NCBI GenBank assembly: GCA_029820295.1 | Contig: JALGVA010000005.1 | Coordinates: 1,025-65,024 of the forward strand | Direction: 5' to 3' | Length of the DNA stretch: 64,000 nucleotides | Origin: Candidatus Zipacnadia bacterium | GTDB taxonomy: Bacteria; Armatimonadota; Zipacnadia; Zipacnadales; UBA5352 | Shown here: positions 1 through 64,000 of the stretch, piece by piece | How the letters are laid out: each line of letters starts with the position of its first letter | Numbering within the stretch: position 1 is the first letter of the stretch | Program-made: the position numbers and the translations under genes | The notes under the pieces: model-generated | Seen by the model: the letters and a program-made list of their open reading frames with translations, nothing else | Told to the model about the DNA's origin: nothing | Database searches by the model: none

Positions 1-2409
1 CAGGGCACGCTCTTCATCGATCTCGTGGTCTACAACGGCCTGCTCGACTACCGCCTCGCGTGCATCCCCGTGCAGGCCTTCGCCTGGCGGCCGGTGGATC
101 CGGAGCAGGCCCGACCGCCCGTCCGGCGCCCAGAGACGCTCACCGACGACCAGCGTGCGGCCGTCGAGGCCCTCGCCGCCAGCCTCTACCCGAATACCGA
201 GCCGCAGGGCGTGCTGACGCCCGAACGCATGGCGGAGCTGGGCGAGCAGTTCGCGGCCTTCGGGATCGAGCGCCGCGACGGCGCCATCACCGGCCTGCCC
301 CTGGCGCGGCATCCGGACATGTACGAGTCCGCGGGCGTGCCCGACCCGCCACAGACGCCGGCGGCGCTCGCGCAGTTCCTGCGCGAGATCGCGGCGCTCT
401 ACCACTGGACCGGCGACGGCGCGCAGAAGCAGCAGATCGCTGAGTGGTACCTGGCCGCGGCCGATCACCTGCACGACCAGGGCTTCGCCGCCGGATCGGG
501 CAACTCGTGGGGCGGCTACGCGGGCCGGCCGCTGGCGGACGCCATGTACTGGATGCGCGAGCCCATGCGCGCGGCTGGGCGAGGTGAGCGCGAGGCTTCG
601 TTCTTCGACTACAACTGGGGCGTGAGCCGCGTCCTCGACGCCGACGCCGAGATCCGCGTCACCCTCGACCTGTTCGGCATCGTCGAGCCGCGCCGCTTGA
701 GGGGCTGCCTGATGCGCCCCGACCCGCTCGAGGCCTGGCACTGGACCGCCTGCTTCGCCGACCTGCTCTCGCGCAACATCGTCAAGCGCGACGTGGACGG
801 CTTCAAGCCCGACGGCTCCGCCTACCATCACGGCGCCCACTACTTCGCCTACGCCAGCTACAACGTCTCCGTGCTGGTGAGCATCATCGCACAGCTCGAT
901 GACACGCCCTTCGAGATCGCCCCCGCGGCCATCGACCGGGTCAGGCTCTACCTGCGCCGCCTGAGCTTCTGCGCGAACCTGCTGGATGTGCCCTTCCCCT
1001 GGCATGGCCGGCACCCGTTCCGCGGGGGGGTGGTGCGCCCGCACATGTACCGGGACATGGCGCTCTCGGGCCCGGGCGCCGGCGAGGAGGACTTCGACCC
1101 GGAGCTGGCGGCGACATATCTGCGGCTGCTCGGCGCGCCGCCGGAGGAGGACCCCTTCCCCGGACATGAGGTGACCGTGGCCGCGCCGCCGCAGGGCAAC
1201 CTGGTCATGCCCTACGCGGGCACCATGGCCCACAGGCGCGATGACTGGCTCGTGACCGCGCACGCAACCGGGAAGTACTTCTGGGCGACCGAGATCTATG
1301 CCAACGTGAACGCCTTCGGAGGCTACATCGGCGCGGGCGACCTGTGCGTGCTGGCCGGCGGCGACCCGATCTCCCTCGCGGGCAGCGGCTACGTGGCCGA
1401 GGGCTGGGACTGGAGCCGTTTCGACGGCACCACCGTGGTCTACCTGCCCATCGACGAGGTGCGCAACCCCAGGAACGGCACCCAGCACCCGCGCACCAGT
1501 CACGCCTTCGCGGGCGGCCTCTCGCATCGCGGCACCCATGGCCTCATGCTGCACCGCACCGAGGGCCCGGAGTGGCTCGCGCCCGGCCTGCGCGCGACCA
1601 AGACCTGCTTCGCCTTCGACGACCGTATCATCTGCCTGGGCTCGGGCATCACGGCTGAGGTCCCCGACCGTCCGGTGCAGACCAACCTCTTCCAGCGCCA
1701 CCTGCCCGATTCCGCGACGCCCATCATCGCCAACGGCGAAGCGCTGGCCGGCCTGGACGTCGAGCGGAAGCTTCCGTCCGACCGCGCGAGCTGGCTGATC
1801 GACACCGTCGGCACCGGCTTCGTGGCGCCGGCGGGGCAGTCGCTGCACGTCGCGCGCCGGCGCCAGCTCTCGCGCGACAAGGATGACACGCGGGACACCG
1901 AGGGCGAGTTCGCCACCTGCTGGCTCGACCACGGCGTGCTGCCCGCGGCCGCGAACTACGAGTACGCGCTCATCCCGCGCGCCACGCCCGAGCGCATGGC
2001 CGCGCTGGCGGCGGCACTCGATGACGGCCCGCGCCCATGGGAGGTGCTGCGCCGCGATGAGGCCGCACATATCGTGCGCGACCGCGCGACCGGCATCAGC
2101 GCCTGTGTGCTCATCGAGGCCGGGCCCATCGAGCCGGAGCTGCCGGTGGCCGCGGTCGATCGCCCGTGCCTGCTGATGATCGAGCCCGACGGCGACGGCC
2201 TGTGGCTGACCGTCTGCGACCCGGACCTGAACCTGCAAGACAACCTGAGCGTCCCCCGGGAGCTGCTGGTGGAACTGCGCGGGGCGTGGCGGCTCGGCGA
2301 CGCGCCCGAGGAGATGCGCGTTGCCGGACAGGCGGACGGGACCACGGCGCTCGCGGTCACCTGCCACGACGGCGAGAGCTTCACCGCGCGGCTGCGGCCC
2401 ACAGGATAG
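1..2409 (+). CDS. Polysaccharide lyase, PL8-like or heparinase II/III-like (alpha/alpha toroid plus C-terminal beta-sandwich). Partial: the 5' end lies outside the window.
   Basis: The 794-aa ORF at 25..2409 is open in-frame back to nt 1. The motif GSAYHHGAHYFAYASYN (His/Tyr catalytic-like) and the C-terminal NYEYALIPRATPERMAALAAALDD resemble PL8 chondroitin-AC/hyaluronate/xanthan lyase C-terminal regions. The composition is non-repetitive and protein-like. Confidence 0.5.
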   Translation, partial: QGTLFIDLVVYNGLLDYRLACIPVQAFAWRPVDPEQARPPVRRPETLTDDQRAAVEALAASLYPNTEPQGVLTPERMAELGEQFAAFGIERRDGAITGLPLARHPDMYESAGVPDPPQTPAALAQFLREIAALYHWTGDGAQKQQIAEWYLAAADHLHDQGFAAGSGNSWGGYAGRPLADAMYWMREPMRAAGRGEREASFFDYNWGVSRVLDADAEIRVTLDLFGIVEPRRLRGCLMRPDPLEAWHWTACFADLLSRNIVKRDVDGFKPDGSAYHHGAHYFAYASYNVSVLVSIIAQLDDTPFEIAPAAIDRVRLYLRRLSFCANLLDVPFPWHGRHPFRGGVVRPHMYRDMALSGPGAGEEDFDPELAATYLRLLGAPPEEDPFPGHEVTVAAPPQGNLVMPYAGTMAHRRDDWLVTAHATGKYFWATEIYANVNAFGGYIGAGDLCVLAGGDPISLAGSGYVAEGWDWSRFDGTTVVYLPIDEVRNPRNGTQHPRTSHAFAGGLSHRGTHGLMLHRTEGPEWLAPGLRATKTCFAFDDRIICLGSGITAEVPDRPVQTNLFQRHLPDSATPIIANGEALAGLDVERKLPSDRASWLIDTVGTGFVAPAGQSLHVARRRQLSRDKDDTRDTEGEFATCWLDHGVLPAAANYEYALIPRATPERMAALAAALDDGPRPWEVLRRDEAAHIVRDRATGISACVLIEAGPIEPELPVAAVDRPCLLMIEPDGDGLWLTVCDPDLNLQDNLSVPRELLVELRGAWRLGDAPEEMRVAGQADGTTALAVTCHDGESFTARLRPTG

Positions 2410-2471
2410 GACGCCGGGAGCATCCCTGCGAGGCCACCGTCGCCGCCGGTGATGGTTCCGGCCATCCGGCG

Positions 2472-3458
2472 CTACGGCTCCTCGACGGGTAGGTCTACCC
2501 AGCCGCCCCTCTCAGCCGAGACGTAGGCCGCGCGCAGGATCTCGACGGACTTGCGGCCCTCGGCGGCCGGGCACGCGGGCTCGCGCTCGCCCCGGATGCA
2601 GCCGACCATGTCCTCGACGATGTTCGCCGGCCACGGTTCCAGCGGCTCCTCCGGCTCGCCCTCCACCTCGAAGGCGGTGAGCGCCTCGCTGTCGAGCTGC
2701 GCGGCTCCGGTGGTGCCGTGGAAGCCCACGCGCGTGATCTGCTCAGGGCCGGTCCAGGTGGTGGTCGTGACGATCGACCCGCGCGCGCCGCTCTCGAACT
2801 CCACCATCGCCAGCGCCAGGTCCTCGGTGGCGCAGTTCTCGTGCGCCATCACGGCGTAGTGGCCAAAGACGCGCCGCGCGGGCCCCATCACCCACTGCAT
2901 CAGATCGACCTGATGGATGCCTTGATTCGCCAGCGACCCGCCGCCGTCAAGCTCCCAGGTGCCGCGCCAGCCCGCGTAGTACTCCTCGGTGCGCAGCCAC
3001 TTCATCTCGATGGTCGCCAGCAGCGGCCTGCCGAAGCAGCCCGCCTGCATGGCCCGGTGGATGCGCCGGGGCTCGTCCTCATAGCGCCGCCCGAAGTCCA
3101 CCGCGTAGATCAGTCCGGTCTCCTCTGCGACCGCCATGGCCTCATCGATGATGTCGAGGCGCACGTCCATCGGCTTGGTGGTGGCCACGTGCTTGCCGCG
3201 CTTCATGCACTCGATCGCCATGGCCGCGTGCATGCCACTGGGGGTCATCACCAGCACGCAGTCGATGTCATCGCGCTCGGCCATCGCCAGGTAGTCGGTG
3301 TACGCCCCGCAGCCGTGCTTCTCGACCCCCGCCTGCAGGCGCTCCTCGTCGATATCGCACAGCGCGACCAGCTCCGCGTCCGGGCACTCCGCGACCATCT
3401 TCGCCCGGCTGCGCCCCACGCCCAGCCCGATCACGCCGAACCCGATGGTATCGCTCAT
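2472..3458 (-). CDS. Gfo/Idh/MocA family NAD(P)-dependent oxidoreductase
   Basis: Rossmann N-terminus MSDTIGFGVIGLGVGRS plus the C-terminal Gfo/Idh/MocA alpha/beta domain. Start chosen at the internal ATG (328 aa). The upstream part of the 644-aa track ORF is low-complexity and antisense to the neighbouring gene. Confidence 0.85.
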   Translation of the reverse strand: MSDTIGFGVIGLGVGRSRAKMVAECPDAELVALCDIDEERLQAGVEKHGCGAYTDYLAMAERDDIDCVLVMTPSGMHAAMAIECMKRGKHVATTKPMDVRLDIIDEAMAVAEETGLIYAVDFGRRYEDEPRRIHRAMQAGCFGRPLLATIEMKWLRTEEYYAGWRGTWELDGGGSLANQGIHQVDLMQWVMGPARRVFGHYAVMAHENCATEDLALAMVEFESGARGSIVTTTTWTGPEQITRVGFHGTTGAAQLDSEALTAFEVEGEPEEPLEPWPANIVEDMVGCIRGEREPACPAAEGRKSVEILRAAYVSAERGGWVDLPVEEP

Positions 3459-3596
3459 CAGCCATCGCTCCTCGCTGTCGTGATCCGCCCGCGAGTCCTT
3501 CGCTGTTGCACAGGGGCCCACCTCGGAGACGCGGAGGGTTTGCGCGCGCGGCAGCGAAGCGTGCGTGGACAGTTCCCTGGAGGAGGAGGCCTCGCC

Positions 3597-4427
3597 ATGG
3601 AAGCGCGGTTGAGCAGACGGGACTTCCTGCGCATCGCCGGAGCGGGCGCCGCCGGGCTGGCGTTTGCGGGGTCGGCGGGCGCGGACGCGTGGTCGCGCAC
3701 GCCCGAGTACGTCTTCGCAGTCATCGCCGATCCGCATCTGCGCGAGGACCGCGAGGGCGAGCCCACGGGCGTGGACAAGTTCCGCGCGCTGCTGGCGCGT
3801 CTCGATGGTCTGACGACGCACCCGCAGTTCGCGCTGATCCCGGGCGACATCCATCCGGAGAAGCTTGAGCCGCTGCTGCCCGAGATCGAGCTGCCGCTGC
3901 ACGTGGTGGCCGGCAACCACGAGAGCGTGGCACACCGGGCGCAACTGCGGGCCATGTTCCCCGACGACTTCGGCGAGCGCGACTTCTACAGCTTCGCCCG
4001 CGGCGACGACCTGTTCATCGCCCTGTGCACCGCGATCCCCGGCGACCACGTCGGGCACTTCCAGTCGCAGTTCATTACGCCTCAGCTCGAGCAGCTCGCG
4101 TGGCTGGAGGAGCTGTTGGCGCGGCGCGCGGATTTCCGCCACGTCTTCGTCTACGGGCATGTCCCACCCGGACCCGATGCTGTCGCAGGTACCATGTTCC
4201 TGGCTCGCAACGATGCGCTGTGGCTGCAGGCGCTGGTGGAGCAGACGCGGCCGACCGCCCTCTTCTTCGGCCACCGGCACACGCAGGCCGACTTCGAGTT
4301 CGGTGGGGTGCAGCTCTACGGGGTGCGCTCGTGCAACTGGAACTCGGGCGGACAGCCGATCGGGGCGCTGGTCGTGGCTGTGTTCGCGGGTGGCTTTGAG
4401 GCGCAATTCCTGCCCACTGAGGGGTAG
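3597..4427 (+). CDS. Tat-signal metallophosphoesterase (calcineurin-like phosphoesterase)
   Basis: Twin-arginine signal MEARLSRRDFLRIAGAGAAGLAFAGSAGA. Metallophosphoesterase motifs IADPH, GDIH, GNHE, GHxH (FFGHRHT). A GGAGGAGG RBS lies 6 nt upstream of the ATG. The internal start sits within the 569-aa track ORF. Confidence 0.8.
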   Translation: MEARLSRRDFLRIAGAGAAGLAFAGSAGADAWSRTPEYVFAVIADPHLREDREGEPTGVDKFRALLARLDGLTTHPQFALIPGDIHPEKLEPLLPEIELPLHVVAGNHESVAHRAQLRAMFPDDFGERDFYSFARGDDLFIALCTAIPGDHVGHFQSQFITPQLEQLAWLEELLARRADFRHVFVYGHVPPGPDAVAGTMFLARNDALWLQALVEQTRPTALFFGHRHTQADFEFGGVQLYGVRSCNWNSGGQPIGALVVAVFAGGFEAQFLPTEG

Positions 4428-4477
4428 CCGGACAGAGCATTACGCACAGACGACGCGGGGTCGTGAGCCGTGGGGGG

Positions 4478-4503
4478 GCCGCCTGGGGGGGCGGCCCGCA
4501 GGG
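4478..4503. terminator. GC-rich hairpin (GGGCCGCC-TGGGGG-GGCGGCCC) downstream of the phosphoesterase gene in a convergent intergenic region. Candidate intrinsic terminator without a U-tract.
   Basis: Perfect 8-bp inverted repeat read from the sequence, located about 50 nt after the stop at 4427. Confidence 0.4.
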
Positions 4504-4712
4504 GCGCAACGAAGTCGGGCCACGCATCTCGACGAAGCGTGGGGGCTGGCCGGCCGGCACGACGGACGCCATGGGCGGACTTCGGCCCCAGCAGACGACG
4601 CTGGGTCCTCAGGACGACCCCTTCGGACGGCACGCGCACCCGCAGGACATGCGTCACGCTGAAGTACATGCTGAGAGGCCCAATCCAGCGGACCGGGCCT
4701 CTCGGAAGACGT

Positions 4713-4789
4713 TGGTAGCGCGGGGAGGATTCGAACCTCCGACCTCAAGGTTATGAGCCTTGCGAGCTACCAGACTGCTCCACCGCGCG
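4713..4789 (-). tRNA. tRNA-Met (anticodon CAU) with initiator-like features (C1:U72 mismatch, A11:U24), CCA encoded
   Basis: Manual folding of the reverse complement gives a 7-bp acceptor stem (positions 2-7 paired, 1:72 C-U unpaired), D-stem GAGC/GCTC, anticodon stem CAAGG/CCTTG with loop CTCATAA, T-stem GGAGG/CCTCC with loop TTCGAAT, and a 3' ACCA. A 9-bp hairpin (4673..4703) follows the 3' end. Confidence 0.8.
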
Positions 4790-4825
4790 ACGTGTAGGGT
4801 ACATTACCAGATGCCTCGCAGCGTG

Positions 4826-5827
4826 TCAAGGCGCGTCTGCCCGCTCCGGGTCCAGTGGCCAGCGCTCCACGAGGTCGATCGCCGCCGGGTCGCTGTTGCC
4901 CAGCCGGAACTCCGCGGTCGCGGGCTCCAGCCACGTCACCGGCGGGTCCAGCGCCACGCACCCCGGATCGGCCTGGCGCAGCGCCTCCAGCAGCACCTCT
5001 CGTCCCACCACGTCCAGCGCCACCGGATCGGCGGAGACGAGCAGTCCCCCGTACTGCCACATCTCCGGGCGCTCCCCGACCGGGTAGCTGGTGATCGGCC
5101 ACATGGCGTCCAGCACGTGCAACACGATCATGCGGCGCAAGGTCGAGTTGGCCGCGACCTCGGCGAGCCGCTCGGGCTCGCGCTCGATGCGCTTGCGCTC
5201 GGTGTAGGGCACCGACTCGAGGCAGTTGGCCAGCGCCCCGTGCATGCCGAAGTGCGCATCGACGCGCAGTCGCGACAGGCTGATGATAGTTGTACACTGA
5301 TCGAGCACCACGCGGCTGATCCCGCCGCGGTAGCCGAAGTCATCGCTGGCCATGACGTTGGCGCCGGGCACCCGGCCGCTTAAGTCGAAGCCGGCGCGGA
5401 ACAGCGCGGACTCCTGGCCCGCGTAGATGGTGATGTTGCGCAGCGGCACGCCCGTGGCCACGATGCGACGCACCAGCACGTCCAGCGCGGGGTCATGGGC
5501 CTCGATGCCCTCAACGTCAATCTGGACGCCCACGCGATCGCCGGGGGACACCACGGCGCGCCACGCTTCCACGGGGTCGTCCACACCCACGGCCGCCGCC
5601 ACCGCCTGGTCGAGCAGTTCGGTCACGACGCCGTAGTGCACGCGGCCCTGCGGATAAAGGATCGCCGGCGCCCGGATGCCCTCCGGCACCAGGATCTCTT
5701 CGGCCCGCGCAATGCCCACCACCGAGCGCTCAGGCACCGCCACCTGGCACCACGCCCGCGCCGCCGGCAGCAGCATCAGCAGCGCCGCCATCATTCCCGC
5801 ACATGCCGTGCCTGTTACTCGCCGCAC
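4826..5827 (-). CDS. Secreted hypothetical protein, DUF362-like (family assignment tentative)
   Basis: A 333-aa ORF with N-terminal signal peptide MRRVTGTACAGMMAALLMLLPAARA and non-repetitive globular composition. The family call is from memory of DUF362-type proteins and is not certain. Confidence 0.55.
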   Translation of the reverse strand: MRRVTGTACAGMMAALLMLLPAARAWCQVAVPERSVVGIARAEEILVPEGIRAPAILYPQGRVHYGVVTELLDQAVAAAVGVDDPVEAWRAVVSPGDRVGVQIDVEGIEAHDPALDVLVRRIVATGVPLRNITIYAGQESALFRAGFDLSGRVPGANVMASDDFGYRGGISRVVLDQCTTIISLSRLRVDAHFGMHGALANCLESVPYTERKRIEREPERLAEVAANSTLRRMIVLHVLDAMWPITSYPVGERPEMWQYGGLLVSADPVALDVVGREVLLEALRQADPGCVALDPPVTWLEPATAEFRLGNSDPAAIDLVERWPLDPERADAP

Positions 5828-5919
5828 CGGAGTCGCCCTCTCCTACCCATGCTGCGTCGCCCAACCCGCAGGAGAACTGACAGGTGCGCGAGAGAGATGT
5901 TTCGGCGCCGGGGAGCCGC

Positions 5920-6468
5920 TCAGCCCACGCGCGCGGCCGCCAGCAGCAGCGCCGCGACCGTCTTGCCGTCGCGCAGCTCGCCCGAGCGGCAGCGCGCCAC
6001 CGCCTCCGCCAGCGGCAGGCGCACGACCTCGATGTGCTCGTCGGCGTCGGCCTCCGCGCCGGCGGGCGCCAGCTCGGTCGCCAGGTAGAGGCGGATCAGC
6101 TCACTGGAGTAGCCGGGGGCGACGTAGAAGTCGCTGAGGTGCTCGATGCGCCCGGCGCGGCGGCCGATCTCCTCGGCCAGCTCCCGGCGCATGGTCTCCT
6201 CAGGCTCCTCGCCCGGCTCCAGGGTACCGGCCGGGACCTCGAGGAGCGCCTCGCCCGCGGGATGGCGCCACTGGCGCACCAGCAGCACGTCCTCCCCCTC
6301 GAGCGCCACCGCCGCCACCGCGCCGGGGTGCTCGACGATCTCGCGCGTCGCGGTGCCGCCGCCGGGCAGCGCCACCCGATCTACGCGCAGACTCACCAGC
6401 CGCCCCGCGAACACGGTCTCGCTCTCGATGGTCGTCTCCTGCAGGCGCTCGCGCGCGTCCTTGGTCAC
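5920..6468 (-). CDS. NUDIX hydrolase (ADP-ribose pyrophosphatase-like)
   Basis: Nudix box GTLEPGEEPEETMRRELAEEIG (GX5EX7REUXEEXGU). Confidence 0.85.
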   Translation of the reverse strand: MTKDARERLQETTIESETVFAGRLVSLRVDRVALPGGGTATREIVEHPGAVAAVALEGEDVLLVRQWRHPAGEALLEVPAGTLEPGEEPEETMRRELAEEIGRRAGRIEHLSDFYVAPGYSSELIRLYLATELAPAGAEADADEHIEVVRLPLAEAVARCRSGELRDGKTVAALLLAAARVG

Positions 6469-6597
6469 TCAGCACACCCCTGTCGTGGGTCGTCGCGGAC
6501 GCCACCAGCTTCGTCGCGACGCGCCATCGACCTGCAGGTGCGTCGCGGGCACGCGCCGAAACCGACGCGGACGCACGTCACGGCCGTGTCCCGAGGG

Positions 6598-7368
6598 ATG
6601 GCTACCATGAGCGTGGAGAGCCCCGACGGCCTGCGCTGGTTTGACTGCAACGCGCGCATCGGGCCGTGGTCGAACCCGCAGCTCGAGCAGTTCACCGACA
6701 TCGACGGCCTGCTGGCGGCCTGGGACCGCGTCGGCATCGAGGCCGGCCTGGTGCATCACACGTGGGCGTGGGAGTGGGCGCCTCCGCAGGGCAACGCGAA
6801 GCTGCTGGAGGAGATCGCGGGCCACGAGCGCCTGCGTCCGTGCTTCGTGGCGCTGCCACCGGGCACGCGCGAGATCGAGCCGCCACGCGAGTTCGCAGCG
6901 ATGGTGCGGGGCATGGGCGGCGCAGTGCGCATCTTCCCGAACATGCACAACTGGCGGGTGAGCGAGTGGTGCGCCGGGGCGCTCTTCGACGCCCTCGCCG
7001 AGCAGGGTGTGCCCGTCCTGGTCGATGTCGGCGAGATCGACTGGGAGGGGATCGCGGGCGTGCTGGAACGCCATGCGGGCATGCCGCTGATCGTGCTGGG
7101 CTTCTACTACCGCTGCGACCGCTTCGCCTACCCGCTGCTCGAGCGCTACCCGGACCTCTACCTCGAATCGAACAGCTACGGCGTCTTCGAGGGCATCGAG
7201 ATGGTGTGCGCGCGCTTCGGCGCCGAGCGGCTGATCTTCAGCACGGCGCTGCCGGAGCTGGAGGCCGGCGGGCCGATGGCGCTGGTCACCTACGCCGACA
7301 TACCCGACGAGGACAAGCAGAAGATCGCCGGCGGCACCATGCGCCGTCTGCTCGGGGAGGTGAGCTGA
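6598..7368 (+). CDS. Amidohydrolase-2 family (metal-dependent TIM-barrel hydrolase/decarboxylase), paralog A
   Basis: Internal ATG (MATMSVESP...) within the 494-aa track ORF gives 256 aa. Amidohydrolase_2-like features (WFDCNARIGPW, HH pair). The stop overlaps the start of the next gene. Confidence 0.7.
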   Translation: MATMSVESPDGLRWFDCNARIGPWSNPQLEQFTDIDGLLAAWDRVGIEAGLVHHTWAWEWAPPQGNAKLLEEIAGHERLRPCFVALPPGTREIEPPREFAAMVRGMGGAVRIFPNMHNWRVSEWCAGALFDALAEQGVPVLVDVGEIDWEGIAGVLERHAGMPLIVLGFYYRCDRFAYPLLERYPDLYLESNSYGVFEGIEMVCARFGAERLIFSTALPELEAGGPMALVTYADIPDEDKQKIAGGTMRRLLGEVS

Positions 7369-8172
7369 ATGCCGATGAGCCTGCAGGACTACGCCGTCAC
7401 CGGCACGCCCGTCGATGACGCCCACATCGTCGATGCCCACGCGCACATGGGCCCGTACTTCAATTTCATGGTCGGCGACGACGGCTCCGCGGCGGCGATG
7501 GTGCGCATGATGGACCGGCTGGGTATCGACGTGTCGATCGTCAGCCCGCACATCGCCCTCACCTGCGACTGGCTGGAGGGCAACCGCCACGTCGCGCAGG
7601 CGGCGGCGGAGTTCCCGGGGCGCATCGTGCCCTTCGTGGTGGTCAACCCGCACGCGCCGCGCGCGGCCATCGACGCCGAGATCGCGCACTGGCATGACAC
7701 CACAGGCATCGTGGCCTTCAAGCTGCACGCCTCGCTGCACAAGACCGACACGATGCACGAGGGGTACACGGCGGTGTACGAGTATGCCGACGCCCACGCG
7801 CTGCCCATCCTGTCACACTCGTGGAGCGGGTCGGGCGGGCCCATGAAGGTCATCGAGACGCTCAGCGGGCGCTACCCGAAGATCGAGTTCGTCAACGCGC
7901 ACTCCGCCAGCGGCTGGGCGGTCATCGACGCCTCGTGCGAGCTGGCGGAAAAGTTCGAGCGCGTGCACCTCGACCTGACCGGCTCGCTGCTGGTCTACGG
8001 CGGGCTCGAGCGCATGGTCGAGCGCGTGGGCGCCGAACGCATCCTGTGGGGCACCGACAGCCCGTTCATCGACCCGCGCCCGGCCCTGGGCCGGATGCTG
8101 TGCGCTCAGGTCCCCGACGAGGACAAGCGCAAGATGCTGGGCCTGAACGCCAAGCGGCTGTATCGGCTGTGA
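7369..8172 (+). CDS. Amidohydrolase-2 family, paralog B
   Basis: DAHAHMGP metal-binding motif near the N-terminus. The start forms TGAATG with the upstream stop. 267 aa. Confidence 0.8.
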   Translation: MPMSLQDYAVTGTPVDDAHIVDAHAHMGPYFNFMVGDDGSAAAMVRMMDRLGIDVSIVSPHIALTCDWLEGNRHVAQAAAEFPGRIVPFVVVNPHAPRAAIDAEIAHWHDTTGIVAFKLHASLHKTDTMHEGYTAVYEYADAHALPILSHSWSGSGGPMKVIETLSGRYPKIEFVNAHSASGWAVIDASCELAEKFERVHLDLTGSLLVYGGLERMVERVGAERILWGTDSPFIDPRPALGRMLCAQVPDEDKRKMLGLNAKRLYRL

Positions 8173-8217
8173 GCGCGCAGCCCGAGGGAACATCGCCGCG
8201 CCCGTCGAAGCAGTTGG

Positions 8218-8847
8218 GTGGTGATGGCGATGTCCGGTCGGGAGTGCGATGACGCCCCGCGCTTGCTGGCCCTCGCGTGCAGCCCGCGGCGCGGCGGCAA
8301 CACCGAGACGCTGCTCGACGCGGCGCTCGAGGGCGCGGCGCAGACCGGCGCGTGCATCGAGCGCTTCCACCTGCGCGAGCTGCGCATCAGCCCGTGCCTG
8401 CACTGCGGCGGCTGCGTGCGCACGCCCGGGCAGTGCGTCATCGATGATGACATGCAGCAGCTCTACGAACCCCTGCGCGCCGCCGACCGCATCATCCTCG
8501 CCTCGCCGGTCTTCTTCATGTCGGTCACCGCGCAGGCCAAGGCGATGATCGACCGTTGCCAGCCGCTGTGGGTGCTGCGCGCCATCGAGCAGCAGCCGGT
8601 CGCGGCCAGCCGGCTGGCGCGCGCCGCGCTCTACCTGGGCGCCGGCGGAGCCGGTTCTCCGGACTCCTTCGACGGCGCGCGGCTGACGCTGAACGCGTGG
8701 TACTGGACGCTGGAGATCGCTGAGCGCCGCGAGCTGACCTTCGGTGGCATGGACGACGAGGGCGCCATCCGCGGGCATCCCACCGCACTCGACGAGGCCC
8801 GGCGCGCCGGCTGCGACCTGGCTGCGTGGCGCTCGCACGAGGAGTGA
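8218..8847 (+). CDS. NADPH-dependent FMN reductase-like / iron-sulfur flavoprotein
   Basis: LALACSPRRGGNTE flavodoxin-like nucleotide loop, CxxC pairs (CLHCGGC), and a ILASPVFFMSV motif. The stop overlaps the next start (ATGA). Confidence 0.75.
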   Translation: MVMAMSGRECDDAPRLLALACSPRRGGNTETLLDAALEGAAQTGACIERFHLRELRISPCLHCGGCVRTPGQCVIDDDMQQLYEPLRAADRIILASPVFFMSVTAQAKAMIDRCQPLWVLRAIEQQPVAASRLARAALYLGAGGAGSPDSFDGARLTLNAWYWTLEIAERRELTFGGMDDEGAIRGHPTALDEARRAGCDLAAWRSHEE

Positions 8848-10610
8848 TGACCATCGACGCGCTCGAGGCCATCCGCAGCAGGCGCAGCATCCGCAAGTTC
8901 CGGAGCGAGCCGATCCCCCTCGACGTGCTGGAGGAGGTCGTCGAGTGCGCGCGCTGGGCGCCCTTCGGCACCGCACACGACGTGCGCGTGATCAAGGTCA
9001 TGGCGGGCGAGCCCAAGGCCGCGGTGGTGGCCTATCTCGACGAGCGCCTCGCGGAGGTCATCCCGGTGATGGCCGAGGGCCCGGCGCGGCAGACGCTGAC
9101 CTACGCGCGCTCGCTGGTGGGCATCATCCGCGATGCGCCTGTGCTGGTGGGGGTGTTCACCGCGGTGGGGCGCGAGGGCGCGGAGCTGTCCATCGCCTCG
9201 GCCGCCTGCGCGGTGCAGAACCTGATGGTCGCCGCGTGGGCGCGCGGGCTGGGGGCGTGCTACCTCACCGGCGCGATCTACCTCGCCGATGAGATCGCCC
9301 ACCTGTGCGACCTCGACGGCCATCAACTCGTCGGCCTGATCCCGCTGGGCTACCCGGCCCATGAGGGCGTCAGGCGGCGCGAGTTCCCGACGGTGCTGTG
9401 GCGCGGCTTCGGCGCGGCCGACCGGGGCGAGCCGCCCGCGCCGCCCGAGGCGCAGATCTCCGCGGTCGAGCAGGCACGCGCCGGCGCGGGCGAGCGCGTG
9501 CTGGTCGTGAGTGACGACCTGGAGGTGGACCAGGCGATCGTCTCGGTGCTGCGCCGGGCCGGCTACGAGGTGACCTGCGCCGAGCCCGTGGAGGCCATCG
9601 CGACGCACCGGCGCATCGCCCCACAGGTGACCATCGTGGACGCGATCCTGCGCGGAGTGAACGGCTACGATCTCGCCCGCGCCATCGAAGGCGCAACGCA
9701 CGGCCCGTCCCCGGTGCTGATCGTCACCGCCGCCTACGACGCCGCCGACGAGGAGCAGGCGCTGATGGCCGGCGCCGCCGACGTGCTCGGCAAGCCGGTG
9801 CGCGACCACGAGCTGCTCGCGCGCGTGCGCTCCCTGGCCGACAGCGTCGCGCTCTACCAGCGCATCGAGGAGCACGCCGAGCAGCTCGAGCAGGCCAACG
9901 AGGAGCTGCGCCGCCTCCAGCAGATGCGCGACGACCTGACGAACATGATCGTGCACGACATGCGCACGCCGCTGACCAACGTGCTGTCGGGGTTGCAGAC
10001 CATCGAGGCGACCGACTACGACCCGGAGATCACGCGCGAGTTCCTGCCCGAGGCCATCAACGCCGGCGAGGACCTCGCCGACATGATCAACAACCTGCTC
10101 GACATCTCCAAGATGGAGGCCGGGCAGCTCACACTCGACCGCAAGCCGGTCCTCGCGACGGAGGTGGTCGCCGAAGCGGTCGAGCGGGTCGACCACCTGA
10201 TCGGGGAGAAGGGCCTGCGCCTGGAGACGCGCGTCCCCGATGGCACGATGCTCGACGCCGACCGCGACTTGCTCAAACGCGTGCTGCTCAATCTGCTCAG
10301 CAACGCGATCAAGTTCACGCCCGACGGCGGGGAGATCACGGTGGACGCGCGGCGCGACGGCAATGCCGTGCGCATGTGCGTGCGCGACACCGGCGAGGGC
10401 ATCCCGGAGGATCAGCTCGGGCGGCTCTTCATGAAGTTCGGCCAGGTGCAGCGCGGGCCTGCACAGAAGCGCCAGGGGACCGGGCTGGGCCTCGCCTTCG
10501 TGAAGCTGGCGGTCGAGGCGCATGGAGGCGAGGTCTCGGTGGACAGCACGGTCGGCGAGGGCAGCACCTTCTGCTTCACCATCCCGGCAGGCGCACCTGA
10601 GGACCACTGA
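8847..10610 (+). CDS. Hybrid sensor: N-terminal nitroreductase domain, then response-regulator receiver, then HisKA, then HATPase_c histidine kinase
   Basis: Nitroreductase signature RRSIRKF...PIP at aa 1-170. Receiver with DD, phospho-acceptor D in TIVDAIL, T in LIVTA and K in LGKP. H-box MIVHDMRTPLT. N-box LLNLLSNAIKFT. G-boxes VRDTGEGI and GTGLGLAFV. Start is the ATG at 8847 overlapping the upstream TGA. Confidence 0.85.
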   Translation: MTIDALEAIRSRRSIRKFRSEPIPLDVLEEVVECARWAPFGTAHDVRVIKVMAGEPKAAVVAYLDERLAEVIPVMAEGPARQTLTYARSLVGIIRDAPVLVGVFTAVGREGAELSIASAACAVQNLMVAAWARGLGACYLTGAIYLADEIAHLCDLDGHQLVGLIPLGYPAHEGVRRREFPTVLWRGFGAADRGEPPAPPEAQISAVEQARAGAGERVLVVSDDLEVDQAIVSVLRRAGYEVTCAEPVEAIATHRRIAPQVTIVDAILRGVNGYDLARAIEGATHGPSPVLIVTAAYDAADEEQALMAGAADVLGKPVRDHELLARVRSLADSVALYQRIEEHAEQLEQANEELRRLQQMRDDLTNMIVHDMRTPLTNVLSGLQTIEATDYDPEITREFLPEAINAGEDLADMINNLLDISKMEAGQLTLDRKPVLATEVVAEAVERVDHLIGEKGLRLETRVPDGTMLDADRDLLKRVLLNLLSNAIKFTPDGGEITVDARRDGNAVRMCVRDTGEGIPEDQLGRLFMKFGQVQRGPAQKRQGTGLGLAFVKLAVEAHGGEVSVDSTVGEGSTFCFTIPAGAPEDH

Positions 10611-10633
10611 CCACGCCGCACAGGAAGATGGAC

Positions 10634-10816
10634 ATGCCGATCATCACCATCATCGACGCGCCGCCCATCGAGGTCGAGAAGAAGCGGGCGCTGGCCTGCG
10701 AGATCACGGACGCGATGGAGAAAGCCTACGGCTTGCCGCGCACCAGCTTCATCATCATGCACGACACCAAGCGCGAGAACGTGAGTGTCGGCGGCGAGCT
10801 GCTGTGTGACCGGTAG
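10634..10816 (+). CDS. 4-oxalocrotonate tautomerase family protein (Pro1 after Met removal)
   Basis: MPIITIIDAPPIEVEKKRALACEITDAMEKAYG is a classic 4-OT beta-alpha-beta fold sequence with N-terminal Pro. Start taken at the second ATG of the 62-aa ORF. Confidence 0.7.
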   Translation: MPIITIIDAPPIEVEKKRALACEITDAMEKAYGLPRTSFIIMHDTKRENVSVGGELLCDR

Positions 10817-10857
10817 GCGGGACCCGCGGAGGCCATCGGACGGCTCCCGGTCGGCCG

Positions 10858-10883
10858 GAAGGCGCGCGTTTGTGCGCGCCGCC
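10858..10883. terminator. GC hairpin GGCGCGC-GTTTGT-GCGCGCC in a convergent intergenic region (tautomerase against UroD-like). Candidate bidirectional terminator.
   Basis: Perfect 7-bp inverted repeat with a 6-nt loop, read directly from the sequence. Confidence 0.4.
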
Positions 10884-10932
10884 GTTGCCGTGCCCATGCT
10901 CGATGCCCCATCCCCCATGCCCCGCCGTGTCC

Positions 10933-12003
10933 TCACGGCAGCCGCAGCGGGTACCGCCCGTACTCCAGGTACACCTCGCGCACCAGCTCCATTGTGTCCA
11001 CGGAGATGTCCGGCGCGATCGAGTGCGTCGCCAGCGCCAGGCCGCCACCCACGCCGGCCGACAGCACCTCGAGCACGTGCGCGCGCACCTCGTTGGGGTT
11101 GCCGCGCGGCAGGATCAACGCGTTGTCCATCCCGCCCAGCAACGCCAGCCTGTTACCGTAGCGCTCGCGCAGCCTGGTCGGGTGCAGGCCGGTGTGATAC
11201 TCGACCGGGTTGATGCCGTCGAAGCCGAGGTCGATGAACAGGTCCAGCAGCGGGCCGATGTTGCCGTCGCTGTGCAGGATCACCTTGGCGGCGCCCGCGG
11301 ACTTGAAGCTCTCGACCATCAGTTGCCACGCGGGCGCGAGGATGCGCTCGGCGGTCGCGGGCGAGAACATGGGGCCCTTGGTCGCGGCCATGTCGTCGTA
11401 GATCCACACGCCGGTGTCGTAGAGGTCCCAGCGGCGCAGCTCTTCGAGGCCGATGGCGGTGAGGTGGCGGGCGGTGCGCATGACCATCTCGCTCGCCATC
11501 TGCGGGTCGGCCGCGAGGTCCATCAGCCACTGCTGCTCACCGCGCATGAAGCCGGTGCGGATGAAGGGCCCGCCGGTCTTGGCGAAGACTGCGTAGCGCT
11601 CCTTGAGCGCGTCAATGTGCGCGTCGATGCGGGCGTAGCGACTGTCCAGGTCAGGCGGTTCGAACTCGCCGTAGCGCAGCGCGCCGGCCTCGTCGTAGCC
11701 CACATCCACCTGGTCGTAGAAGTAGCCTGCGGAGCGCACGCGCTTGATCTGCCCCCAGCCATCGCGCTGGATGGTGTACTCGCCCTCCGTGCCCAGCTCG
11801 CCGGCAAGGCTTGGCCAGGCGGTCTCGTCACCCACCACGATGCGGATGTCCACGAGGTAGTGGTCGTCGATGGTGGCCGGGTCATTGCCGGTCTGCGCCG
11901 CCCAGGCCTGCGTGAACTCGCCCCAGAAGCCCATGGGCGCGATGGGGACGCGGTCGGGCTCGCGGAAGTCGAGGGCGGTCATGACGCGTTCCCTGGAGGT
12001 CAT
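10933..12003 (-). CDS. Uroporphyrinogen decarboxylase (URO-D)-like family protein (MtaA/CmuA-type methyltransferase or UroD homolog)
   Basis: Start at the internal ATG (MTSRERVMTALDFREPDRVPIAP...), giving 356 aa. The URO-D-family N-terminal pattern (RV..AL.....DRVP) and overall length fit. The upstream 34 codons of the track ORF were rejected. Confidence 0.7.
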   Translation of the reverse strand: MTSRERVMTALDFREPDRVPIAPMGFWGEFTQAWAAQTGNDPATIDDHYLVDIRIVVGDETAWPSLAGELGTEGEYTIQRDGWGQIKRVRSAGYFYDQVDVGYDEAGALRYGEFEPPDLDSRYARIDAHIDALKERYAVFAKTGGPFIRTGFMRGEQQWLMDLAADPQMASEMVMRTARHLTAIGLEELRRWDLYDTGVWIYDDMAATKGPMFSPATAERILAPAWQLMVESFKSAGAAKVILHSDGNIGPLLDLFIDLGFDGINPVEYHTGLHPTRLRERYGNRLALLGGMDNALILPRGNPNEVRAHVLEVLSAGVGGGLALATHSIAPDISVDTMELVREVYLEYGRYPLRLP

Positions 12004-12224
12004 CGGCGCAGCTCCGTGTCGGTCCGGGATTCCGATCGGGCGAGTGTTCGCCGCGAGCGTCCGCTGCCCTGCCCCGCGCGCCGGGCAGAGGACTCGGGGC
12101 GGCACGCGCCGAAAACCTGACCGGCCGGGGCCGCGGGCCCTGGCCTCTCTATCCGCGACGGGAACCTTTCACCCGCGCGAAGGCTCAAACACACTGCCGC
12201 GGCGTGCCGGCGCGGAGTGCTGCC

Positions 12225-13298
12225 ATGCGCATCGTCGACCGCTACATCCTGGGCGAGGCCTTCAGGCCCTTCGTGGTCGCGCTGCTGGCCTTCGTGGTGC
12301 TGATCTCCGGCCACATGCTCTTCACCGTGGTCGAGGTCATCGTCGAGCACGGGGTGCCACTGCCGTCGGTGTTGCGCTTCGTGGCGCTGCAGGTGCCGGG
12401 GGCGGCGGTCATGGCGCTGCCGGTGTCCGTGCTGATGGGCTGCTCGCTGGCCGCCAACCGGCTCGCGTCGGACCACGAAATCGTGGGCATGCGTGCGGGG
12501 GGCATCTCGCCGGCGCGGCTGCTCGCGCCCATGTGGCTGCTGGGACTGCTGGCGACCATCGCCACCTTCACGGTGAGCGAGGGCGCGGTGCCCTGGTCAC
12601 GACGCCAGGCCGAACTGCTGGTGCGCGACATGGTGCTGCGGCGCCAGTCGCTGGCCTTCGAGCCGGGGCGCTTCACCGACACCGGCCAGGGCATCACCAT
12701 CTACGTGGGCGAGCGCAGCCCGGTCCCAGGGGAGTTGCGCGACGTGATGGTCTTCCAGTCGCAGGCGGGCGGCTACCCGCTGGCGTTCACGGCGCCGGGC
12801 GCGGTCTTCCGCGGCGACCTGCTCTACCCGGTGGGCGCGCGCTTCTACTACTTCGACGGCGCCGGCCTGACCACGCTGCGCAGCGCCGGCGTCGAGGTCG
12901 ATCTCCGCCAGGTCGGCTCGGCGGCCGGCGGCCTGGCGGGCTCCACCGGGATGGCCGAGATGTCACTGCGCGAACTGACGGCCGAGTATGAGCGGGCGGA
13001 GGAGAGGAGCGCGGGCAGCGGACGCTCGTACGCCCTCGAAGCGCATACGCGGCTGGCCATGGCGGTGTCGTGCCTGGTGTTCGCGGCGCTGGCCGGGCCG
13101 GTCACGCTGCGTTTCGCCCGCGGGCAGAGCCTGGTGGGCATCGCGGCGGCGTTGATCATCACCTTCGGCTACTTCCTGGTCATGATCTGGACCAGGGCGC
13201 TCGGCGAGGGCGGCGCGCTGCCCGTGCCGGTGGCCGCCTGGGTGCAGAACGCAGTCCTCATCGCAGCCGCCGCCCTCGGCGTCTACCGGCTTCGCTGA
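12225..13298 (+). CDS. LptF/LptG family LPS export permease (YjgP/YjgQ)
   Basis: MRIVDRYILGEAFRPF N-terminus typical of LptF/LptG. It has six predicted TM segments and a periplasmic beta-jellyroll region. Confidence 0.8.
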   Translation: MRIVDRYILGEAFRPFVVALLAFVVLISGHMLFTVVEVIVEHGVPLPSVLRFVALQVPGAAVMALPVSVLMGCSLAANRLASDHEIVGMRAGGISPARLLAPMWLLGLLATIATFTVSEGAVPWSRRQAELLVRDMVLRRQSLAFEPGRFTDTGQGITIYVGERSPVPGELRDVMVFQSQAGGYPLAFTAPGAVFRGDLLYPVGARFYYFDGAGLTTLRSAGVEVDLRQVGSAAGGLAGSTGMAEMSLRELTAEYERAEERSAGSGRSYALEAHTRLAMAVSCLVFAALAGPVTLRFARGQSLVGIAAALIITFGYFLVMIWTRALGEGGALPVPVAAWVQNAVLIAAAALGVYRLR

Positions 13299-13319
13299 GC
13301 CCGCGCCCCGGAGCGAGCC

Positions 13320-15740
13320 ATGAGGACCGTCCTGCGCACAACCTGGCGGCTCACCCTTGCGGCGTTGCTGCTCGCGCCGACGGCCGCCGGTGCCGCGCCC
13401 GCGCGTGGGGCCGTTGACCAGGTCGTCATCGACGAGACCGAGGCCGACGCCCCCACCACCCAGCGGGCGACCCCTCCTGAAGCCACGCCGGCCGACGACA
13501 CGTCCTCGGAAGAGCAGCCGCGGGCCGGTGGCGCCACGCCCGCACCCGCAGGCACCGATGGGGAACCGCCGGCAGAGTCGGGAGAGGGAGGCGGGCCCGG
13601 CGCGGAGGCGCCGGAGGGGGAGGAGGCCCCCACCGAGCCTGCCGACTGGCGCCCTGAGCCCTCCGAGGAGAATATCCTCATCGACGCCGACGAGGTCTAC
13701 TACCGGGCCGGGGCGACCGTCGCGCGGGGCAACGTCACCGTCCGCTACCGCGAGATCGTCATCACCGCCGACGAGGCCGAGATCGACGAGGATGGCGTCT
13801 GGGGCCAGTTCCGCGGCAACGTCACCATCACCCGCGAGGAGGTCGAGACCACCGCGGAACTGATCCGCGTCAACTTCGACACCGAGGAGTGGGAGGTGCT
13901 GGGCGGGCGCACCGTGCTCGAGCCCGCCTTCTTCGAGAGCGGCGTAGTCGAGCCCATCTACGTGCGCGCGCGCAGCGTCGCCGGCACCGAGGGCGATGAG
14001 GTGATCTACGCCGAGGACGCGACCGTCACGAGCTGCAACCTGGAGCATCCCCACTACGGCCTGCACTCTGACCACATTCGGCTGATCGGCGAGGACCGTG
14101 TCGTGCTCGAACGCCCGCGGCTGGAGGTGCTGGGCTTCACGCTCTTCCGTTACCCGTGGGACCTGGTGCTGTCGCAGCGGAGCCAGAACAACCGCTTCTT
14201 CCCGGAACTGGGCCAGAACACCGTCGAGGGCTTCTACGCCAAGCTGGCATACCTCTACCTCACCGGCAGCACCTACAACAGCTACGTGCGCCTGCACCTG
14301 ACCGAGAAGCGCGGCATCGGGCTGGGCGCGGACCACTACTTCCGCACCGGGCCGCACAGCGGGGAGCTGTCGCTGTTCTGGGAGCCCGACGAGGGCGCGC
14401 TGAGCGGGCGCGCGCGCGAGACCTGGGAGATCTCCGACGAGTTGAGCTCCAACCTGAGCCTCAACCTCCAGCAGAACACCGGCTTCTACGGCGCCACCGA
14501 GTCGCTGACGGGCAACCTGGCGCTGCGCTTCCGCGGCGAGAACGCCACCGCCACGCTGGGCATCGACCACTCGCAGACCGACAGCACAGTATCCTCAAGC
14601 GTGCGCACCAGCACCAGCTTCACCCACCGCCAGCAGCTCGGCAGCGACGCCAGCGCCGACGTGCGCGCGGTGGTACGGCGCACGCAGTACGGCGATCGGC
14701 CAACGAGCGCATGGCTGGAGACGGACCTGCAGTTCCAGCAGCGCACGAGCTGGTATGACTGGGCCATGGCAGCCGAGCAGCAGTGGGAGCTGGAGGGCGA
14801 TCAGGGGCGCAACTACGGCCTCGACCGCCTGCCCGAGATCGTCTTCAATACCGACAGCCGACGGTTGGGCGACTGGAGCGTCTTCGACGTGGTCCCCATG
14901 CGCGCCACGCTCAAGGCCGGGCACTTCGTGCAGTATCCGGACGAGGAAGAGATCTCGATGGCGGCCATCGAGACCTACCTGGGCGGCGGGCGCACGCCCG
15001 TGGGCGGGGACTTCGTGATGACCACCACCGGGACGTTCGACCAGGCATTCTACGATGAGGGCTCGGCGCGCTACCGCGTGGGCACTTCGCTCGACCTGAC
15101 CGGCGAGCATGGCGGAGGGTGGAACACGCGCCTGGCGCACCGCTACTCGACGGTCGAGGGCTACTCGCCGCTGCGTCGCGACTACGGCGGCAAGTACAAC
15201 GACGTGACGTTGTCCTTCGTGCAGCAGACGCGCGACCGCTCCTACCTGGACATCGGCAGCGGTTACGACTTCGTGGACGACCAGTGGCGCGAGATCCGCC
15301 TGCGCGGCTGGCTGGCTGCGTCGAGCACCGACCGCATCGAGATGGTCGCCGGCTACGCCCTCGAGCAGGACCTGTGGCGGCCGGTGCAGGTGCGCTGGGT
15401 GCACGCGACTCCCTGGGACGTCTACCTCGCGCTGTCATCGCGCTACGACATCGACGGCGACCAGCTCACCGACGCCGACCTGGAGTTCGACTGGCGCCTC
15501 GACCCGCGCTGGCGCCTGGAGGGCATCGCGACCTACAGCGGCTACCGTGGCGAGCTGGACCAGCTCAACCTGCGCATCACGCGTGACCTGCACTGCTGGC
15601 TGGCGGCGTTGACCTACGACATGGCGTCGGACGAGATCCGCCTGAACCTGGGGATCAAGGCCTTCCCGTTCGAGGACCAGGACTGGACGGTGGGAGAGCG
15701 CGGCGCGCGCCTGGGCAGCTACGGGCAGTACTACTATTAG
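13320..15740 (+). CDS. lptD: LPS-assembly protein LptD (OstA family) with a long acidic Pro/Glu-rich N-terminal linker
   Basis: Signal peptide. OstA N-terminal domain motif (ILIDADEVYYRAGATVARGNVTVRYREIVITADEAEID). The large C-terminal region is aromatic-rich beta-barrel-like and ends ...GSYGQYYY. 806 aa. Confidence 0.8.
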   Translation: MRTVLRTTWRLTLAALLLAPTAAGAAPARGAVDQVVIDETEADAPTTQRATPPEATPADDTSSEEQPRAGGATPAPAGTDGEPPAESGEGGGPGAEAPEGEEAPTEPADWRPEPSEENILIDADEVYYRAGATVARGNVTVRYREIVITADEAEIDEDGVWGQFRGNVTITREEVETTAELIRVNFDTEEWEVLGGRTVLEPAFFESGVVEPIYVRARSVAGTEGDEVIYAEDATVTSCNLEHPHYGLHSDHIRLIGEDRVVLERPRLEVLGFTLFRYPWDLVLSQRSQNNRFFPELGQNTVEGFYAKLAYLYLTGSTYNSYVRLHLTEKRGIGLGADHYFRTGPHSGELSLFWEPDEGALSGRARETWEISDELSSNLSLNLQQNTGFYGATESLTGNLALRFRGENATATLGIDHSQTDSTVSSSVRTSTSFTHRQQLGSDASADVRAVVRRTQYGDRPTSAWLETDLQFQQRTSWYDWAMAAEQQWELEGDQGRNYGLDRLPEIVFNTDSRRLGDWSVFDVVPMRATLKAGHFVQYPDEEEISMAAIETYLGGGRTPVGGDFVMTTTGTFDQAFYDEGSARYRVGTSLDLTGEHGGGWNTRLAHRYSTVEGYSPLRRDYGGKYNDVTLSFVQQTRDRSYLDIGSGYDFVDDQWREIRLRGWLAASSTDRIEMVAGYALEQDLWRPVQVRWVHATPWDVYLALSSRYDIDGDQLTDADLEFDWRLDPRWRLEGIATYSGYRGELDQLNLRITRDLHCWLAALTYDMASDEIRLNLGIKAFPFEDQDWTVGERGARLGSYGQYYY

Positions 15741-15857
15741 CGGTCAGCTACCGGCCACCAGCGAACGGCAACCACAGACGGCGTCGGGCAGCGATCCCCG
15801 ACCCGGGCGGAGAGGAAGGTCGTTGCTGGCGCCTGCCGTCGCCGTTGCCGTTGCGTG

Positions 15858-15879
15858 GCCCGGGCAGTCCTGCCCGGGC
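15858..15879. terminator. Strong hairpin GCCCGGGCAG-TC-CTGCCCGGGC between convergent lptD and pheT
   Basis: 10-nt perfect inverted repeat read from the sequence. Candidate bidirectional terminator. Confidence 0.45.
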
Positions 15880-15942
15880 GCCGTTGCCGTCTCCCGGTTC
15901 CCGGTTCTCGCTCTGCCGCCGTTGCCGTCCCCCGGTTCCCGG
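15880..15942. repeat. Two 25-bp direct repeats, GCCGTTGCCGTC(T/C)CCCGGTTCCCGG, at 15880-15904 and 15918-15942, immediately 3' of pheT
   Basis: Seen directly in the sequence. Only two copies, and no CRISPR-like spacing or array. Confidence 0.6.
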
Positions 15943-15944
15943 CC

Positions 15945-18128
15945 CTACCACGTCCGCACTTCGGCCCTCAGCTTGCTGCCCAGGTTCTGCGTGATCCGGC
16001 CCATGGCCTCATCGACTTCTTCGTCGGTGAGCGTGCGCTCCGGGTGGCGGAAGCTCAGGCGCAGCGCGACGGACTTGCGTCCCTCGCCCACCCGCTCGCG
16101 GTCCGCGTAGACGTCGAAGACCTCAACGTGCTCGAGCAGCTCGCCGCCGGCGGCCCGCGTCGCCTCGACCACCCGGGTCGCCGAGTGGCGGTCGTCGTCA
16201 TCGAGTACGAGCGCCAGGTCGCGGATGGCCGCCGGCAGGCGCGGCAGCGGCGCGTAGGTCGCCAGCAGGCGAGCGCGCGCCAGCACGGCATCAAGGTCGA
16301 TCTCCAGCACACACGCGGGCTCAGGCAGGTCGTAGGCCTCCTGCACCTGCGGGGAGATCTCGCCGACGACGCCCACCGGCTCGCCGTCGATCAGCACCTG
16401 CGCTGTGCGGCCCGGGTGCAGCGACGGGTGCTCCCCGCGCTCGAAGCTCACCCCGGCGATGTGCAGCCGGCGCATGAGCTGCTCGAGGACGCCCTTGAGC
16501 CAGTAGAAATCCATCTTCTCGTACTCGTCGGGCAGGTTCCAGGTCGAGGTGCGCGCGCTGCCCATGACCAGCGCGGCCAGCGAGTGCCGCTCGTCGGGGA
16601 GCGCGCTGCCGTCGCCGAAGAACAGCCGCCCGATCTCGAACAGCGCGACATCCTCGACGCGCTGACGCACGTTGCGCTGCGCGGCGTCGAGCAGACCCGC
16701 GAGCAGTGTGGTGCGCATCAGCTCCTGGTTCTCGGCCGCCGGGTCGCGCAGCACCAGCGCCTCGCGCTCGCAGGCGTCCTCGGGATAGCACAGGAAGTCG
16801 AGGTCGCGGCGGCCCATCATCGAGAAGCTCACGTTCTCGCACAGCCCCGCGCCGCGCATCACCTCGCTGACGCGCTGGTCGAGCTTCTGCCGGCGGGTGC
16901 GCACGCCCGCGCCCGAGGTGTTCTCCGGCAGCGTGGTCGGCAGGTTGCTGTAGCCGTGGACGATGGCGATCTCCTCGATCAGGTCGATCTCGCGCTCCAG
17001 GTCGGGGCGGCGCGTGGGCACCGAGATGGTCAGGCGCTCGAGCGCCTGCTCGCGGTCGGGGTACGCACGCAGCCACTCAGTCTCCATGCCCCCCGGCGCC
17101 TCGGCCTTCTCGGGCTTCACCGCGAAGCCGAGGCGCTGGAGCAGCTCGATCTGCTCGTCGGTGGACAGCTCGGTGCCGAGCACGTGGTTGGTGCGCGCGG
17201 GGCGCAGCGTGATCGGCTCGCGCGTGAACTCCCCCGCGCGCACGTCGATGGCCGGCGCCGCCGCCGAGCCCCCGGCGATCTCGGCGATGAGCTGCGCCGA
17301 GCGCGCCAGCGCCGGCAGCGTCAGGTTCGGATCGACGTGGCGCTCGAAGCGGTACGACGCCTCGCTGCTCATGCCCAGACGCTGGGCGGTGCGCCGGATC
17401 ATGGTCGGGGCGAAGTGCGCGGACTCGATGAGCACGTCGGTGGTGCGGTCGCGCATCTCGGTGTCCCGGCCACCCATCACGCCGGCGAGCGCGACCGCGC
17501 CCTTGGGATCGGCGATGACCAGGTCCGCGGAGGTCAGCTCACGCATGGTCCCGTCGATGGTGACGAGCTTCTCGCCGTCGGCGGCGCGGCGCACAATGAT
17601 GTGGCCCTGGACGATGAGGCGGTGGTCGAAGGCGTGCAGCGGCTGGCCCAGCTCCCACATGGCGTAGTTGGTGGCGTCCACCACGTTGCTGATGGGCCGC
17701 AGGCCCGCGGCCTCCAGGCGGTGCGCCATCCACGGCGGCGACGGCCGTACCTCGACGCCGGTGATCCGCAGCGCGCTGTAGCGCGGGCAGCCCTCGAGGT
17801 CATCGATGGTGATGCGCGTGTCGCCCTGCTCGACGTCGCGCTCACCCATGACCGGCTGCTCGGTCTGGGGGATCGAGCAGTCGGGGAGCTTCAGCGCGCA
17901 GCCCAGCAGAGCGGCGGCATGGCGCGCGACGCCAACCATCGACAGCAGGTCGCCGCGGTTGGAGGTCACCGAGGTGATCAGGATCTGGTCGGTCGCCTGA
18001 CCGTCGGCGGACGTCCAGTCGATGATCTCCTCGACCTCCAGCCCGCCCATGGTGAGTATCTCGGCCAGCTCCCCGGCTGCGACCTCGGTGTCCAGGTACT
18101 CCATCAGCCAACTGTATGGGACGCGCAT
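15945..18128 (-). CDS. pheT: Phenylalanine--tRNA ligase beta subunit
   Basis: MRVPYSWLMEYLD N-terminus and overall PheT architecture, including the B3/B4 and B5 domains. 727 aa. Confidence 0.9.
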   Translation of the reverse strand: MRVPYSWLMEYLDTEVAAGELAEILTMGGLEVEEIIDWTSADGQATDQILITSVTSNRGDLLSMVGVARHAAALLGCALKLPDCSIPQTEQPVMGERDVEQGDTRITIDDLEGCPRYSALRITGVEVRPSPPWMAHRLEAAGLRPISNVVDATNYAMWELGQPLHAFDHRLIVQGHIIVRRAADGEKLVTIDGTMRELTSADLVIADPKGAVALAGVMGGRDTEMRDRTTDVLIESAHFAPTMIRRTAQRLGMSSEASYRFERHVDPNLTLPALARSAQLIAEIAGGSAAAPAIDVRAGEFTREPITLRPARTNHVLGTELSTDEQIELLQRLGFAVKPEKAEAPGGMETEWLRAYPDREQALERLTISVPTRRPDLEREIDLIEEIAIVHGYSNLPTTLPENTSGAGVRTRRQKLDQRVSEVMRGAGLCENVSFSMMGRRDLDFLCYPEDACEREALVLRDPAAENQELMRTTLLAGLLDAAQRNVRQRVEDVALFEIGRLFFGDGSALPDERHSLAALVMGSARTSTWNLPDEYEKMDFYWLKGVLEQLMRRLHIAGVSFERGEHPSLHPGRTAQVLIDGEPVGVVGEISPQVQEAYDLPEPACVLEIDLDAVLARARLLATYAPLPRLPAAIRDLALVLDDDDRHSATRVVEATRAAGGELLEHVEVFDVYADRERVGEGRKSVALRLSFRHPERTLTDEEVDEAMGRITQNLGSKLRAEVRTW

Positions 18129-18218
18129 CTCGTTGTCCTCCAGTCACTGCCCGTCGCTGTCGGATGCGTCGAACGTCGGCGGGCTGGAAGCCCGCCCCAC
18201 GGTGGCATGGGGCCGCAC

Positions 18219-19238
18219 TCAGAACTGCCGCAGCATGCGCATGTCGCCGCTGTAGAGCAGGCGCATGTCGGGGATGCCGTAGCGGTTCATGGCGAAGCGC
18301 TCGACGCCCACGCCGAAGGCGAAGCCGGTGTAGCGCTCGGTGTCATAGCCGACGCCGGCGAGCACGTTGGGATCGACCATCCCCGAACCGCCCAGCTCGA
18401 TCCAGCCGGTGCCCTTGCACACGCGACAGCCCTCGCCCGAACAGGCGAAGCAGGAAACCGCGAACTCGGCGCTGGGCTCGGTGAAGGGGAAGAAGTCCGG
18501 GCGGAAGCGTACGCGCGCCTCCTCGCCGAACATGCCGCGCGCGAAGGCCAGCAGCGTGCCCTTGAGGTCGGCCATGGTGATGCCCTCATCCACGCACAGG
18601 CCCTCGAGCTGGTAGAAGGTGTGTGAGTGCGTGGCGTCGAGGGTATCGCGGCGGAAGCACCGGCCGGGCACGACGACGCGCACCGGCGGCTCCTGCGTCT
18701 CCATGACGCGGATCTGCACCGTCGAGGTCTGGCTGCGCAGCAGCACATCGTCGGCGATGTAGAAGGTCATCTGCTCGTCCATCGCCGGGTGGTCGGGCGG
18801 GTAGTTGAGCGCCTCGAAGCCGTAGTAGTTGTTCTCGACCTCCGGCCCCTCGGCGATGGTGTAGCCGAGCCCGAGGAAGATCTCAAGCATGTCGTCGAGG
18901 GTGGCCAGCAGCGGATGCCGGCCGGCGATGTGCTGGGCGCGCCCGGGCAGGGTCACGTCAATGGCGCTCTCAGCCGCGCGCAGACGGCTCTGTCCGGCCT
19001 CCAGCTCCTTGCGTCGGGCCTCGAGAAGGGCCTCGAGTTCGGCGCGCGTCTCGTTGATGAGCCGGCCGAACTGCGGGCGCAGCTCCTTGGCGAGGTCGCG
19101 GATGCCCTGCTGGATGTCGCGCAGGATGCCGCTGCGCCCCAGGTAGCGGGCGCGCGCCTGCTCGAGTTCGTCGAGGTTGGTGGCCTCGCGCAGCGCCCGG
19201 CGCGCCGCCTCGGCCATCTCACGCAATCGATGCTCCAT
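18219..19238 (-). CDS. pheS: Phenylalanine--tRNA ligase alpha subunit
   Basis: Class II aaRS motifs (FRPDFFPFTEPS, GxGxGxER: GFAFGVGVERFAM). 339 aa. Confidence 0.9.
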   Translation of the reverse strand: MEHRLREMAEAARRALREATNLDELEQARARYLGRSGILRDIQQGIRDLAKELRPQFGRLINETRAELEALLEARRKELEAGQSRLRAAESAIDVTLPGRAQHIAGRHPLLATLDDMLEIFLGLGYTIAEGPEVENNYYGFEALNYPPDHPAMDEQMTFYIADDVLLRSQTSTVQIRVMETQEPPVRVVVPGRCFRRDTLDATHSHTFYQLEGLCVDEGITMADLKGTLLAFARGMFGEEARVRFRPDFFPFTEPSAEFAVSCFACSGEGCRVCKGTGWIELGGSGMVDPNVLAGVGYDTERYTGFAFGVGVERFAMNRYGIPDMRLLYSGDMRMLRQF

Positions 19239-19501
19239 GATCCTGCCTCCTCACTGCTGCCCCCGGATACGCAAACAGCCCCGCCTCTCGTCCCAGGGAC
19301 GAAAGCACGGGGCCTCCGTTGTACCACCCGTCGGGTGGGAAATGTGCTCCGGTAACGGTGGAGCGCCCGGCTGGGCCTACTGGCGTCCGCGCACACGCGG
19401 ACCGTTCGGCCTGCGACTCGGGAGCGAACTTCGGCGTGGCGTCCGGTCGGGGCGCTCTCAGCCCGTGGCGGCCCCTCTCTGTCGGCCGACTTGCCCCGCG
19501 C
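19239..19501 (-). promoter_or_regulatory. Putative T-box-like leader with intrinsic terminator upstream of pheS
   Basis: On the minus strand, GGGUGGUAC (the T-box core GGGUGGNAC; plus-strand coordinates 19321-19334) is immediately followed by a long GC hairpin (19278-19313) and UGUUUGCG. A UUC codon (GAAGUUCGC) lies about 100 nt upstream. GAGGAGG RBS is present before the ATG. Confidence 0.35.
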
Positions 19502-20320
19502 CTACTTCTCTCCGTCACTGTCGTTGGTGCGGCCTCGTTGTCTCAGGATCTCCCAGATGAGCACGCCGGCGGCGACCGCCACGTTCAGGCTCTGGGCGCG
19601 CCCGGGCATGGCGATGTACGCCCTCACGTCCGCCTCGCCCGCGACCTCGGCGGGCAGGCCATTGGCCTCATTGCCCACCATCACCAGTGCGCGCCGCGGG
19701 TAGCGGATCGCGGTGTGCGGCAGGGCGTCGTCGAGGCAGGCGGCGATCGACCTCATGCCCTGCGCGCGCGCCCAGCCCGGCAACTCGGCGATGCTCACGT
19801 CATCGACCGCCGGCAGATGGAAGATCGAGCCGGCGGTGGCGCGCACCACCTTCGGGTCGTACAGATCCACGCAGTTTCCGGCGGCGATGAAGCCCTGCGC
19901 GCCCGCCGCGTCGGCGGTGCGCAGCAGCGCGCCCATGTTGCCCGGGTCGCGCACATCCACCGCCGCGACCAGCAGATCGGCATCGGCGGGCAGGTCATCG
20001 AGTCCGGTGGCGGGGATGGTCACCGCCGCCGCGATGCCCTCAGGCGCCTGCACCTGGCTGAAGGCCCGGAAGGGCGCCTGAGCCATCTCCAGCACCTGCG
20101 CGCCGCTCGCCGCCAGCTCCCGGGCCAGCTCCGCGGCCCGCTCGCTCGCGATCAGCGCCGAGCAGTGGGCCACGGTGGCCAGCTCCAGCCCACCCGCGAG
20201 CGCCTCCTCAAGCGCGCGTACGCCCTCGACCAGAAACTGGCCGTGCGTGCGGCGGCCCTTGCGGGTCGCCAGCGCGCGCAGGCGCTTGACGTGCCGATTC
20301 TGCGTGCTCTCGACTATCAA
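19502..20320 (-). CDS. TrmH/SpoU family RNA 2'-O-methyltransferase (RlmB-like)
   Basis: SpoU methylase motifs (LDxVxDPxNxGAxxRTA: DVRDPGNMGALLRTA; MVGNEANGL). 272 aa. Confidence 0.85.
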   Translation of the reverse strand: MIVESTQNRHVKRLRALATRKGRRTHGQFLVEGVRALEEALAGGLELATVAHCSALIASERAAELARELAASGAQVLEMAQAPFRAFSQVQAPEGIAAAVTIPATGLDDLPADADLLVAAVDVRDPGNMGALLRTADAAGAQGFIAAGNCVDLYDPKVVRATAGSIFHLPAVDDVSIAELPGWARAQGMRSIAACLDDALPHTAIRYPRRALVMVGNEANGLPAEVAGEADVRAYIAMPGRAQSLNVAVAAGVLIWEILRQRGRTNDSDGEK

Positions 20321-20360
20321 CCTGTTCGCCCGGGCCGCGCGGCGGCGGCCCTGCGTCGGC

Positions 20361-20720
20361 TCAGGCGGGCATCTCCTGCTTGGCGATCTCGGCCACGGTG
20401 GCGAAGGCCTCGGGGTCGTGCATCGCCATCTGCGCCAGCATCTTGCGGTTGATGAGCACGCCGGCCTTCTTGAGCCCGCCGATCAGGCGGCTGTAGTTGG
20501 TGCCGTGGGCACGCGCCGCGGCGTTGATGCGCGCGTTCCACAGCCGGCGGAAGTCGCGCTTGCGTGCGCGCCGATCGCGCCATGCGAAGGCGCCCGCGCG
20601 CAGCACGGTGTCGCGCGCGGCGGTATACAGGCGGTGCCTGCCGCCCCACGCGCCCCTGGCGGCCTTGAGCACCTTCTTGTGCCGCCGCCGCCTGGCATAT
20701 CCGGTCTTCACTCGAGCCAT
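20361..20720 (-). CDS. rplT: 50S ribosomal protein L20
   Basis: MARVKTGYARRRRHKKVLKAARG... is canonical L20. Confidence 0.95.
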   Translation of the reverse strand: MARVKTGYARRRRHKKVLKAARGAWGGRHRLYTAARDTVLRAGAFAWRDRRARKRDFRRLWNARINAAARAHGTNYSRLIGGLKKAGVLINRKMLAQMAMHDPEAFATVAEIAKQEMPA

Positions 20721-20784
20721 CGAACGCTCTTCCCTTCGCCCGCGCCGGGCGCGGCCCGCGCGGGATCGTCTTGAATGCTCCGGG

Positions 20785-20988
20785 CTAGTCGTACGGCAGC
20801 AGCGTCTCCATGGTGCGCTTGTCGCCCGACTCGAGTTCCTTCATGCGCTTGAGGCGCCGCATGCGGCGGGCGTTCTTGGTGCCGGCCAGGTGGTTCTGCG
20901 CCTGACTGGTGTGCACCAGCTTGCCCGAGCCGGTGCGCCGGAAGCGCTTGGCTGCCGACTTCTTCGTCTTCATCTTGGGCACCGCCAT
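20785..20988 (-). CDS. rpmI: 50S ribosomal protein L35
   Basis: MAVPKMKTKKSAAKRFRRTGSGK... Internal ATG chosen, giving 67 aa. The 9 upstream codons of the track ORF were rejected. Confidence 0.9.
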   Translation of the reverse strand: MAVPKMKTKKSAAKRFRRTGSGKLVHTSQAQNHLAGTKNARRMRRLKRMKELESGDKRTMETLLPYD

Positions 20989-21099
20989 CAGTCCCCTTAC
21001 GTGTCCGGGCCACACGGGCCCGGCCTGGTATGCCAGAGAAAGCCGGGCCGACCGAGGCGGGCCCCGGTCGGCTGGTCGTGCGTGCCGCGACTGCTCCGC

Positions 21100-21597
21100 C
21101 TAGTCGGCGGACTTGGGGCGCAGGACCATCGTCATCCGACGGCCCTCCATGCGCGGCGCCTGCTCCACGTCGCCGTATTCCGCGCAGCCCTCGATGAACT
21201 TCTCGAGCTGCTCGCGGCCGATCTCCTTGTGGCGCAACTCCGGCCCGCGGAAGATGACATTGAACTTGACCATGTCACCCTTGCTCAAGAAGCGGCAGGC
21301 GTTCCGGATCTTGAACTGCACGTCGTGATCATCCGTGTTCGGCCGCACCCGGATGGTCTTGACCTGCATCTGGCGCGACTTCTTCTTCGCTTCCTTGGCC
21401 TTCTTCTGCTGCTCGTAGCGGAACTTGCCGTGGTCCATGATGCGGCACACAGGCGGGTCCGCATTGGGCGCGACTTCGATGAGGTCCAGTCCTCGCTGCG
21501 TCGCTTGCTCCAGCGCCTTCTCCGTAGGCATCACGCCGATCTGCTCGCCGTCCGGAGAGATCACTCGCACCTGCGGGGCGCGGATGCGCTCATTCAC
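21100..21597 (-). CDS. infC: Translation initiation factor IF-3 (non-AUG start: GTG, or AUA 8 codons upstream)
   Basis: Aligns with IF3 (INGEIRA..VRL.., PPVCRIMDYGKF-like PPVCRIMDHGKF). The track start is GTG. An in-frame AUA lies 24 nt upstream after a stop. A non-AUG start is typical of infC autoregulation. Confidence 0.9.
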   Translation of the reverse strand: MNERIRAPQVRVISPDGEQIGVMPTEKALEQATQRGLDLIEVAPNADPPVCRIMDHGKFRYEQQKKAKEAKKKSRQMQVKTIRVRPNTDDHDVQFKIRNACRFLSKGDMVKFNVIFRGPELRHKEIGREQLEKFIEGCAEYGDVEQAPRMEGRRMTMVLRPKSAD

Positions 21598-22225
21598 TCG
21601 GTAGGACCTGTCTATGTGCCGTCACTCCCTGGTACGCGTTCTTGCGTACGCGCGGCGCGCGCTCGCGAAGAGGCTCAGATAGAAGCGTACCGCAGAGCAT
21701 ACAAGAAACCTCGAACACGTGTCAAGACGCCCCGTCGTCTTCAGAAACGGGCGCGATGGCCCCATCCACCTGCGAGCCGCGCCGCCCGAGGGGGGGGCGC
21801 AGGGCTACGACCGCTACGGCAGAGGCCATGACGGCAACGGCACCCACAACCGGATACTTCCAGCTCGCTCAAGACCGGACATTTCTATTCTGCCTTGACA
21901 CACCTCACGCGGGTGCGTCCTGAGATTGCCGGTAGACAGCGCGGCGGCGCGGTGGGGCGACCTCCTCACGCCCGGCCCGACTGCGTCGGGCCGCCCTCTC
22001 TCCGCCGGCGCACCTGCGGTGCGCCGGCGGAAGAGGGACCGGCGTTGTCTGATCGACCTTCGCCGGGGTGGCGGCATGCAGGACGTGGCGCAAGCCTGAT
22101 CCCGCGCGACCGCGTTGTGTGCGGTCGCCCGGGGTCGGGACGGGGGAGAAGGTTGTTGCCGTCCGTCCTGCGTCAACCGTCGCGCGTACCGGCATTCGGG
22201 ATTCACGCCCCCTGGCGCGCGAACG

Positions 22226-22254
22226 TTGACGCTCGGCGCCGGGCGGGATACAAT
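22226..22254 (+). promoter_or_regulatory. Sigma70-type promoter TTGACG-17-TACAAT, 43 nt upstream of uvrA
   Basis: Hexamers and spacer read directly from the sequence (gaacgTTGACGctcggcgccgggcgggaTACAATgaag). Confidence 0.55.
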
Positions 22255-22296
22255 GAAGTGTCCGGCGCAGTCCGGAAAGGATGAGGACATCACCGC

Positions 22297-25143
<2,847 letters not shown>

Positions 25144-25154
25144 CGCCGCCGGCC

Positions 25155-26156
25155 ATGCCGGGAGATGACATGGAGCCATCCGCAGACCACCGCAATGCAG
25201 CCGGGCTTCACGCCACCGTCCTGGTGCCCAGCTACCGCCGCTCCGACAGCCTGCTGCACTGCCTGGAGGCGGTGCTGGCCGGATCGCGCGTGCCGGATCA
25301 GATCGTGGTGGTGCTGCGCGACGGCGATGATGAGTCACGCACGCAACTGGCGGCGTGGCTGCGGGACAACCCGCACGCGGAGATGATCGACGTCGCGACG
25401 GTGGCTGAAGGGGGCCAGGCCGCGGCCACCAACGCCGGCCTGCGCATCGCCCACGGCGACGTGATCTGCTTCATCGACGACGACACTGCGCCCACGCGCG
25501 AGTGGCTGGAGCGGCTGCTGGCCCACTACGCCGACCCGGCCGTCGTGGGCGTTGGCGGGCGCGACATCGTGCACCACGGCGACGCTGTCTCCTTCACGCC
25601 CGCCGCGGTGGTGGGTCGGATCACATGGTACGGTCGGCTGATCGGCAACCACCATCAACCGGCATTCGAGGAGCCGCGGGCCGTCGCGCACCTCAAGGGC
25701 GCCAACATGAGCTTCCGCCGAGAGGTCGTGCGTGGCTTCGACACGAACCTGCTGGGCGCGCACTTCACCGACACCGACGCCTCACTCGGGGCCGGACGCC
25801 ATGGTCGGCTGGTGTATGACCCGCTGGCGGCGGTGCATCACTACCCCGCGCCGCGCACCGGCGGCTTCAACCGCCGGTCCGAGCGCGTCGATGAGCTGCG
25901 CGCCGACGCCCATGACGCGGCCTACGTCATGCTGAAGCACCTGACCGGCGCGCGGCGCGCGGGTTTCCTGGCGTTCGCGCTCGCCGTCGGACAGGACCGC
26001 CGCTACGGCCTGCTGCGCGCGCTGGCCCGGCTGCCGGTGGAGGGTGGGCTGGCGCTGCGCCGCTGGCGCGCCGCGACCGCGGGCCTGCTGGAGGCCCGCC
26101 GCACCGCCCGCCAGACCAACGCTCGCCGGGAGGACCGCGACCGTGCCCGCACCTGA
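25155..26156 (+). CDS. Glycosyltransferase family 2 (soluble, GT-A fold)
   Basis: TVLVPSYRRSD...DDDT (DXD-like FIDDDTAP). Start chosen at MPGDDMEPS, 12 nt after the uvrA stop. Confidence 0.75.
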   Translation: MPGDDMEPSADHRNAAGLHATVLVPSYRRSDSLLHCLEAVLAGSRVPDQIVVVLRDGDDESRTQLAAWLRDNPHAEMIDVATVAEGGQAAATNAGLRIAHGDVICFIDDDTAPTREWLERLLAHYADPAVVGVGGRDIVHHGDAVSFTPAAVVGRITWYGRLIGNHHQPAFEEPRAVAHLKGANMSFRREVVRGFDTNLLGAHFTDTDASLGAGRHGRLVYDPLAAVHHYPAPRTGGFNRRSERVDELRADAHDAAYVMLKHLTGARRAGFLAFALAVGQDRRYGLLRALARLPVEGGLALRRWRAATAGLLEARRTARQTNARREDRDRART

Positions 26157-27723
26157 GAGCGCCGCGGCTGAGGCGGTGCGCCCGGCTGGTGACCGCCGCT
26201 CACGCCTGCGGCGCGGCCTCTTCGTCATCTCGCTGGTGGCCCTGACCTTCCACGTCGCGCGCTTCGCCGGGGACAACATGGGGCTGGCGGCCATGTCGGC
26301 GGCCATGGCCATCGTCGAGCGCGGTACGCTGCAGATCGACCCGTACGCCCGGGACCTGCGCGAGGTGTCGTGGCGGGATGGGCACTACTACTCCGGGATG
26401 CCGCCGGGCAAGTCCTTCGTGGCCGTGCCGGTCTACGCACTCACGCGGCCCATCCTCGCGCCTGCCGCGCGCGCGCTGATGCCGGTGATGCGGCGGCTGC
26501 CCGAGGGCCCGGGACGGCTGTTCTCGGAGCCGTGGATGGTGCGCCGGATGCTGCTCATGCTGCTGGTGCACCTGCTGGTGCTCATCCCCGTGGCCGCCTG
26601 CACCACGGTCATGCTCTTCGATCTGGCGCGCAGCGCGGTCGGCGACCGGCCGGGCGCATTCTCGCTCGCCCTGCTGCTGGCCTTCGGCTCGCTGTGGTGG
26701 GCACATGCGGCGGGCGGCTCGGCGCGCACCTTCGCGGCGACGCTCGTGCTCGCGCTGCTGTGGTGGGTGGCGGCGATGCGCGCCGGCACCGCGCCGGCGC
26801 GGCGACCGTGGGCCATGCTGGGGCTGGGCGCTGCCGCGGGCCTGGCCGTCGCCACCCGCTACGACATGATCCTGATGGTCATCCCGCCCGCCATCTACGC
26901 CGTCGCGCGCACCTCATGGCGCGAGCGCCTGGGGCTGGCCGCCGGGCTGGCGCTTACGCTCGGACTGGCGGCGGTCTACCACTACGCGGCCTTCGGCAGT
27001 CCGCTGCGCACGCCCTACAACGTGAAGCTCACGCCGGTGCTGCACATCCGGCAGCAGTACCGCGGCGGCACTGAGGGCCTGACCTGGATCGAGCACTGCG
27101 GCGAACCCATGGCCGTCTACAACCAGGATCGGCGCGAGCTGCGCCTGGGCAACATCTACGATGACGCTATCGGCGGCCCCACCGCGCTGCTGCGCTTCAC
27201 ACCGCCACTGGCGCTGGCGCTGGTGGGGGTCGTCCTGCTGGGGCGCGCACCGTCGCGCTCGGCGCGCGAGCTGGCCCTGGTGACGGGCGCGGCGGTGCTG
27301 GGCAACTTCCTGGCGGTCTCGCTGATCCCGTTCGCCGGTTTCATGGGCAGCGTCGGGCCGCGCTACATGATGCCCGCGGTGCCCTTCCTGATGCTGCTGA
27401 TGGCTCCCGCCTGGGTCGCGCTGTGGGCGTGGGCGCGGGGCGTCCTGCTGGGGCTGTGCTTCGTGCCCAGCTACCTGGCGGCGATGTTCACCGAGCGGGT
27501 GGAGAGCCCGCTGGCCTTCGACCTGGTCGCGCGCTTCGGCCTGAGCAACTACATCATGAGCCGTGCGCAGGAGGCGCATCTGGGCATCTCGCCCGGCCTG
27601 TCGACCGCGGTGTGCCTGGCGTTCTGGGCCGTCATGGTCGCGCTGGCGATGCACTACCTGCGCCCGCCACATGGCACGCAGCGCCGGGTGGACGACGGCG
27701 GGCGCGGGGATGCGTCCGCGTGA
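26143..27723 (+). CDS. Polytopic membrane glycosyltransferase, GT-C fold (PMT/ArnT/GT39/GT83-like). Start uncertain (GTG at 26143 or 26176).
   Basis: At least 11 predicted TM helices. A conserved-looking periplasmic loop (RDGHYYSGMPPGKSF) follows TM1. The gene overlaps the upstream GT2 by 14 nt and lies directly upstream of a Dpm1-like GT2. Confidence 0.6.
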   Translation: MPAPESAAAEAVRPAGDRRSRLRRGLFVISLVALTFHVARFAGDNMGLAAMSAAMAIVERGTLQIDPYARDLREVSWRDGHYYSGMPPGKSFVAVPVYALTRPILAPAARALMPVMRRLPEGPGRLFSEPWMVRRMLLMLLVHLLVLIPVAACTTVMLFDLARSAVGDRPGAFSLALLLAFGSLWWAHAAGGSARTFAATLVLALLWWVAAMRAGTAPARRPWAMLGLGAAAGLAVATRYDMILMVIPPAIYAVARTSWRERLGLAAGLALTLGLAAVYHYAAFGSPLRTPYNVKLTPVLHIRQQYRGGTEGLTWIEHCGEPMAVYNQDRRELRLGNIYDDAIGGPTALLRFTPPLALALVGVVLLGRAPSRSARELALVTGAAVLGNFLAVSLIPFAGFMGSVGPRYMMPAVPFLMLLMAPAWVALWAWARGVLLGLCFVPSYLAAMFTERVESPLAFDLVARFGLSNYIMSRAQEAHLGISPGLSTAVCLAFWAVMVALAMHYLRPPHGTQRRVDDGGRGDASA

Positions 27724-27817
27724 GGGCGCCTCACGCTGGTCAGCCGTGGCGGCATGTGGTAGTCTGGGCGCGTCATCCCGCCGGGAAGGGGACACCGCCG
27801 CGAAGGGAGGAGCGGGT

Positions 27818-29038
27818 GTGCGCTTCGACATCGTGATCCCGGCGTACAACGAGGAGCAGTCGATCGAGAGCATCGTGCGCCGGTGCCTGGCCGCACGCGC
27901 CACCATCCTCGAGCGCACGCCCGTCACCGAGGTCACGATCACGGTCGTCTCCGACGGCTCCACCGACCGCACCGCCGAGCTGGCCCGGGCCTTCGAGCCG
28001 GAGATCCGCGTGGTGGCCTACGAGCACAACCGGGGCTACGGCGCGGCCATCAAGACCGGCTTCGCCGAGGGCGATGGCGAGCTGGTTGGCTTCCTCGACG
28101 CCGACGGCACGTGCGACCCGGAGTTCTTCGCGCCGATGATCGCGGCGCTGGTCGAGCGCGATGCCAGCGTGGCGCTGGGCTCGCGCATGGGCCCGGACAG
28201 CAGGATGCCGCCCATCCGCCGCGTGGGCAACGCCATCTGGCGCACCATCATCAACTGGCTGGCGCAGACGCGCATCACCGACGCGGCCAGTGGCATGCGC
28301 GTCATGCGCCGCGACGCCCTCGAGGCGCTGGAGCCGCTGCCCGACGGCCTGCATTACACGCCCACCATGAGCTGCCGCGCAGCCCTCGACGCGCGCCTGT
28401 CGATGGTCGAGATCCCGATGTCCTACGAGGAGCGCGAGGGCCGCAGCAAGCTCAGCGTGGTGCGCGACGGCCTGCGCTTCCTGCGTACCATCATCGACGT
28501 CGGCCTGACCTACCAGCCGTTCCGCATCATCAGCGTCCCGGGGTTCGTGCTGCTGCTGCTGGCCTTCATCCTGGGGCTGCCGGTGCTGGTGGAGTACCTG
28601 CAGATGCGACAGATCGCCGAGGACGACATCTACCGTCTGCTCACCGTGATCGTGCTGTCCACCGCGGGCATCCAGATGTTCCTGGCCGGGCTGGCCGGCG
28701 AGCACGCCGTGGCCATCGTGCACCGCAAGCGGTGGGATGGAGGGCCGGCGCTGCGCCTGGCGAAGAGTGTGTTCACCGAGCCGGTGCTGGTCGCCCTCGG
28801 CGTGCTGGTCATCGTATGCGCCATCGCCCTGAACGCGGGCGGCCTGTGGACCTGGATCACCCGCGGCTACGTCAGCCAGCACTGGAGCCGCACGGCCACG
28901 GGAGCCATGCTCACGCTCTTCGGCTTCCAGTGCCTGGCGGCGGCGGTGCTCCACCGTATGCTGCGCCTGCTCGCACACATCCCGGCGGCGCGCAAGCGCC
29001 GGGAGGACGGGTGGCCCAGGGCTGACGCAGCGGTCTGA
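27818..29038 (+). CDS. GT2 polyprenyl-phosphate glycosyltransferase (Dpm1/ArnC/GtrB-like) with C-terminal TM helices
   Basis: GTG start giving MRFDIVIPAYNEEQSI, with an AAGGGAGGAG RBS 6 nt upstream. DAD motif (FLDADGT). Two C-terminal TM helices typical of GtrB/ArnC. Confidence 0.8.
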   Translation: MRFDIVIPAYNEEQSIESIVRRCLAARATILERTPVTEVTITVVSDGSTDRTAELARAFEPEIRVVAYEHNRGYGAAIKTGFAEGDGELVGFLDADGTCDPEFFAPMIAALVERDASVALGSRMGPDSRMPPIRRVGNAIWRTIINWLAQTRITDAASGMRVMRRDALEALEPLPDGLHYTPTMSCRAALDARLSMVEIPMSYEEREGRSKLSVVRDGLRFLRTIIDVGLTYQPFRIISVPGFVLLLLAFILGLPVLVEYLQMRQIAEDDIYRLLTVIVLSTAGIQMFLAGLAGEHAVAIVHRKRWDGGPALRLAKSVFTEPVLVALGVLVIVCAIALNAGGLWTWITRGYVSQHWSRTATGAMLTLFGFQCLAAAVLHRMLRLLAHIPAARKRREDGWPRADAAV

Positions 29039-29154
29039 GCCCGCACGCGGCTCACGCGCCGGATTCGTACTTCGTCCACACGCTCACCTGACCGGAAGGA
29101 GCGCGCACGGCCATCGCAAGGCTGAACCTGGGCACCGCCAACCTGCTCCACGCC

Positions 29155-30612
29155 GTGCTGCTGCCCCTGGGCATCATCGGCGCCGTAGTGCTCGTGGTGC
29201 TCGGCCAGGTGGGCGGCTTCGACATGGCGGTCTTCGTGGGCCTGGCCACGGCGCTCACCGCGGCCGCGCTCGCGTCGCTGGAGTTCGGCGTCCTGGCTCT
29301 GATCGTCGCGGCCAGCCTTGACGGCTTCCTCAAGGGCCTCAGCCCCGGCTGGCATACCCAGCTCTTCAAGGACTACCTGCTGGCCATCTGCCTGCTGCGC
29401 TGGGGCTGGCTGAGCGTGCTGGGTCACCGGCGGCGCTCCGTGCGCCACCCGCTGAGCCTTCCCATCATCATCTTTGCCGGATGGTGCGCCGTCCAGCTCC
29501 TCAACGAGCGCAATCCCAACGTGCTCATGTCGCTGACGAACCTGCGCTCGTGGATCATCTGGCTGCCGGTCTTCTTCCTCGCCTACGACTACATCCGTAC
29601 CCGCCAGCAGGTCGAGCGCTTCGTCGTCACCATCTTCGCGATCATGGCGCCGCTCGCGCTCTACGGTATCGTGCAGTACCAGATCGGGCTCGATCACCTG
29701 TTCCGGCTCGGGCCGGGCTTCGACGTCTACCGACAGGCGCAGTACGCCACCGAGACCTACGAGATCGAGCTGCGGCCCCCATCCACCATGATCTCGCCTC
29801 ACAGCTTCGCCGACGCCTGTGTCATGGCGCTGTGCCTGGGGATCGGCGCCATCGGCTACCTCAGCCGGCGCCGGGTGACCCAGTCGCTGGTCACCGTGGC
29901 CATGCCGGTGCTGGTGGTGGCCGTGCTGATCACTGCAGTGCGCAACGCCTACGCCTCGGCGGCCGCGGGGATGCTGGTGCTGCTGGGACTCATCCGCCGC
30001 CCCGACCTGATCGTGCTGGCCACACTTATCGGTGGCCTGGCGCTCTTCGAGGTCGATCAACTCACCGGTGGTCACGCCATGGAGCGCCTGAACACCATCG
30101 TCACTGACCCCGACTACACCCGCCACCGGATCATCACTCCGTGGAAGACCGCGCTGGGCTGGGTAACCCGGCACCCTCTGGGCAGCGGCTTCACCAGCGG
30201 CGTGGGGCGCGGCCGGCTGCTGTGGAGCATCGATCCCCGGCGCATGCGTCCTGAGGAGCGCACGCCCTGGGCGGAGAACGAGTACGCGCGCTCTCTCATC
30301 GAGCTGGGCGTTCCGGGCTTCCTGCTGTTCGGATGGATGCTCGTGAGCGTCGTCCGCTTCGTCTTCCGGGCCTACCGACAGGCCACACAGTCACGGGACC
30401 GCTGGCTGATCGTCGGCATCTTCGCCGCGGTCGTCGGCATGTTGGTGCGACTGCTCGTGGGTTCGGCGCTGTATGGCTGGCCGGAGGCGATCATGTTCTG
30501 GTGCTACGTGGCAGTGGCCTTGCGGCTCCCCGAGATCGAGGTTGAGGAGTTGACGGGCACGGCGGCGCCCATCGTCACCGTCAAGGAGCGTCCGGCCGCC
30601 GTGCAGCGGTGA
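29155..30612 (+). CDS. O-antigen ligase family (Wzy_C / WaaL-like) polytopic membrane protein. Start uncertain (possibly upstream, after a GGAAGGAG RBS at 29094).
   Basis: At least 10 TM helices with a large periplasmic loop containing the Wzy_C-like region. The track start is GTG. Confidence 0.65.
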   Translation: MLLPLGIIGAVVLVVLGQVGGFDMAVFVGLATALTAAALASLEFGVLALIVAASLDGFLKGLSPGWHTQLFKDYLLAICLLRWGWLSVLGHRRRSVRHPLSLPIIIFAGWCAVQLLNERNPNVLMSLTNLRSWIIWLPVFFLAYDYIRTRQQVERFVVTIFAIMAPLALYGIVQYQIGLDHLFRLGPGFDVYRQAQYATETYEIELRPPSTMISPHSFADACVMALCLGIGAIGYLSRRRVTQSLVTVAMPVLVVAVLITAVRNAYASAAAGMLVLLGLIRRPDLIVLATLIGGLALFEVDQLTGGHAMERLNTIVTDPDYTRHRIITPWKTALGWVTRHPLGSGFTSGVGRGRLLWSIDPRRMRPEERTPWAENEYARSLIELGVPGFLLFGWMLVSVVRFVFRAYRQATQSRDRWLIVGIFAAVVGMLVRLLVGSALYGWPEAIMFWCYVAVALRLPEIEVEELTGTAAPIVTVKERPAAVQR

Positions 30613-30636
30613 CCGTCCCCGCTGCGCCCACAGACC

Positions 30637-31833
30637 ATGACCGACACTGACTCCGCAACTCGGTCGCCCACGCGCCGGCTGCGCATTGCGCTGGTGATCG
30701 AGGACGTCTCGCTCGGCGGCGGTCAGGAGCGCGTCCTGGCCGAGCTGGCCCCCCGCCTCGCCCGGCGCCACGAGGTCCATCTGTTCTGTCACACCGTGCG
30801 CGACATCGACCTGCGGGGCATCACCGTCCGGCGCCTGCGGGCCCTGCCCGCGCCTCAGGGCCCGCGCGCCCTGTGGTTCACGCTGCTCTCCTCGCTGGCG
30901 CTGCGCCCCCGCGAGTTCGACGTGGTGCTCTCCCAGGGCGGCAACACCCTGGTGCAGAACTTCGTGCTCGCGCACACGGTCCATCGGGACCGCCGCCGCG
31001 TGCGGGTCGAGGCCGAGCGTCGCTACCACCTCAGCCCCGCCTGGCGGCGCGCCTGGGAGCGCGTGCGTGACGCGCTCTTCGCGGCCCTCGAGCGCCGCGC
31101 GGTACTGCGTTGCCGCGGCCGTGTGATCGCGGTCTCGCGCAGCGTGCGCGAGTACTTCGTGCGCGAGTACGGTCTGCGTCCGGACGAGGTGCACGTCGCC
31201 CGCAGCGGCGTGGACCACGAGGTGTTCTCGCCGGACACGCGTGCCGAGGCCCGGCCGCGCATCCGCCGCGAGCTGGGCCTGTCGGACGCGCAGTTCGTGG
31301 CCCTGTTCATGGGCGGCCTGTGGTTCGAGAAGGGCCTGCCCGACGTCATCGCCGCGCTGGGCCTGACGGCTGAGCCCGCGCACCTGGTGGTGGTGGGGCG
31401 GGGCGACCGCGACGTCTTCGCGCGGATGGCCGCGGAGCACGGCGTGATCGAGCGCGTGCGCTTCGTGCCCCACGTGAACCGCCCGCAGGATTACTTCGCC
31501 ATGGCCGACTGCCTGGTGCACCCCTACCCCATCGAGCCCTTCGGGCTGGTGGTGCTGGAGGCCGCCGCATGCGGGCTGCCACTGCTGGCCGCCCGGACGG
31601 GCGCCGCGCTCGACCTGATCGAGGACGGCGTAAGCGGGATGTTCGTCGAGCCGACGCCATCCGACATCGCCGCCGGCCTCGATCGCCTCGCGGGGCCCGG
31701 CGACGCGCTCGAAGAGATGCGGCGCGCGGTGCACGCGCGCTCGCTCGACTTCACCTGGGAGCGCCAGGCCGAGCAGATCGAGGATATCTTCCTGCGCTTT
31801 GCGCCGGGCGGAGAGGGGGCGGAGGCCGGATGA
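30637..31833 (+). CDS. Glycosyltransferase family 4 (GT-B)
   Basis: GT4 C-terminal EX7E-like region (PYPIEPFGLVVLEAAACGLPLLAARTGA). Confidence 0.8.
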   Translation: MTDTDSATRSPTRRLRIALVIEDVSLGGGQERVLAELAPRLARRHEVHLFCHTVRDIDLRGITVRRLRALPAPQGPRALWFTLLSSLALRPREFDVVLSQGGNTLVQNFVLAHTVHRDRRRVRVEAERRYHLSPAWRRAWERVRDALFAALERRAVLRCRGRVIAVSRSVREYFVREYGLRPDEVHVARSGVDHEVFSPDTRAEARPRIRRELGLSDAQFVALFMGGLWFEKGLPDVIAALGLTAEPAHLVVVGRGDRDVFARMAAEHGVIERVRFVPHVNRPQDYFAMADCLVHPYPIEPFGLVVLEAAACGLPLLAARTGAALDLIEDGVSGMFVEPTPSDIAAGLDRLAGPGDALEEMRRAVHARSLDFTWERQAEQIEDIFLRFAPGGEGAEAG

Positions 31834-32957
31834 GGCTCGCGGTGATCAGCCATGCCTGCGTGGTCGATGTCAACCAGCGGCTCTTCGATGAGCTGTGCCG
31901 CCACCAGGACGTCGAACTCCTGCTCATCGCTCCCCGCCGCTGGCGCGCGTCCACGGGCATGATCGTGGACTTCGCACCGGTGGCGGGCGCGCGCTTCATG
32001 CCGCACCCTCTCCCGGTGATCGGCTCCGGGCAGATCAGCCTGCACCTCTACCGCGGCCTGGCGCCGGTGCTGCGCGACTTCGCCCCGGACATCGTCTACC
32101 TCGGTGAGGAGCCGTACAGCCTGCCCGCGTGGCAGGTGCTGCGCATCTGCCGGCGCCACAGCCTGCCGCTGTGCTTCGCCAGCACGCAGAACCTGGCCAA
32201 GCGCTTCCCATGGCCGTTCTCGACGGTCGAGCGCGCGGTGCTCGACTACGCTGCGCTGGCGCTGGCGTCAACGCCGGAGGTCGCGGAGGTGCTGCGCGGC
32301 AAGCGGTGCGCGGGACAGGTCGAGGTCATCCCCTACTTCGTGGACACCGACCTCTTTCGCCCCGCCGACCGCAGCGAATTGAGGCGCGAGCTGGGCCTGC
32401 AGGGGGCCGTGCTCGGCTACATGGGCCGGCTGACCGAGGAGAAGGGCGTCGAGGACCTGGCGGCGGCCGCGGATGCCCTGTGGCGGCGCGGCCTCGATGT
32501 GAGCGTGCTGGTGGTCGGGGGCGGGCCGCTGTCCGAGCGCCTGCACGAGTGGGCGCACGCCGGCCCGCCGGGGCGCGCGGTGCTGGCCGGCCCGGTGCCG
32601 CACAGCGCCGCCGCGGACTACCTGAACGTCATGGACGTGCTGGTGGTGCCCTCGCGCACCATGCCCAACTGGGCCGAGCAGTTCGGCCGCGTACTCATCG
32701 AGGCCCCGGCCTGCGGGGTGCCGGTGGCCGGCTCGGCCTCCGGACACATCCCGGCGCTGATCGAGGAACTGGGCTCGGGCGTGGTGTTCGCGGAGCGGGA
32801 TCCGGACGCGCTCGCCGATGCCGTGCAGGGGCTGATCGAGGCCCCGGAGCGCGCGGCACAGTTCGCTCGCAGCGGGCGCGCCCGCGTGCAGGCGCGCTAC
32901 GGGCTCCCCGCCGTGGCCGACCGGCTCTACGAGGTGCTGTCGGCGGCGGCCGGCTGA
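31830..32957 (+). CDS. Glycosyltransferase family 4 (GT-B)
   Basis: ATGA overlap with the upstream GT4. PSRTMPNWAEQFGRVLIEAPACGVPVAGSASG matches the GT4 motif. Internal ATG within the 462-aa track ORF. Confidence 0.8.
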   Translation: MRLAVISHACVVDVNQRLFDELCRHQDVELLLIAPRRWRASTGMIVDFAPVAGARFMPHPLPVIGSGQISLHLYRGLAPVLRDFAPDIVYLGEEPYSLPAWQVLRICRRHSLPLCFASTQNLAKRFPWPFSTVERAVLDYAALALASTPEVAEVLRGKRCAGQVEVIPYFVDTDLFRPADRSELRRELGLQGAVLGYMGRLTEEKGVEDLAAAADALWRRGLDVSVLVVGGGPLSERLHEWAHAGPPGRAVLAGPVPHSAAADYLNVMDVLVVPSRTMPNWAEQFGRVLIEAPACGVPVAGSASGHIPALIEELGSGVVFAERDPDALADAVQGLIEAPERAAQFARSGRARVQARYGLPAVADRLYEVLSAAAG

Positions 32958-33808
32958 GAGCGCAGGCGGGCCAACCCACGCCGGGCGGCCCTCACCAGCG
33001 CCGGGTGCACCAGGAAGAGCACGAACGCCGCCGCCAGCGCCCCCACCGGCCACCACTCGCGCCGGGCGTGCTCGCCGATCACCCGCCAGCGCTCCGGCGC
33101 GCGCCCCCCGGCCATGCGTACCCGCTCCACGGCGGCCAGCCGGTCACGCAGGCTCTGCGCGTGCTCCAGCGCCGCGCCCGCGCTTGCCAGCGCCCCGGCG
33201 CGATCGCCCCGTCGCCAGGCGACCTCCGCCAGCAGCAGATGGGGCGCGACCCAATCGGGTCGCAGCTCCGCGGCACGCGCCAGGTAGGATTGCGCCGCCT
33301 CCATGTCGCCCGCCTGCAGGAAGCTCTCCCCCGCCAGCGCGTGCGCGCACGCCGAGCCGCTCTCATGCACCAGCTCCAGTAGCGCCACCCGCCGCTCATC
33401 GGCCAGCAGCGCGCGCGTGCGCACATCCACCAGCAGGCAGCGCAGGTCCGCGCGCTCGGGGGCGGCCTGCAACGCCGCGGTCAGCAGCTCCTCGGCCAGC
33501 GCCGCGTTGCCGTCGGCGTGGGCCAGCAGCCCGGCATCACGCAGCTCGTTGGCCAGGTCGAAGCGCTTCCGCTGCAGCGCGGCCGCGGCGGCCCCCTCGT
33601 CACGCAGGCTGCGCACGCGCGCCCGAGTCAGCTCCGCCGCTTCCATGTGCGCGGTCATCGCGAGCGCCTCGAAGCGTATCACCGCCGCCGCCCGCCCCAC
33701 GCCGCTGAGGATCGCCGCAGGCTCAAACTGCACGCTCCATGCGAAGGCGAGCAGCCAGATCAGGCCGCAGCCTGTCAGCCCCAGCGCCGCATGCCATGGC
33801 CTGACCAT
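32927..33808 (-). CDS. Membrane-anchored tetratricopeptide-repeat protein
   Basis: N-terminal TM segment (LTGCGLIWLLAFAW) followed by Ala/Leu/Arg-rich TPR-like helical repeats. Start at internal M22. Confidence 0.55.
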   Translation of the reverse strand: MVRPWHAALGLTGCGLIWLLAFAWSVQFEPAAILSGVGRAAAVIRFEALAMTAHMEAAELTRARVRSLRDEGAAAAALQRKRFDLANELRDAGLLAHADGNAALAEELLTAALQAAPERADLRCLLVDVRTRALLADERRVALLELVHESGSACAHALAGESFLQAGDMEAAQSYLARAAELRPDWVAPHLLLAEVAWRRGDRAGALASAGAALEHAQSLRDRLAAVERVRMAGGRAPERWRVIGEHARREWWPVGALAAAFVLFLVHPALVRAARRGLARLRSQPAAADSTS

Positions 33809-33966
33809 GCGATCACGCCGCCCCGGCGTCCCTGTCGAGATTCCGCACGATGGCACAGTGTGTCGCCGCATTCATGCGCCGGTTGCATCTTCGTTGCCCT
33901 CAAGGCGCATGTTCCCCGGCTGCGGGCCGAAGGATGTACGCGGACGGAGAGAGCTGAGGTGAGTCC

Positions 33967-34320
33967 ATGCAGGACACGCACGAGTGCCCCATGCTCGCGC
34001 GAGCGACACGCCGCTCGCTTCCCCTGGCGGCGGCCATGCTGGCCGCACTTTCGCTGGCCGACCTGGTGACCTCGGCGCTGCTGTTCGCCGGCGGCTACGC
34101 GGTCGAGGCCAACCCGCTGCTGCGCGCGGCCATCCCGGCCATCGGCCTGGGCGGCGTGCTCGTGCTCAAGGCGGGTATCACGATGCTCTTCCTGGCGATC
34201 GTACTCGCCCTGGGCTGCGACACCTCGCGCGTGTTCGCGCGCATGGCCTGGGTGACCTGCGCCGTCTACGCCCTGGTGTGGCTGGCCGGCGCGTTCGGCC
34301 TGCTGGTCGGGCTCAACTGA
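33967..34320 (+). CDS. Small hypothetical membrane protein (3-4 TM)
   Basis: The 117-aa ORF has hydrophobic helices and codon usage typical of the window. No recognisable family. Confidence 0.35.
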   Translation: MQDTHECPMLARATRRSLPLAAAMLAALSLADLVTSALLFAGGYAVEANPLLRAAIPAIGLGGVLVLKAGITMLFLAIVLALGCDTSRVFARMAWVTCAVYALVWLAGAFGLLVGLN

Positions 34321-34342
34321 GCACGGCCGGCGCGGGTCGGTC

Positions 34343-35239
34343 TCAGCGCGCGACAGCCGCGACGATCTCGCCCATCGCGTCCTCCCAACCCTGCGCCATG
34401 ATGTGCAGGCCCTGGCAGCACGGCGCGACCGCGGCCGCGATCTGCCCCGCCAGCTCGAGGGCGACGGCGCGCAGGTCTCCCGGATCAGCCTCGTTCAGAC
34501 GCTGGATGAGCCACGGCGGCACGTTCACCCCCGGGATGCGCGCATTCATGAAGCGCGCCATCCGGGGGGACTTGACCGGGATCAGGCCCGCCAGCACCGG
34601 CACCCCAAGCGCGCCGGCCCGCGCCATGAAGCGCTCAAACCGCGGCGGGTCGAACACCGCCTGAGTCTGGATGAACTCAGCGCCGGCGTCGATCTTCTTG
34701 CGCAGCTTGAGAATCTGAAGCTCCACGTTGTCGGCCTCGGGCGCCACCACCGCGCCCAGGCACAGGTTGGTAGCCGCCGCCAGCGGCGCACCCGTCATGT
34801 CACGGCCCTCGTTGAGTCCGCGCGCCACGTGCAGAAGCTGCACGGAGTCGAGCTCGAAAACCGATCTGGCGTCGGGATGATCGCCCAGCACCATATGGTC
34901 GCCGGTCACGATGAGCACGTTGCGCACGCCGAGCGCATGCGCGGCCAGCAGATCGGCCTGTAGCGCGATGCGGTTGCGGTCACGACAGGTGACCTGCCAG
35001 ACCGGCTCGATGCCCTGTTCCTTCATCAGACGCGCCATCGCCAGCGGGCTCATGCGCAACATCGCGCCCTGACCGTCGGTCACATTGACCGCGTCGGCGA
35101 CCCGCGCGACCATGCGCGCCGCGGCCAGCGCCTTGGATGGGTCCGCGCCCCTGGGTGGCGCCACCTCGCCGGTGACTGCGAAGCCGTGTTGCGCCACCAC
35201 TTCGGTCAGCTTTGCGCCCGTCCGCCACCGATTATTCAT
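34343..35239 (-). CDS. metF: Methylenetetrahydrofolate reductase, MetF (MetV-associated type)
   Basis: MTHFR TIM-barrel motifs (NVTDGQGA, LIVTGDH, FIQTQAVFD). 298 aa. Confidence 0.85.
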   Translation of the reverse strand: MNNRWRTGAKLTEVVAQHGFAVTGEVAPPRGADPSKALAAARMVARVADAVNVTDGQGAMLRMSPLAMARLMKEQGIEPVWQVTCRDRNRIALQADLLAAHALGVRNVLIVTGDHMVLGDHPDARSVFELDSVQLLHVARGLNEGRDMTGAPLAAATNLCLGAVVAPEADNVELQILKLRKKIDAGAEFIQTQAVFDPPRFERFMARAGALGVPVLAGLIPVKSPRMARFMNARIPGVNVPPWLIQRLNEADPGDLRAVALELAGQIAAAVAPCCQGLHIMAQGWEDAMGEIVAAVAR

Positions 35240-35867
35240 CGGAGGTGACCCGGAAGCTCATTGGTTGGCGATAGCGCTCCAGGAGCTTCAGGTTCCCGTC
35301 GGCCTTGAGCCGCCGGTAGATCAGCTCCCAGACGCAAGGACGGTCGGGGAAGACTTCACAGCGGCCCGATTGGGCACCGCCGCAGGGGCCGTTCATGAGC
35401 TGCTTGGGGCAGAAGCTGTGCGGGCACAGGCCGCCGGCGGCCCGCGCGATGCAGTCATCGCACAGATCGCACTCCTCGACGGTCATGGCGCCGCCCCCGG
35501 TGGTCGTGCCGGTAATCGTCTGCACTCCGGACACCAGTGGCAGGTCCGTCACCTGCGCCACCGCCGGTTCGGCCTGGGGACATGCCAGCAGCACGATCAC
35601 CCCGGCGCGTTCGAGGGCGTCGGCGTGGTCGCTCAGCACCCTTCGGGCCACCTGCACATCGCACGTGGCAGCTCCGGGCTCCGGCGCCGCCCAGTCCGCC
35701 ACCTCAACACCCTCTGCGGCCAGTTGCTCGGCCAGCTCGCGGCACTGCTTGGCTCCGCCGAACCGCTCGCGCGTGGCGCATCCGCCGCAGCCGAGCACGA
35801 AGACCGGCGCACCGGCGGGCAGGCGACTGATGATTACCTCCAGAGGGGTCGGCACGACCCGGCGCAT
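35232..35867 (-). CDS. metV: MTHFR C-terminal-like zinc-ribbon/Cys-rich subunit MetV
   Basis: Cys clusters (VLGCGGCAT..., CDLCDDCIARAAGGLCPHSFCPKQLMNGPCGGAQSGRCE) typical of the MetV/MTHFR_C small subunit of acetogen-type MetVF. Overlaps metF by 8 nt. Confidence 0.7.
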   Translation of the reverse strand: MRRVVPTPLEVIISRLPAGAPVFVLGCGGCATRERFGGAKQCRELAEQLAAEGVEVADWAAPEPGAATCDVQVARRVLSDHADALERAGVIVLLACPQAEPAVAQVTDLPLVSGVQTITGTTTGGGAMTVEECDLCDDCIARAAGGLCPHSFCPKQLMNGPCGGAQSGRCEVFPDRPCVWELIYRRLKADGNLKLLERYRQPMSFRVTSDE

Positions 35868-35879
35868 GTCACTGCCCTC

Positions 35880-36677
35880 CTACAGCGTCCCGCTGCGGTA
35901 TGCCTGCAGGTAGCCGGCGCACCACGCATCGCGACCCGCCAGCGCCTCGGCGGCGTGCAGCGTCGCGCGCAGCGGCCGGTCGGTGGGGTCGAGGATGGCG
36001 CTGTCGAGCCCGGCGGCCACCGCCTGCGCGAGGAAGACGCGGTTGAGCAGCGCCCGCTCCGGCAGCCCGAAAGAGACGTTGCTGATCCCGCAGATCAGAT
36101 GACACTCCGGGCGCGCCGAGGCGATGGCCCGCATCGCCTCGCACGCGGCCCGGGCCCCGGCCCCATCGACGCTCAGCGGCGTCACTACCGGGTCCACGAA
36201 GATGTCGACCGCGGGGAGGCCACGATCCGTCAGCTCGCCGATCAGCCGCAGCGAGGCCTGCGCCCGCCCGTGCCCGGTCTCAGGCACCCCCGCATCGGTC
36301 ATCGCCAGCGCGACGATCCGCACTCGCCTCCCGCCCAGCACCGCCAGCGTCTCCTCCAGCCGGGCGCCCTCGAGAGTGACCGAGTTCACCAGCGGCGGCG
36401 CGTCCCCCCGGTACTCGCTCAGCCCCGCGGCCATCGCCGCCGGGCTGGGCGTGTCGATGCACACCGGCGCATCCACCGCCTGCCCCACGGTGCGCACCAG
36501 CCACCCCATCAACTCCACCTCACGCGCACCGACCGCCCCGACGTTGCAGTCGAGGTAATCGGCCCCGGCCTCCACCTGCCGCCTGGCGAGGTCGGCGATG
36601 GCGTCGGCATCGCGCCGCTCCAGCGCCGCTCGCACCGGTGCCCGCGTGCCGTTGATCAGTTCGCCGACGATGATCAT
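35880..36677 (-). CDS. Pterin-binding methyltetrahydrofolate methyltransferase (AcsE/MeTr/MtrH-like)
   Basis: Internal ATG giving MIIVGELINGTRAPV... (compare AcsE MLIIGERING...). DHPS-like TIM barrel, 265 aa. GAGGGAGA RBS. The upstream 125 codons of the track ORF were rejected as low-complexity. Confidence 0.75.
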   Translation of the reverse strand: MIIVGELINGTRAPVRAALERRDADAIADLARRQVEAGADYLDCNVGAVGAREVELMGWLVRTVGQAVDAPVCIDTPSPAAMAAGLSEYRGDAPPLVNSVTLEGARLEETLAVLGGRRVRIVALAMTDAGVPETGHGRAQASLRLIGELTDRGLPAVDIFVDPVVTPLSVDGAGARAACEAMRAIASARPECHLICGISNVSFGLPERALLNRVFLAQAVAAGLDSAILDPTDRPLRATLHAAEALAGRDAWCAGYLQAYRSGTL

Positions 36678-37603
36678 GTATCTCCCTCTTCTCCCACCCC
36701 CAGCCCGCGCACCAGCGCGGTCAACGCGCGGCACAGCGGCGCCGGCAGCCCGCGCTGCTCGGCACGGCGCGCGATCTCGCCGTTGATGAAATCGATCTCC
36801 GTGCGCCGCCCCGCGCTCACGTCCTGCAGCATCGACGAGCGGTTCTGCGCGGTCTGTCGGCAGATGGCCTCGACCGGCCCGGCCATGTCCTCGCGCACGA
36901 ACACCCCGCAGTTGCGCGCGACGTCGGCGGCCTCCTCGGCCACCGCACCCAGCAGCTCCAGCAGCTCCGGTACCTCCACCAGCATCCCGTTGCGCAGGCC
37001 GGTCAGCGCGGTCAGCGGATTGATCGCGGCGTTCACGATCGCCTTCGCCCACAGCGCCTCGTCGATGGCAGGCGTGCGTTCGCAGTCGATGCCGCCTCGC
37101 GCGAGCAGCGCCACGGCATCTCGGGCCCGATGCTCGGCGCCGCTGGGCGAGCCGATCTGCGCGACCCCGCGCCCGGCCTCACGCACGTGCCCCTCGCCCA
37201 GCAGCGTGGCGCCGGTCGTGGTCGTCCCCGCCAGCACACACGCCTCCGGCACCACCTGCGCGATGCGCTCGTAGTTGCCCAGCCCGTTCTGCAGCGTCAG
37301 CACGCCGGACGACTCGTCGAGCGCCGGCAGCGCGTGGCGCGCGGCTACGTCTGTGTCGTAGGCCTTGACGACGATGATCGCCAGCGTCGCGGGATGAAAG
37401 TCGGCCGCGTCGGCGCTGCACGCCACCGGTACCGTGGTCTGCGCGCCGTCGCGCTCAACGATGATGCCCTGCTCGGCGATGCGCGCCGCCCGATCCGCGC
37501 GGTGGTCCAGCAGCCCCACGCGCACACCGCCCTCGGCCAGCAGCGCCGCGTGCAGGCAGCCCATCGCGCCCGGCCCGACGATCAACACCTCCACCCCGCT
37601 CAC
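36674..37603 (-). CDS. panE: 2-dehydropantoate 2-reductase (ketopantoate reductase, PanE/ApbA family)
   Basis: N-terminal GxGxxG (VLIVGPGAMG). ApbA_C domain. 309 aa. ATGA overlap with the downstream gene. Confidence 0.8.
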   Translation of the reverse strand: MSGVEVLIVGPGAMGCLHAALLAEGGVRVGLLDHRADRAARIAEQGIIVERDGAQTTVPVACSADAADFHPATLAIIVVKAYDTDVAARHALPALDESSGVLTLQNGLGNYERIAQVVPEACVLAGTTTTGATLLGEGHVREAGRGVAQIGSPSGAEHRARDAVALLARGGIDCERTPAIDEALWAKAIVNAAINPLTALTGLRNGMLVEVPELLELLGAVAEEAADVARNCGVFVREDMAGPVEAICRQTAQNRSSMLQDVSAGRRTEIDFINGEIARRAEQRGLPAPLCRALTALVRGLGVGEEGDT

Positions 37604-38952
37604 GTCTCGTCCTCCTCGGGGCCGTGCGGCTTGAGGCCGCGCAGGCCCTCGCCGCGCTGCTGGTGCCAGCGCTCCAGCTCGGCTACCTGCGCCAGCGTAC
37701 TGCCCGCGTCGATCTCCGCCTTCTCGCGCCGCTCGCGCTCCATCACGGACATGGCGCGGTTCGCGATGCCCACGGCCTGCTCGCGCGGGACCACGATGAC
37801 GCCGTCGTCATCGGCGATGATCCAGTCGCCGGTGCGGATCGTGGTCTCGCCGATCTTGAGCGGCACCCCGATCATGCCCATGCCCTTGGGCTCGCCCGCG
37901 TTCGGTGTGCGCAGCGCGCAGAACGCCGGGAAGTCAAGCTCGCCGATCTCGCGCGTGTCGCGCATCGCACCGTTGATCACCACGCCGCCGAGTCCGCGCG
38001 AGATGCAGCTCTTGGTGGCCTCCTCCCCCCACACCGCCGGTCCCTCGCCGCGGACGTCGATGACCAGCACGGCGCCCTCGTCGGCCTGGTCGATGGCCTC
38101 AACCGACTTCGCCCAGTCGCCCGGGTAGGTCCACACGGTCAGCGCCGGCCCGCACACCTTGAGGCCCGGCTTGACCGGGAAGATGCCCGGAACAAGTCCG
38201 CGCCGGTGCTGCGCGTCGGAGACATTCGCCGCCGAGCAGCGCATGAAGATCTCGCGCAACTGCTCGGCGCCGCCGCGCTTGAACAGCTCGGTCTCCACCG
38301 CCTCACCCGACGCCATGGCCTCCGCGATGGCGCGCGCGGCCGCGGTGGCGTCGGGGGCCTTGATGATCGCCCCGCCGACGATGACTATGTCCGCGCCGGC
38401 CTTCACCGCCTCGGGCGCGGTCTCGGAGTTGATGCCCCCCGCGACGGCGATCCGGCAGTCCACGGCATCGCGCACCGACCGCAGCGCGTCCATCGGGTCG
38501 GCGCCGACCATCTGCTCGTCGATGGCGGTGTGAATCCCGACGATCGCCGCGCCCAGCTCCTCGGCGCGCCGCGCGCGCTCCACCGGCGTCCGGCAGCCGA
38601 TCAGGTCCACCTGCACCAGCGCGTCGTAGTTGCGCCCGGCCTCCACGCACTCGGCGATGGTCTCGTCCGAGGCCGCCGCCAGCACGGTCACCACCTGCGC
38701 GCCGGCCTTGGCGGCCATCTCGACCTCGGCGCGGCCCGCGTCCATGATCTTCAGGTCCGCGACCACGGTCAGCGCCGGGAACTCCTCGCGCAGGGCGCGC
38801 ACCGCCGCCATGCCCTCGCTCTTGATCAGAGGCGTGCCCGCCTCGACCCAGGTCGCGCCCCCCGCCACCGCCTCGCGCGCCGCGCGCAGCGCCTGGCTGA
38901 GGTTGATGAAGTCCAGCGCCACCTGCAGAGTCGCCTCGCCCGCCATCGTCAT
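37600..38952 (-). CDS. Fusion: OMPDC-suprafamily 3-hexulose-6-phosphate synthase / 3-keto-L-gulonate-6-P decarboxylase-like domain, plus RraA-like (class II aldolase / DlpA) domain
   Basis: N-terminal LQVALDFINL...DLKIMDAG...GADIVIVGGAI is the HPS/KGPDC fold. C-terminal VIDVRGEGPAVWGEEAT...GGVVINGAMRDTREI is the RraA family signature. Start at M50 (ATGACGATGGCG) with a GAGAGGGG RBS. Confidence 0.75.
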   Translation of the reverse strand: MTMAGEATLQVALDFINLSQALRAAREAVAGGATWVEAGTPLIKSEGMAAVRALREEFPALTVVADLKIMDAGRAEVEMAAKAGAQVVTVLAAASDETIAECVEAGRNYDALVQVDLIGCRTPVERARRAEELGAAIVGIHTAIDEQMVGADPMDALRSVRDAVDCRIAVAGGINSETAPEAVKAGADIVIVGGAIIKAPDATAAARAIAEAMASGEAVETELFKRGGAEQLREIFMRCSAANVSDAQHRRGLVPGIFPVKPGLKVCGPALTVWTYPGDWAKSVEAIDQADEGAVLVIDVRGEGPAVWGEEATKSCISRGLGGVVINGAMRDTREIGELDFPAFCALRTPNAGEPKGMGMIGVPLKIGETTIRTGDWIIADDDGVIVVPREQAVGIANRAMSVMERERREKAEIDAGSTLAQVAELERWHQQRGEGLRGLKPHGPEEDET

Positions 38953-38960
38953 CGCCCCTC

Positions 38961-40100
38961 TCAGAGGCCGGTCACGTCCGCCATGTACACGTTGCATGGC
39001 CCGCCCGCGTCCGAGGTGAACAGCGCCCAGCGGTCGTCGGGGCTGAAGATCGGGTGCGGATGCGACTGCTGCTTCGTCCACGAGGTGTCGTGGCGGCACA
39101 GCCGCGTGACCTCGCCGCGCCCGTTAACGTGCCGGATGATCGACATGTACGCCCGCCCGTCCGGGTCGTCGGGCGCGAGGTAGCCGCAGTCGCCGACCAC
39201 CAGCGTGTTGTCCGAGTTCGACTGGATGTGCCCCGGACGCGGGCCGGGCAGCAGGAACTGCCGCAGCCACGAGCCGTCCGGCCGCACGAAGCAGTTGTAG
39301 TGCAGCGCCTCGCCCTCAGACTCGCCGATCACCTGGAAGCCAACCTCGCCGGTGCGCGTGAAGTACTCGTGGCAGCACGACTCGCCCAGGTGCTGGCGGA
39401 ACAGCGGCTGCGCCTGCCGCCCGCGCCGCACCGACGCATCCACGGTCCACATGCGCTGCCTCACATGCGAGCCGCCCTCATGGCAGAACAGGATCAGGTC
39501 CGGCCGGGTCGGGTGGATGCATACGTGCGAGATCCAGTTGCGCTCGCCCCAGACCGCCTCCGCGCCGCCCGTCGAGGTGTCGATGCGCATGATCACGCAC
39601 GCCGGGTGCTGGTAGTAGCGCTCGGCCATGGTCGAGTAGATCACGCCGGTCTCGGTGCTCAGCTCCGAGCGCTCCATGTAGGCGAAGGCCACGTGGCTGC
39701 CGTCGGCCGTGCAGGTGGGCAGCGCCGGGCGGAAGCCGTCGGGGACGCGGTAGAGGTCCTCGGTCTGCAGCGTCGCGAGATCGGTGACCTTGAGGGTGGC
39801 GTCCTGGAAGTGGAAGAGCCGCCCACCCGGGTCGAGGCACGCCTGCGAGAAGCTGGACACCAGGTTCTCGGTGACCTGCACCATGCGCCGGTCGGCGATC
39901 TCGAGCAGGAAGTAGGCCCTGCCGCCCGCACGGTCGGAGCTGATGACGACGCGCTCGGCGCCGTCGCCCACGAACGAGGTAGAGGTGAAGTACAGGTGCA
40001 CATTCTCGGAGCCGTCGCCGGTCAGCCGCCGCACCAGCGCGCCGGTCTCGGGGTCGGCCCACTCCTCGATCTGCGCCTCGAACACATCGCCCACGGCCAT
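38961..40100 (-). CDS. Oligogalacturonate lyase-like (PL22) seven-bladed beta-propeller protein
   Basis: C-terminal HPHPIFSPDDRWALFTSDAGGPCNVYMADV is typical of the OGL/TolB-like propeller C-terminus. 379 aa. Family assignment is moderately confident. Confidence 0.55.
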   Translation of the reverse strand: MAVGDVFEAQIEEWADPETGALVRRLTGDGSENVHLYFTSTSFVGDGAERVVISSDRAGGRAYFLLEIADRRMVQVTENLVSSFSQACLDPGGRLFHFQDATLKVTDLATLQTEDLYRVPDGFRPALPTCTADGSHVAFAYMERSELSTETGVIYSTMAERYYQHPACVIMRIDTSTGGAEAVWGERNWISHVCIHPTRPDLILFCHEGGSHVRQRMWTVDASVRRGRQAQPLFRQHLGESCCHEYFTRTGEVGFQVIGESEGEALHYNCFVRPDGSWLRQFLLPGPRPGHIQSNSDNTLVVGDCGYLAPDDPDGRAYMSIIRHVNGRGEVTRLCRHDTSWTKQQSHPHPIFSPDDRWALFTSDAGGPCNVYMADVTGL

Positions 40101-40106
40101 CGCGCG

Positions 40107-40727
40107 TCAGCTCCTGTCGCTTCGGGCGTCGATGACTCCGTCCTCGGTAACGATCACCGATACGCGCACATCCCACGCTTCGCGCGGCACCTCATCCACG
40201 ATCTGGCTGGCGAAGGCGACCGCGACCGCCGCGCCGCTGTCCACCAGGTCGCCGCGCACGTTCAGGATGTAGTCGTAGTACCCGCCGCCGTAGCCCAGCC
40301 GCCCGCCGTGCCGGTCGAAGGCCAGCCCGGGGACGAGGATGAAGTCGATGTCGCTCTCCGTGCATTCCGGACAGTTCCCCGCGATCGGCTCGGGGATGCC
40401 GCTCCATCCGGGGACAAGTTGTGTCTCCGGGTCGACAACCTCGTGCAGTGCCAGCGCCTCCTCCGGCCCGCGCACGCGCGGCAGCACCAGCCGCGCACGC
40501 GAGCGCACGGTGTGTGCGATCAGCCGGTCGGTGCGCACCTCGCTGCCGATGCTGGCGAACAGCAACCGCACCCGCGCCCGCCGGTAGCTGCTCAGCAGCA
40601 TGACCCGGCGGGTGATCTCAGCGCTGCGCTCCTCGATCTCCGCCGGCGCCAGCGCGTCGCGCGCACGGAGCGCTTCCTCGCGCAGCGCCTGCTTGCGCTC
40701 GGCGGCGTTCAAGGCTCCTCCCGCCAC
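40107..40727 (-). CDS. 5-formyltetrahydrofolate cyclo-ligase (MTHFS)
   Basis: LVPGLAFDRHGGRLGYGGGYYD motif characteristic of 5-FTHF cycloligase. Confidence 0.8.
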   Translation of the reverse strand: MAGGALNAAERKQALREEALRARDALAPAEIEERSAEITRRVMLLSSYRRARVRLLFASIGSEVRTDRLIAHTVRSRARLVLPRVRGPEEALALHEVVDPETQLVPGWSGIPEPIAGNCPECTESDIDFILVPGLAFDRHGGRLGYGGGYYDYILNVRGDLVDSGAAVAVAFASQIVDEVPREAWDVRVSVIVTEDGVIDARSDRS

Positions 40728-41926
40728 GCGCCCATGATGGCGTCGGTCATGCGCGCCACCTGCACCATCGCCGCGACGTCGTGCACGCGGATGATGTCCG
40801 CCCCGCCCGCGATGGCCAGTGCGCAGGTGGCCGCTGTGCCCATCAGCCGCTCGTCCGCAGGCACGCCGCCCAGCACTGTGCCGATGGTGGACTTGCGCGA
40901 GGTACCGACCAGCACGCCCGGCCCGAGGCCGCGCAGCTCACGCAGGCGGCGCAGGATCTCGAGGTTGTTCGCCACCGTCTTACCGAAGCCGAAGCCGGGG
41001 TCGATCACCAGGCGGTCGCGCTCCACGCCGCCCGCCATCGCGGCTGCGACGCGCTCGGCCAGGAAGCCGTAGATGTCGGTCATCAGGTCATCGTAGTGCG
41101 GCGCCTGCTGCATGGTGCGCGGCTCGCCCTGCATGTGCATGATGCACGCCGCCGCGCCGGTCTCCGCGACCGCCTCGATCATGCCGTCGGCGCGCAGGCC
41201 GAAGACGTCGTTGATCATCCCCGCGCCCGCCGCCACCGCCAGCCGCGCCACCTCCGGCTTGCTCGTGTCGATCGAGATCACGGCCCCAAGCTCGGCCAGC
41301 GCCTCCACGACGGGCAGCGTACGCTCAAGCTCCTCCTCGAGCGCCACCGCCTCGCTGCCGGGGCGCGTGGACTCGCCGCCCACGTCGAGGATGTCGGCTC
41401 CGGCCGCGATGAAGCTCGCCGCCTGCTCCACGGCGGCATCGACGTCCGCCCCGAGGCCGTCACCGGAGAACGAATCCGGCGTCACGTTGATGATGCCCAT
41501 CACGAGCGTGCGCTCGCCCAGCGGCAGCTCGCGGTCCACGCAGCGCAGCGGCGGGCGCGCATCTGTGTCGAAGGACGTGACGGTCGCGACCACCTCGCTC
41601 GCGATCGTGCCGAGCCCGAACGGCCCGTCCGCGAGGCGTTCGGCCAGCCGCGCGAAAGTCTGCGGATCGCCCAGCAACACCACCGGCCGCGGCGTGTCGT
41701 CGAAGGCTGCGACGTCGCGGTGCACGGCGCACTCGCCGCCCAGCGCGAGCATCTCCTGGCGCAGCAGCGCCGCCGCCCGGCCGTGGACGGCCTCCACCCG
41801 CACGGCACGCACACGCGCGCGGTCGGCCAGCGCCTCGACGGCCGCAGGCGGCACGCCGACGGCGCGCATCTCCGTCAGCAGGGCATCGCGACCATCGAGA
41901 TCGAGAACTCGGGCCTGGTGGGACAT
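40709..41926 (-). CDS. folP: Dihydropteroate synthase with a ~125-aa N-terminal extension domain of unknown function
   Basis: DHPS pterin-binding core starts at LVMGIINVTPDSFSGDG (aa ~131), with DVGGESTRPG, IDTSKPEVA and GAGMINDV motifs. The N-terminal 125 aa have no recognisable DHPS homology. Confidence 0.8.
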   Translation of the reverse strand: MSHQARVLDLDGRDALLTEMRAVGVPPAAVEALADRARVRAVRVEAVHGRAAALLRQEMLALGGECAVHRDVAAFDDTPRPVVLLGDPQTFARLAERLADGPFGLGTIASEVVATVTSFDTDARPPLRCVDRELPLGERTLVMGIINVTPDSFSGDGLGADVDAAVEQAASFIAAGADILDVGGESTRPGSEAVALEEELERTLPVVEALAELGAVISIDTSKPEVARLAVAAGAGMINDVFGLRADGMIEAVAETGAAACIMHMQGEPRTMQQAPHYDDLMTDIYGFLAERVAAAMAGGVERDRLVIDPGFGFGKTVANNLEILRRLRELRGLGPGVLVGTSRKSTIGTVLGGVPADERLMGTAATCALAIAGGADIIRVHDVAAMVQVARMTDAIMGAWREEP

Positions 41927-41973
41927 ATGCGCATCGTCCTGTCCACGCGGCGGCGGGGTCGCTCTCCGGCGGC

Positions 41974-42002
41974 ATTATATCGCCTCGCCAGCGCGCACGC
42001 AA
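41974..42002 (-). promoter_or_regulatory. Sigma70-like promoter (minus strand) TTGCGT-17-TATAAT, ~45 nt upstream of folP
   Basis: The reverse complement reads ggttgcgtgcgcgctggcgaggcgaTATAATgcc. Perfect -10, weak -35. Confidence 0.4.
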
Positions 42003-42076
42003 CCGCACGGAAGGTGGCCGTCGGTGCGCCGACGAACGCCCCGCGGACGCCATCCGGGTGCGGGAGACATGCGGCC

Positions 42077-42973
42077 ATGAAGGCAGATGATCTGCGGGGG
42101 TTCTGGGGTGCGGTGCGTGCCGAGCTGGACGCCGTGCCCGTCGGCGCCGAGACCGAGCCGGTCGAGCCGCCGCTCGACGCGCTCGTGCAGGTGCAGCGCG
42201 TCACCATGTCCGGGCTCGGCGGGGTGCGCTTCCGGGCCTATCTGTGCACGCCGCAGCTCGGCGCGGGCGCGGGCCCGCGGCCGGCCGTGGTGTGCACGCC
42301 CGGCTACGGCGGCACCACGCCGCACACCTCGTGGTGGGGGCTGTGCTACGACCGAGGCTTCGCGCTGCTGGTGGTCTACCCGCGCGGGCAGGGCGAGAGC
42401 GCCGAACTGTGGCGGGTGCCCGCGGGCCTCAGCAAGCTGACCATGGGGCTGGACGATCCGGCCGGGCAGTACTACCGAGCCGCCTACGCCGACTGCATGC
42501 GCGGCATCGACTTTCTGTGCGAGCACCCGGGCATCGACCGCGAGCGCATCGGCGCGCTGGGGCTCAGCCAGGGGGGCGGGCTGACGCTCGCGACCGCGGC
42601 CCTCGACGGCCGGGTGCGCGCGGCGGTCGCGCACGAGCCCTTCCTGTGCAACTACCCGGTCGCAGTCGAGACCGCGACCACCGGGCCCTACCTGGAGCTG
42701 ACCGCGTGGCTGCGCGAGCACCCCGAGCGGCGCGAGCAGGCGCTGGCGACGCTCGCGTGGTTCGACCCGGTGAACCTCGCGCAGCTCATCGCCTGCCCCA
42801 CCTTCATCTCCATCGGGCTCGCCGACACCACCTGCCCGCCGGAGACCATCCGGCCGGTGTACGACGCGATCACGGCCATGAAGGGGCTAATCGAGATCCC
42901 GGGCGCGGGGCACGGCTGGCAGTACGACTACCGCCCCTTCAACGACCTGTGGCTGCGCCGCTTCCTGGGGTGA
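42077..42973 (+). CDS. Acetyl xylan esterase / cephalosporin-C deacetylase family (CE7, AXE1)
   Basis: Internal ATG within the 730-aa track ORF, with a GGGAGACA RBS. Catalytic GLSQGG nucleophile elbow and C-terminal HG (AGHGW). 298 aa. Confidence 0.75.
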   Translation: MKADDLRGFWGAVRAELDAVPVGAETEPVEPPLDALVQVQRVTMSGLGGVRFRAYLCTPQLGAGAGPRPAVVCTPGYGGTTPHTSWWGLCYDRGFALLVVYPRGQGESAELWRVPAGLSKLTMGLDDPAGQYYRAAYADCMRGIDFLCEHPGIDRERIGALGLSQGGGLTLATAALDGRVRAAVAHEPFLCNYPVAVETATTGPYLELTAWLREHPERREQALATLAWFDPVNLAQLIACPTFISIGLADTTCPPETIRPVYDAITAMKGLIEIPGAGHGWQYDYRPFNDLWLRRFLG

Positions 42974-42989
42974 GGCGAGGCGCGCGCGC

Positions 42990-44267
42990 TCAGCGGAGGC
43001 CGTCGGCGCTGCGCAGACAGTGAAGCCGGCCGTCGTTGGCGCCGATGTAGATGCGCCCGTCGCTGAAAGCCGGCGACGAGTATACCTTCGTGGACAGGGC
43101 CTCGCGCGCAATGATGGCGCCATCGGCGGCATTGAGCAGGTAGAGGTTGCCGTCGTGGCAGCCGAAGCACAGGGTGTCACCCAGCAGCGCCGGCGAGGAG
43201 TCGACCACCCCGCCCACCTGGCGCTCCCAGGCCAGCTCCCCGTCGGACAGCCGCAGGGCGCGCGCCACCGTCTTCGACAGGTAGCCCTCGACCGTCACGA
43301 AGTAGCAGTACCCGTCCGCGACCAGCGGCGAGCCCGGCACCGAGAACGCCTCGTTGGCCGCCCAGCGCTGCTCCCCGGTGGCGAGATCGAGGCCGATCAG
43401 GTAGTCGAGCTTGGGCGGGCGCAGCGCACTCGGGCCCATGAGCGCAAAGACCACGAGATCGCCGGCAACCACCGGCCCCGCCACGACCTTCGGCGTGCCC
43501 GCGGTGTCCGCCGCAACATCGGCGCCGGTCCCGCCCGGCTCGACGGCCTCGGCGCGCCAGCTCATGCGCGACGCCGACTCCGGGCGCAGCGCGAGTTCCC
43601 AGCGCACCGAGCCGTCGGCCAGCGACAGCGCGCGCATGCGGCCCACGTCGTCGCCGTAGAGCACGCTGTCGCCGGCGATGGCCGGCGCGCCCTGGATCCC
43701 CGCGCCCGGCTCGGTGCGCCACAGCACCGAGCCGTCGGCCACCGAGAGCGCGCACAGGCGGCCGTCCATCGAGCCGAAGACCACCGTGTTGCCGGCGACC
43801 GCCGGCGATGACAGCACCGGCCCGCGCGTGCGGTAGCACCAAGCAAGGGCGCCGTCCGCGGCGCGCAGGGCGTAGAGGAAGCGATCGACCGAGCCGAAGA
43901 GCACCAGCCCGTCCGCGACCGCCGGCGATGACACGATGGCGCCGCCCGTCTGGAAGCGCCACAGCTCAGAGCCGTCCGCGGCCGACAGCGCGTGCATGAC
44001 TCCCAGCGAGTCGCCGACGTAGACCACCTGCCCAACGACCGCCGGCGAGCCGTCCACGCTGCCGCCCGGAGCCAGCTCGACCGCCCACACGCCCGCCAGC
44101 CCCGTGACCTGCGCGTCGGCGACGGTGCCGGTGCGCGCGGGATCGAGGCGGAACATCGGCCAGTCGGCGGCGGCCGTCCCGACGACCGCCAGCAGCAGTG
44201 TGGCGGCGAGCAGCATGCGCGCAGCCGGGCGCGGCCGGTCTGCGGATGGTGTTCCCGATGGTGCCAT
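42990..44267 (-). CDS. PQQ-like beta-propeller repeat protein (BamB/YfgL-like) with signal peptide
   Basis: Repeated xDGxxLWxxxxGGxxxSSPAVAxxxVxxGS blades (at least 7). Signal peptide after M9. GGAGGA RBS. Confidence 0.75.
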   Translation of the reverse strand: MAPSGTPSADRPRPAARMLLAATLLLAVVGTAAADWPMFRLDPARTGTVADAQVTGLAGVWAVELAPGGSVDGSPAVVGQVVYVGDSLGVMHALSAADGSELWRFQTGGAIVSSPAVADGLVLFGSVDRFLYALRAADGALAWCYRTRGPVLSSPAVAGNTVVFGSMDGRLCALSVADGSVLWRTEPGAGIQGAPAIAGDSVLYGDDVGRMRALSLADGSVRWELALRPESASRMSWRAEAVEPGGTGADVAADTAGTPKVVAGPVVAGDLVVFALMGPSALRPPKLDYLIGLDLATGEQRWAANEAFSVPGSPLVADGYCYFVTVEGYLSKTVARALRLSDGELAWERQVGGVVDSSPALLGDTLCFGCHDGNLYLLNAADGAIIAREALSTKVYSSPAFSDGRIYIGANDGRLHCLRSADGLR

Positions 44268-44356
44268 GGTGGGGCTCCTCCAACGGTACACGCAGCACCG
44301 CCTGCGAACAGGCGGCGCTGCGCAAAGGTCGATCGAGTGGCTCAGACGCGTCGTGC

Positions 44357-44761
44357 TCAGCTCGGCGGTTCCGGCGGAACGTCCACCGCGTCGATCAGGT
44401 TGATCGGCGCAGTGAGCTGCGTGGTCTGGCCGCCGACGACGTTCACCGTGAGGTCGACGCCGGGCGGCACCACGAGCCCGCGGTCGGGATCGACCTGGAT
44501 GCTGATCACCTGCTGGCCCACGGCCACGCCGTTGACCGTGAACTGGCCGCTGGCGTTGGTAGTGGCCGTGATGCCGCCGATGGTCACCTGCACATCGCCG
44601 AGGGGCAGGGCGGTTCCTGCGTGCACGATGGTGCCGGAGACCGAACCTGTCTGCGCCGGCGCGACCCCGCCGCCGTCACCGCCGCACCCGACCAGCCCGA
44701 ACGCGGCCATCCCGATGAGCGCGAGGGCCGTCAGTCCGGCACATCGCCCGATGGTCATCAT
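44357..44761 (-). CDS. Small lipoprotein with a carboxypeptidase-regulatory-like (CarboxypepD_reg) beta-sandwich domain
   Basis: Signal plus lipobox LVGCGG. GTIVHAGTALPLGDVQVTIGGITATTNASGQFTV is the CarboxypepD_reg pattern. 134 aa. Confidence 0.55.
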   Translation of the reverse strand: MMTIGRCAGLTALALIGMAAFGLVGCGGDGGGVAPAQTGSVSGTIVHAGTALPLGDVQVTIGGITATTNASGQFTVNGVAVGQQVISIQVDPDRGLVVPPGVDLTVNVVGGQTTQLTAPINLIDAVDVPPEPPS

Positions 44762-44848
44762 GCCTCTGTCACCTCTTCAGTACTGGGCTGCCGTGTATGA
44801 TCCATTGCGAACCGGCGCCGCCGCCGAGGCGACGGCGCCGCGATCAGG

Positions 44849-47800
44849 TCAGCGTGCGACCTGGGCGGAGCGCAGCGCCTGCACCCGCTGGCCGTTGTCG
44901 GCGACGGCCTCGATGCGGATCAGGTAGGTGCCCGCGGGCACTACGGTGCCCTCGGCGCTGCGCAGGTCCCACAGTTGCTCGCCCTGCCCGGCCGGCACCG
45001 CGCGCGACTGCACCAGCCTGCGCACCGACCGGCCTGCGATGTTGAGCACCTCGATGCTCAGGTTGCACGTCGAACTCACGTCGTAGGTCACCATCAGACC
45101 GGCGCCGCCGACGCTCGCCGCGGCACTGCGGATCGCCAGGCTCTCCGCGCCGCGCGGCGCGACCTCGAGCGCGAAGTGACGCAGCGCACCATCCGTGCCC
45201 GTGGTGAACACGTAGGCCGGCAGCGTGCGCGCATACATGCGCTCGCCGGTGTCGAGGTCGGTCAGGTAGACCGCCAGGTCGGCAGGCACCGCGCTCAGGT
45301 CGGGCAGCAGCACCTGCACCTCGGCGTCGGCCAGGTCGGTCTCGACCGAGAAGGTCCAGACCATCGCGCCCGCGCCGGCCGGGCGGATGTCATGGGCGAG
45401 GCGCGCACCGGAGTCATCGGTGAAGTAGACGTCCACCGTGCCGGGCACGCGCGGCGGGTTCTCCACGCGGTAGCCCTGGCCCTCGGCACCGCTGCCCACG
45501 CCCGCGACGGTGCTGATGTCGGCGCGGCCCGCGGCGTGGGCGACGATCGGCACCAGCCAACCGCCCTCGGCGACGTCGGCCGCCGCCGCGGGCCCGACCG
45601 CCAGTGACGCGGCGCTCACGCCGGTGGGCGCGGCCACGTTGAGCGTGCCCGCGGCGCCGGTGGCCTTGAACCACGCGCCCTCCCAGGCCTCGATGTAGTT
45701 GCGCGCCGAGTTGATGGCCGGACTGCGGGAGATCATCCGATAGCTGCCGATGGTGTTGTCCCAGATGAACGCGTAGGGGCGGATCTCGGTGCTGCCCGCC
45801 GCCGTGATGTTGGCCAGAGGCAGCGCGCTCTCATACATGTTCCCGAGCATGTTCCAGCCCGTGGAGACGCCCACGCTGAAGGTGCCGGCGGCGCCGACCG
45901 GGTCGCCGGGGATGTTCACGGTAGTCTGGGTCGGGAAGTCCACGAAGAACGCCGCGCCCGGCCGCACCACCAGCTCGAGGTGGTCCGGGTCGTCGGCCGC
46001 CCGCACGTAGCCCGGCGGCGTCGCCGAAGCATTCCAGCGGGCCACCTGCAGCGTCTGGAAGATATCGACCGCGCGGTCGCGCCCGGTGGGCGGATCCGCG
46101 GGCACGGCCACCATCTGCAGGCCGCGCGCGAACTGGTGCACGAACTCACTGTAGGCGGTGAAGTTGTTGCCGGTGGATGACGGCGGCACCGTCACCTGCA
46201 GCGTCGCGGGGTCGAACGCCAGCCCCGCCTTGGTTGCGGTCAGCACCACCGTCGAGGCGGGAACCCCGCCGATGGTGAATTCACCGGCCTCGCTGGTCAC
46301 CGCAGTGCGCGTCCCGTCGCTCACCGTCACACCGGCGATGCGGTTGCCCAGGCTATCGCTGACGCGACCGGAGATGGTGTAGGTCATGGTCGTTGCGGTG
46401 AAGTCCACGCCGGTGGCATCCGTCCCGGCCACGTTGACGGTGCGCGAAGCGGGCGTGTAGGTGAAGTCCTGGTAGCCGTCGCTGTTGGCGTCACGGCTGC
46501 ACGCGACCGTGTAGATGCCGTTGGGCACGTCCGCGATGGTGAAGTCCCCGTTGGCGTCGGTCAGTGCGCTGCGCGTGCCGTCGCTGACCTGCACACCGGC
46601 CACCCCGGCGCCGTCCTGGGTGACACGCCCGGTGATGTCGTGCGTGCGCTCCATGCCCACGAAGTCGATATCACGCGCCGACGGGCCCACGGTCACCTGC
46701 TGCGCCACCGGGGTGAAGTCGTACTCCGGGAACGAGGGCGTGACCGTGTAGGTGCCGGCCAGCAGCCCCTGCACGCGGTAGGCGCCGTTGCCGTCGGTGC
46801 CCACCGTCTGCCCGTCCACGGTCACATCCACGCCCGGCAGCGGCTCGCCGGCGACGTCGGTCACGAAGCCCCTGATCTCGTAAGTGGGCTCGTCCTCGGT
46901 CGTGAAGCTCCAGTCGGCCGTGCCGGCGTTGCCCGCCTCGTCCGCGGCCTCGACGTGCACATCGTAGTCGGTGGCGTAGTCCAGGTCGGCGGGCGGCTGG
47001 TAGGTCACGATGACCTCGGGCTCACCCACCTGCGCGGGGGCCGGACCGGTGGTCAGGTCGCCGGTCACGTCCGTGCCGTTGACGCTCATCGCGATGCTGC
47101 CCTCGTCAACGCCCGAGCCGCCGTCGCGCACCCGCACGGAGATGGCGCTGCTCACGAGTACATCGCTGGAGCCATCCGGCGGGCTGAACTGGTCGAACAT
47201 CGGCGCGACCACATCGGTCGCCGAACTCTCCTGCCACGTCTCGGTGGGCATGGCGTTGCCCGCGATGTCAGACACGTCCACGGAGAAGTCCACCGTGGCG
47301 TTGAAGCCCCAGCCGCCTGGCGCCGCATAGCTCACCACCACGTCCAGCGGGTCGGTGGCGTCGATGGTCGCGCCGCCGGTCACATCGGTGCCGTCCACCT
47401 GGAAGACGAGCGTGGTCACGTCCACGCCGGAGATGTCGTCCTCGATGTGGAAGGTCACCGTGCCCGCGTTGGCGTCGAAGGCCTTGTTGGTCACCTGCGG
47501 CGCCTGCGTGTCGGACGTGGTGTCGAAGTAGTAGACCTCGTGCAGCTCGTTGCTGCTGTTGTCGTCCACGCGCACGGCGACCATCACGTGCTCGTTATAG
47601 CTGAACGGCCCCGCCGGATCGAAGTCCACATGGATGCCGCCGGCGATCGGCGTGACCACCGCGCTCGGGGTGACCGTGATCCCGTTGACGGCCATGCTCA
47701 GCGTCGACGCATCCACGCCGGTGCCGTCGTCGAGGATGTCGAAGGAGATGTTGCTGTCACGCGTCACCTCGGTGGCGTCCGGCGCCGGATCCTGGTTCGC

Positions 47801-50800
47801 CAGGTAGGGCGCCGTCGTGTCCGCGGCGGTCTCCTCCGCGGTGTTGACCGCGCTGTTCTCGTTGGGCACCTCGTCGTAGGCGGTTACGGCGTAGAACCAG
47901 GTCTCACCGGGGTTGACCGCGTTGTCGGTCCAGGTCTGGGTGCCGGCCGCCACGTCGGCGACCTGGGTCGCCGCGCCGGTGTCGGCGAAGTTGGCAGCCG
48001 AGCGCCAGACATGGTAGCCGGCCACGTCCACCTGGGCCGCTTCGTTGTAGCCGGTCCAGTCGAGGCCGATGGTCATGCCGTCCGGCCCGGTGGTGGCGTC
48101 GAGGTCCAGGGCTGCCAGCGCGGCGGGCGCCACCGTGTCCTGATAGCCCGCGTTGTCGGTGGCCGAGTCGCCGCCCTGCGGGTCATCGTAGGTGAGGGTG
48201 AGCACCCGTCCCAGGGGCCCGGCCGGGAGGTGGAAGGTCCCGTTGTTGTCCGCGCCCGAGCGGCCCAGCGAGTTGATCTGGCCGCGGAACACGCCGGTGC
48301 TGTTGCCGGTCTCGGTGAGAGTCAGCGTCTCCGTCTCACCGCCCGAGTTGTCGGTGATGGTCACACCCACCGTGTCCGCCACGCCGGGGTTCTCGTTCTC
48401 GTCCGCGTCGGTGACCTCGGCGTAGAGGGTGTCGCCCTCCTCATAGACGGCGACATCCGCCCAGGCCGCGTCGGTGAAGCGCGCTGCGCTGGCGCTGCCG
48501 ATGATCGGGCCGGGCAGCGTGTCGGGCGCCGCGGGCAGGCGCACCGGCGAGTTGGCGACGTAGAAGAAATGCTCCCACGCGCCGTAGCCCAGTGTCGCAC
48601 CGTTGACCGTGGCCAGATAGGTCACGCCGACGTCGTAGGCGTCGGTGTCGGCCGGGTCGCGGGCCATGACGACCTCGAGCGTGCCCGCGCCGATGTTGAG
48701 CACGATGTCATCGGGCGGCGGCAGGTTGGTGGTGTCGATGTACTCGACTGAGAAGGCGAAGTCGGTCGCCAGACCGCCGAACAGGGGCGTGAGGGTCGGA
48801 CTCTGAAGCGTGAAATCGGCCATGAACATCATGTTCGACGCGGGATCGAGGCTCAGCTCGGCGTTGTGCCAGTCCGACTCGGCGCCCTGGTCGTCGAAGG
48901 CCTTGATCCGGTAGTAGTAGGGGCGGTCGGTCAGCAGCGCCTGGCCGGGAAGGAGCTGGTACTCGGTGACCCCGGCGCCCAGCATCATGTCCAGGTGCGG
49001 TGTGCTGAAGTCCGGATTGTCGTCGATCACAAGCTGATAGGTGAGCGTGTGCGCCGGGTCGGCCGCGTCATCGTCGCTGGCGTCCGGCCAGTCGATCAGC
49101 GGCGTCACCGTGCGGATGTTGCCGTCGGGCACGAAGTCCGCGCGCTGCAGGGCCACATCCCAGTACGGCGGGTTGTTGAGATCGACCCGGAAGAGCTGGG
49201 TCGAGCGGTAGGGCACTCCGCCGGCGTAGGTCCACAGCGCGGAGGCCTTGTTGTCGTCATCGAAGGTGCGCAGGCGCCAGTACCACACGCCCTCCGACAG
49301 CGGCGCGGTATCGGGGATGGTGAACTCGGTCGCGCCCGCGCTGGTGGTGTACTCGTAGGCCACCGGCGCGAAGGTCTTGCTCTGCGAGAGCTGCAGCTTG
49401 TAGTAGAGCAGGTCGGACGTGTCGGTGGCGTTGATATCGCTGGCGGCGTCCCACATGAAGGTGGGCGTCGAGTCGTGCACCACCAGGACGTCCTGCCCGC
49501 TCAACGTGTCCGGGAAGTCGGGCGACTCGGGCGAGTAGCCTCCCGGCGAAATCGCCGGCGGGTCGTTGACCAGCGGCCCGTCCATGTAGGTACCGTCGGC
49601 CACGGGGTAGCGCGCCTGCGGTGAGGGGCTCTCGGGCACCTCGTCAACCACGAAGTAGTGACGGTGATGCCCGTCGCCGATCTCGTTGTCGGCCGGGTCG
49701 GTGCGGATGCCCAGGGAGCTGACCGTATAGCGCTCGCCGTTGGTGTAGTCGCCATCCTGCAGCTCCGCGGCGGCTGTGGTATCGACCTCCATGGCCAGCG
49801 CCTGCAGCGGCGTGCCGGCGGTGGTGTTCTCGATCAGCAGCCACACGCGGCCGCTGGGAGGCGGGTTGTCGTCAAGGTCGGTGTAGGTGATCCCGAAGAC
49901 GTAGGTGTCGCTCTGCAGGCCCTCGACGGGCGCCATCGCAGGCTCGGTCAGTGTCGGGGCGTGCGCGCCCGGGCCCGGGATGTAGGCGGTGCCGATCCCC
50001 AGGTCATCCACCAGCACCTCCGCGGCGCCGGCGGTGTCCGCGCTGTCGTAGGTCTCGTCGGGGCTACCGTCGAGGTCGTTGTCGATGAAGATGGTGAAGG
50101 TCTCGATGGAGCCCTTGTACTTGAACTCAGCATCGGTGTACTGCAGGCGCCACTGATCGTCCAGCGTGGGCGGGAGGTGGGTCAGGGCGTCGGTGAGGTC
50201 GAGATAGGCGTGGATGTTCGCCTTGTCGTCGGCGCCCTGCTGGTTGAAGGCGACCCAGCTCCACGAGCCGTCCTGGCGGCCGATGGTGAGCTCAACGTCA
50301 TCCCGCGATTCGCACGGGAGGTCGCACTCGGCCCACGCGGAGGGCTGGTAGCCGATCTTGTCGGTCATGAAGAAGGCGGGCCCCGCGCCCTCGAACTCCT
50401 CGGTCTCGCCATCGGCGTTGATGGGATCGATCAGGCCCATGACGAAGCCGTAGGACAGATAGGCCTTGCCGTCGCCCGCCCAGCCGGAGCCCCAGGAGTT
50501 AATGAACAGGAAGCCGCCGAAGATGTCCTGGTCGTCCTCGTCGGGATCGAGTTCGCCGCTGGCGTCGTCGTCGGCGTCGATGTCGCCGTCGCCGTCGGAG
50601 TCATCGGCGTCGCCCCGGTCCTTGTCGTCGTCGTAGCCGACGATGCAGATGGCGTGGTAGCCCGTGATCTCAGCATCGTCAGCAGGGCGCTCGTAGTAGT
50701 CATCGTCCGCGATCTTGGCGGCGAAGTCGTCGTAGATCGGGATGCCGATGACGAACGGTTCGCCCAGGTCGAGCTGGTGCTTGAGCGCGGCGAGATCGAT

Positions 50801-51460
50801 CTCAGTGGTAGTCGGCCACCACTCGTAGCTGTCGGCGCGGAACGGCATAGCGTCGAGCCAGATCTGCGCGCCGCCGGCGTACTCACTGGGCCAGCTCTTG
50901 AAGTCGGCGGCGGAGTAGGGCACGTCGGCGAGGGTGGCACAGCCCTTCTCGGTCATGAGCTGCATTGCCGCTGAGATGCTGCTGCCGTCATCCGTGCCAC
51001 CGTTGATCTGGTTGTAGATGAAGGCCGGGCTGAACTGGTGGTCGGTGGTTGACAGATCCCAGGACGAGTGCTCCTGCCCCTCCTGGTAGCTCTTGTAGTA
51101 GTAGCCGGTGGCCCACGCCGTGCACGAGCCCTGCGCCCCCTGGTTGCCGACAGGGGGCATGCTCGACGAGATGTCGGCCGTGGCCATGGGCAGCAGCGAC
51201 TTGCCGTAGGGCGGCAGGGGCAGGTCGGCCACGGGGATGGCCGCAAGGTCGGCTGGGGTCTCGGGGATCGCGCCCAGCTTAACCACCTGGCCCCCGGGCA
51301 GCACGTAGATCGGCGCGCCGCCCTGAGCGGTGGCCGGGGGGGCCATGGTCGCGACGCACAACACGCCGACGGCGATCGCCGCCACCAGCGACAGGGCTCG
51401 CAGGCTCCGCGTGTCTCGGGTGTTCCGCGACTGGTTCCTCATTCTCCCGATGCCTCCCAT
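44849..51460 (-). CDS. Giant secreted multidomain protease: papain-like C1 cysteine peptidase head, then Fn3/Ig-like domains, then three CarboxypepD_reg domains, then a beta-sandwich, then a FlgD-Ig/T9SS-type C-terminal sorting domain (2203 aa; alternative start M7 at 51442)
   Basis: Signal peptide. C1 catalytic triad context QGAQGSCTAWATGYY (Cys113), GYHAICIVGYDD (His269), FINSWGSGWAGDGKAYLSY (Asn321). Fn3 signatures (WYWRLRTFDD, YYYRIKAFDD). Repeated GRVTQDGAGVAGVQVSDGT-type CarboxypepD_reg units. C-terminal LSIEVLNIAGRSVRRLV...WDLRS..G..V..G.YLIRIEA matches the FlgD_ig / Por_Secre_tail pattern. Confidence 0.85.
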   Translation of the reverse strand: MGGIGRMRNQSRNTRDTRSLRALSLVAAIAVGVLCVATMAPPATAQGGAPIYVLPGGQVVKLGAIPETPADLAAIPVADLPLPPYGKSLLPMATADISSSMPPVGNQGAQGSCTAWATGYYYKSYQEGQEHSSWDLSTTDHQFSPAFIYNQINGGTDDGSSISAAMQLMTEKGCATLADVPYSAADFKSWPSEYAGGAQIWLDAMPFRADSYEWWPTTTEIDLAALKHQLDLGEPFVIGIPIYDDFAAKIADDDYYERPADDAEITGYHAICIVGYDDDKDRGDADDSDGDGDIDADDDASGELDPDEDDQDIFGGFLFINSWGSGWAGDGKAYLSYGFVMGLIDPINADGETEEFEGAGPAFFMTDKIGYQPSAWAECDLPCESRDDVELTIGRQDGSWSWVAFNQQGADDKANIHAYLDLTDALTHLPPTLDDQWRLQYTDAEFKYKGSIETFTIFIDNDLDGSPDETYDSADTAGAAEVLVDDLGIGTAYIPGPGAHAPTLTEPAMAPVEGLQSDTYVFGITYTDLDDNPPPSGRVWLLIENTTAGTPLQALAMEVDTTAAAELQDGDYTNGERYTVSSLGIRTDPADNEIGDGHHRHYFVVDEVPESPSPQARYPVADGTYMDGPLVNDPPAISPGGYSPESPDFPDTLSGQDVLVVHDSTPTFMWDAASDINATDTSDLLYYKLQLSQSKTFAPVAYEYTTSAGATEFTIPDTAPLSEGVWYWRLRTFDDDNKASALWTYAGGVPYRSTQLFRVDLNNPPYWDVALQRADFVPDGNIRTVTPLIDWPDASDDDAADPAHTLTYQLVIDDNPDFSTPHLDMMLGAGVTEYQLLPGQALLTDRPYYYRIKAFDDQGAESDWHNAELSLDPASNMMFMADFTLQSPTLTPLFGGLATDFAFSVEYIDTTNLPPPDDIVLNIGAGTLEVVMARDPADTDAYDVGVTYLATVNGATLGYGAWEHFFYVANSPVRLPAAPDTLPGPIIGSASAARFTDAAWADVAVYEEGDTLYAEVTDADENENPGVADTVGVTITDNSGGETETLTLTETGNSTGVFRGQINSLGRSGADNNGTFHLPAGPLGRVLTLTYDDPQGGDSATDNAGYQDTVAPAALAALDLDATTGPDGMTIGLDWTGYNEAAQVDVAGYHVWRSAANFADTGAATQVADVAAGTQTWTDNAVNPGETWFYAVTAYDEVPNENSAVNTAEETAADTTAPYLANQDPAPDATEVTRDSNISFDILDDGTGVDASTLSMAVNGITVTPSAVVTPIAGGIHVDFDPAGPFSYNEHVMVAVRVDDNSSNELHEVYYFDTTSDTQAPQVTNKAFDANAGTVTFHIEDDISGVDVTTLVFQVDGTDVTGGATIDATDPLDVVVSYAAPGGWGFNATVDFSVDVSDIAGNAMPTETWQESSATDVVAPMFDQFSPPDGSSDVLVSSAISVRVRDGGSGVDEGSIAMSVNGTDVTGDLTTGPAPAQVGEPEVIVTYQPPADLDYATDYDVHVEAADEAGNAGTADWSFTTEDEPTYEIRGFVTDVAGEPLPGVDVTVDGQTVGTDGNGAYRVQGLLAGTYTVTPSFPEYDFTPVAQQVTVGPSARDIDFVGMERTHDITGRVTQDGAGVAGVQVSDGTRSALTDANGDFTIADVPNGIYTVACSRDANSDGYQDFTYTPASRTVNVAGTDATGVDFTATTMTYTISGRVSDSLGNRIAGVTVSDGTRTAVTSEAGEFTIGGVPASTVVLTATKAGLAFDPATLQVTVPPSSTGNNFTAYSEFVHQFARGLQMVAVPADPPTGRDRAVDIFQTLQVARWNASATPPGYVRAADDPDHLELVVRPGAAFFVDFPTQTTVNIPGDPVGAAGTFSVGVSTGWNMLGNMYESALPLANITAAGSTEIRPYAFIWDNTIGSYRMISRSPAINSARNYIEAWEGAWFKATGAAGTLNVAAPTGVSAASLAVGPAAAADVAEGGWLVPIVAHAAGRADISTVAGVGSGAEGQGYRVENPPRVPGTVDVYFTDDSGARLAHDIRPAGAGAMVWTFSVETDLADAEVQVLLPDLSAVPADLAVYLTDLDTGERMYARTLPAYVFTTGTDGALRHFALEVAPRGAESLAIRSAAASVGGAGLMVTYDVSSTCNLSIEVLNIAGRSVRRLVQSRAVPAGQGEQLWDLRSAEGTVVPAGTYLIRIEAVADNGQRVQALRSAQVAR

Positions 51461-51577
51461 GGTGTGCCACGCGTCCCGAGGTCACGGAGGGCGTCCCCTC
51501 CGGCGACCGGTTGGCAGGGCCGACGGCGGCGCGCTGACGTTCATCCGGCGGCGCCGCCCCGCGACGGTGCATTCGAG

Positions 51578-51607
51578 CGCCCCCGCGCTCGAGCGAGCGC
51601 GGGGGCG
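51578..51607. terminator. 12-bp perfect GC hairpin (CGCCCCCGCGCT-CGAGCG-AGCGCGGGGGCG) 10 nt downstream of the stop of the M6 giant gene, between the two giant genes
   Basis: Read directly from the sequence. Followed by TTGTTTGG on the plus strand. Could act as a terminator, attenuator or mRNA processing/stability element. Confidence 0.4.
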
Positions 51608-51616
51608 TTGTTTGGC

Positions 51617-54600
51617 TTAGCGGTCGAGCTGGGCCGGGACCACGGCCTGCACCTGCTGGCCATCCTCAGCGCGCGCGCTGATGTACACCAGGTAGCGGCC
51701 CGGCGGGCAGATCGTGCCCTGGGCGCTGCGGCCGTTCCAGCTCACGGTCGAGACACCGGCCGGGGCCAGGTCGCCCCCGAGCGTCGCCACCGACCGGCCG
51801 GCGATGTTGAGCACCTCAACGCTCACCTGCGCCGGCGCCGACAGCGTGTAGCTGACGGTCACGCCGGCACCCGCGGGCGCGGCGCTGGCGCCGGTGATCA
51901 TCAGGCCCGCTCCCTGGCGATCGGTCACCTCGAGGCGGAAGCGGCGGCTGCCGCCCTCACCTGAGTCGTAGCTGTAGGAGGTCATGGTGCGCGCATAGAC
52001 CCGCTTGCCGGCCGCCTCATCGACCAGCACCACGGACTTGTCGGCGGGCACCTCGGACAGGTCGGGCAGCGTCAGCTCGACCTGCACGCCGGCCATGTCG
52101 GTCGCCACCGCGAAGCTCCACACCTCGGTGGCCGCGGCCGCGGCGCGCACGTCGGTCGCCAGGCGCCGGCCGCCGGCGGCCTCGAAGTAGAGGTCCACGA
52201 ACGGGCCGATGGCCGGCGGGTTGTCCACGCTGTAGGCCGCCGGATCGCCGGCCGCCTGCGGGATCACGCCGGCGACGCTGCACGCGTCCATCACGCCGCC
52301 CGCGCGCGCCACTATCGGCACCAGCCAGCCGCCCTCGGGGCGAGTGGCCGCCGCCCGCGCGACCTCAGCCGAGGCCGGCGCGACGCCGGGCGCCGAGATG
52401 GTCACCTGGGTCGAGGCGCCGGCGCGCATCCAGAAGCCCGCGTTGCGCGGCACCACGGTCACGCCGCCCAGACCAGCGGCGGTTGAGACCAGGCGGTAGG
52501 TGCCGGCCGCGCGGTCGTAGATGAACCCGAAGGTCGAGGCGGGGCTCCCGTTCGGGATGTTCACGCTGGTCCACGGCAGCCCGCGATCGTACGGGTTACC
52601 CACCATGTCCCAGCCCGCCATGAGCGCCACGGTCAGGTCCGAGGTGCTCGGGAACAGCTCCCCGGCGATGCCGACCACGCGCTGGGTCGGGCTGTTGGTC
52701 CAGAAGCCCCGGCCCGGCGCCAGGCGCATGAGCGGGTCGGCCGACGGCGCGGTCAGGTATGGCGGGCTGTTCTGCGGATCCCAGCGTGCCACCTCGACGT
52801 CGGCCCCGAAGGCGTTCTGCACGTCCGCGTCCACCGGGGTCACCGGCACGGCCACGAAGGCCAGGCCCTGGGGCAGCGTCATGTTGTAGAGCCGCGCCGC
52901 GACAAAGTCCACGTTGGAGACATCGGTGGCCACATCCACCACGCGCTGTGTCGGCTCGAACTCGTAGTCGGGGTCATCGGGCCGGATGGTGTAGCTGCCC
53001 GGGACCAGTCCGGTGATGCTGTAGGCGCCGTTGGCGGAGCTCGTGCCCGCGCCGACCTCGACGCCGCTCTGCAACGCCGCCACCCGGATGCCCGCCAGGC
53101 GGTCGCCGCCGCTGGTGCGGATCACGCCCGCCACGTCGAAGGTCTCAAGCGCGGCGGTGAACACCAGGCCGGTGGCGTCGCCGTTGTGCAGATTCACCGT
53201 CACGTCGATGGTCGGCGGCGTGAACACGTAGCCGGAGAGCTGCGCGGTGAGCGTGTAGTCACCGGCCGCGACGTTCTCGATCGCCCACGTGCCGTCGGCG
53301 CCGCTGAGCGCCACGTGCTGGCCGTCCGACACGGTGGCGCCCGACACCGGGTCGCCCGCCGCGGTCTGCACCACGCCGGAGATGTCGTAGCCGAGCCTGG
53401 CGGTGAAGTTGATCCCCACCGCGTTCGGCCCCACGGTGACCGAGCGCGTCTCAGGCTCGAACGAGCGGCCGTCCATCGACGGCACCACGCTGTAGTTGCC
53501 GGCGGCCAGTCCGGTGATCTCATACTGGCCCTGGGCGTCGGTGAAGTCGAAGAGCTGGCCTGCGGTCACCCGCACGCCCTCGACTCCCTGGCCGTTGGTG
53601 TCCGTGACCCTGCCGGCTATGGAGAACACCGGCGGCCCGACGATCACGAAGTCGTAGGACTCGAACTGGCCGACCGCGGGCGCGACGTTGCCGGCGTTGT
53701 CGGCGACCTGCAGCCGCACCTGCACGCGGTCGAGGAAGTCGTAGTCATCGGGCGGATCGTAGACGACGTTGAGCTGCTGCGCCGAGCCGGTGATGGTGGT
53801 GTTCGGGTCGTCCGCGACATCCACGCCGTCGACCTCGAAGATCAGCGTGGCCTGGTCGATGCCCGAGGCGTTGTCGCTGATGGTGAAGGCGATGTCGGTA
53901 TCGCGCGGGACGTCTTCCTGGTCCGGCGCGGGGTCGAAGTTGCTGAAGGTCGGCGGCAGCAGGTCCGCGGACTGCACCGGCCCGGCGATGTTCGAGTTCG
54001 GGCCCTCCTGCACGCCGTCGTAAGCGCGCACCATGTAGAACAGGTCCACGCCCAGCGGCGCGTTGGCGTCATTGAACGCGGTTGTGCCCGCGGGCACGGA
54101 GGCGTACATGTCCGCCGGCTGCGCGTTCACGAGCTGGGCCGGGTCGGTGTTGCGGTAGATATGGTACTCGGTAACATCCGCTTCACCGCCCACGCTCGGG
54201 TCGTCGGCGGACAGCTCCCAGTCAAGCCCGATGCTGCCGTCCGCGAGCTGGGCCGCGGTCAGGTTCTGCGGCGCCGGCGGCGGATCGTTGGGGATGGGCG
54301 TCGAGACTTCATCGGACGCTATCGGGAAGTTGTCCGGCGCGACGATGTCCTCGGGCTGCAGCAGGCTGATGTAGCTCGGGTCCGCCAGCGAGTAGATCAG
54401 CGTCAGCGGCGGCTCCACCAGGGGCAGCGCGGGCGAGAGCGAGGCGGTGAGCAGCAACGACTGCACCGCGCCCTCGGTCACGATCACCGGCGTGGCCTCG
54501 ATGTCGAAGGTGGCGCGCTCGACGCCGGCGACATTGGCGAAGGTCGTCTCCTCCAGCAGGGTGTCGCTCGGATCGACCTCACCGTCGTGGTCAAGGTCGA

Positions 54601-57600
54601 GGAACAGCTTGGCGGAGGTGATGTGCGAGACCGCGTTCATGGTCCCGGTCTCATCCACGCGCACATTGGTGACGGTCGCCTTGTCCTGATCGACCTCGAG
54701 GTCCAGCGACAGGATCGGCACGTCGGTGTCGCCGGGGTTGATGGCCTCGGGCGAGATCTCCGCGGGCACCACGTCCACCGGCGCGCGCGAGATCGGCGTC
54801 ACCGTGATGGTATCGGGCGCCTCCTCGATGTCCACCAGCGCGGAGTTGATCGGGAAGCGGTAGGGGCCCAGGCCGTCGTTGGTGTCGCTGATGACCTGGC
54901 GGGCACGGCGCTGCACCGCGCCCGGGATCTCGGGCCGGATGTAGTCGAAGGTGGCCATGCCCGCGCCCAGCGACACGCCCTCGGACGAGTCGGCGCTGGA
55001 GCTGACATCGTAGGTCACGAACAGGTTGCGCACCTCGTCCAGCGGGATGCGGTAGTTGAGGTTGGTGAAGTACGCGGTCTGGTTCTGGAAGACCGAGGTG
55101 GCGATGCGCGTGTCCACATCCGGATCGAACACGCCGTCGAGGTCGGTGTCGTCGAACAGCGACACGCGATCGACGTCGGCGTCGTTCTGCGACGAGCCGT
55201 TCTCGTCGATGCGCACCGTGGCCAGCTCGACGTCGCCGCGCGAGAGGTTGGGCGAGGTGCTGTCATTGTCGAGCCGCAGGTTCATCACCCAGAAGTCCTT
55301 CGTGCCCTGCAGCACCGTGGGCGGCTGGCCGGCGATCGGCACCAGGCTGGCGATCACTTCACGCGGCACCACATACAGGTCCGCGTGCATGATGCCCGCC
55401 GGGTCGGAGATGTTGGCCACGCGCGCGAAGCTGTCGGTGCTCGAGCCCGGCTGCAGCACACCCGGGGGCGGGTCGGGCGGCAGCTCGGTCGCGGGCCGCA
55501 TCTGGTTCACGCCGATGCCCGACAGCCAGCCATGGCTGTAGCTGTCGGGGTTGGTGAACTGGGTCCACTCGCGCACACCCAGCGAGCCCGGGAACGGGTC
55601 GCTCTCGAGGTCGCCCCACTGCCCGTCGGGGTTGGACTCAAGCTCGAAGAGCCCGTCCGCCTGCTCGACGATCACCAGCGGATGGGTCTCGTCCCGCTGG
55701 CTGAAGCGCGTGTCCACGTGGTAGATGTAGAGCCCGCGCGGCGAGATGTCGTTGAAGTAGTTCGCCCCGGTGCGGTTGCGGTTCTCCACCAGGAAGAACT
55801 CCTGCCACTGGTTGGGAGGGACGTTGTTCGCGATGTAGAAGGGCCGGCCGGGAAGCTTGTAGACCACCGGGTCCTCGAGCGTGCCCTCGATCTCCGGCAC
55901 CGGCGCGTTGATGATGTCCTCAGTGACCACCACCGGGTTGACCCAGCCCACCAGGGTCTTGAGGAAGGCATCCACGCGCCGCCCGCCGTGAGCCATCACG
56001 CTGTAGGGGCCCATCATCGAGCACTCGAACAGCGGCGGCGCCGCGCCCCGGGCGTTGGCGTAGAAGTCCACGTCGTAAAGGTCAGGGAAGCCGTTCAAGG
56101 CGTGGCCCAGCTCGTGCGCGGCCAGGTACAGCCCCGCGTCGGAGGGCAGCACCACCGCTGAGTTGGGGATGAACACGTGCGCGCCGCTCCACGGTCCGCT
56201 GGTGCCACCGGTGTCCTGCGCCCCGGCCGCGTCGGACGGATAGAGGTGGATGGTGCAACTGTAGCCCGCCCCCACGATGCCGTTGTCGGCCATGACCTGG
56301 CCCAGGTGCCCGAGCCACACGCCGTAGGTGTGCCCGCCGTTGGACCCGGGGCCCTCGAAGTAGCCCATGTTGGGCTGGGCGTGGTCCTGGGTGTCGTGGT
56401 CATAGGGCTTGGGGCGGTCATAGTGCCAATCGGGGTTGTCCTCGGTGCCGGCGATGTCGTCCACGTTGCCCACGCTGTTCTCTAGGTGGGCGAGCTGGTA
56501 GGGCCGTTCGCCCATGTCGCCGTTGGTCACCGCATGGTCGTGGGTGTAGTAGCACATCGACAGCAGGCGGTTGCCCGGCGCGCTGCCCATGAGGTCGGCG
56601 GAGGTCAGCAGCGTATTGGACAACGCGAAGCCCCGGTCCATCCGGGAGGTGATGTTGACCCACCCGCCGCCGATGAACACCCGGATGCCGTCGTCATCGT
56701 CGAAGCTGTCGGTCTCCACCACGTAGCGGTGGCCCGGCGGCGTGGCCCGCAGGTTGATGTCGAGAGGGTCCCAGCCGGAGCCGTCGTTGTCGGTGTCGCG
56801 CTGCACCGCCACGATCGGAATCCTGCTGCTCCAGCCGATGGTGGCGATGGTGTCGTTGCCGCTGTCCATGGACAGCCCGCGCAGGCCGGGCACGCCGAGA
56901 TAGTCGGAGCCGGTGTCCTGACGGATCACGGGCGTGCCCGGCTGCACGGCGTAGTCGTAGCCGGGGCCGCCCAGATAGGGAACGCGGTCCAGGATGTGGT
57001 GGCTCTCCAGCGGCCCGACGATGTCGCTGCGGTTGCCTTCGATCGACAGGTTGCCGTGTGAGTTGGCGAAGTAGTAGTTGGCCACGCTCAGCGGGTTGTT
57101 GAGGTCGAACAAGAAGGTGTACCAGCGCTCCTGCAGGTCCACCGAGGTGCCGGGCCGGCCATCAACGGTGTACTCGATGCGCGGGTGATTGCTCACCGAC
57201 GCGTTCGTCCCGGAGCCCGGAATTCCGGTAGCGTTCCACGCCGGATTGGAGAGGCCGTCGGGCAGATAGTCGGTGTCGTTGAGTGGCCCGCCGGGATTGT
57301 GCCAGTTCTCGGATTCGGAGAACGGGTGCTCGCGGGCGCCGCCGTCATCGTAGGTGCTCCGTGATGGCGACACGTCGTTCCAGTGGGGGAAGTTGTTCAG
57401 AACCACAAGGATGCGCACGCGCCGCACCGCCTGCGGCCGCATCTGGGGCTCGCCGGGGGCGCGGTTGTTGTTGAGCAGCATGTCCCGCTGCTCGGGCGTG
57501 ATCTCCTGCACGAACCAGCCGCGGTCGGCCGCCTCGCGCATGTTCTCCAGCAGATGCTGGCGCTCGTCCGGCGGCGCGTTCTGGAGGATCTCCTTCAGCC

Positions 57601-57955
57601 GGGCGTAGAACAGCCGCGACGGCGCGGCGCACAGCACTCCGGAACCGTCGTAGGTGACGGCGCAATCCGGATCGGCCGCATTACCGTCCACCGACACGAA
57701 GTCCAGGACCGCGCCTTCAGGCAGCTCGACGTGGTCGATAATGCGGTCGCCATGCATCTGCTCGTACTGATGCATGACCGTAAGCGCGTGTTCGCGCGAG
57801 AGCCCGAACTTGTGCTGAACGAAGTCGCGAGCCAAGGCACGATAGTCCCCGATCTCGATCGTCACCGCGGCCTGCGCGGCGGAGACGAAAAGGCCAAGGA
57901 GGATGATCGCGCACATGGGGAGTACCGCGAATCGGGTCGCCACCGTAATACGCAT
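51617..57955 (-). CDS. Giant secreted multidomain protease: M6 (immune inhibitor A-like) zinc metallopeptidase head, then Fn3/Ig-like domains, then three CarboxypepD_reg domains, then a beta-sandwich, then a FlgD-Ig/T9SS-type C-terminal domain (2112 aa from M17)
   Basis: Start at M17 (MRITVATRFAVLPMCAIILLGLFVSAAQAA signal) with a GAGAGGTGG RBS 9 nt upstream. Zincin HEXXH plus Asp (LYLAAHELGHALNGFPDLYD), as in the M6 HEXXHxxGxxD motif. The C-terminal ~800 aa are paralogous to the neighbouring giant gene, including VSVEVLNIAGRSVATL...W.GRS..G.....G.YLVYISA. Confidence 0.85.
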   Translation of the reverse strand: MRITVATRFAVLPMCAIILLGLFVSAAQAAVTIEIGDYRALARDFVQHKFGLSREHALTVMHQYEQMHGDRIIDHVELPEGAVLDFVSVDGNAADPDCAVTYDGSGVLCAAPSRLFYARLKEILQNAPPDERQHLLENMREAADRGWFVQEITPEQRDMLLNNNRAPGEPQMRPQAVRRVRILVVLNNFPHWNDVSPSRSTYDDGGAREHPFSESENWHNPGGPLNDTDYLPDGLSNPAWNATGIPGSGTNASVSNHPRIEYTVDGRPGTSVDLQERWYTFLFDLNNPLSVANYYFANSHGNLSIEGNRSDIVGPLESHHILDRVPYLGGPGYDYAVQPGTPVIRQDTGSDYLGVPGLRGLSMDSGNDTIATIGWSSRIPIVAVQRDTDNDGSGWDPLDINLRATPPGHRYVVETDSFDDDDGIRVFIGGGWVNITSRMDRGFALSNTLLTSADLMGSAPGNRLLSMCYYTHDHAVTNGDMGERPYQLAHLENSVGNVDDIAGTEDNPDWHYDRPKPYDHDTQDHAQPNMGYFEGPGSNGGHTYGVWLGHLGQVMADNGIVGAGYSCTIHLYPSDAAGAQDTGGTSGPWSGAHVFIPNSAVVLPSDAGLYLAAHELGHALNGFPDLYDVDFYANARGAAPPLFECSMMGPYSVMAHGGRRVDAFLKTLVGWVNPVVVTEDIINAPVPEIEGTLEDPVVYKLPGRPFYIANNVPPNQWQEFFLVENRNRTGANYFNDISPRGLYIYHVDTRFSQRDETHPLVIVEQADGLFELESNPDGQWGDLESDPFPGSLGVREWTQFTNPDSYSHGWLSGIGVNQMRPATELPPDPPPGVLQPGSSTDSFARVANISDPAGIMHADLYVVPREVIASLVPIAGQPPTVLQGTKDFWVMNLRLDNDSTSPNLSRGDVELATVRIDENGSSQNDADVDRVSLFDDTDLDGVFDPDVDTRIATSVFQNQTAYFTNLNYRIPLDEVRNLFVTYDVSSSADSSEGVSLGAGMATFDYIRPEIPGAVQRRARQVISDTNDGLGPYRFPINSALVDIEEAPDTITVTPISRAPVDVVPAEISPEAINPGDTDVPILSLDLEVDQDKATVTNVRVDETGTMNAVSHITSAKLFLDLDHDGEVDPSDTLLEETTFANVAGVERATFDIEATPVIVTEGAVQSLLLTASLSPALPLVEPPLTLIYSLADPSYISLLQPEDIVAPDNFPIASDEVSTPIPNDPPPAPQNLTAAQLADGSIGLDWELSADDPSVGGEADVTEYHIYRNTDPAQLVNAQPADMYASVPAGTTAFNDANAPLGVDLFYMVRAYDGVQEGPNSNIAGPVQSADLLPPTFSNFDPAPDQEDVPRDTDIAFTISDNASGIDQATLIFEVDGVDVADDPNTTITGSAQQLNVVYDPPDDYDFLDRVQVRLQVADNAGNVAPAVGQFESYDFVIVGPPVFSIAGRVTDTNGQGVEGVRVTAGQLFDFTDAQGQYEITGLAAGNYSVVPSMDGRSFEPETRSVTVGPNAVGINFTARLGYDISGVVQTAAGDPVSGATVSDGQHVALSGADGTWAIENVAAGDYTLTAQLSGYVFTPPTIDVTVNLHNGDATGLVFTAALETFDVAGVIRTSGGDRLAGIRVAALQSGVEVGAGTSSANGAYSITGLVPGSYTIRPDDPDYEFEPTQRVVDVATDVSNVDFVAARLYNMTLPQGLAFVAVPVTPVDADVQNAFGADVEVARWDPQNSPPYLTAPSADPLMRLAPGRGFWTNSPTQRVVGIAGELFPSTSDLTVALMAGWDMVGNPYDRGLPWTSVNIPNGSPASTFGFIYDRAAGTYRLVSTAAGLGGVTVVPRNAGFWMRAGASTQVTISAPGVAPASAEVARAAATRPEGGWLVPIVARAGGVMDACSVAGVIPQAAGDPAAYSVDNPPAIGPFVDLYFEAAGGRRLATDVRAAAAATEVWSFAVATDMAGVQVELTLPDLSEVPADKSVVLVDEAAGKRVYARTMTSYSYDSGEGGSRRFRLEVTDRQGAGLMITGASAAPAGAGVTVSYTLSAPAQVSVEVLNIAGRSVATLGGDLAPAGVSTVSWNGRSAQGTICPPGRYLVYISARAEDGQQVQAVVPAQLDR

Positions 57956-58096
57956 CGTACTAGGCCACCTCTCGCTGCTGATTTGCCCCGCAACCGCCGA
58001 CACACAGTCATGCGTCCGGCGTTCACGCGCGGCGCGCGATCGACGAGACGAAGGGACCCTCGTGCCGGCCCCTTACGGGCCAGCCTGTCTGCGGCC

Positions 58097-58125
58097 ATTC
58101 TACGAAAACGCTATGGCCGTGTCAA
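58097..58125 (-). promoter_or_regulatory. Near-consensus sigma70 promoter (minus strand) TTGACA-17-TAGAAT, ~140 nt upstream of the M6 giant gene
   Basis: The reverse complement reads gtggTTGACAcggccatagcgttttcgTAGAATggcc. The -35 hexamer is perfect, the spacer is 17 nt, and the -10 matches 5 of 6. Confidence 0.6.
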
Positions 58126-58178
58126 CCACGCCGCCCAGGCCCCCACATGCCCCCCCGTGCCGTCTGATCGCCGCCAGG

Positions 58179-58685
58179 TCACCGCCCGGTCAGGTAGACG
58201 CCCTCATGCGCCAGCAGCCGACGCTTCATCTCCAGCCCCGAACCAAAGCCCACCAGGCTGCCGTCGGCCCCGATCACACGATGGCAGGGAACTACTACCG
58301 GCAGCGGGTTCCGCCCCAACGCCTGGCCCACCGCCCGCGCCGCCCCCGGCCGGCCCACCGCCGCCGCCAGCTCCCCGTAGGTGGCCGTCCGGCCCCACGG
58401 GATGCGCCCACAGGCGGCCAGCACGGCCCGGCCGAACTCCCCCACCCCCCGCAGGTCCAGCGGCACCCCGAAAGGTGTCGGCTGACCCGCAAAGTGCGCC
58501 GCGAGCAGCGCCGACACCTCCTTCAGCAGCGGATCGTCGGCCGCCGCATCCCCCGTTGCGTGCACCGCCGCCGCCGCCTCAGCCCGAGTCGCCACCGGTA
58601 GTGACACGCGCGTCAGCCCGTGTCCGCTGCGGCTCAGGCCGCACCAGCCCCACGCAACGCGCGTTACCTGCCACCGATCGCCCAT
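58179..58685 (-). CDS. ogt: Methylated-DNA--protein-cysteine methyltransferase (Ogt/MGMT)
   Basis: Active-site PCHRV (VVPCHRVIGADGSLVGFG) and HTH region. Start at internal M30. The upstream codons are G/T-rich low complexity. Confidence 0.8.
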   Translation of the reverse strand: MGDRWQVTRVAWGWCGLSRSGHGLTRVSLPVATRAEAAAAVHATGDAAADDPLLKEVSALLAAHFAGQPTPFGVPLDLRGVGEFGRAVLAACGRIPWGRTATYGELAAAVGRPGAARAVGQALGRNPLPVVVPCHRVIGADGSLVGFGSGLEMKRRLLAHEGVYLTGR

Positions 58686-58833
58686 GCCTGTCCGGCCAGC
58701 TCCTCCACTATTGGTCGTAGTATGCCCGACTCCTTCGCGCCCGCCGTTAAGTTTTGGTGACGCGGCCCACACCTGCGAGGGCCCCGACGGCGCCGTCGAG
58801 GCCCTCTGATCGAGTCCGTGCCGCGCACCCGCA

Positions 58834-60429
58834 CTAGCGCTTCTCGATGTCCACCGCGATGAGCATCGCGTCGCCGTCGATAACGCGGTAGAGATGCAGC
58901 ACTACGAAGTCCTGGTCGGCGGCCATGGCCGCGTTCATCTGCTCGCGGTACTGCTCGACGTTGGCGACGTCGTGCCCGTTGACCTTCACGATGAGGTCGC
59001 CGGGCGCCACCCTCTCCGCCGCCGCGGTGCCGGGCCTGACGCTCTCGATCACCACGCCGTCAGTCTCGTCCAGGCCGACGATGCGCCCCTGCTCGGCCTC
59101 GATGCCCAGCCGTTCACCGACCTCAGGCGTGAGGTCGCCCAATGCGATCACCGCGATGCCCATCGGCCAGTCCTCAGCCGCGGGCGCGGGTGCTTCCTCC
59201 TCCTCCGGCAGGCCTGCGTATTTCGGTGGCATCTGCCCCAGCGTGACCTCGATCTGCCGCTCCGTCTTGTTGCGCATCACCGTCAGCGTGACCGTCTCCC
59301 CCGGCGGGCTGTCGGCGATCGCGCGCTGCAGATCCCAGGTATCACGGACCGGCTCACCGTTCACGGCGATGACGACGTCATCGACCTGCAGGTCGCTGTC
59401 GGCCGCCGGCCCGTCGGGCTCGATGCCGCCGATGTACACGCCGTAGTCCACGCCGTAGAACTCCTCGAGGTTCTCGGTGAGATCCCTGATGCGCACGCCC
59501 AACCAGCCGCGCGCGATCGGCTTGCCCTCGATCAGGCGTGGGACGATGTCGCGGGCGGTCTCGGACGGGATGGCGAAGCCGATGCCGATGTTGCCGCTGG
59601 GCATGGGCGCGGCATAGGCCACGTTGATACCCACCACCTCACCGCGCAGGTTCACCAGCGGTCCGCCCGAGTTGCCCGGGTTGATCGAGGCGTCGGTCTG
59701 GATGATGTCACCCAGGCGCATGTTAGGCGCGCTCGGGTCAGGCTCGATCAGCCGGCCCTTGGCGCTGACCACGCCCACGGTCACGGTCTGCTCCAGCTCG
59801 AAGGGCGCCCCCACCGCCATGACCCACGACGCGATCTTGAGGCTCTCGGAGTCGCCGAGCTGCAGGAAGGGCAACTCGCGCCCGGCGTCGATCTTGAGCA
59901 CCGCCAGGTCGGTCTTGGGGTCGGTGCCCACCACCGTAGCCGGGTACTCCCGGTCATCGTGGTCGCGGTCGTGCAGCACCACGGTGACCCTGGTGGCCTC
60001 CTGCACTACGTGCGCGTTCGTGACGATGTAGCCGTCCGCGCTGTAGATCCATCCCGAGCCCAGGCCCTGGCGGCGGAAGCGCGGCACCTGCCCGCCGCCC
60101 ACACCTGGGCCGCCCTCCTCGTCGGGCATGTTGAACCACGGGAACTGGCGGAAGAACTCCCGGAAGCGCTCCGGGAGGTCCTCCATGTCCGGCAGCGGCC
60201 CGCCGCCGGCCGTAGTCTCGATGTTGATGCGCACCACCGCCGGCAGCACCTGCTCCGCCACGCGCGTGAACTCGGTCTCGAGGTCACCGGCGCTTTGCGC
60301 CAGCGCCGGCGTGGTGGCCTGCTCGGGCAGCCGGCACGCCACCGTCGCCACCAGAAGCCCGATGCACACCCCGAGCAGGATGATGATCGTGTGTGCGTGC
60401 CGATGTGAGTTGCGTTCACGGTCCAGCAT
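58834..60429 (-). CDS. htrA: HtrA/DegP/DegQ family periplasmic serine endoprotease (trypsin-like domain plus two PDZ domains)
   Basis: Catalytic His (TNAHVV), Asp (DLAVLKI) and Ser (GNSGGPLVN). Two PDZ-like regions. N-terminal TM/signal. Confidence 0.9.
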   Translation of the reverse strand: MLDRERNSHRHAHTIIILLGVCIGLLVATVACRLPEQATTPALAQSAGDLETEFTRVAEQVLPAVVRINIETTAGGGPLPDMEDLPERFREFFRQFPWFNMPDEEGGPGVGGGQVPRFRRQGLGSGWIYSADGYIVTNAHVVQEATRVTVVLHDRDHDDREYPATVVGTDPKTDLAVLKIDAGRELPFLQLGDSESLKIASWVMAVGAPFELEQTVTVGVVSAKGRLIEPDPSAPNMRLGDIIQTDASINPGNSGGPLVNLRGEVVGINVAYAAPMPSGNIGIGFAIPSETARDIVPRLIEGKPIARGWLGVRIRDLTENLEEFYGVDYGVYIGGIEPDGPAADSDLQVDDVVIAVNGEPVRDTWDLQRAIADSPPGETVTLTVMRNKTERQIEVTLGQMPPKYAGLPEEEEAPAPAAEDWPMGIAVIALGDLTPEVGERLGIEAEQGRIVGLDETDGVVIESVRPGTAAAERVAPGDLIVKVNGHDVANVEQYREQMNAAMAADQDFVVLHLYRVIDGDAMLIAVDIEKR

Positions 60430-60515
60430 GGGTCTCCGCCTCCATGTCCAGGGTTGCGCCGGCCAACCCTCCCCTCAGACGCCGCCGCATGTCACGGTGC
60501 TCGGTCGGGCACCGG

Positions 60516-60839
60516 CTACGCCAGCCCGTCGAGCTTGCCCTTCAGCACTGCCTCGGACTGCACACCCACGAGCTGATCAACCACCTCGCCGTCCTTGAAG
60601 AACAGCAGGGAGGGGATGCTGCGAATGCCGTACTTGCTCGCCAGGCCGGGCGCGTCGTCCACGTTCAACTTGGCGATCTTGGCCCTGCCGTCGTAGTCGC
60701 CCGCCAGCTTCTCGAGCGTCGGCCCCATCATCAGGCACGGCGCGCACCACGGCGCCCAGAAGTCGACCAGCACCGGCACCTCCGATTGCAGGATCTCGCT
60801 CTCGAAGTTGTCGTCGTTCACGTGCAGCGCATCCGCCAT
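60516..60839 (-). CDS. trxA: Thioredoxin (WCAPC variant of the WCGPC active site)
   Basis: MADALHVNDDNFESEILQSEVPVLVDFWAPWCAPCLMMGP... is a canonical Trx fold. A strong AAGGAGAGAG RBS lies 5-8 nt upstream of the ATG. 107 aa. Confidence 0.85.
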   Translation of the reverse strand: MADALHVNDDNFESEILQSEVPVLVDFWAPWCAPCLMMGPTLEKLAGDYDGRAKIAKLNVDDAPGLASKYGIRSIPSLLFFKDGEVVDQLVGVQSEAVLKGKLDGLA

Positions 60840-61265
60840 GCTATCTCTCTCCTTGATCGTCTGAGTGTGCACCCGCGCGTCGCGCGCATCCCGGCGCACG
60901 ACGGTCAGCAGCCAGAACGCCGCCGCGCCGACCGCCAGCCCCGCCAGGTCGGTGGCGAAGTCGCTCAGCGACGCAGTCCGATGCGGCAGCGGCGCCTGGT
61001 GCAGCTCGTCCAGCGCGGCGTACAGCCCGCCCACGGCCATGGTCATCACGGCCGCCCGGCGACACGGCAGCCCTTCGCACGAGCGGTACGCCCGCATCAG
61101 CAGCAGGCCCAGCAGCCCGTAGGCGAGCAGATGCGCGAGTTTGTCGCCCCCCTCGATCTCCGGCCCGGGCGCCCGCGGCAGCGAGGTGCCCACCAGGATC
61201 GCCGTCGCGCACAGCAGCACCGGCAGCCAGTAGACCACGAACCGTCTGGCGTTCACGCCCGGCAT
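60516..61265 (-). CDS. VanZ-like membrane domain ORF (start MPGVNARRF...) that continues in-frame, with no stop codon, into the thioredoxin coding sequence
   Basis: VanZ-like four-TM region (FVVYWLPVLLCATAILVG...GDKLAHLLAYGLLGLLLM...TMAVGGLYAALDELHQAPLPHRTASLSDFATDLAGLAVGAAAFWLL) directly precedes ...IKERDS-MADALHV (Trx) in the same frame. Start is M44 of the 292-aa track ORF. Confidence 0.5.
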   Translation of the reverse strand: MPGVNARRFVVYWLPVLLCATAILVGTSLPRAPGPEIEGGDKLAHLLAYGLLGLLLMRAYRSCEGLPCRRAAVMTMAVGGLYAALDELHQAPLPHRTASLSDFATDLAGLAVGAAAFWLLTVVRRDARDARVHTQTIKERDSMADALHVNDDNFESEILQSEVPVLVDFWAPWCAPCLMMGPTLEKLAGDYDGRAKIAKLNVDDAPGLASKYGIRSIPSLLFFKDGEVVDQLVGVQSEAVLKGKLDGLA

Positions 61266-61317
61266 CCGGCGACCCTTTCCGCTCGTCGGGCGGCGCGCGT
61301 CGTGAGTGACTTCGCCA

Positions 61318-63776
<2,459 letters not shown>

Positions 63777-63800
63777 CGAGCATACCTCCCCTCCGCCCCA

Positions 63801-64000
63801 TCACTGCCCCAGATTCGCGCCCGGCGCCACGATGGTCAACGTGCGCCGGTCGGCGGCGATGCACCGGCCGGAGGCGTCGTAGGCGCGCGCGGCGATCTCG
63901 ACCGGGCCCTCGGGGCAGATGGTCGGGTCGAGCGAATACTGCCACGGCGCGCGGTTGGTCAGCACCAGCACCCGCCCGTTGATCTCGAAGGTCAGGTAGG
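63801..64000 (-). CDS. Partial CDS. The C-terminal ~65 codons of a gene whose start lies beyond the window. Unknown function.
   Basis: The reverse complement of the window end reads ...YLTFEINGRVLVLTNRAPWQYSLDPTICPEGPVEIAARAYDASGRCIAADRRTLTIVAPGANLGQ-stop, with protein-like composition. The frame is open to the window edge. Confidence 0.5.
   Translation of the reverse strand, partial: YLTFEINGRVLVLTNRAPWQYSLDPTICPEGPVEIAARAYDASGRCIAADRRTLTIVAPGANLGQ

Follow-up and report, generated by a model that had tools for sequence, protein, structure and literature searches.

A Nitroreductase Fold Joined to a Receiver and a Histidine Kinase

A gene in a stretch of DNA from Candidatus Zipacnadia bacterium appears to join an enzyme fold to signaling domains, which raises the question of whether this fusion is real and, if so, whether the enzyme fold serves the kinase as a sensor. 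A previous inspection made from the nucleotides alone (the sequence-only reading) had proposed that one protein carries an FMN-nitroreductase fold (NTR), a receiver (REC), and HisKA and HATPase_c domains in this order, and had recommended Pfam searches and an examination of the FMN-binding residues. We analyzed the gene within the window, meaning the entire 64 kb stretch (Table 1).

The plus strand carries an intact open reading frame (ORF) that starts at either 8826 (GTG) or 8847 (ATG) and ends at 10610. The ATG start gives a protein of 587 amino acids, agrees with the N-termini of homologues, is preceded by GAGGAG, and overlaps the stop codon of the upstream gene as TGATG. Among overlapping ORFs, this frame is the only one that passes a filter for coding-type codon usage (GC3 0.95, GC2 0.44). 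Inspection of individual codons places R12, R13, S14, and R16 at 8880-8894, D265 at 9639-9641, H370 at 9954-9956, and the stop codon at 10608-10610. No transmembrane segment was found in the 587-residue protein, whose 19-residue Kyte-Doolittle mean peaks at 1.7 on a predicted beta-strand of the nitroreductase fold.

Pfam searches confirm the proposed domain order. The nitroreductase profile (PF00881) matches residues 9-169 with 94.3 bits against a cut-off of 23.5 (E 1e-26, profile positions 1-167 of 167), and is followed by Response_reg (PF00072, residues 218-328, 62 bits), HisKA (PF00512, residues 361-426, 49 bits), and HATPase_c (PF02518, residues 472-581, 102 bits). Because all four domains exceed their curated cut-offs, the combined match is far beyond chance. 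PAS, LOV, and GAF domains gave no Pfam match at E <= 0.01 in this protein.

Table 1. Features of the kinase gene, its encoded domains, and its neighbors, in positions of the window.
Feature	Coordinates	Strand	Basis
Two tandem Amidohydro_2 genes, head of the co-directional cluster	6598-7368, 7369-8172	+	PF04909, 31 and 88 bits
FMN_red-family flavoprotein gene (upstream)	8218..8847	+	PF03358, 80 bits; stop overlaps kinase start
Whole gene, 587-aa soluble NTR-REC-DHp-CA protein	8847..10610	+	ORF, Pfam domains, checked codons
Nitroreductase-fold module, residues ~5-200	8859..9446	+	PF00881, AlphaFold, Foldseek, conserved residues
Variable NTR-receiver linker, residues ~201-215	9447..9491	+	Low identity, indels, low pLDDT
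Receiver (REC), residues 216-320	9492..9806	+	PF00072, 62 bits; conservation in 32 members
Predicted signaling helix (alpha-S), residues ~321-360	9807..9926	+	AlphaFold helix, Asp-to-His spacing
DHp / HisKA, residues 361-428, phospho-acceptor H370	9927..10130	+	PF00512, invariant residues
CA / HATPase_c, residues 429-587	10131..10607	+	PF02518, 102 bits; invariant columns, Foldseek
4-Oxalocrotonate-tautomerase-family protein, 60 aa, Pro1 (downstream)	10634..10816	+	PF01361, DmpI
GC-rich hairpin GGCGCGC-GTTTGT-GCGCGCC	10861..10880		Read from sequence

The Fusion Is Conserved in Armatimonadota

A fusion of this kind could be an artefact, produced either by chimeric assembly or by a frameshift through which distinct nitroreductase and Rec-HK genes read as one. 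Indeed, two database entries, P0045 (locus L001) and P0122 (locus L090), show NTR and Rec-HK as separate overlapping genes, and were considered as natural separate genes for a Rosetta-stone test. They were rejected as frameshifts or low-coverage fragments: reading across a single frameshift restores the family sequence at both loci, and L090 is covered 1.2x, with many of its genes fragmented. Because both apparent splits are frameshifts, every inspected copy reads as one fused gene. The sequence-only reading had named a frameshift or stop that splits the gene as grounds for abandoning the fusion; none interrupts the ORF in the window, where codon statistics are of the coding type and uniform along the entire length. 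Moreover, the uninterrupted architecture is common to 44 protein clusters (formed at 90% identity and 42-100% identical) from independent metagenomes assembled by or deposited in NCBI, JGI, ENA, and Logan. The artefact explanation therefore has almost no chance of being correct and is effectively refuted already. The fusion is real and is conserved in Armatimonadota, the phylum of all taxon-named clusters among the 44.

A combined NTR+REC profile, to which remote fusions scoring below ~200 bits are invisible, recovered the NTR-REC junction in 7 of 1.84 billion representatives at 50% identity, one of the seven being a truncated fragment. The remaining proteins of the top 150 each have 3-7 stretches that match the receiver part of the profile, and presumably are multi-receiver proteins. 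Among the matches listed from a scan of species-representative genomes by generic kinase motifs, a single genuine member of the family stands out, L010 from Armatimonadota; the others listed are generic Rec-HK or HK genes. NCBIfam holds no specific family for the NTR-kinase fusion.

One variant, P0230 (844 amino acids, on a 69 kb contig), joins NTR-REC to a different kinase core followed by a C-terminal receiver. The H-box of this core reads SHEIRTPLN, and the spacing from receiver Asp to DHp His is 112 residues. Judging from this recombination with a second kinase core, the NTR-REC unit appears to behave as a portable input.

The Kinase Core Has the Architecture of the Receiver-Controlled Class

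The description of a receiver with its phospho-acceptor Asp coupled to a complete transmitter holds, since D265 and all catalytic residues are present. Conservation along the protein peaks in the DHp (pairwise identity 0.71), where H370, D371, R373, and P375 are invariant in the family. Within the CA domain, the N box (N482/N486), G1 (D514-x-G516-x-G518), F box (F528/F531), and G2 (G544-T-G546-L-G548) are invariant or nearly so. All boxes that define the HisKA family (H, N, G1, F, and G2) are found, and Foldseek aligns the CA domain with HK853 and DivL (TM 0.84). The protein is not a classical hybrid kinase, in which a receiver follows HATPase_c: it ends 6 residues past the HATPase_c match, and a C-terminal receiver occurs only in the variant P0230.

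The sequence-only reading had considered a receiver between input and kinase to be unusual, and this opinion must be revised. Kinases with the Rec-DHp-CA arrangement form an established class, the Rec-controlled histidine kinases, which is reported to be frequent and has LvrB as its prototype (PMC13269768), and the closest paralogues of the protein are themselves Rec-DHp-CA or H-box-Rec-DHp-CA kinases. LvrB from pathogenic Leptospira (8vc9) is the best Foldseek match of the full-length model. Both proteins are soluble, have a receiver N-terminal to the DHp through a continuous alpha5/alpha-S helix, and share a HisKA-type DHp and a complete CA domain. The spacing from phospho-acceptor Asp to His is 105 residues in each (D56 to H161 in LvrB; PMC13269768), and a Tyr lies three residues past the conserved Thr or Ser in both (S84/Y87 in LvrB, T294/Y297 here). 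However, LvrB begins at its receiver, whereas a 200-residue nitroreductase-fold module comes first here; the beta5 aromatic switch is Y103 in LvrB and Val here; the two are only ~19-20% identical in the Foldseek alignment; and LvrB works with an upstream kinase, LvrA, and a partner, LvrC.

AlphaFold, run on the cofactor-free monomer here and below, predicts a single helix over residues 320-388 that runs from receiver alpha5 through alpha-S into DHp alpha1. Among 32 members, the distance from Asp to His comes to 105 residues in 29, to 98 in two, and to 112 in one. Linkers between Rec and DHp are reported to prefer lengths in multiples of seven (PMC13269768). The receiver of the present family also directly precedes DHp-CA, with a linker quantized in heptads, and a spacing that varies only by +/-7 fits a predicted register-preserving signaling helix.

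Receiver control can act in either direction in characterized kinases. The LvrB kinase is activated by phosphorylation of its receiver (PMC13269768), and the kinase attached to the ExsG receiver is inhibited (PMC3899027). ExsG, a Rec-HWE kinase, resembles the present protein in that an N-terminal receiver controls the attached core, and it acts as both regulator and kinase in relaying from an upstream kinase to a downstream regulator (PMC3899027). Unlike the present protein, it has an HWE-type core, is a hexamer, and carries no additional N-terminal domain.

The Receiver Retains the Residues for Phosphorylation

D265 is the phospho-acceptor position of the receiver, D223 corresponds to CheY D13, and T294 and K316 are further signature residues. 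Of 32 members, 31 retain D265 and 30 retain K316, and T294 and D223 are nearly invariant. From these residues, the receiver appears to keep the set needed for phosphorylation (acidic pocket, D265, T294, and K316), with Ser or Thr at the CheY D12 position in the main clade.

One possibility is that the receiver is instead a pseudo-receiver adaptor that is not phosphorylated in vivo and that converts the state of an NTR dimer into an alpha-S coiled coil, making the protein a sensor kinase with one input, redox state or a ligand. The Ser or Thr at the D12 position would accord with this possibility, as would Val at the aromatic switch and a Pfam score that is low (62 bits, compared to about 100 in the paralogues). 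Furthermore, P0030, represented on five contigs, is a natural member with Asn at the acceptor position (D265N), and none of 13 loci encodes an upstream kinase, an Hpt protein, or a response regulator close to the gene. The window offers no candidate either: a search of its six-frame ORFs with family HMMs (--max) found no other receiver, kinase, or nitroreductase, the receiver HMM having been built from this one NTR-REC-HK family. This agrees with the earlier remark that no cognate DNA-binding regulator lies in the window, within the reach of that single-family receiver HMM.

In contrast, the retention of D265, K316, T294, and D223 is what selection for phosphorylation chemistry would be expected to leave, and the deeper clades hold the canonical DD pair. 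The nearest paralogues, from Armatimonadota and relatives, argue in the same direction. These kinases (Rec-DHp-CA in P0058 and P0069, H-box-Rec-DHp-CA in P0051 and P0057) are 41% identical to the protein over Rec-alphaS-DHp-CA and have a near-identical H-box, MRDDLTNMIVHDxRTPLT. Where the present family carries a nitroreductase fold, their pre-receiver position is either empty or occupied by a DHp-like H-box module, and such a module before the receiver fits a receiver that could be phosphorylated in this lineage. On balance, we regard an adaptor that is never phosphorylated as unlikely.

The Nitroreductase Module Is a Divergent Subtype

The nitroreductase module consists of the Pfam core (residues 9-169) and an ordered C-terminal extension that ends in a WRGF motif. 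Its AlphaFold model has a pLDDT of 91, with values > 90 for residues 181-200. Foldseek aligns the module with the FMN-bound nitroreductase 3gfa (TM 0.8, E 3e-12) and returns 194 PDB chains at E <= 0.001, of which the best 50 all belong to the nitroreductase superfamily; the matches include the C-terminal domain of FbiB. The stand-alone FMN nitroreductases CD3205 (3gfa), FbiB C-terminal domain (4xoo, 4xoq), and Geobacter 4g8s and 4dn2 have the same fold (TM 0.7-0.8) and share RRSxR, a C-terminal Arg, GLG-x-C, and PLGYP with the module. However, they are no more than ~30% identical to it and are unfused, whereas the module is joined to signaling domains.

The claim of a complete FMN-nitroreductase fold stands with regard to the fold itself and to one of two motifs. 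Specifically, R12 and R13 are invariant, and S14, R16, and R177 are present in >= 90% of the sequences of the family and its stand-alone relatives. Together, RRSxR and R177 are residues that we take, by homology, to bind the FMN phosphate. The second motif did not survive the comparison: canonical APSxxNxQPW is replaced by AP(F/Y)GTxxDxR in 21 of 21 family members aligned, and the canonical form (A-P-S-x-x-N-x-Q-P/C-W, after helix B) persists in most of 26 stand-alone relatives. In NfsB structures, this motif touches the flavin belonging to the other subunit of the dimer. Given this substitution, cofactor binding or chemistry may differ from that of canonical nitroreductases.

The pairwise identity of the module (0.55) is comparable to the values for the receiver (0.50) and CA (0.54), and its phosphate-binding residues are kept, so the module is under constraint. 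A search with the module by itself returned only proteins of 165-282 amino acids, with the family's own members absent, and consequently informs on these short homologues, other multidomain architectures being beyond its reach. No stand-alone gene of the AP(F/Y)GTxxDxR subtype is found among them; the nearest are <= 35% identical and have the canonical motif. From this distribution, the divergence of the subtype seems to have taken place within the fusion.

The linker that connects the module to the receiver is of a different character. Mean pairwise identity is 0.26 over residues 191-215, compared to 0.50-0.71 for the domains; indels occur across the family; and residues 201-210 have a mean pLDDT of 62. 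Because this linker is short, variable, and of low confidence, rigid mechanical coupling between NTR and REC is unlikely. Moreover, because the NTR is joined through a poorly conserved segment with no signaling helix, the regulator acting most directly on the kinase would be the receiver and not the nitroreductase module.

These features could also be those of a working enzyme rather than a sensor. In one form of this alternative, an unlinked kinase phosphorylates the receiver and thereby controls both nitroreductase activity and autophosphorylation of H370, such that the protein is a regulator with enzymatic output that also relays as a kinase. In another, the enzyme is merely tethered, which ensures that enzyme and kinase are made together. 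The module retains its FMN-phosphate-binding residues and shows the degree of conservation that one would expect of an enzyme on its own, a flexible linker suits tethering, and the neighboring genes (two Amidohydro_2, FMN_red, and tautomerase) are enzymatic. Also, Rec-HKs need no input beyond the receiver (PMC13269768). However, stand-alone genes of the subtype are absent from the short homologues, the nearest of which are distant and canonical in motif, and the NTR-REC pair recurs intact in front of a second kinase core, as input cassettes do. In addition, the output domains of response regulators are normally C-terminal to the receiver, whereas this module is N-terminal. We judge a working enzyme to be an improbable explanation and a sensor role for the module to be plausible.

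Sensors that respond to flavin or quinones include the PAS-FAD proteins (NifL, MmoS, and Aer), LOV-FMN kinases, ArcB, and RegB. In these proteins, flavin, redox, or quinone state provides a cytoplasmic input, as proposed here. They employ PAS or LOV folds or membrane-proximal cysteines, with a helical linker to the DHp. The present protein differs from them in using a nitroreductase alpha+beta fold, in having no detected PAS domain, and in placing a receiver between input and DHp. Neither the literature searched nor the curated NCBIfam families describe histidine kinases with a nitroreductase input, in keeping with the suggestion that this is not a standard sensor class. The new element is the nitroreductase fold, a putative dimer, ahead of the receiver; the Rec-DHp-CA part was already known.

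A Proposed Two-Input Kinase

We propose that the protein is a soluble, dimeric Rec-HK of the LvrB type that has gained an N-terminal nitroreductase-fold dimer, probably FMN binding, as a second input, and we give this proposal about an even chance of being correct. The receiver would serve as the proximal switch, its alpha5 running unbroken into a heptad-registered signaling helix and on to DHp helix 1, which carries H370. A changed receiver state, triggered by phosphorylation of D265 by an unlinked upstream donor, by a change imposed by the nitroreductase module, or by both, would rearrange the receiver pair. This rearrangement would form or release the alpha-S coiled coil and, in the direction of regulation that we infer, free the CA domain to phosphorylate H370. 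The phosphoryl group would then pass to a partner encoded elsewhere, or, in P0230, could pass to the fused C-terminal receiver.

The nitroreductase dimer would be tied to both receivers by linkers of ~15 residues. It might report the redox state of its flavin, or signal that an aromatic, quinone, or nitro compound has been bound or turned over, by changing its hold on the receivers or its docking to them through an assumed interface.

What a histidine kinase senses is what defines it, and the known repertoire of cytoplasmic sensors for redox state or xenobiotics is small, consisting of PAS-FAD, LOV, haem-PAS or GAF, and quinone-reactive cysteines. If the proposal is true, nitroreductase-fold inputs constitute a new, flavoenzyme-derived sensor class for histidine kinases, and the protein is a natural case of a Rec-controlled kinase to which a further input has been added. 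If the module is only a tethered enzyme, the finding shrinks to an unusual but ordinary domain fusion. The activation of Rec-HKs, in which receiver phosphorylation acts through the alpha-S coiled coil to release CA, was resolved only in 2026, and the LvrB model is directly applicable because the Asp-to-His spacing is identical. Because the protein is soluble and only 587 residues long, its flavin content and the dependence of its activity on redox state and receiver are testable in vitro. It is also one of few signaling leads in the largely uncultured Armatimonadota.

Enzyme Genes Adjoin the Kinase Gene

The genes of the cluster are co-directional, with gaps that are tiny or overlapping. The Amidohydro_2 genes adjoin each other (TGA followed directly by ATG), and the pair lies upstream of the kinase gene in 8 of 13 loci, including loci whose kinases are as little as 51% identical. 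NCBIfam has no specific family for either protein. The upstream flavoprotein has the best PDB match to 7d38 ("Cd1") and resembles iron-sulfur flavoproteins, with the cysteines of a CX2CX2CX6C motif invariant in four orthologues. This FMN reductase was considered as an obligate partner of the kinase and was downgraded, since it adjoins the kinase gene in only 6 of 13 loci.

The tautomerase gene is present in 7 of 13 loci. Its product scores 60 bits against the NCBIfam DmpI family, under the 70-bit cut-off. The most likely start is the second ATG (10634), which is read as MPIITI and has AGGAAG 6 nt upstream, and the Met-Pro sequence is invariant in four orthologues. Thus, the FMN_red and tautomerase genes are neighbors in about half of the loci, and related MAGs may share this gene order through common descent rather than for functional reasons.

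These operon partners (two Amidohydro_2, often FMN reductase, and often 4-OT tautomerase) would suggest a signal from aromatic or redox metabolism. We speculate further that the nitroreductase fold is an unrecognized flavin-based cytoplasmic sensor that forms, with the receiver, a portable two-input cassette. Such a cassette would be a logic gate on an LvrB-type coiled-coil switch, firing only if a phosphorelay signal reaches D265 while the NTR is in a certain flavin redox state or a certain ligand state. In loci that encode it, the iron-sulfur flavoprotein of the operon could control the redox state of the NTR flavin. This extended scheme is possible but somewhat doubtful.

A scan of positions 5800-12300 found neither sigma-70 promoters nor intrinsic terminators, a result that 71% GC renders uninformative. 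The hairpin listed in Table 1 has no T-run and is missed by the terminator scan. It sits between the convergent tautomerase and URO-D-like genes, and it possibly marks the end of the operon.

Intactness and Distribution of the Fusion Gene

The kinase gene reads without interruption from 8826 (GTG) or 8847 (ATG), and the N-termini of homologues agree with the ATG. This start codon overlaps the stop of the upstream gene (TGATG) and is immediately preceded by GAGGAG. At the G+C content of the window (~71%), long spurious ORFs are numerous on both strands, one antisense frame spanning 658 aa; among the overlapping ORFs at the locus, the + strand frame alone passes a coding-type codon filter (GC3 0.95, GC2 0.44). 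All four Pfam domains score above their curated cut-offs (see table), which bears out a sequence-only reading that had proposed their fusion in one protein. Only generic kinase models of NCBIfam match, each below its cut-off, and therefore the protein lies outside any curated NCBIfam family. No transmembrane segment was found in the 587 residues, and thus the protein is expected to be cytoplasmic.

Features of the 587-aa protein and of the window
Feature	Position	Strand	Remarks
Nitroreductase	residues 9-169		Pfam, 94 bits
Response_reg	residues 218-328		Pfam, 62 bits
HisKA	residues 361-426		Pfam, 49 bits
HATPase_c	residues 472-581		Pfam, 102 bits
DUF362 and NudE-like NUDIX genes	4826-6468	-	divergent from amidohydrolase-kinase cluster
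Amidohydro_2 gene	6598-7368	+	co-directional with kinase
Amidohydro_2 gene	7369-8172	+	co-directional with kinase
FMN_red flavoprotein	8218-8847	+	CX2CX2CX6C motif invariant
Kinase gene	8847-10610	+	587 aa
4-OT-family tautomerase	10634-10816	+	60 aa, Pro1; co-directional with kinase
GC-rich hairpin			between tautomerase and convergent URO-D/MtaA-like gene
URO-D-fold protein	10933-12105	-	convergent to kinase operon
806-aa ORF	13320-15740	+	immediately after LptF/G
Giant tandem ORF 1	44849-51460	-	2203 aa
Giant tandem ORF 2	51617-58003	-	2128 aa

Among the homologues found in 5.8 billion protein clusters, 44 clusters (P0001-P0044; 42-100% identity, coverage mostly 98-99%) carry nitroreductase, receiver, and HisKA domains, together with HATPase_c in all except the truncated P0038. 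These derive from NCBI, JGI, ENA, and Logan assemblies, and every taxon-named entry is an Armatimonadota MAG, as is the family locus L010. At 50% clustering, the 1.84 billion representatives include only seven from this family, of which one is truncated to a fragment; the family is therefore small and lineage-restricted. Among the listed PF00881-bearing matches of the full-length search, all are family members except P0046, a partial nitroreductase-receiver fragment.

Two loci seemed to carry split genes. At L001, the nitroreductase frame runs into nonsense and the first receiver strand (LMVTDRPEVD...) lies in the adjacent frame, as expected of a single frameshift; L090 is on a contig of 1.2x coverage with many fragmented genes. 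Each inspected copy is therefore a single fused gene, and the idea that assembly error created the fusion, which we now regard as wholly improbable, is effectively refuted by these explanations and by the 44 clusters.

The Nitroreductase-Fold Module

The expected nitroreductase fold is supported by the domain score and by structure prediction. AlphaFold models the module with a pLDDT of 91, with order extending to about residue 200, and Foldseek matches it to FMN-bound nitroreductases such as CD3205 (3gfa, TM 0.8) and to the C-terminal domain of FbiB (with FMN or F420). The top PDB sequence match is a Geobacter protein (4g8s, E 2e-14). Residues R12, R13, S14, R16, and R177, which we take to be the FMN-phosphate-binding residues of the superfamily, are kept in the family and are invariant or nearly so in stand-alone relatives. 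However, AP(F/Y)GTxxDxR (G41, T42, and R47 invariant, D45 nearly so) stands throughout the family in place of the canonical APSxxNxQ(P/C)W, which most aligned stand-alone relatives retain. Thus, the description of a complete FMN-nitroreductase holds for the fold and the phosphate site but not for this motif, and the module likely binds flavin in an environment that has probably been remodelled.

Mean pairwise identity within the family is similar for the nitroreductase module (0.55), receiver (0.50), and CA domain (0.54), and drops to 0.26 over residues 191-215. This stretch includes the linker to the receiver (residues 201-215, ~15 residues), where indels occur and AlphaFold confidence is low.

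Proposed Receiver Control of the Kinase

The placement of a receiver between input and kinase had been considered unusual. This proves not to be so: LvrB of Leptospira (8vc9), the top structural match of the full-length model, has the same Rec-DHp-CA order, and a 2026 study defined "Rec-controlled histidine kinases" as a frequent class in which alpha-S lengths favour multiples of seven (PMC13269768). An older precedent is ExsG, whose kinase is inhibited on receiver phosphorylation (PMC3899027). The Asp-to-His spacing of the window protein (105 residues) is identical to that of LvrB (D56, H161). Of 32 family members, 29 share this spacing of 105, two have 98, and one has 112. Because these indels between receiver and DHp are whole heptads only, there is strong sequence support for a register-critical signalling helix; AlphaFold predicts one unbroken helix (residues 320-388) from receiver alpha5 to DHp alpha1. 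In the transmitter, H370 and the N, G1, F, and G2 boxes are invariant.

Within the receiver, D223 is equivalent to CheY D13 and D265 is the acceptor. Alternatively, the receiver might stay unphosphorylated and serve as an adaptor that relays the state of the nitroreductase module. The degenerate D12 position (Ser/Thr in the main clade, Asp in deeper clades), Val at the beta5 switch position, and the existence of a D265N variant would suit such a role, but D265, T294, and K316 are conserved, and we consider an adaptor unlikely. The nearest paralogues (41% identity over Rec-alphaS-DHp-CA) either have the plain Rec-DHp-CA order or place a DHp-like H-box module ahead of the receiver, as would suit a lineage whose receiver can be phosphorylated.

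Several related architectures were observed. P0051 and P0057, the closest relatives lacking a nitroreductase domain, place the H-box module (HDLRTPLNQIIGY) before Rec-DHp-CA, suggestive of a His-Asp-His relay within one chain. P0048, with two HATPase_c and two HisKA stretches and a receiver ahead of the C-terminal kinase core, suggests an HK-REC-HK order.

A Possible Two-Input Sensor

One protein on a 69-kb ENA contig (P0230, 844 aa) carries the NTR-REC unit ahead of another type of kinase core (H-box SHEIRTPLN, Asp-to-His spacing 112) and a canonical C-terminal receiver, giving NTR-REC-HisKA-HATPase-REC. It ends in about 95 additional residues without a Pfam match. The occurrence of NTR-REC on two transmitter types argues that the unit works as an input module, and that the internal receiver serves for input and does not accept the phosphoryl group of its own kinase. 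It is also conceivable, if rather improbable, that the nitroreductase module functions as an enzyme, regulated or tethered, and not as a sensor.

We favour a dimeric Rec-controlled kinase in which the receiver would be the proximal switch, acting via the alpha-S coiled coil, and the nitroreductase-fold dimer a second input; as a whole, this model has about an even chance of being correct. The dimer might sense the redox state of a flavin or respond to a bound aromatic, quinone, or nitro compound, and would signal by altering how the two receivers are held or docked. The proposed receiver-to-kinase steps rest on conserved residues, a predicted continuous helix, indels in whole heptads, and published precedent, while FMN binding, the nature of the signal, and the nitroreductase-to-receiver step are our inferences.

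Neither the papers nor the curated models searched describe a two-component kinase with a nitroreductase-fold input, in provisional agreement with the claim of an undescribed sensor class. This conclusion is provisional because the nitroreductase-only search could detect short homologues alone, being blind to long proteins, and because proteins with repeated matches to the receiver part dominated an NTR+REC profile search of the 1.84 billion representatives. The novelty would lie in the flavoenzyme-fold N-terminal module; the Rec-controlled class itself is known.

Gene Neighbourhood

The kinase gene belongs to a co-directional cluster whose genes overlap or lie very close together. Its FMN_red protein (top PDB sequence match 7d38, "Cd1") has six cysteines invariant in four orthologues: C60, C63, C66, and C73, whose spacing is like that of the compact 4Fe-4S motif in iron-sulfur flavoproteins from archaea, plus C21 and C114. 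Among 13 loci compared, eight have the amidohydrolase pair upstream of the kinase, with kinase identity as low as 51%; six have the FMN_red gene and seven the tautomerase. These enzymes hint at aromatic or redox metabolism; the evidence is weak because the MAGs are related and synteny may be inherited. At none of the 13 loci is a response regulator, Hpt protein, or second kinase encoded next to the kinase, and family HMMs detected no further receiver, kinase, or nitroreductase within the 64 kb, consistent with the earlier remark that the window holds no cognate regulator.

The convergent URO-D-fold protein is nearer to MtaA/CmuA methyltransferase models than to HemE, far below their cut-offs, and its gene recurs at four of the 12 other loci (L004/L005, L008, L091, L092). 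Six loci have the NUDIX gene in the same divergent position, and five have the DUF362 gene there, a match to DUF362 being absent at L090.

P0030 (L004/L005, five contigs) has Asn in place of the acceptor Asp (VSIVNA) and is otherwise intact. In the kinase orthologues P0030 and P0031 (L004 7932-7975; L009 ~7850-7900), the frame encoding the RRSIR motif contains no ATG, GTG, or TTG from the preceding stop to the motif. Gene callers shortened the N-terminus, and in L004 the FMN_red and kinase genes share one frame with a lone TGA between them. Translation may therefore start at a non-canonical codon or involve reinitiation or readthrough.

The wider window is core chromosome (PheST, L20, IF3, UvrA, LptF/G). 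The Pfam matches of the giant tandem ORFs are almost all to Ig-like repeats of the CarboxypepD_reg, Big_5, or FlgD_ig type past about residue 1400; the first ~1400 residues have no match other than a weak Ig-domain at 657-741 of the first ORF. The 806-aa ORF has coding-type codon statistics and no Pfam match. It starts with a signal-peptide-like N-terminus followed by a Pro/Glu/Ala-rich region, and may encode an LptD-like or other outer-membrane protein.

Follow-up and report, generated by a model that had tools for sequence, protein, structure and literature searches.

The window, as we call the whole stretch of 64,000 nucleotides analysed here, carries on its minus strand the genes pheS and pheT, preceded by an ORF resembling TrmH/RlmB RNA methyltransferases and by a structured leader, which begins within the end of this ORF and stops shortly before pheS (Table 1). 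PheT, separated from PheS by a gap of 90 nt, comprises 727 aa and aligns with an offset of about 80 positions on the 798-position TIGR00472 model; a shortened N-terminal region is possible. Upstream of the methyltransferase are two ORFs of roughly 100 aa (20317-20649 and 20708-21013, minus strand); they have no NCBIfam match and may not be real genes. The sole other structured RNA detected in the window was a tRNA-Met (CAU) gene at 4713-4789 on the minus strand.

An initial annotation, made from the letters of the sequence, had described the region 5' of pheS as a 263-nt intergenic segment with a T-box core, a GC-rich hairpin followed by UGUUUG, a UUC codon within GAAGUUCGC and an AGAGAG element. 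All four elements are present on the minus strand. The extent has to be revised, since the 5' strand of Stem I starts at about 19522, some 20 nt inside the methyltransferase ORF, and the leader therefore extends past the intergenic region. To these elements our analysis added a K-turn, a distal loop, Stem II, a IIA/B pseudoknot with its F-box, and the antiterminator helices A1 and A2. The missing Stem III and the overlap with the ORF upstream had escaped the initial annotation.

Table 1. Coordinates of the genes and leader elements at the pheS-pheT locus (window numbering; descending ranges are read in the direction of transcription)
Feature	Position	Strand	Basis or remark
pheT, second gene of the operon	15945..18128	-	TIGR00472, 579.5 bits, above curated cut-off
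pheS, regulated gene	18219..19238	-	TIGR00468, 306 bits, above curated cut-off
Shine-Dalgarno GGAGG of pheS, outside the terminator	19246..19250	-	Sequence reading; low pairing probability, no consistent partner
TrmH/RlmB-like RNA methyltransferase ORF, upstream	19502..20320	-	Sub-threshold RlmB/TrmH matches; synteny; stop position variable in relatives
Complete T-box leader, Stem I base to terminator U-tract	19272..19522	-	RF00230 alignment; model R1; alignments A1 and A2
Stem I	19415..19522	-	RNAalifold unaided; covariation
Stem I base helix	19522-19520/19417-19415	-	
K-turn, AGUGAC opposite CGA	19519-19514 opposite 19420-19418	-	
Further Stem I helices	19513-19510/19424-19421; 19502-19496/19439-19433	-	
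Distal helix of Stem I	19474-19468/19455-19449	-	
Specifier loop 5' side, AGAAGUA	19509-19503	-	
AG bulge ACAGAGAG	19475..19482	-	Aligns to Rfam AGAGA; conserved in A2
AGAGAG	19480-19475	-	Within ACAGAGAG
Stem I distal loop, with GCUGAGA at 19462-19456	19456..19467	-	Rfam alignment; GGCUGAGAGC near-invariant in A2
Specifier loop 3' side, GAA-G-UUC-G	19425..19432	-	Rfam model GAAauucaC; conserved in relatives
GAAGUUCGC	19432-19424	-	UUC at 19428-19426
Stem II; S-turn halves GAA 19407-19405 and AGUA 19381-19378; apical hairpin 19402-19385	19371..19414	-	Rfam alignment
IIA/B pseudoknot; IIA 19369-19367/19358-19356; F-box CCGUUA 19358-19353; IIB GCUCC 19364-19360 with GGAGC 19350-19346	19346..19369	-	
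Pyrimidine-rich 16-nt linker ACAUUUCCCACCCGAC, in the place of Stem III	19330..19345	-	MFE of the linker alone = 0
T-box core GGGUGGUACA	19320..19329	-	GGG is the 5' strand of A1; UGGUACA is the 7-nt bulge
GGGUGGUAC	19329-19321	-	
Antiterminator; A1 19329-19327/19298-19296; A2 19319-19313/19305-19299; loop CCCCGUG	19296..19329	-	
Terminator hairpin 19314-19277 (loop CCUGG 19297-19293) and interrupted U-tract UGUUUG 19277-19272	19272..19314	-	

Among Rfam families, the top match to the leader was the T-box family RF00230 (19527-19340, 25.6 bits, E=7.9e-4, permissive filters over 19150-19600). In the search of the whole window the E-value of the pheS leader was 0.11, and at the gathering score tRNA was the only family returned. 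The RF00230 alignment passes in order through the K-turn UGA...GA, AGUA, ACAGAGAG, GCUGAGA, GAA-G-UUC-G, the GAA...AGUA of Stem II and CCGUUA, and then jumps 68 model positions corresponding to Stem III and the antiterminator, the 3' domain being skipped. With its 25.6 bits the leader misses the RF00230 gathering score of 93 bits, which was likewise reached by none of 20 relatives (0/21 leaders including that of the window). In E-value mode RF00230 matched directly upstream of pheS in 16 of 17 orthologous Armatimonadota leaders, with 29-79 bits and E-values from 2e-15 to 0.016, and the positive control, the pheS leader of Blautia hansenii (locus L068), exceeded the gathering score with 104.6 bits. 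The remaining weak hits to Rfam families (F6, HOXA11-AS1, CRISPR-DR29, P10 and mir-1292) were dismissed as chance. The MFE z-score of the whole leader (0.03) is uninformative for a GC-rich bistable RNA.

A search with PheS as query yielded 80 loci, the closest 48 of which (56-92% identity) came from Armatimonadota MAGs labelled Ca. Zipacnadia, WS1 or Armatimonadia. Most of these 48 loci carry an F-box and a GAA-N-UUC-R motif upstream of pheS at fixed spacing, and the same elements in the same order were found 5' of pheS in more than 40 Armatimonadota genomes. The 5' domains of 27 leaders were aligned with MAFFT (alignment A2) and the 3' domains of 30 leaders were compared in alignment A1; a clade-specific covariance model of the 3' domain was designated R1. 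This model matches the window at one site (19261-19379, 98 bits) and also nearly all the Armatimonadota loci, its only match among the loci outside the phylum being a weak one to the Blautia leader (15 bits). No second T-box was found in the window with either the permissive Rfam mode or R1.

Some loci depart from this arrangement. At four of them (L038, L042, L044 and L047, e.g. L047:1-306) the Phe T-box is separated from the downstream pheS by over 1 kb and precedes another gene situated between the two, so that it appears to control a longer operon; the leader of L047 retains Stem III. At L037:1319-1423 (Ca. Zipacnadum vermilionense) nothing beyond the terminator half can be recognised, the UGGU core being mutated and a TATAAT lying just upstream, which looks like a decayed T-box that has lost its tRNA-sensing parts.

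The four helices of Stem I, together with IIA, were recovered by RNAalifold without guidance from the 27 5' domains. Stem I positions are 94.6% paired in the alignment, against 41-52% when the partners are slid, and compensatory changes affect 18 of 24 pairs (101 cells), including all seven pairs of the distal helix. The helices flanking the K-turn are 99-100% paired, also with compensatory changes. In the specifier loop, GAA forms half of an S-turn, UUC is the Phe codon and G19425 is the conserved 3' purine; essentially all relatives keep a UUC (or UUUC) specifier, and the base 3' of it is a purine in 23 of 27. The specifier thus agrees with the downstream gene. As judged from the sequence, the GCUGAGA of the distal loop corresponds to GGUGNRA, the platform in contact with the tRNA elbow.

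Stem II shows the conserved S-turn halves GAA and AGUA. Its apex was too variable for column alignment by MAFFT and was tested sequence by sequence instead: an apical hairpin was found in all 27 leaders, formed by unrelated sequences of 13-45 nt (median z -2.4), and this evidence concerns the apex rather than the basal helix. In the adjoining pseudoknot the F-box CCGUUA is invariant in 30/30 leaders, IIA is 99% paired, and all five IIB pairs show compensatory changes.

When applied unaided to the 30 3' domains, RNAalifold returned IIA and a canonical antiterminator, with A1 formed by GGG/CCC, a 7-column bulge and an A2 helix of 8 bp. Taken together, the antiterminator, IIA and IIB are 92% paired, compared with 45-63% for slid partners, and four of the seven A2 pairs show compensatory changes. 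The hexamer GGGUGG of the core is invariant in 30/30 leaders, and its UGGU (19326-19323) is complementary to the 3' ACCA of tRNA. A tRNA-Phe is expected to carry an A73 discriminator, with which the N of UGGN would pair; this position is U in 29/30 leaders, the exception being L003:1399-1405, where the bulge reads UGGC and N is unable to pair with A73. No tRNA-Phe gene (GAA anticodon, A73) was found in the window or at 52 loci.

The GC-rich terminator hairpin, with stems of 8 and 6-7 bp, is 86% paired in the alignment of the relatives, and its lower stem shows compensatory changes. Antiterminator and terminator are mutually exclusive, because both use nucleotides 19296-19305, which the terminator employs in its 5' strand. 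Their predicted energies are -8.1 kcal/mol (without tRNA) and -24.3 kcal/mol respectively, and this modelled gap is the asymmetry expected of a switch that would need tRNA to hold its ON state. The initial annotation had stated that the T-box assignment should be given up if an RF00230 score below threshold coincided with the absence of a mutually exclusive antiterminator fold. The score does fall short (25.6 against 93), and the antiterminator fold exists, so the assignment stands.

Counting U residues after stems defined by RNAfold is biased, because the U-tract pairs back onto an upstream GAAAG, and we therefore compared runs of U with the background. Runs of at least four U follow the terminator stem in 29 of 48 relatives, compared with a background of 2.2% among windows of 32 nt. 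Interrupted tracts, with no such run after the stem, characterise the window and the three relatives nearest to it (L001, L003 and L004), and a strict terminator scan of 18900-20000 called no site. The predicted terminator rests on comparative evidence, and owing to its interrupted U-tract and the result of the scan, the efficiency of termination in this organism is the weakest link in the reading that follows.

Our analyses support the identification of the pheS-pheT leader as a tRNA-Phe-specific T-box riboswitch of class I (transcriptional), to which we assign a probability of about 0.9. The RF00230 matches and the covariation bear out the proposal of the initial annotation, namely a Phe T-box with a UGGU acceptor site, a UUC specifier, an AG box and a terminator. 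That transcription is terminated by this leader in this particular organism is likely, though less firmly so than the family assignment; tRNA binding, the sensing of tRNA charge and actual termination are steps that we infer. Directly observed are all the sequence elements, covariation in each helix, the exclusivity of the two folds and the order of their energies, the agreement of codon and gene, and conservation throughout a phylum. In the proposed mechanism, Stem I would fold during transcription and, together with Stem II and the IIA/B pseudoknot, would capture tRNA-Phe, the UUC specifier pairing with the GAA anticodon and the distal platform stacking on the elbow of the tRNA. An uncharged tRNA would pair through its 3' ACCA with UGGU in the 7-nt bulge and stabilise the weak antiterminator (A1 GGG/CCC and A2 ACGGAGG/CUUUCGU), which would tie up nucleotides of the terminator 5' strand and allow RNA polymerase to read into pheS-pheT. 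With charged or absent tRNA the more stable terminator would form, and transcription would stop before the Shine-Dalgarno sequence.

The leaders of this clade differ from the canonical discriminator in four respects, which concern Stem III with its purine string, the tail of the bulge, the closing pair of A2 (in the window) and the presence of a C-rich tract. In canonical T-boxes the bulge ends in ACC, and the 3' aminoacyl group is sensed sterically by the G-U wobble pair closing A2. The window has ACA at the end of its bulge, and the clade ACA or AUA, rather than ACC, and A2 is closed in the window by an A-U pair (A19319-U19299); among the relatives this pair is G-U in 20/30 and A-U in 7/30, with the U retained. 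The linker that takes the place of Stem III in the window contains 31% purine and has neither RRRxG nor AA. Linkers that are too short for Stem III (10-18 nt) and lack the RRRxG...AA purine string occur in 35 of 42 leaders, that of the window included, and in 33 of these 35 the linker has an MFE of 0. A hairpin at the Stem III position was kept in seven relatives; it is short (4-6 bp) in the close relatives L005, L008, L009 and L011, and long in L040. At L075 and L080 a long canonical Stem III is flanked by AGAGUG or AGAGCG and by AA. Since canonical Stem III is present within the phylum, the state without it arose there and is both derived and predominant.

A rival reading takes the leader for a decaying or constitutive relic, i.e. 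a T-box descendant that in this sub-lineage no longer senses charge and acts as a fixed partial terminator, or is inactive. The missing Stem III and purine string, the A-U closing pair of A2 and the interrupted U-tract in the window would fit such a relic, as would the loss of tRNA-sensing parts at L037 and the overlap of Stem I with the upstream ORF. Against this, the UUC specifier, the distal platform, the S-turns, the F-box and UGGU are intact and near-invariant over PheS identities of 56-92%, and the helices are maintained by compensatory changes, which together argue for purifying selection on the whole switch; moreover, the form lacking Stem III is the majority state of the clade (35/42 leaders) and not a one-off lesion. 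We therefore regard decay as quite unlikely.

Another alternative is a translational T-box of class II-like type, in which a downstream hairpin would sequester the ribosome-binding site as in actinobacterial ileS leaders. The GC-rich nature of the organism, the poor U-tract in the window and in L001, L003 and L004, and the strict terminator scan without a site all lend themselves to this interpretation, which is nonetheless very improbable in view of the position of GGAGG 27 nt beyond the hairpin, where it stays mostly unpaired (probability of pairing 0.09-0.47) and lacks a consistent partner. The spacer between terminator and ATG ranges between about 10 and 263 nt in the relatives, so that no conserved sequestrator exists, most relatives have canonical U-runs, and Stem I is of full length, whereas that of class II leaders is truncated. 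A ribosome-mediated attenuator of the pheM type, which in E. coli pheST relies on a short leader peptide rich in Phe, would suit the same regulated operon and the terminator-like hairpin 5' of pheS, but it can be excluded, given that the six UUY triplets are scattered, no frame holds an ORF with clustered Phe codons, and the leader aligns to the T-box model instead.

The segment CCCACCC (19339-19333) of the C-rich linker is complementary to GGGUGG, and related sequences (CCACCC, CCACCU, CCAUCU or CCGCCU) occur 3-4 nt before GGGUGG, so that 41 of 42 leaders could form a hairpin of 5-7 bp between linker and core. The predicted energy of this linker:core hairpin in the window is -9.8 kcal/mol, and the unconstrained MFE fold contains it alongside the terminator. 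Shuffled linkers match the number of base pairs in 30-50% of trials in the group of the window, p values of 0.02-0.05 being confined to the ACCGCCU group; C-richness explains the pairing potential in the shuffles, and the potential alone is therefore not evidence for the hairpin. With an invariant T-box core, the linker:core helix can show no two-sided covariation.

The C-rich tract may, as a hypothesis, be an anti-antiterminator that pairs with the GGGUGG core. We tentatively suggest, as a possibility to which we give rather less than even odds, that the clade represents a natural minimal-discriminator T-box without Stem III and purine string, in which the C-rich tract would serve as the anti-antiterminator of a three-state switch. 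The 3' end of uncharged tRNA would then have to strand-displace this internal decoy before the antiterminator could form. The stacking role of Stem III might be taken over by the adjacent IIA/B pseudoknot. Stem III and its 5'-RRRxG...AA-3' purine string have been described as integral to the discriminator that senses aminoacylation, and as indispensable (PMC7583486), and a 2024 paper states that Stem III is present in every known T-box. PMC7583486, PMC11404447 and phrase searches yielded no account of a natural T-box that lacks Stem III, and in the literature searched we found no anti-antiterminator described for T-boxes.

The last ~7 codons and the stop of the methyltransferase ORF overlap the 5' strand of Stem I, and its UAG (19504-19502) falls inside the conserved AGUAG of the specifier-loop S-turn. 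A ribosome terminating at this codon could leave the base of Stem I unfolded, and could thus disturb folding of the leader on read-through transcripts. In the relatives the ORF usually ends in ...EILRQR, leaving 1-170 nt up to the K-turn; in the window, L001, L003 and L004 it is about 10 codons longer (…GRTNDSDGEK*), running into the 5' strand of Stem I.

A scan of 18900-20000 for sigma-70 promoters called none. A RACAAY motif is conserved about 24-28 nt 5' of the K-turn, even in non-coding context; it reads GACAAC in the window (19540-19545, minus strand) and CACAAU or GACAAU in relatives, and it is carried by L005-L013, L015, L022 and others. Instead of this motif, L016, L019, L023, L024, L026, L031 and L033 have a perfect TATAAT about 35-45 nt upstream. 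One possibility is that RACAAY serves as a -10-like promoter element lying inside the methyltransferase gene.

The origin of T-boxes has been placed in a common ancestor of Firmicutes, Actinobacteria, Chloroflexi and Deinococcus-Thermus, and more than 95% of early T-box hits were in Firmicutes. In the NCBI taxonomy Armatimonadota are placed in the kingdom Bacillati, the same kingdom as the phyla of the presumed T-box origin, which makes vertical inheritance plausible. We found no paper naming both T-boxes and Armatimonadetes or Armatimonadota in the literature searched. The phylogenetic novelty pointed out by the initial annotation therefore holds in so far as the occurrence is new to the searched literature, and has to be tempered in that it is coherent with the placement of the phylum and not anomalous.

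The leaders described here extend the T-box regulation of an aminoacyl-tRNA synthetase to Armatimonadota. They also have a bearing on annotation practice: the RF00230 gathering threshold misses this entire clade, and standard annotation consequently under-reports T-boxes in GC-rich, uncultured lineages. If the leaders are functional, as the strong purifying selection suggests, they would constitute a natural counter-example to an indispensable and universal Stem III, and would allow the contribution of Stem III, and its possible substitutes, to be tested directly. Should the minimal-discriminator reading prove true, Stem III would not be universally needed for charge sensing, and these leaders would provide a compact natural scaffold for dissecting the function of the discriminator.

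Among known systems, one of close architecture is the pheS T-box of Blautia hansenii (Bacillota, class I, RF00230), which shares with the window the regulated gene, the Phe UUC specifier and the order of domains, namely Stem I, Stem II, the IIA/B pseudoknot with its F-box, the GGGUGGNAC core and an antiterminator overlapping the terminator. The Blautia leader has GAGUG, Stem III and AA before the core and a UGGUACC bulge; the window, in contrast, has no Stem III or purine string and shows a C-rich linker, the ACA tail, the A-U pair closing A2 and the interrupted U-tract. The distant Armatimonadota pheS T-boxes of L075, L080 and L071 belong to the same phylum, precede the same gene and share Stem I, Stem II and the pseudoknot (RF00230, 66-79 bits), but differ from the window in their long Stem III, flanked by AGAGUG or AGAGCG and AA, and in their UGGUACC. 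The glyQS T-boxes show the reverse of the situation in this clade, as they naturally lack Stem II and the IIA/B pseudoknot and keep Stem III, and they provide a precedent for the loss of a whole T-box domain with function kept (PMC7583486). In the S-box (SAM-I) riboswitch and other attenuators, an upstream strand pairs with the 5' half of the antiterminator and favours the terminator, the role that CCCACCC:GGGUGG may play here; the anti-antiterminator of the S-box is, however, stabilised by its ligand, whereas in the window the tRNA 3' end would displace the putative helix. Finally, the pheST operon of E. coli, with pheM, is the same operon and is also controlled by premature termination, but there Phe codons are sensed by means of a translating ribosome, for which the present leader has no corresponding ORF.

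Follow-up and report, generated by a model that had tools for sequence, protein, structure and literature searches.

The archaeal Fae-Hps fusion proteins are known to supply pentoses and to trap the freed formaldehyde on a pterin C1 carrier that feeds the methyl branch. Kono 2017 (PMC5241800) treats the RuMP enzymes as operating in the reverse direction, with Fae joining formaldehyde to tetrahydromethanopterin; the same paper measured an HPS activity of 0.21 U/mg for HPS-MenG of Methanospirillum hungatei (Mhun0647). The only paper found on a fusion of the HPS-RraA type assigns no known function to its RraA-like domain. For related Armatimonadota the Wood-Ljungdahl pathway is reported to be nearly complete, and the PPP and reverse RuMP to be incomplete (PMC10290634). 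In the anammox organism Kuenenia, 13C-formate labels fructose-6-P (M+1) via HPS/PHI, with formaldehyde of unidentified origin (10.1101/835298). This is direct evidence of exchange between C1 units and hexose-P in a lineage to which the fusion-bearing MAGs of Brocadiia are related.

Organisation of the gene cluster

In the current analysis we have considered a stretch of 64,000 nucleotides (the window) from an uncultured anaerobic Armatimonadota MAG (Zipacnadia-like). Eight genes of its minus strand, at 34343-41926, encode in order folP, MTHFS, an oligogalacturonate-lyase (OGL) homolog, an HPS-RraA fusion, panE, MeTr, metV and metF. The original prediction had described them as one unit tied to the THF-bound C1 pool, and this is borne out: all the reading frames were found where it had placed them, families could be assigned by profile models, and the tightly packed genes of conserved order make up a true one-carbon cluster of operon-like form.

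The tight same-strand packing suggests co-transcription of the eight genes. From MTHFS to metF the coordinates reproduce the predicted spacings of 6, 8, -4, -4, 12 and -8 nt. The overlap of folP and MTHFS, given before as 19 nt, is likely one of 4 nt with the most likely MTHFS start, the TTG at 40712 that follows GGAGGAG (the JGI call, 201 aa). With the JGI start of HPS-RraA, two codons later, the gap from OGL becomes 14 nt. Overlapping stop and start codons join HPS-RraA to panE (GTGA) and panE to MeTr (ATGA). An AXE1 esterase gene, divergent from the operon with its start at 42077, forms the upstream boundary, and a convergent DUF5658 gene ending at 34320 the downstream one. As for the promoter placed upstream of folP, a perfect TATAAT (41979-41974, minus strand), read directly in the 150-nt divergent intergenic region, does lie 47 nt before the folP ATG. 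It is a candidate -10 only, as no acceptable -35 hexamer accompanies it, for which reason the consensus scan of 33800-42400 called no promoter; it called no terminator either.

Folate and methyl-transfer genes

The folP product (40709-41926) matches dihydropteroate synthase over residues 142-396 (TIGR01496, 303 bits, cut-off 163). Its N-terminal extension of about 140 residues, which has no Pfam match, is kept in the related loci L002, L010-L012, L015 and L016; it is not FolB-like (hhalign probability 0.2%). MTHFS (40107-40727) is a 5-formyl-THF cyclo-ligase (TIGR02727, 151 bits, cut-off 85). The metV gene (35232-35867) encodes the small partner subunit of MetF (PF12225, 96 bits, residues 123-205) and metF (34343-35239) a methylene-THF reductase (PF02219, 138 bits). 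The NCBIfam model that fits the latter best is PRK08645, in its MTHFR half (252 bits), and the curated NAD(P)H-MetF model TIGR00676 is not reached (86 bits, cut-off 294).

MeTr (35880-36677) is a methyl-THF:corrinoid methyltransferase type of pterin-binding TIM barrel. It had been predicted to be AcsE-like; it passes NF005719 (280 bits, cut-off 259) but not the AcsE-specific NF040758 (122 bits, cut-off 370). PDB matches are 4O0Q (190 bits), 2YCI (169) and 2E7F (140), and the closest solved relative is the O-demethylase MT-II of D. hafniense (4O0Q), ahead of Moorella AcsE at 140 bits. With the MeTr proteins linked to AcsD in other phyla it shares only 30-36% identity, and the window MeTr may serve a corrinoid system other than the AcsD-linked one. 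No match to the B12-binding (corrinoid) family occurs among the window genes scanned, in line with the original prediction. The absence of MT-I stated there has to be qualified by a weak candidate, a divergent minus-strand gene of the URO-D/MtaA-CmuA family at 10933-12105 (PF01208, 57 bits; TIGR01463, 43 bits, far below cut-off). Profiles built from relatives detected no PHI, YjbQ, AcsD, CooC, RACo, FolD, FchA or PanC in the window.

The HPS-RraA fusion, PanE and the OGL homolog

The fusion gene (37600-38952), the most informative of the eight and the anchor of the conserved module, scores 542 bits with NF005442, just under the cut-off of 593. Its HPS domain (38314-38934), a 3-hexulose-6-phosphate synthase of the OMPDC suprafamily, passes the HxlA model TIGR03128 (212 bits, cut-off 200) and matches 9LJ9, 3AJX and 3F4W; among 85 sequences, E37, D66-x-K68-x-x-D71 and H141 show little or no variation. 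The second domain (37645-38232; PF03737, 147 bits) is RraA-like, of the long HMG/CHA-aldolase/oxaloacetate-decarboxylase type, with 3K4I and 3NOJ as best PDB matches. It carries the complete G309-X20-R-D-X2-E motif of metal-dependent pyruvate aldolases; R331-D332 align with R123-D124 of 3NOJ, and G309, R331, D332 and D299 are invariant in the same 85 sequences. The domain is predicted to be a catalytically intact metal-dependent 2-oxoacid aldolase or decarboxylase.

PanE (36674-37603), whose start overlaps the HPS-RraA stop, is a ketopantoate-reductase-like member of the PanE/ApbA family of 2-oxoacid reductases (TIGR00745, 273 bits, cut-off 141) that scores below every equivalog cut-off; the closest PDB entries are the KPRs 3HWR, 5HWS and 5AYV.

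The OGL homolog (38961-40100), of family PL22 (PF14583, 135 bits; 3C5M and 3PE7), is apparently cytoplasmic. It retains R217, H242, H287, Q350, H353 and H355 (3PE7 numbering), which we take to be the catalytic and metal residues of PL22. Homologs with 59-62% identity at two loci of other lineages lie in carbohydrate contexts lacking folate genes. The OGL is probably a lineage-specific carbohydrate passenger, a predicted working uronate lyase carried along in this lineage.

Conservation and distribution

Gene order comparison supported the prediction: the order is kept in relatives, and the fusion is associated with THF or Wood-Ljungdahl genes in differing orders in at least six phyla. The eight-gene order is common to L002, L010, L012 and L015 (a Zipacnadia MAG), and to L011 except that no metV hit was found. 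Where measured, the HPS-RraA proteins of these relatives are 80-84% identical to the window protein. Since close relatives share the flanking genes too, their synteny is inheritance and not independent support. The cluster is also kept where the flanks differ, in L007 and L092. Among more distant loci of Armatimonadota type, HPS-RraA-PanE-MeTr stands behind folP-MTHFS-folB-(fhs)-fchA-folD-metF in L007, L009 and L016; L008 retains the trio, but folP, MTHFS and folB are absent within the flank. A 551-residue protein with a corrinoid-protein-like B12-binding domain precedes the trio in L007, L013, L014 and L017, and MtaA/CmuA-family URO-D proteins flank it in L008, L016 and L090.

At least 595 GTDB species genomes encode the fusion, with 55-84% identity over the 80 loci kept. 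All 80 carriers from the genome collection are MAGs, several of them from lineages known as anaerobes. Neighbourhoods were counted over 84 loci. YjbQ adjoins the fusion in 36, a bona fide PHI in 28 (TIGR03127, 173 bits, cut-off 160), and 34 loci, which represent six phyla or more, have genes of folate metabolism or the Wood-Ljungdahl pathway (MeTr, AcsD, RACo, Fhs, FchA, FolD, MetVF) within about 8 kb. The occurrence of HPS beside THF enzymes is not due to chance. Fusions in Fhs/FchA/FolD, MetVF or acs (AcsD-MeTr-RACo-CooC) clusters occur in Planctomycetota, Omnitrophota, Lentisphaerota, Kiritimatiellia, Firestonebacteria and Armatimonadota. The order RACo-CooC-AcsD-MeTr-YjbQ-HPS/RraA is found at 12 loci of Omnitrophota and Planctomycetia, and at five loci of Pirellulales, Lentisphaerota and Kiritimatiellia HPS/RraA and PHI lie between Fhs and FchA-FolD, some of these also with AcsD-MeTr or MetVF. 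This recurrence points to an undescribed link between sugar phosphates and one-carbon metabolism.

PanE genes are also associated with the fusion. At least 24 of the 120 top PanE hits share a contig with an HPS-RraA hit, a Kiritimatiellia cluster (L072) also holds PanE, and 13 or more Actinomycetota loci have PanC beside the fusion, in one of two orientations. The original prediction had tied PanE to the C1 pool through PanB, which would draw on methylene-THF; by a validated E. coli PanB query, none of about 90 loci has a PanB within 10 kb.

Proposed function

The presence of PHI, YjbQ and folate/Wood-Ljungdahl genes beside HPS-RraA across loci supports a link of the THF one-carbon pool with RuMP chemistry. 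In the reading we prefer, to which we give an even chance, the operon connects sugar phosphates with the C1 units carried by THF, since HPS would free formaldehyde that equilibrates with methylene-THF, and the flux is a reverse RuMP. Fructose-6-P would be converted to D-arabino-3-hexulose-6-P and this by the HPS domain, in a reversible reaction, to ribulose-5-P and formaldehyde, for pentose supply. The toxic formaldehyde would be captured on THF and reduced via MetVF, which would interconvert methylene-THF and methyl-THF, and MeTr, which would exchange methyl groups between methyl-THF and a corrinoid protein encoded elsewhere, into the corrinoid/acetyl-CoA branch; in relatives FolD, FchA and Fhs may oxidise it to formate instead. 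FolP, making dihydropteroate, and MTHFS, recycling 5-formyl-THF, would serve cofactor upkeep. PanE probably acts as reductase on a 2-oxoacid that the RraA-like domain produces or consumes. The preferred reading gives no defined role to this domain, which is always fused to HPS, or to PanE with its translational coupling. Against it stand the PanE-MeTr pairs with no adjoining HPS-RraA in L090 and L091, and the roughly 50 of 84 loci (Desulfobacterales, Brocadiia, Actinomycetota) with no THF gene nearby. As to the predicted tie of HPS to RuMP, PHI adjoins the fusion in 28 loci but is found neither in the window nor in any Armatimonadota-type locus, so that the RuMP leg is incomplete locally.

The original prediction had the flux run from methyl groups to formaldehyde and a RuMP sink. 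A corrinoid system would demethylate substrates, MeTr would act as MT-II to form methyl-THF, MetVF would oxidise this to methylene-THF, and HPS would fix the formaldehyde on ribulose-5-P as RuMP-type assimilation or detoxification. The relationship of MeTr to the D. hafniense MT-II and the B12-binding or URO-D proteins beside the trio in some relatives speak indirectly for demethylase-derived methyl groups. The weak MtaA-like gene in the window and the entry of C1 units into hexose-P in Kuenenia also favour this direction. However, a corrinoid protein, RACo and PHI were not found in the window, its URO-D protein is only 23% identical to that of L008, thermodynamics disfavour the freeing of formaldehyde by methylene-THF, and the acs clusters holding the Omnitrophota and Planctomycetia fusions run reductively in acetogens. 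The THF-RuMP link of that prediction is supported; as to direction, the reverse fits the acs-cluster contexts, the reported Wood-Ljungdahl capacity of related Armatimonadota and the Fae-Hps precedent at least as well, and we consider methyl assimilation rather unlikely.

An improbable proposal is that pantoate is made independently of PanB, the RraA-like aldolase joining formaldehyde, from hexulose-6-P via HPS or from methylene-THF, to 2-oxoisovalerate and PanE reducing the ketopantoate; in a variant, pyruvate would give 4-hydroxy-2-oxobutanoate for PanE. The THF genes would then reflect a shared C1 donor. It would account for the intact aldolase motif, the coupling of panE and its co-occurrence with the fusion (L072 included), the PanC neighbours and the lack of a PanB nearby. 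But PanB may sit elsewhere in these genomes, PanE or PanC adjacency is confined to two or three lineages and possibly inherited, the PanE-MeTr pairing is left unexplained, and such an activity has no biochemical precedent; the 55-84% identity over the 80 loci kept and the PHI pairing speak more for a central enzyme of high flux than for one of vitamin synthesis. A chance or historical juxtaposition of housekeeping genes (folate, MetF, PanE, HPS, CAZyme) with no shared pathway is very improbable. The flanks kept in close relatives do make much of the synteny phylogenetic inertia, OGL seems unrelated to C1 chemistry, and in L002 an opposite-strand nucleoside hydrolase splits the cluster between OGL and HPS-RraA. 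Chance is opposed by the differing orders in at least six phyla, the overlapping codons from HPS-RraA to MeTr, and the clusters of L007 and L092.

Comparison with known systems

The same-strand MetV-MetF and MeTr-family genes recall the methyl-branch clusters of acetogens (metV-metF, acsE/MeTr, fhs, fchA, folD), and in relatives of the operon the set is extended by fhs, fchA and folD, or by acsD together with cooC and RACo. The window differs in having no acsABCD or CFeSP and a MeTr that fails the AcsE model; to our knowledge the classical clusters do not include HPS-RraA, PanE, FolP, MTHFS or OGL. Corrinoid O-demethylase systems (MT-I, corrinoid protein, MT-II, activating enzyme) provide the closest MeTr relative, 4O0Q, but no B12-binding protein, clear MT-I or activator is seen among the operon and window genes scanned.

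As in PanB-PanE pantoate synthesis, a KPR-family reductase stands beside an aldolase-type domain and the methylene-THF pool, and PanC adjoins the fusion in Actinomycetota; PanB homologs are absent from the window and the loci examined, and the putative aldolase is of a different fold. With bacterial RuMP operons (hxlA-hxlB or rmpA-rmpB) the locus shares an HPS domain passing the HxlA equivalog-domain model and, in the 28 related loci, an adjoining PHI passing the HxlB model. Here HPS is fused to an RraA-like domain, PHI is missing from the window, and the neighbours are THF enzymes instead of formaldehyde-responsive regulators.

HPS-MenG (Mhun0647), by the domain description of the paper (PMC5241800), has the same HPS plus RraA/MenG-like architecture in an archaeal protein. 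The archaeal Fae-Hps proteins (Methanosarcina, Methanospirillum Mhun1628) likewise have HPS fused to a second domain, Fae there and an RraA/HMG-CHA-aldolase-like domain here. With THF in place of H4MPT as the carrier, a coupling drawn from gene neighbourhood only, the arrangement would be a THF-world counterpart of archaeal Fae-Hps.

Organisation of the operon

The window, which has a G+C content of about 71%, carries eight consecutive minus-strand genes at 34343-41926, namely folP, MTHFS, OGL, the HPS-RraA fusion, panE, MeTr, metV and metF. This arrangement, put forward in the original prediction, is borne out by the listing of open reading frames and by third-position GC, and the identities of the genes agree with Pfam and NCBIfam scans. 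The tight spacing described earlier also agrees with the coordinates except at the first junction. MTHFS almost certainly starts at the TTG at 40712, which is preceded by a GGAGGAG Shine-Dalgarno sequence and agrees with a public gene call of 201 residues; the overlap of folP and MTHFS is therefore 4 nt and not 19 nt. The TATAAT reported upstream of folP is a perfect hexamer at 41979-41974. It is without a matching -35 hexamer and is not called as a promoter, and the consensus scan around the operon calls neither promoters nor terminators. The operon is bounded by a divergent gene encoding an AXE1 esterase, starting at 42077, and on the other side by a convergent DUF5658 gene.

An identical sequence occurs on a JGI metagenome contig. 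The closest homologs are labelled Armatimonadota. The same eight genes are found in four related loci of other genomes (L002, L010, L012 and L015), and a fifth (L011) has matches to all but metV. One of them, L015, belongs to a Candidatus Zipacnadia MAG and has a gene order identical to that of the window. As the close relatives also share the flanking genes, the shared gene order reflects inheritance and has been set aside as independent evidence.

The HPS-RraA fusion protein

The fusion protein, currently annotated as 'HPS/ribonuclease regulator', scores 542 bits against NF005442, slightly below the cut-off of 593. The HPS half passes the HxlA equivalog-domain model TIGR03128 (212 bits, cut-off 200), and the KGPDC models score lower, at 100 and 76 bits, each under its cut-off. 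The D-x-K-x-x-D residues D66, K68 and D71 and the histidine H141 are invariant in this half, and E37 is retained in 84 of the 85 aligned rows.

The RraA-like half matches PF03737 with 147 bits (cut-off 24.5), is of the long HMG/CHA-aldolase type and has 3K4I and 3NOJ as its top PDB matches. The catalytic motif of this class is G-X20-R-D-X2-E/D, and its form G-X20-R-D-X2-E is a diagnostic mark of activity as a metal-dependent pyruvate aldolase/oxaloacetate decarboxylase. It is present in the RraA-like half as GEEATKSCISRGLGGVVINGAMRDTRE, with R331 and D332 aligned to R123 and D124 of 3NOJ; none of G309, R331 and D332 varies among the 85 sequences. The equivalogs for CHA aldolases of the LigK/ProA type are missed (NF006731, 105 bits against 179; TIGR02798, 97 against 304). 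Both halves are catalytically intact, as judged by these residues, and strongly constrained. The sole paper found on the function of HPS-RraA proteins, Kono et al. 2017 (PMC5241800), describes the architecture and refers to the function of the RraA-like domain as unknown.

Distribution and genomic neighbourhoods of the fusion

The fusion is widespread in uncultured bacterial lineages, known anaerobes among them. A search with the fusion protein gave more than 7900 matches at E <= 1e-10, which may include single-domain proteins; the 120 matches listed are each at least 66% identical. At least 595 fusion loci were recognised on scanning one genome per GTDB species, and the best 80 of these were taken; they come from Armatimonadota, WS1, Actinomycetota, Brocadiia, Planctomycetota, Omnitrophota, Desulfobacterales, Lentisphaerota, Kiritimatiellia and Firestonebacteria. 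Every open reading frame within 7 kb of the fusion was clustered over 84 loci and the recurrent families were annotated.

Six kinds of neighbourhood have been identified. The Armatimonadota type (group A, 15-17 loci) has HPS/RraA-PanE-MeTr, in several cases behind folP-MTHFS-(folB or OGL)-(fhs-fchA-folD)-metF. Omnitrophota and Planctomycetia (group B, 12 loci) have the order RACo-CooC-AcsD-MeTr-YjbQ-HPS/RraA, and Pirellulales, Lentisphaerota and Kiritimatiellia (group C, 5 loci) have (AcsD-MeTr)-Fhs-HPS/RraA+PHI-FchA-FolD-(MetV-MetF), where PHI is 6-phospho-3-hexuloisomerase. The fusion is found as PHI-HPS/RraA in Desulfobacterales (group D, about 20 loci), with PHI plus YjbQ in Brocadiia (group E, 6 loci) and as YjbQ-HPS/RraA with PanC adjacent in Actinomycetota (group F, about 15 loci); THF genes are found near the fusion in none of these last three groups. 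PHI lies beside the fusion in at least 28 of the 84 loci and passes the HxlB equivalog TIGR03127 (173 bits, cut-off 160), and YjbQ does so in at least 36; all counts over the 84 loci are lower bounds because many contigs are short.

THF or Wood-Ljungdahl genes adjoin the fusion in at least 34 of the 84 loci, from at least six phyla and in differing gene orders, and it is this outward tracing of the fusion that decides whether HPS chemistry is functionally tied to the THF C1 pool; such a link is well supported. The original prediction had methyl groups, for example from demethylation, passing through methyl-THF to methylene-THF and formaldehyde into a RuMP-like sink. Its pathway link is upheld by the co-location across phyla; the evidence does not establish the direction, the roles of OGL and PanE or the demethylation source.

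Several features of the neighbourhoods may be recorded in their own right. PHI and YjbQ/UPF0047 are largely complementary beside HPS-RraA (L023-L089; for example L052 9448-9957 and L080 5598-6212): Desulfobacterales and most PVC loci have PHI without YjbQ, Omnitrophota, Planctomycetia and Actinomycetota have YjbQ without PHI, and Brocadiia have the two together. We know of no established function for YjbQ. A Kiritimatiellia locus (L072 5567-15403) encodes PanE-Fhs-HPS/RraA-PHI-FchA-FolD-PurH-like followed by two oxidoreductase genes that appear NfnAB-like, with a class II fructose-bisphosphate aldolase about 1 kb beyond them; the cluster reads like a shunt from hexose phosphate to pentose phosphate and formate. 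The Actinomycetota loci (L028-L089, such as L056 and L085) have, downstream of HPS-RraA and besides PanC, a GlpX fructose-bisphosphatase-like gene together with 2-phosphoglycerate kinase-like and cyclic 2,3-diphosphoglycerate synthetase-like genes, all recognised by eye only. The last two enzymes are unusual for bacteria.

Other enzymes encoded in the operon

FolP passes the DHPS equivalog TIGR01496 (303 bits, cut-off 163) over residues 142-396, covering the whole pterin-binding barrel, and MTHFS passes the bacterial equivalog TIGR02727 (151 bits, cut-off 85). FolP has an N-terminal extension of about 140 residues (41507-41926, minus strand) that is conserved in six related loci (L002, L010-L012, L015 and L016), is missing from the FolP proteins of 288-292 residues in three others (L007, L009 and L092), and has no Pfam match even at E = 10. 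The possibility that the extension is a degenerate FolB standing in for the missing folB was rejected, as hhalign gives a probability of 0.2% and FolB occurs together with the extension in L016. MetF (PF02219, 138 bits) and the neighbouring MetV (PF12225, 96 bits), whose genes overlap by 8 nt, are assigned to the MetVF type; metF misses the NAD(P)H-type model TIGR00676 (86 bits, cut-off 294).

The OGL homolog matches PF14583 over its full length (135 bits, cut-off 30) and the structures 3C5M (137 bits) and 3PE7 (132 bits) over residues 1-376. The residues that we take to be Mn-binding (H287, H353, H355, Q350) and catalytic (H242, R217) in YeOGL are all identical in the protein of the window when aligned to 3PE7. 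OGL keeps to the folate cluster within Armatimonadota despite rearrangement (L018, L092), and its homologs in two loci of other lineages have carbohydrate surroundings. A role as a disguised C1 enzyme was rejected on the grounds of these carbohydrate surroundings and of the PL22 catalytic residues, which are kept in full. In the related locus L002, whose OGL is 73% identical, an inosine-uridine nucleoside hydrolase (11137-12063, minus strand) is encoded on the opposite strand between OGL and HPS-RraA, so the cluster there comprises two transcription units.

PanE matches PF02558 (123 bits), PF08546 (127 bits) and TIGR00745 (273 bits, cut-off 141), and its nearest PDB entries are ketopantoate reductases (KPRs) throughout; it stays under every cut-off of the 2-dehydropantoate reductase equivalogs (for example 181 against 500 and 166 against 252). 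Of the top 120 matches of this PanE subfamily, at least 24 lie on a contig that also carries HPS-RraA, and PanE recurs in the Kiritimatiellia cluster. PanE and MeTr are neighbours, in some cases separated by a small gene of the ASRT family, even in loci that have HPS-RraA at a distance of 10 kb or lack it (L090 10001-11764; L091 10001-12189; L008 11441-15356), which suggests that the two form a functional pair, one that none of the present models accounts for.

MeTr passes the domain model NF005719 (280 bits, cut-off 259) and matches 4O0Q, 2YCI and 2E7F over its full length. It misses the model NF040758 for AcsE of CODH/ACS (122 bits, cut-off 370) and shares only 30-36% identity with the MeTr linked to AcsD in groups B and C; among solved structures its closest relative is 4O0Q, an O-demethylase MT-II, MT-I and MT-II being the methyltransferases of corrinoid demethylase systems. 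The prediction that the window encodes no corrinoid protein or MT-I holds for B12-binding families, which are absent from its scanned genes, with the caveat of a weakly matching URO-D/MtaA-like gene 24 kb from the operon. This divergent member of the URO-D/MtaA-CmuA family (10933-12105, minus strand; PF01208, 57 bits; TIGR01463, 43 bits, far under the cut-off) may possibly be a corrinoid-dependent methyltransferase; its identity to the MtaA-like gene that adjoins the trio of HPS-RraA, PanE and MeTr in L008 is only 23%, so the two are at most putative orthologs. In four other loci (L007 7240-9997, L013, L014 and L017) the trio is directly preceded by an octopine-dehydrogenase-like gene and a protein of 551 residues whose one family match, to a corrinoid-protein-like B12-binding domain, is confined to the N-terminal 125. 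On its downstream side the trio is followed in these loci by an Amidohydro_2/UxaC-like gene.

Direction of the proposed flux

A reverse RuMP direction is favoured. The occurrence of the fusion inside acs clusters, the Wood-Ljungdahl pathway reported in related Armatimonadota, the favourable condensation of formaldehyde with THF and the parallel with archaeal Fae-Hps all argue for it. Hexose phosphate would be converted to pentose phosphate and formaldehyde, which would be trapped as methylene-THF and reduced by MetVF and MeTr toward the corrinoid/acetyl-CoA branch; where Fhs, FchA and FolD adjoin, the C1 unit would instead be oxidised to formate. Carlton et al. 2023 (PMC10290634) describe the classes Zipacnadia and Hebobacteria as having a complete or near-complete Wood-Ljungdahl pathway that serves as an electron sink, and their pentose-phosphate and reverse-RuMP pathways as incomplete. 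PHI is absent from the 64-kb window and from the group A loci, and profiles built from relatives find no YjbQ, AcsD, CooC, RACo, FolD, FchA or PanC in the window. The forward direction, with C1 units entering RuMP as originally predicted, is the less likely of the two; it agrees with 13C-formate data from Kuenenia (10.1101/835298) and with the presence, in some relatives, of B12-binding and MtaA-like genes next to the trio.

We consider it unlikely that the fusion is a formaldehyde-transfer enzyme with two active sites, in which HPS would release or consume formaldehyde on the sugar phosphate and the RraA-like domain would transfer it to an acceptor. This could be THF, making the domain a non-homologous bacterial counterpart of Fae, or a 2-oxoacid, as in the conversion of 2-oxoisovalerate to ketopantoate, which PanE would then reduce, giving a route to pantoate without PanB. 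A PanB-independent route to pantoate formed by the RraA-like aldolase, PanE and PanC is statistically suggestive but speculative. PanB is found neither in the window nor within 10 kb in any locus (an E. coli PanB query, validated against 1M3U with 583 bits, was used), but it could be encoded elsewhere in these genomes.

Other features of the window

Two tandem giant proteins of 2203 and 2128 residues (44849-51460 and 51617-58003, both minus strand) contain numerous CarboxypepD_reg, Big_5 and Ig-like domains. They occur with a PQQ-type β-propeller gene (42990-44291), and the arrangement is conserved in L002. A natural-product cluster was rejected, since these two proteins of more than 2100 residues are CarboxypepD_reg/Ig-like surface proteins and not NRPS or PKS. 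An unusual fusion at 8826-10610 (plus strand) joins an N-terminal nitroreductase domain to a hybrid histidine kinase with receiver, HisKA and HATPase domains.

Significance and comparison with known systems

The main value of the operon lies in revealing an HPS-RraA module that is widespread and uncharacterised and has ties to C1 metabolism. Should the link hold, it would account for the way in which many Wood-Ljungdahl or sugar-fermenting anaerobes obtain pentoses without formaldehyde waste or poisoning, assign a testable function to a fused domain of very wide occurrence, provide a candidate for the 'unidentified formaldehyde source' of the anammox 13C-labelling work, and point to natural enzymes joining formaldehyde, THF and 2-oxoacids that are relevant to synthetic C1 assimilation. 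Either reading with formaldehyde transfer would, if true, amount to a new enzyme activity and to a shunt from hexose phosphate to pentose phosphate and C1-THF that feeds Wood-Ljungdahl or formate branches. If the link fails, the cluster would be a folate/methyl-branch operon of the ordinary kind that carries two passenger genes. The arrangement of HPS-RraA with THF genes parallels that of archaeal Fae-Hps, and the operon itself is akin to the known THF/Wood-Ljungdahl methyl-branch clusters, of which it is a variant.

What the first reader, a model, noticed from the sequence alone, without database searches (positions are those of the whole stretch)
37600..38952. Single-polypeptide fusion of an HPS/KGPDC (OMPDC-fold) domain with an RraA-like class II aldolase domain
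The N-terminal ~215 aa (LQVALDF..DLKIMDAG..IVIVGGAI) belong to the hexulose-6-phosphate synthase / 3-keto-L-gulonate-6-P decarboxylase family. The C-terminal ~230 aa carry the RraA/DlpA/HMG-CHA-aldolase signature (GDW..VEAI...GAVLVIDVRGE..AVWGEEAT..GGVVINGAMRD). Known HPS fusions are Fae-Hps and Hps-Phi. I do not recognise an Hps-RraA fusion. It would link formaldehyde or sugar-phosphate condensation with a second carbon-carbon lyase activity.
Basis: partly seen in the sequence, partly recalled or inferred. Interest (0 to 1): 0.6.

Follow-up and report, generated by a model that had tools for sequence, protein, structure and literature searches.

The report
HPS fused to RraA-like aldolase
The gene is a real single protein joining a hexulose-6-phosphate synthase to an RraA-like metal-dependent aldolase; this fusion is already catalogued and widespread, but gene neighbourhoods suggest an undescribed role: making the vitamin B5 precursor ketopantoate from sugar-derived formaldehyde, in place of the usual enzyme PanB.

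Summary
A continuous minus-strand ORF (37600-38952; likely start 38946, 448 aa) encodes an HPS-type OMPDC-fold domain (aa 8-213) and an RraA-like class II aldolase domain (aa 233-432). Catalytic residues are intact in both halves.

The novelty claim fails. NCBIfam has a full-length model for this architecture (PRK07028), and an identical protein is in NCBI/JGI on an independent contig. Full-length relatives occur in at least 80 species-level genomes across many bacterial and archaeal phyla. No solved structure or paper on the fusion was found.

The new lead is gene context. In 26 of 80 loci, from seven phylum-level lineages, the fusion lies within 1.4 kb of pantothenate/CoA genes: PanE, PanG-type reductase, PanC, PanD, archaeal PPS, CoaBC. 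PanB is never present in these loci, although it accompanies PanC in 36 of 80 generic PanC loci. PHI precedes the fusion in 11 loci. In this window the fusion's stop codon overlaps the start of a PanE gene.

Best reading (inferred, about 0.45): the HPS half releases formaldehyde from hexulose-6-phosphate. The RraA-like half adds it to 2-oxoisovalerate to give ketopantoate, independently of folate, displacing PanB.

The parts
37600..38952 (-). Hps-RraA-like fusion ORF (450 aa from ATG 38952; more likely 448 aa from ATG 38946; stop TGA 37600-37602)
38314..38931 (-). N-terminal HPS domain (aa 8-213), (beta/alpha)8 OMPDC suprafamily. Mg ligands E37 and D66; K68, D71, H141; HPS-type D116, I144, A169
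   Evidence: 3ajx TM 0.91, rmsd 1.7 A
38257..38313 (-). Interdomain linker (aa 214-232). Reading frame is continuous; pLDDT dips to about 77
37657..38256 (-). C-terminal RraA-like class II aldolase domain (aa 233-432). R250, G278-D279-W280, K282, G309, R331-D332, E335, R399 and E407 are conserved
   Evidence: 3k4i TM 0.87-0.88; 3noj TM 0.81
37603..37656 (-). Non-conserved, low-confidence C-terminal tail (aa 433-450)
38955..38960 (-). Shine-Dalgarno-like GAGGGG, 8 nt upstream of the second ATG (38946)
36674..37603 (-). PanE/ApbA 2-dehydropantoate 2-reductase gene. Its GTG start overlaps the fusion's TGA (GTGA), implying translational coupling
   Evidence: TIGR00745 273 bits, cut-off 141
35880..36680 (-). 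AcsE-type methyl-THF:corrinoid/Fe-S protein methyltransferase (same operon direction)
34343..35867 (-). MetF (34343-35239) and MTHFR C-terminal/MetV-like protein (35232-35867)
38961..41926 (-). Upstream co-directional genes: beta-propeller (Pectate_lyase22-like) 38961-40100, 5-formyl-THF cyclo-ligase 40107-40727, DHPS with N-terminal extension 40709-41926

Best explanation
The gene encodes a genuine two-domain enzyme of the database-known PRK07028 architecture. Shown: both halves keep complete catalytic constellations, and the gene is translationally coupled to a ketopantoate reductase (PanE). Inferred mechanism: the HPS half runs in the cleavage direction, D-arabino-3-hexulose-6-phosphate -> ribulose-5-phosphate + formaldehyde. 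Hexulose-6-P would come from fructose-6-P via PHI, which is encoded next to the fusion in other lineages. The RraA-like half is a Mg2+-dependent class II 2-oxoacid aldolase. It would enolise 2-oxoisovalerate and add the nascent formaldehyde to give 2-dehydropantoate (ketopantoate). This is the folate-independent 'ketopantoaldolase' reaction, orphan EC 4.1.2.12 (from memory). PanE here, or PanG-type reductases elsewhere, would then reduce it to pantoate for PanC or the archaeal PoK/PPS route. The fusion would thus be a non-orthologous replacement of PanB, using a sugar phosphate rather than methylene-THF as C1 donor and keeping formaldehyde enzyme-bound.
For: Domain identity and intact catalytic residues. 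E37, D66, K68, D71, D116, H141 and R331, D332, G309 are invariant in 12 sequences down to 43% identity. Published roles of R123/D124/E199/G101 in HMG/CHA aldolase, and the statement that most RraA homologues are probable class II pyruvate aldolases: PMC5065237. The model is confident (pLDDT 90, pTM 0.78) and each half superposes on its family. Context: in 26 of 80 species-level loci (17 of 46 with at least 3 kb on both sides) a pantothenate/CoA gene lies within 1.4 kb of the fusion. The arrangements are fusion->PanE (Armatimonadota, a Deltaproteobacterium, Hecatellales, Asgard, Nitrososphaerota); PanG-type DUF2520->YjbQ->fusion with PanC (Actinomycetota); PanC->PanD->YjbQ->fusion (L028); PPS->fusion->PanE->PLP decarboxylase (Asgard L065); and fusion->PanE->CoaBC (L050). 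DUF2520 proteins are PanG ketopantoate reductases (PMC4572677, PMC11626117). A Pfam-validated PanB probe finds no PanB in any of the 80 loci or the window. It does find PanB in 36 of 80 generic PanC loci and 13 of 16 generic DUF2520 loci. Fisher p = 0.003 and 1e-4. Bona fide PHI (TIGR03127) lies immediately upstream in 11 loci. Stand-alone close relatives of the C-half lie directly downstream of PanE genes (L167, L171). Other HPS fusion partners also handle formaldehyde or hexulose-6-P: PHI and AFOR, and Fae (from memory). In the window, the fusion TGA overlaps the PanE GTG.
Against: There is no biochemical evidence, and no paper on the family was found. Two thirds of the loci show no pantothenate gene nearby; the Methanomicrobiales context is uninformative. 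Whole-genome absence of PanB could not be tested. PanB is often unlinked to panC, so its local absence is only suggestive. Characterised RraA-fold aldolases use pyruvate, not 2-oxoisovalerate, as donor. Folate and Wood-Ljungdahl genes (AcsE-type methyltransferase, PTPS, CdhD, MetF, DHPS) are about as frequent neighbours (about 20 loci) and dominate this window's operon. PanE-family enzymes can reduce other 2-oxoacids. HPS thermodynamics favour condensation, so cleavage must be pulled by downstream steps.
Confidence: 0.45

Rival explanations
1. Reverse RuMP pentose synthesis with formaldehyde disposal. HPS makes ribulose-5-P from hexulose-6-P. The RraA-like aldolase detoxifies or assimilates the formaldehyde by adding it to pyruvate, giving 4-hydroxy-2-oxobutanoate, which is then reduced by the PanE-like enzyme or transaminated to homoserine.
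For: PHI is adjacent in 11 loci. Characterised RraA-fold aldolases are pyruvate-specific (PMC5065237). Many carriers are anaerobes or archaea in which RuMP-type pentose synthesis is known (own knowledge). Most loci lack pan genes.
Against: This does not explain the specific linkage to PanC, PanD, PPS and CoaBC, or to two unrelated ketopantoate reductase families. It also does not explain why PanB is missing exactly where the fusion sits.
Confidence: 0.2
2. One-carbon link to folate. HPS-derived formaldehyde is handed to tetrahydrofolate, with the RraA-like domain acting as a Fae-like activating or scaffolding module. This would feed methylene-THF into MetF/AcsE and C1 biosynthesis, or conversely drain methylene-THF-derived formaldehyde into sugar phosphates.
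For: The window operon contains DHPS, 5-formyl-THF cyclo-ligase, an AcsE-type methyltransferase, MetV-like protein and MetF. The pterin-binding methyltransferase is adjacent in 9 loci, PTPS in 8 and CdhD in 4. The Fae-Hps fusion is a precedent (own knowledge).
Against: The RraA fold with a conserved Arg-Asp metal/enolate site is a 2-oxoacid-binding catalytic machine. No pterin-binding feature is evident (PMC5065237). Pan and fol genes are classically neighbours in Actinobacteria (own knowledge), which can explain the co-occurrence. PanE lies between the fusion and the folate genes in Armatimonadota.
Confidence: 0.12
3. Ordinary HPS for formaldehyde fixation or detoxification, with the RraA-like half serving only as an oligomerisation or regulatory (RNase-regulator-like) module, as the database name 'ribonuclease regulator' implies.
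For: The NCBIfam name. The N-half passes the HPS equivalog-domain cut-off. A divergent subfamily has lost the catalytic residues of both halves, showing the scaffold can persist without catalysis.
Against: The C-half scores far below the RraA equivalog cut-offs (63.9 against 136; 32 against 241). It keeps the aldolase residues R331, D332, G309 and E335 invariant across phyla. It occurs in archaea, which generally lack RNase E (own knowledge; PMC5065237 notes RraA homologues in organisms lacking RNase E). Context is biosynthetic rather than RNA-related.
Confidence: 0.13
4. Assembly or annotation artefact: two adjacent genes wrongly joined, or a pseudogene.
For: None found.
Against: The ORF is continuous. 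The identical gene is on an independent contig. At least 120 close and at least 80 species-level full-length homologues exist. A curated full-length HMM exists. The single-chain model is confident.
Confidence: 0.01

Closest known systems
NCBIfam NF005442 / PRK07028 'bifunctional hexulose-6-phosphate synthase/ribonuclease regulator'
   Same: Same two-domain order and length. The alignment is end to end (aa 7-432 to model positions 4-429 of 430, E 4.6e-163).
   Different: The score of 542.8 is below the curated equivalog cut-off of 593, so PGAP names close relatives just '3-hexulose-6-phosphate synthase'. The family name's 'ribonuclease regulator' is an untested transfer from E. coli RraA.
3-hexulose-6-phosphate synthase (HxlA/RmpA; Mycobacterium gastri 3AJX; TIGR03128)
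   Same: Fold (TM 0.91, rmsd 1.7 A), Mg2+ and catalytic residues, and HPS-type discriminator residues. The score is above the curated cut-off.
   Different: Carries an extra C-terminal aldolase domain. It is proposed to act in the cleavage direction as a formaldehyde donor, not in methylotrophic fixation.
Hps-Phi (PDB 9LJ9) and Fae-Hps fusions of archaea
   Same: HPS fused to the enzyme that handles its product or substrate. The N-half is most similar to the 9LJ9 HPS domain (E 4e-54).
   Different: The partner domain is an RraA-fold aldolase, not a SIS isomerase or Fae. PHI is a separate neighbouring gene in 11 loci.
HMG/CHA aldolase (LigK/PcmE; P. putida 3NOJ) and catalytically active RraA-like proteins (3K4I, T. 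thermophilus 1J3L)
   Same: [quoted passage not shown]
   Different: Only about 25-32% identity. The score is far below the LigK equivalog cut-off (97 against 304.5). The family has its own invariant G-D-W-x-K motif (aa 278-282). There is no aromatic-degradation context, and a different donor/acceptor pair is proposed.
Ketopantoate hydroxymethyltransferase PanB (PF02548) and the orphan 'ketopantoaldolase' EC 4.1.2.12
   Same: Proposed same product (2-dehydropantoate) by Mg2+-enolate chemistry on 2-oxoisovalerate. The fusion occupies PanB's place in pan operons.
   Different: No sequence or fold relationship to PanB. The proposed C1 donor is formaldehyde released from hexulose-6-P, not 5,10-methylene-THF. 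This is a functional analogy only and is untested.

Membership tests
HPS (TIGR03128 RuMP_HxlA, EC 4.1.2.43) | Score above the curated HMM cut-off | tested here: met
   212.6 bits against a cut-off of 200
HPS (TIGR03128 RuMP_HxlA, EC 4.1.2.43) | OMPDC-suprafamily (beta/alpha)8 fold with Mg2+ ligands Glu/Asp and the D-x-K-x-x-D motif plus catalytic His | tested here: met
   E37, D66, K68, D71 and H141 are invariant. Fold matches 3ajx at TM 0.91.
HPS (TIGR03128 RuMP_HxlA, EC 4.1.2.43) | HPS-type rather than KGPDC-type residues at KGPDC positions 112/139/169 (Asp/hydrophobic/Ala versus Glu/Arg/Thr; residue roles recalled from the Gerlt-lab KGPDC-to-HPS mutants, PDB 1XBX/1XBZ titles) | tested here: met
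   D116, I144 and A169 are present. KGPDC models score below their cut-offs (100.6 against 250; 76.8 against 294).
HPS (TIGR03128 RuMP_HxlA, EC 4.1.2.43) | Catalyses Ru5P + HCHO <-> hexulose-6-P | not testable with these tools
   Requires an enzyme assay
RraA-like / class II pyruvate aldolase (PF03737) | Pfam gathering threshold and alpha-beta-beta-alpha fold | tested here: met
   147.5 bits against a cut-off of 24.5. 3k4i TM 0.87-0.88 and 3noj TM 0.81.
RraA-like / class II pyruvate aldolase (PF03737) | Essential enolate-stabilising Arg and adjacent metal-binding Asp (R123/D124 of 3NOJ), and Gly lining the 2-oxoacid pocket (G101) | tested here: met
   R331, D332 and G309 are invariant. Residue roles come from PMC5065237.
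RraA-like / class II pyruvate aldolase (PF03737) | Second acidic metal ligand (E199 of 3NOJ, or E/D three residues after the Asp in RraA-type enzymes) | tested here: inconclusive
   E335 (E/D in 10 of 12 sequences) and invariant E407 are candidates. The sequence alignment is ambiguous here and no coordinates were analysed.
HMG/CHA aldolase orthologue (TIGR02798 ligK_PcmE) | Equivalog cut-off | tested here: not met
   97.2 bits against a cut-off of 304.5
RraA, regulator of RNase E (NF006875 / TIGR02998) | Equivalog cut-off | tested here: not met
   63.9 against 136, and 32 against 241. The label 'ribonuclease regulator' is not justified.
PRK07028 bifunctional HPS/RraA family (NF005442) | Full-length collinear match to the model | tested here: met
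   aa 7-432 to model positions 4-429 of 430, E 4.6e-163
PRK07028 bifunctional HPS/RraA family (NF005442) | Curated equivalog score cut-off | tested here: not met
   542.8 bits against a cut-off of 593. The protein is a member by architecture, outside the strict equivalog.
PanB / KPHMT (PF02548) | Sequence homology to PanB | tested here: not met
   No PF02548 hit for the fusion. Only functional analogy is proposed.

The most novel reading that the evidence does not exclude
Hps-RraA-like proteins are a widespread, folate-independent ketopantoate synthase. It is a two-active-site enzyme that takes a C1 unit from a sugar phosphate (hexulose-6-P, made from fructose-6-P by PHI or possibly YjbQ), passes it as enzyme-confined formaldehyde, and adds it to 2-oxoisovalerate. 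In doing so it replaces PanB in many anaerobic bacteria and archaea, and it gives a gene to the orphan activity EC 4.1.2.12.
Probability: 0.4. Interest if true: 0.8.

Novelty: new member of a known kind. Interest (0 to 1): 0.55.

Why it matters
As a domain architecture this is ordinary. It is catalogued, widespread and misnamed rather than unknown. It matters for three reasons.

1. The family has no experimentally established function. Its database names ('ribonuclease regulator', 'HPS/PHI', 'OMP decarboxylase family') are uninformative or wrong.

2. The neighbourhood data give a concrete, cheaply testable hypothesis for a non-orthologous replacement of PanB, the first committed step of pantothenate/CoA synthesis. 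The carriers include anammox bacteria, Asgard archaea, Thermoplasmatota and Actinomycetota.

3. If confirmed, it would be a natural example of formaldehyde relay between fused active sites, using a sugar phosphate as C1 donor. That is relevant to synthetic C1 and formaldehyde-aldolase pathways and to metabolic reconstructions that currently score pantothenate synthesis as incomplete.

Tried and rejected
- **Assembly chimera or frameshift:** rejected (continuous ORF, identical independent contig, hundreds of full-length homologues).
- **KGPDC rather than HPS for the N-half:** rejected.
- **True RraA or LigK orthologue for the C-half:** rejected.
- **Literature:** nine searches (HPS+RraA, 'ribonuclease regulator', ketopantoate+hexulose, ketopantoate+RraA, panB+HPS, ketopantoate+formaldehyde+archaea, missing KPHMT in archaea, and others) found nothing on this fusion or on an alternative ketopantoate synthase. 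PMC2978589 and PMC3571329 are not held.
- **Solved structures:** none covers both domains. The AFDB50 fold library was unavailable.
- **Larger fusions with pan enzymes:** a 'Rosetta-stone' search found only HPS-PHI, AFOR-HPS and truncated forms.
- **Other contexts:** the Methanomicrobiales context is uninformative. The divergent subfamily has a polysaccharide context, probably a different role.
Full report
**1. Observation**

The window has about 72% G+C. A continuous ORF lies on the minus strand, 37600-38952. It translates to 450 aa, MTMAGEATLQVALDF...EEDET*.
- Pfam places OMPdecase/HUMPS (PF00215) at aa 8-209 (E 1.9e-35) and RraA-like (PF03737) at aa 242-387 (E 4.4e-43).
- The nucleotide sequence shows no stop or frameshift across the junction.
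- A GAGGGG Shine-Dalgarno-like element at 38955-38960 is 8 nt from the second ATG (38946). That start gives the 448-aa product, which is identical to database protein P0001.
- The same gene with the same neighbours is on an independent 13.5-kb JGI metagenome contig (L081).

**2. Is the architecture new? No.**
- NCBIfam NF005442 (PRK07028, 'bifunctional hexulose-6-phosphate synthase/ribonuclease regulator') matches aa 7-432 against model positions 4-429 of 430. E is 4.6e-163 and the score is 542.8 bits, just under the strict cut-off of 593.
- All 120 best database hits (66-100% identity, 430-466 aa) carry both Pfam domains. Named ones are mostly Armatimonadota MAGs.
- An exhaustive search of 50%-identity representatives finds several full-length clusters down to 43% identity. 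It also finds a divergent 24-30% subfamily.
- A scan of one genome per species returned 80 full-length loci. They come from Armatimonadota (Ca. Zipacnadia), Actinomycetota (Thermoleophilia, Geothermincolia), Planctomycetota including anammox genera, Desulfobacterota, Omnitrophota, Aerophobetes, Ratteibacteria, Thermoplasmatota, Asgard (Atabeyarchaeia), Hecatellales, Nitrososphaerota and Altiarchaeales.
- Methanomicrobiales also carry the fusion.
- Database names are inconsistent: 'HPS', 'OMP decarboxylase/HUMPS family', and JGI's 'HPS/6-phospho-3-hexuloisomerase', which is wrong.
- No solved structure spans both domains. 9LJ9 is an HPS-PHI fusion.
- No paper on the fusion was found.

**3. Anatomy**

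N-half:
- It exceeds the HPS equivalog-domain cut-off (TIGR03128, 212.6 against 200), while KGPDC models fail.
- Alignment to solved HPS/KGPDC structures shows Mg2+ ligands E37 and D66, plus K68, D71 and H141.
- It has the HPS-type D116/I144/A169 where KGPDC has E112/R139/T169.

C-half:
- It aligns to HMG/CHA aldolase 3NOJ. R123/D124 correspond to R331/D332, G101 to G309 and R40 to R250.
- These residues, and a family-specific G278-D279-W280-x-K282 motif, are invariant among 12 fusions down to 43% identity.
- According to PMC5065237, R123 is essential for stabilising the enolate, D124 and E199 bind the metal, and G101 lines the pyruvate pocket. The paper also states that most RraA homologues carry one of two catalytic motifs and are probably class II pyruvate aldolases.
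- The C-half fails the equivalog cut-offs for RraA and for LigK. It is neither a 'ribonuclease regulator' orthologue nor an HMG/CHA aldolase orthologue.

An AlphaFold2 model is confident (pLDDT 90.1, pTM 0.78). The halves superpose on 3AJX (TM 0.91) and on 3K4I/3NOJ (TM 0.81-0.88).

**4. Context in the window**

All of the following genes are on the minus strand:
- DHPS with an N-terminal extension (40709-41926)
- 5-formyl-THF cyclo-ligase (40107-40727)
- a beta-propeller protein (38961-40100)
- the fusion
- PanE (36674-37603; TIGR00745, 273 bits against a cut-off of 141)
- an AcsE-type methyl-THF methyltransferase (35880-36680)
- a MetV-like protein (35232-35867)
- MetF (34343-35239)

The fusion's TGA overlaps PanE's GTG (GTGA at 37600-37603), which indicates translational coupling.

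**5. Context elsewhere**

I clustered all ORFs within 5 kb of the fusion in the 80 loci, without prior labels. The recurrent neighbours are listed below.

| Neighbour | Loci (of 80) | Position or note |
|---|---|---|
| YjbQ/UPF0047 | 11 | immediately upstream |
| Bona fide PHI (TIGR03127) | 11 | immediately upstream; locus set disjoint from YjbQ |
| PanC | 11 | |
| DUF2520 Rossmann oxidoreductase | 10 | |
| PanE | 9 | immediately downstream |
| AcsE-type pterin methyltransferase | 9 | |
| PTPS | 8 | |
| CdhD | 4 | |

- DUF2520 proteins are PanG-type ketopantoate reductases, and PanG is the sole KPR of M. tuberculosis (PMC4572677, PMC11626117).
- Individual operons are telling. L028 reads PanC->PanD->YjbQ->fusion. 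Asgard L065 reads archaeal phosphopantothenate synthetase->fusion->PanE->PLP decarboxylase. Hecatellales L050 reads fusion->PanE->CoaBC.
- In total, 26 of 80 loci have a pantothenate/CoA gene no more than 1.4 kb from the fusion. Among loci with at least 3 kb of flank on both sides the figure is 17 of 46. These loci come from seven phylum-level lineages and show several different gene orders.

**6. Complementarity with PanB**
- A recalled E. coli PanB sequence was validated by Pfam (PF02548, E 8e-105).
- It detects no PanB in any of the 80 fusion loci or in the 64-kb window.
- As a control, 80 metagenomic loci were fetched around PanC relatives. PanB is adjacent in 36 of them, typically as DUF2520-PanB-PanC-PanD or DUF2520-PanD-PanB-PanC. 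None of these control loci has an HPS or RraA-like gene.
- PanB is present in 0 of 11 fusion loci with PanC, against 36 of 80 control loci (Fisher p = 0.003).
- PanB is present in 0 of 10 fusion loci with DUF2520, against 13 of 16 control loci with DUF2520 (p = 1e-4).
- In pan operons, therefore, the fusion occupies PanB's slot.
- Stand-alone proteins 46-68% identical to each other and about 46% identical to the C-half lie directly downstream of PanE genes (L167, L171). This ties the RraA-like half specifically to ketopantoate reduction.

**7. Mechanistic reading**

Shown:
- two intact active sites on one chain
- coupling to a ketopantoate reductase
- frequent linkage to PHI and to the pantothenate pathway, without PanB

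Inferred:
- HPS cleaves hexulose-6-P to Ru5P plus formaldehyde.
- The RraA-like Mg2+ aldolase enolises 2-oxoisovalerate and captures the formaldehyde, giving ketopantoate.
- KPR pulls the sequence forward.

The net reaction would be F6P + 2-oxoisovalerate + NADPH -> Ru5P + pantoate + NADP+. A fusion makes sense only if the halves share an intermediate, and formaldehyde is the obvious one. Other HPS fusion partners also handle formaldehyde or hexulose-6-P: PHI and aldehyde:ferredoxin oxidoreductase, and Fae (own knowledge). I put this specific function at about 0.4-0.45.

**8. Rivals**
- Formaldehyde plus pyruvate gives 4-hydroxy-2-oxobutanoate during reverse-RuMP pentose synthesis (0.2).
- A folate/C1 link, suggested by the window's own folate genes and by AcsE, PTPS and CdhD neighbours elsewhere (0.12).
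- A plain HPS with a non-catalytic RraA-like module (0.13).
- An artefact (about 0).

Pan and fol genes are classical neighbours in Actinobacteria (own knowledge), which may explain part of the folate signal. Two thirds of the loci are uninformative, as are the Methanomicrobiales loci. The divergent subfamily, which has lost H141, the AGG motif and R331, lies among polysaccharide-export genes and probably does something else.

**9. Verdict**

The claimed novelty of the architecture is wrong, because it is a catalogued and widespread family. The family is nevertheless functionally uncharacterised, and the context analysis yields a specific, testable and apparently unpublished hypothesis of PanB displacement. 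Decisive tests are a genome-wide PanB/fusion anticorrelation, complementation of a panB mutant, and an in vitro ketopantoate assay.

Noticed in passing
P0141, P0189, P0216 (representative proteins): Fusions of aldehyde:ferredoxin oxidoreductase (AFOR_N/AFOR_C) with a C-terminal HPS domain exist. This is another case of HPS joined to a formaldehyde-consuming enzyme.
   Followed up: partly
L006, L008-L011, L014, L019, L023, L027, L028, L079 versus L007, L012, L015-L017, L022, L032-L034, L042, L051: YjbQ/UPF0047 (a 'secondary thiamine-phosphate synthase' of unknown real function) and bona fide PHI occupy the same slot immediately upstream of the fusion, in disjoint sets of 11 loci each. The disjunction is not statistically significant (p = 0.35). 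YjbQ might substitute for PHI.
   Followed up: partly
P0174, P0177/P0293, P0192, P0195, P0265; L165 8001-9287: A divergent Hps-RraA subfamily (24-30% identity) has lost the HPS His and AGG phosphate motif and the aldolase Arg (TD/SD instead of RD). One member lies beside Bac_transf/Poly_export genes. It may be a pseudo-enzyme or have a different function.
   Followed up: partly
L167 531-1172; L171 2327-3085; L169 5001-5615: Stand-alone RraA-like proteins about 46-50% identical to the fusion's C-half exist. Two lie directly downstream of PanE-family genes. Another lies next to a BtpA-family TIM-barrel gene.
   Followed up: partly
window 40709-41926 (-): The dihydropteroate synthase (TIGR01496, aa 142-396) has an N-terminal extension of about 140 aa with no Pfam or NCBIfam match.
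   Followed up: no
window 34343-36680 (-): A MetF, MetV-like (MTHFR C-terminal) and AcsE-type methyltransferase cluster lies directly downstream of PanE. These Wood-Ljungdahl methyl-branch-like genes are in an Armatimonadota-type genome.
   Followed up: partly
window 38961-40100 (-): A 379-aa beta-propeller protein matches the oligogalacturonate lyase family (Pectate_lyase22, E 5e-39). It sits between the folate genes and the fusion and is conserved only in the closest relative (L002). Its role in this operon is unclear.
   Followed up: no
window 44849-51460 (-): A very large ORF of 2203 aa has a signal-peptide-like N-terminus and repetitive Ig-like or carboxypeptidase-regulatory-like segments. 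It is probably a surface protein.
   Followed up: no
one search hit table: JGI/IMG annotates many Hps-RraA proteins as '3-hexulose-6-phosphate synthase/6-phospho-3-hexuloisomerase', although they have no SIS domain. This is a systematic misannotation that could inflate apparent RuMP pathway completeness.
   Followed up: yes
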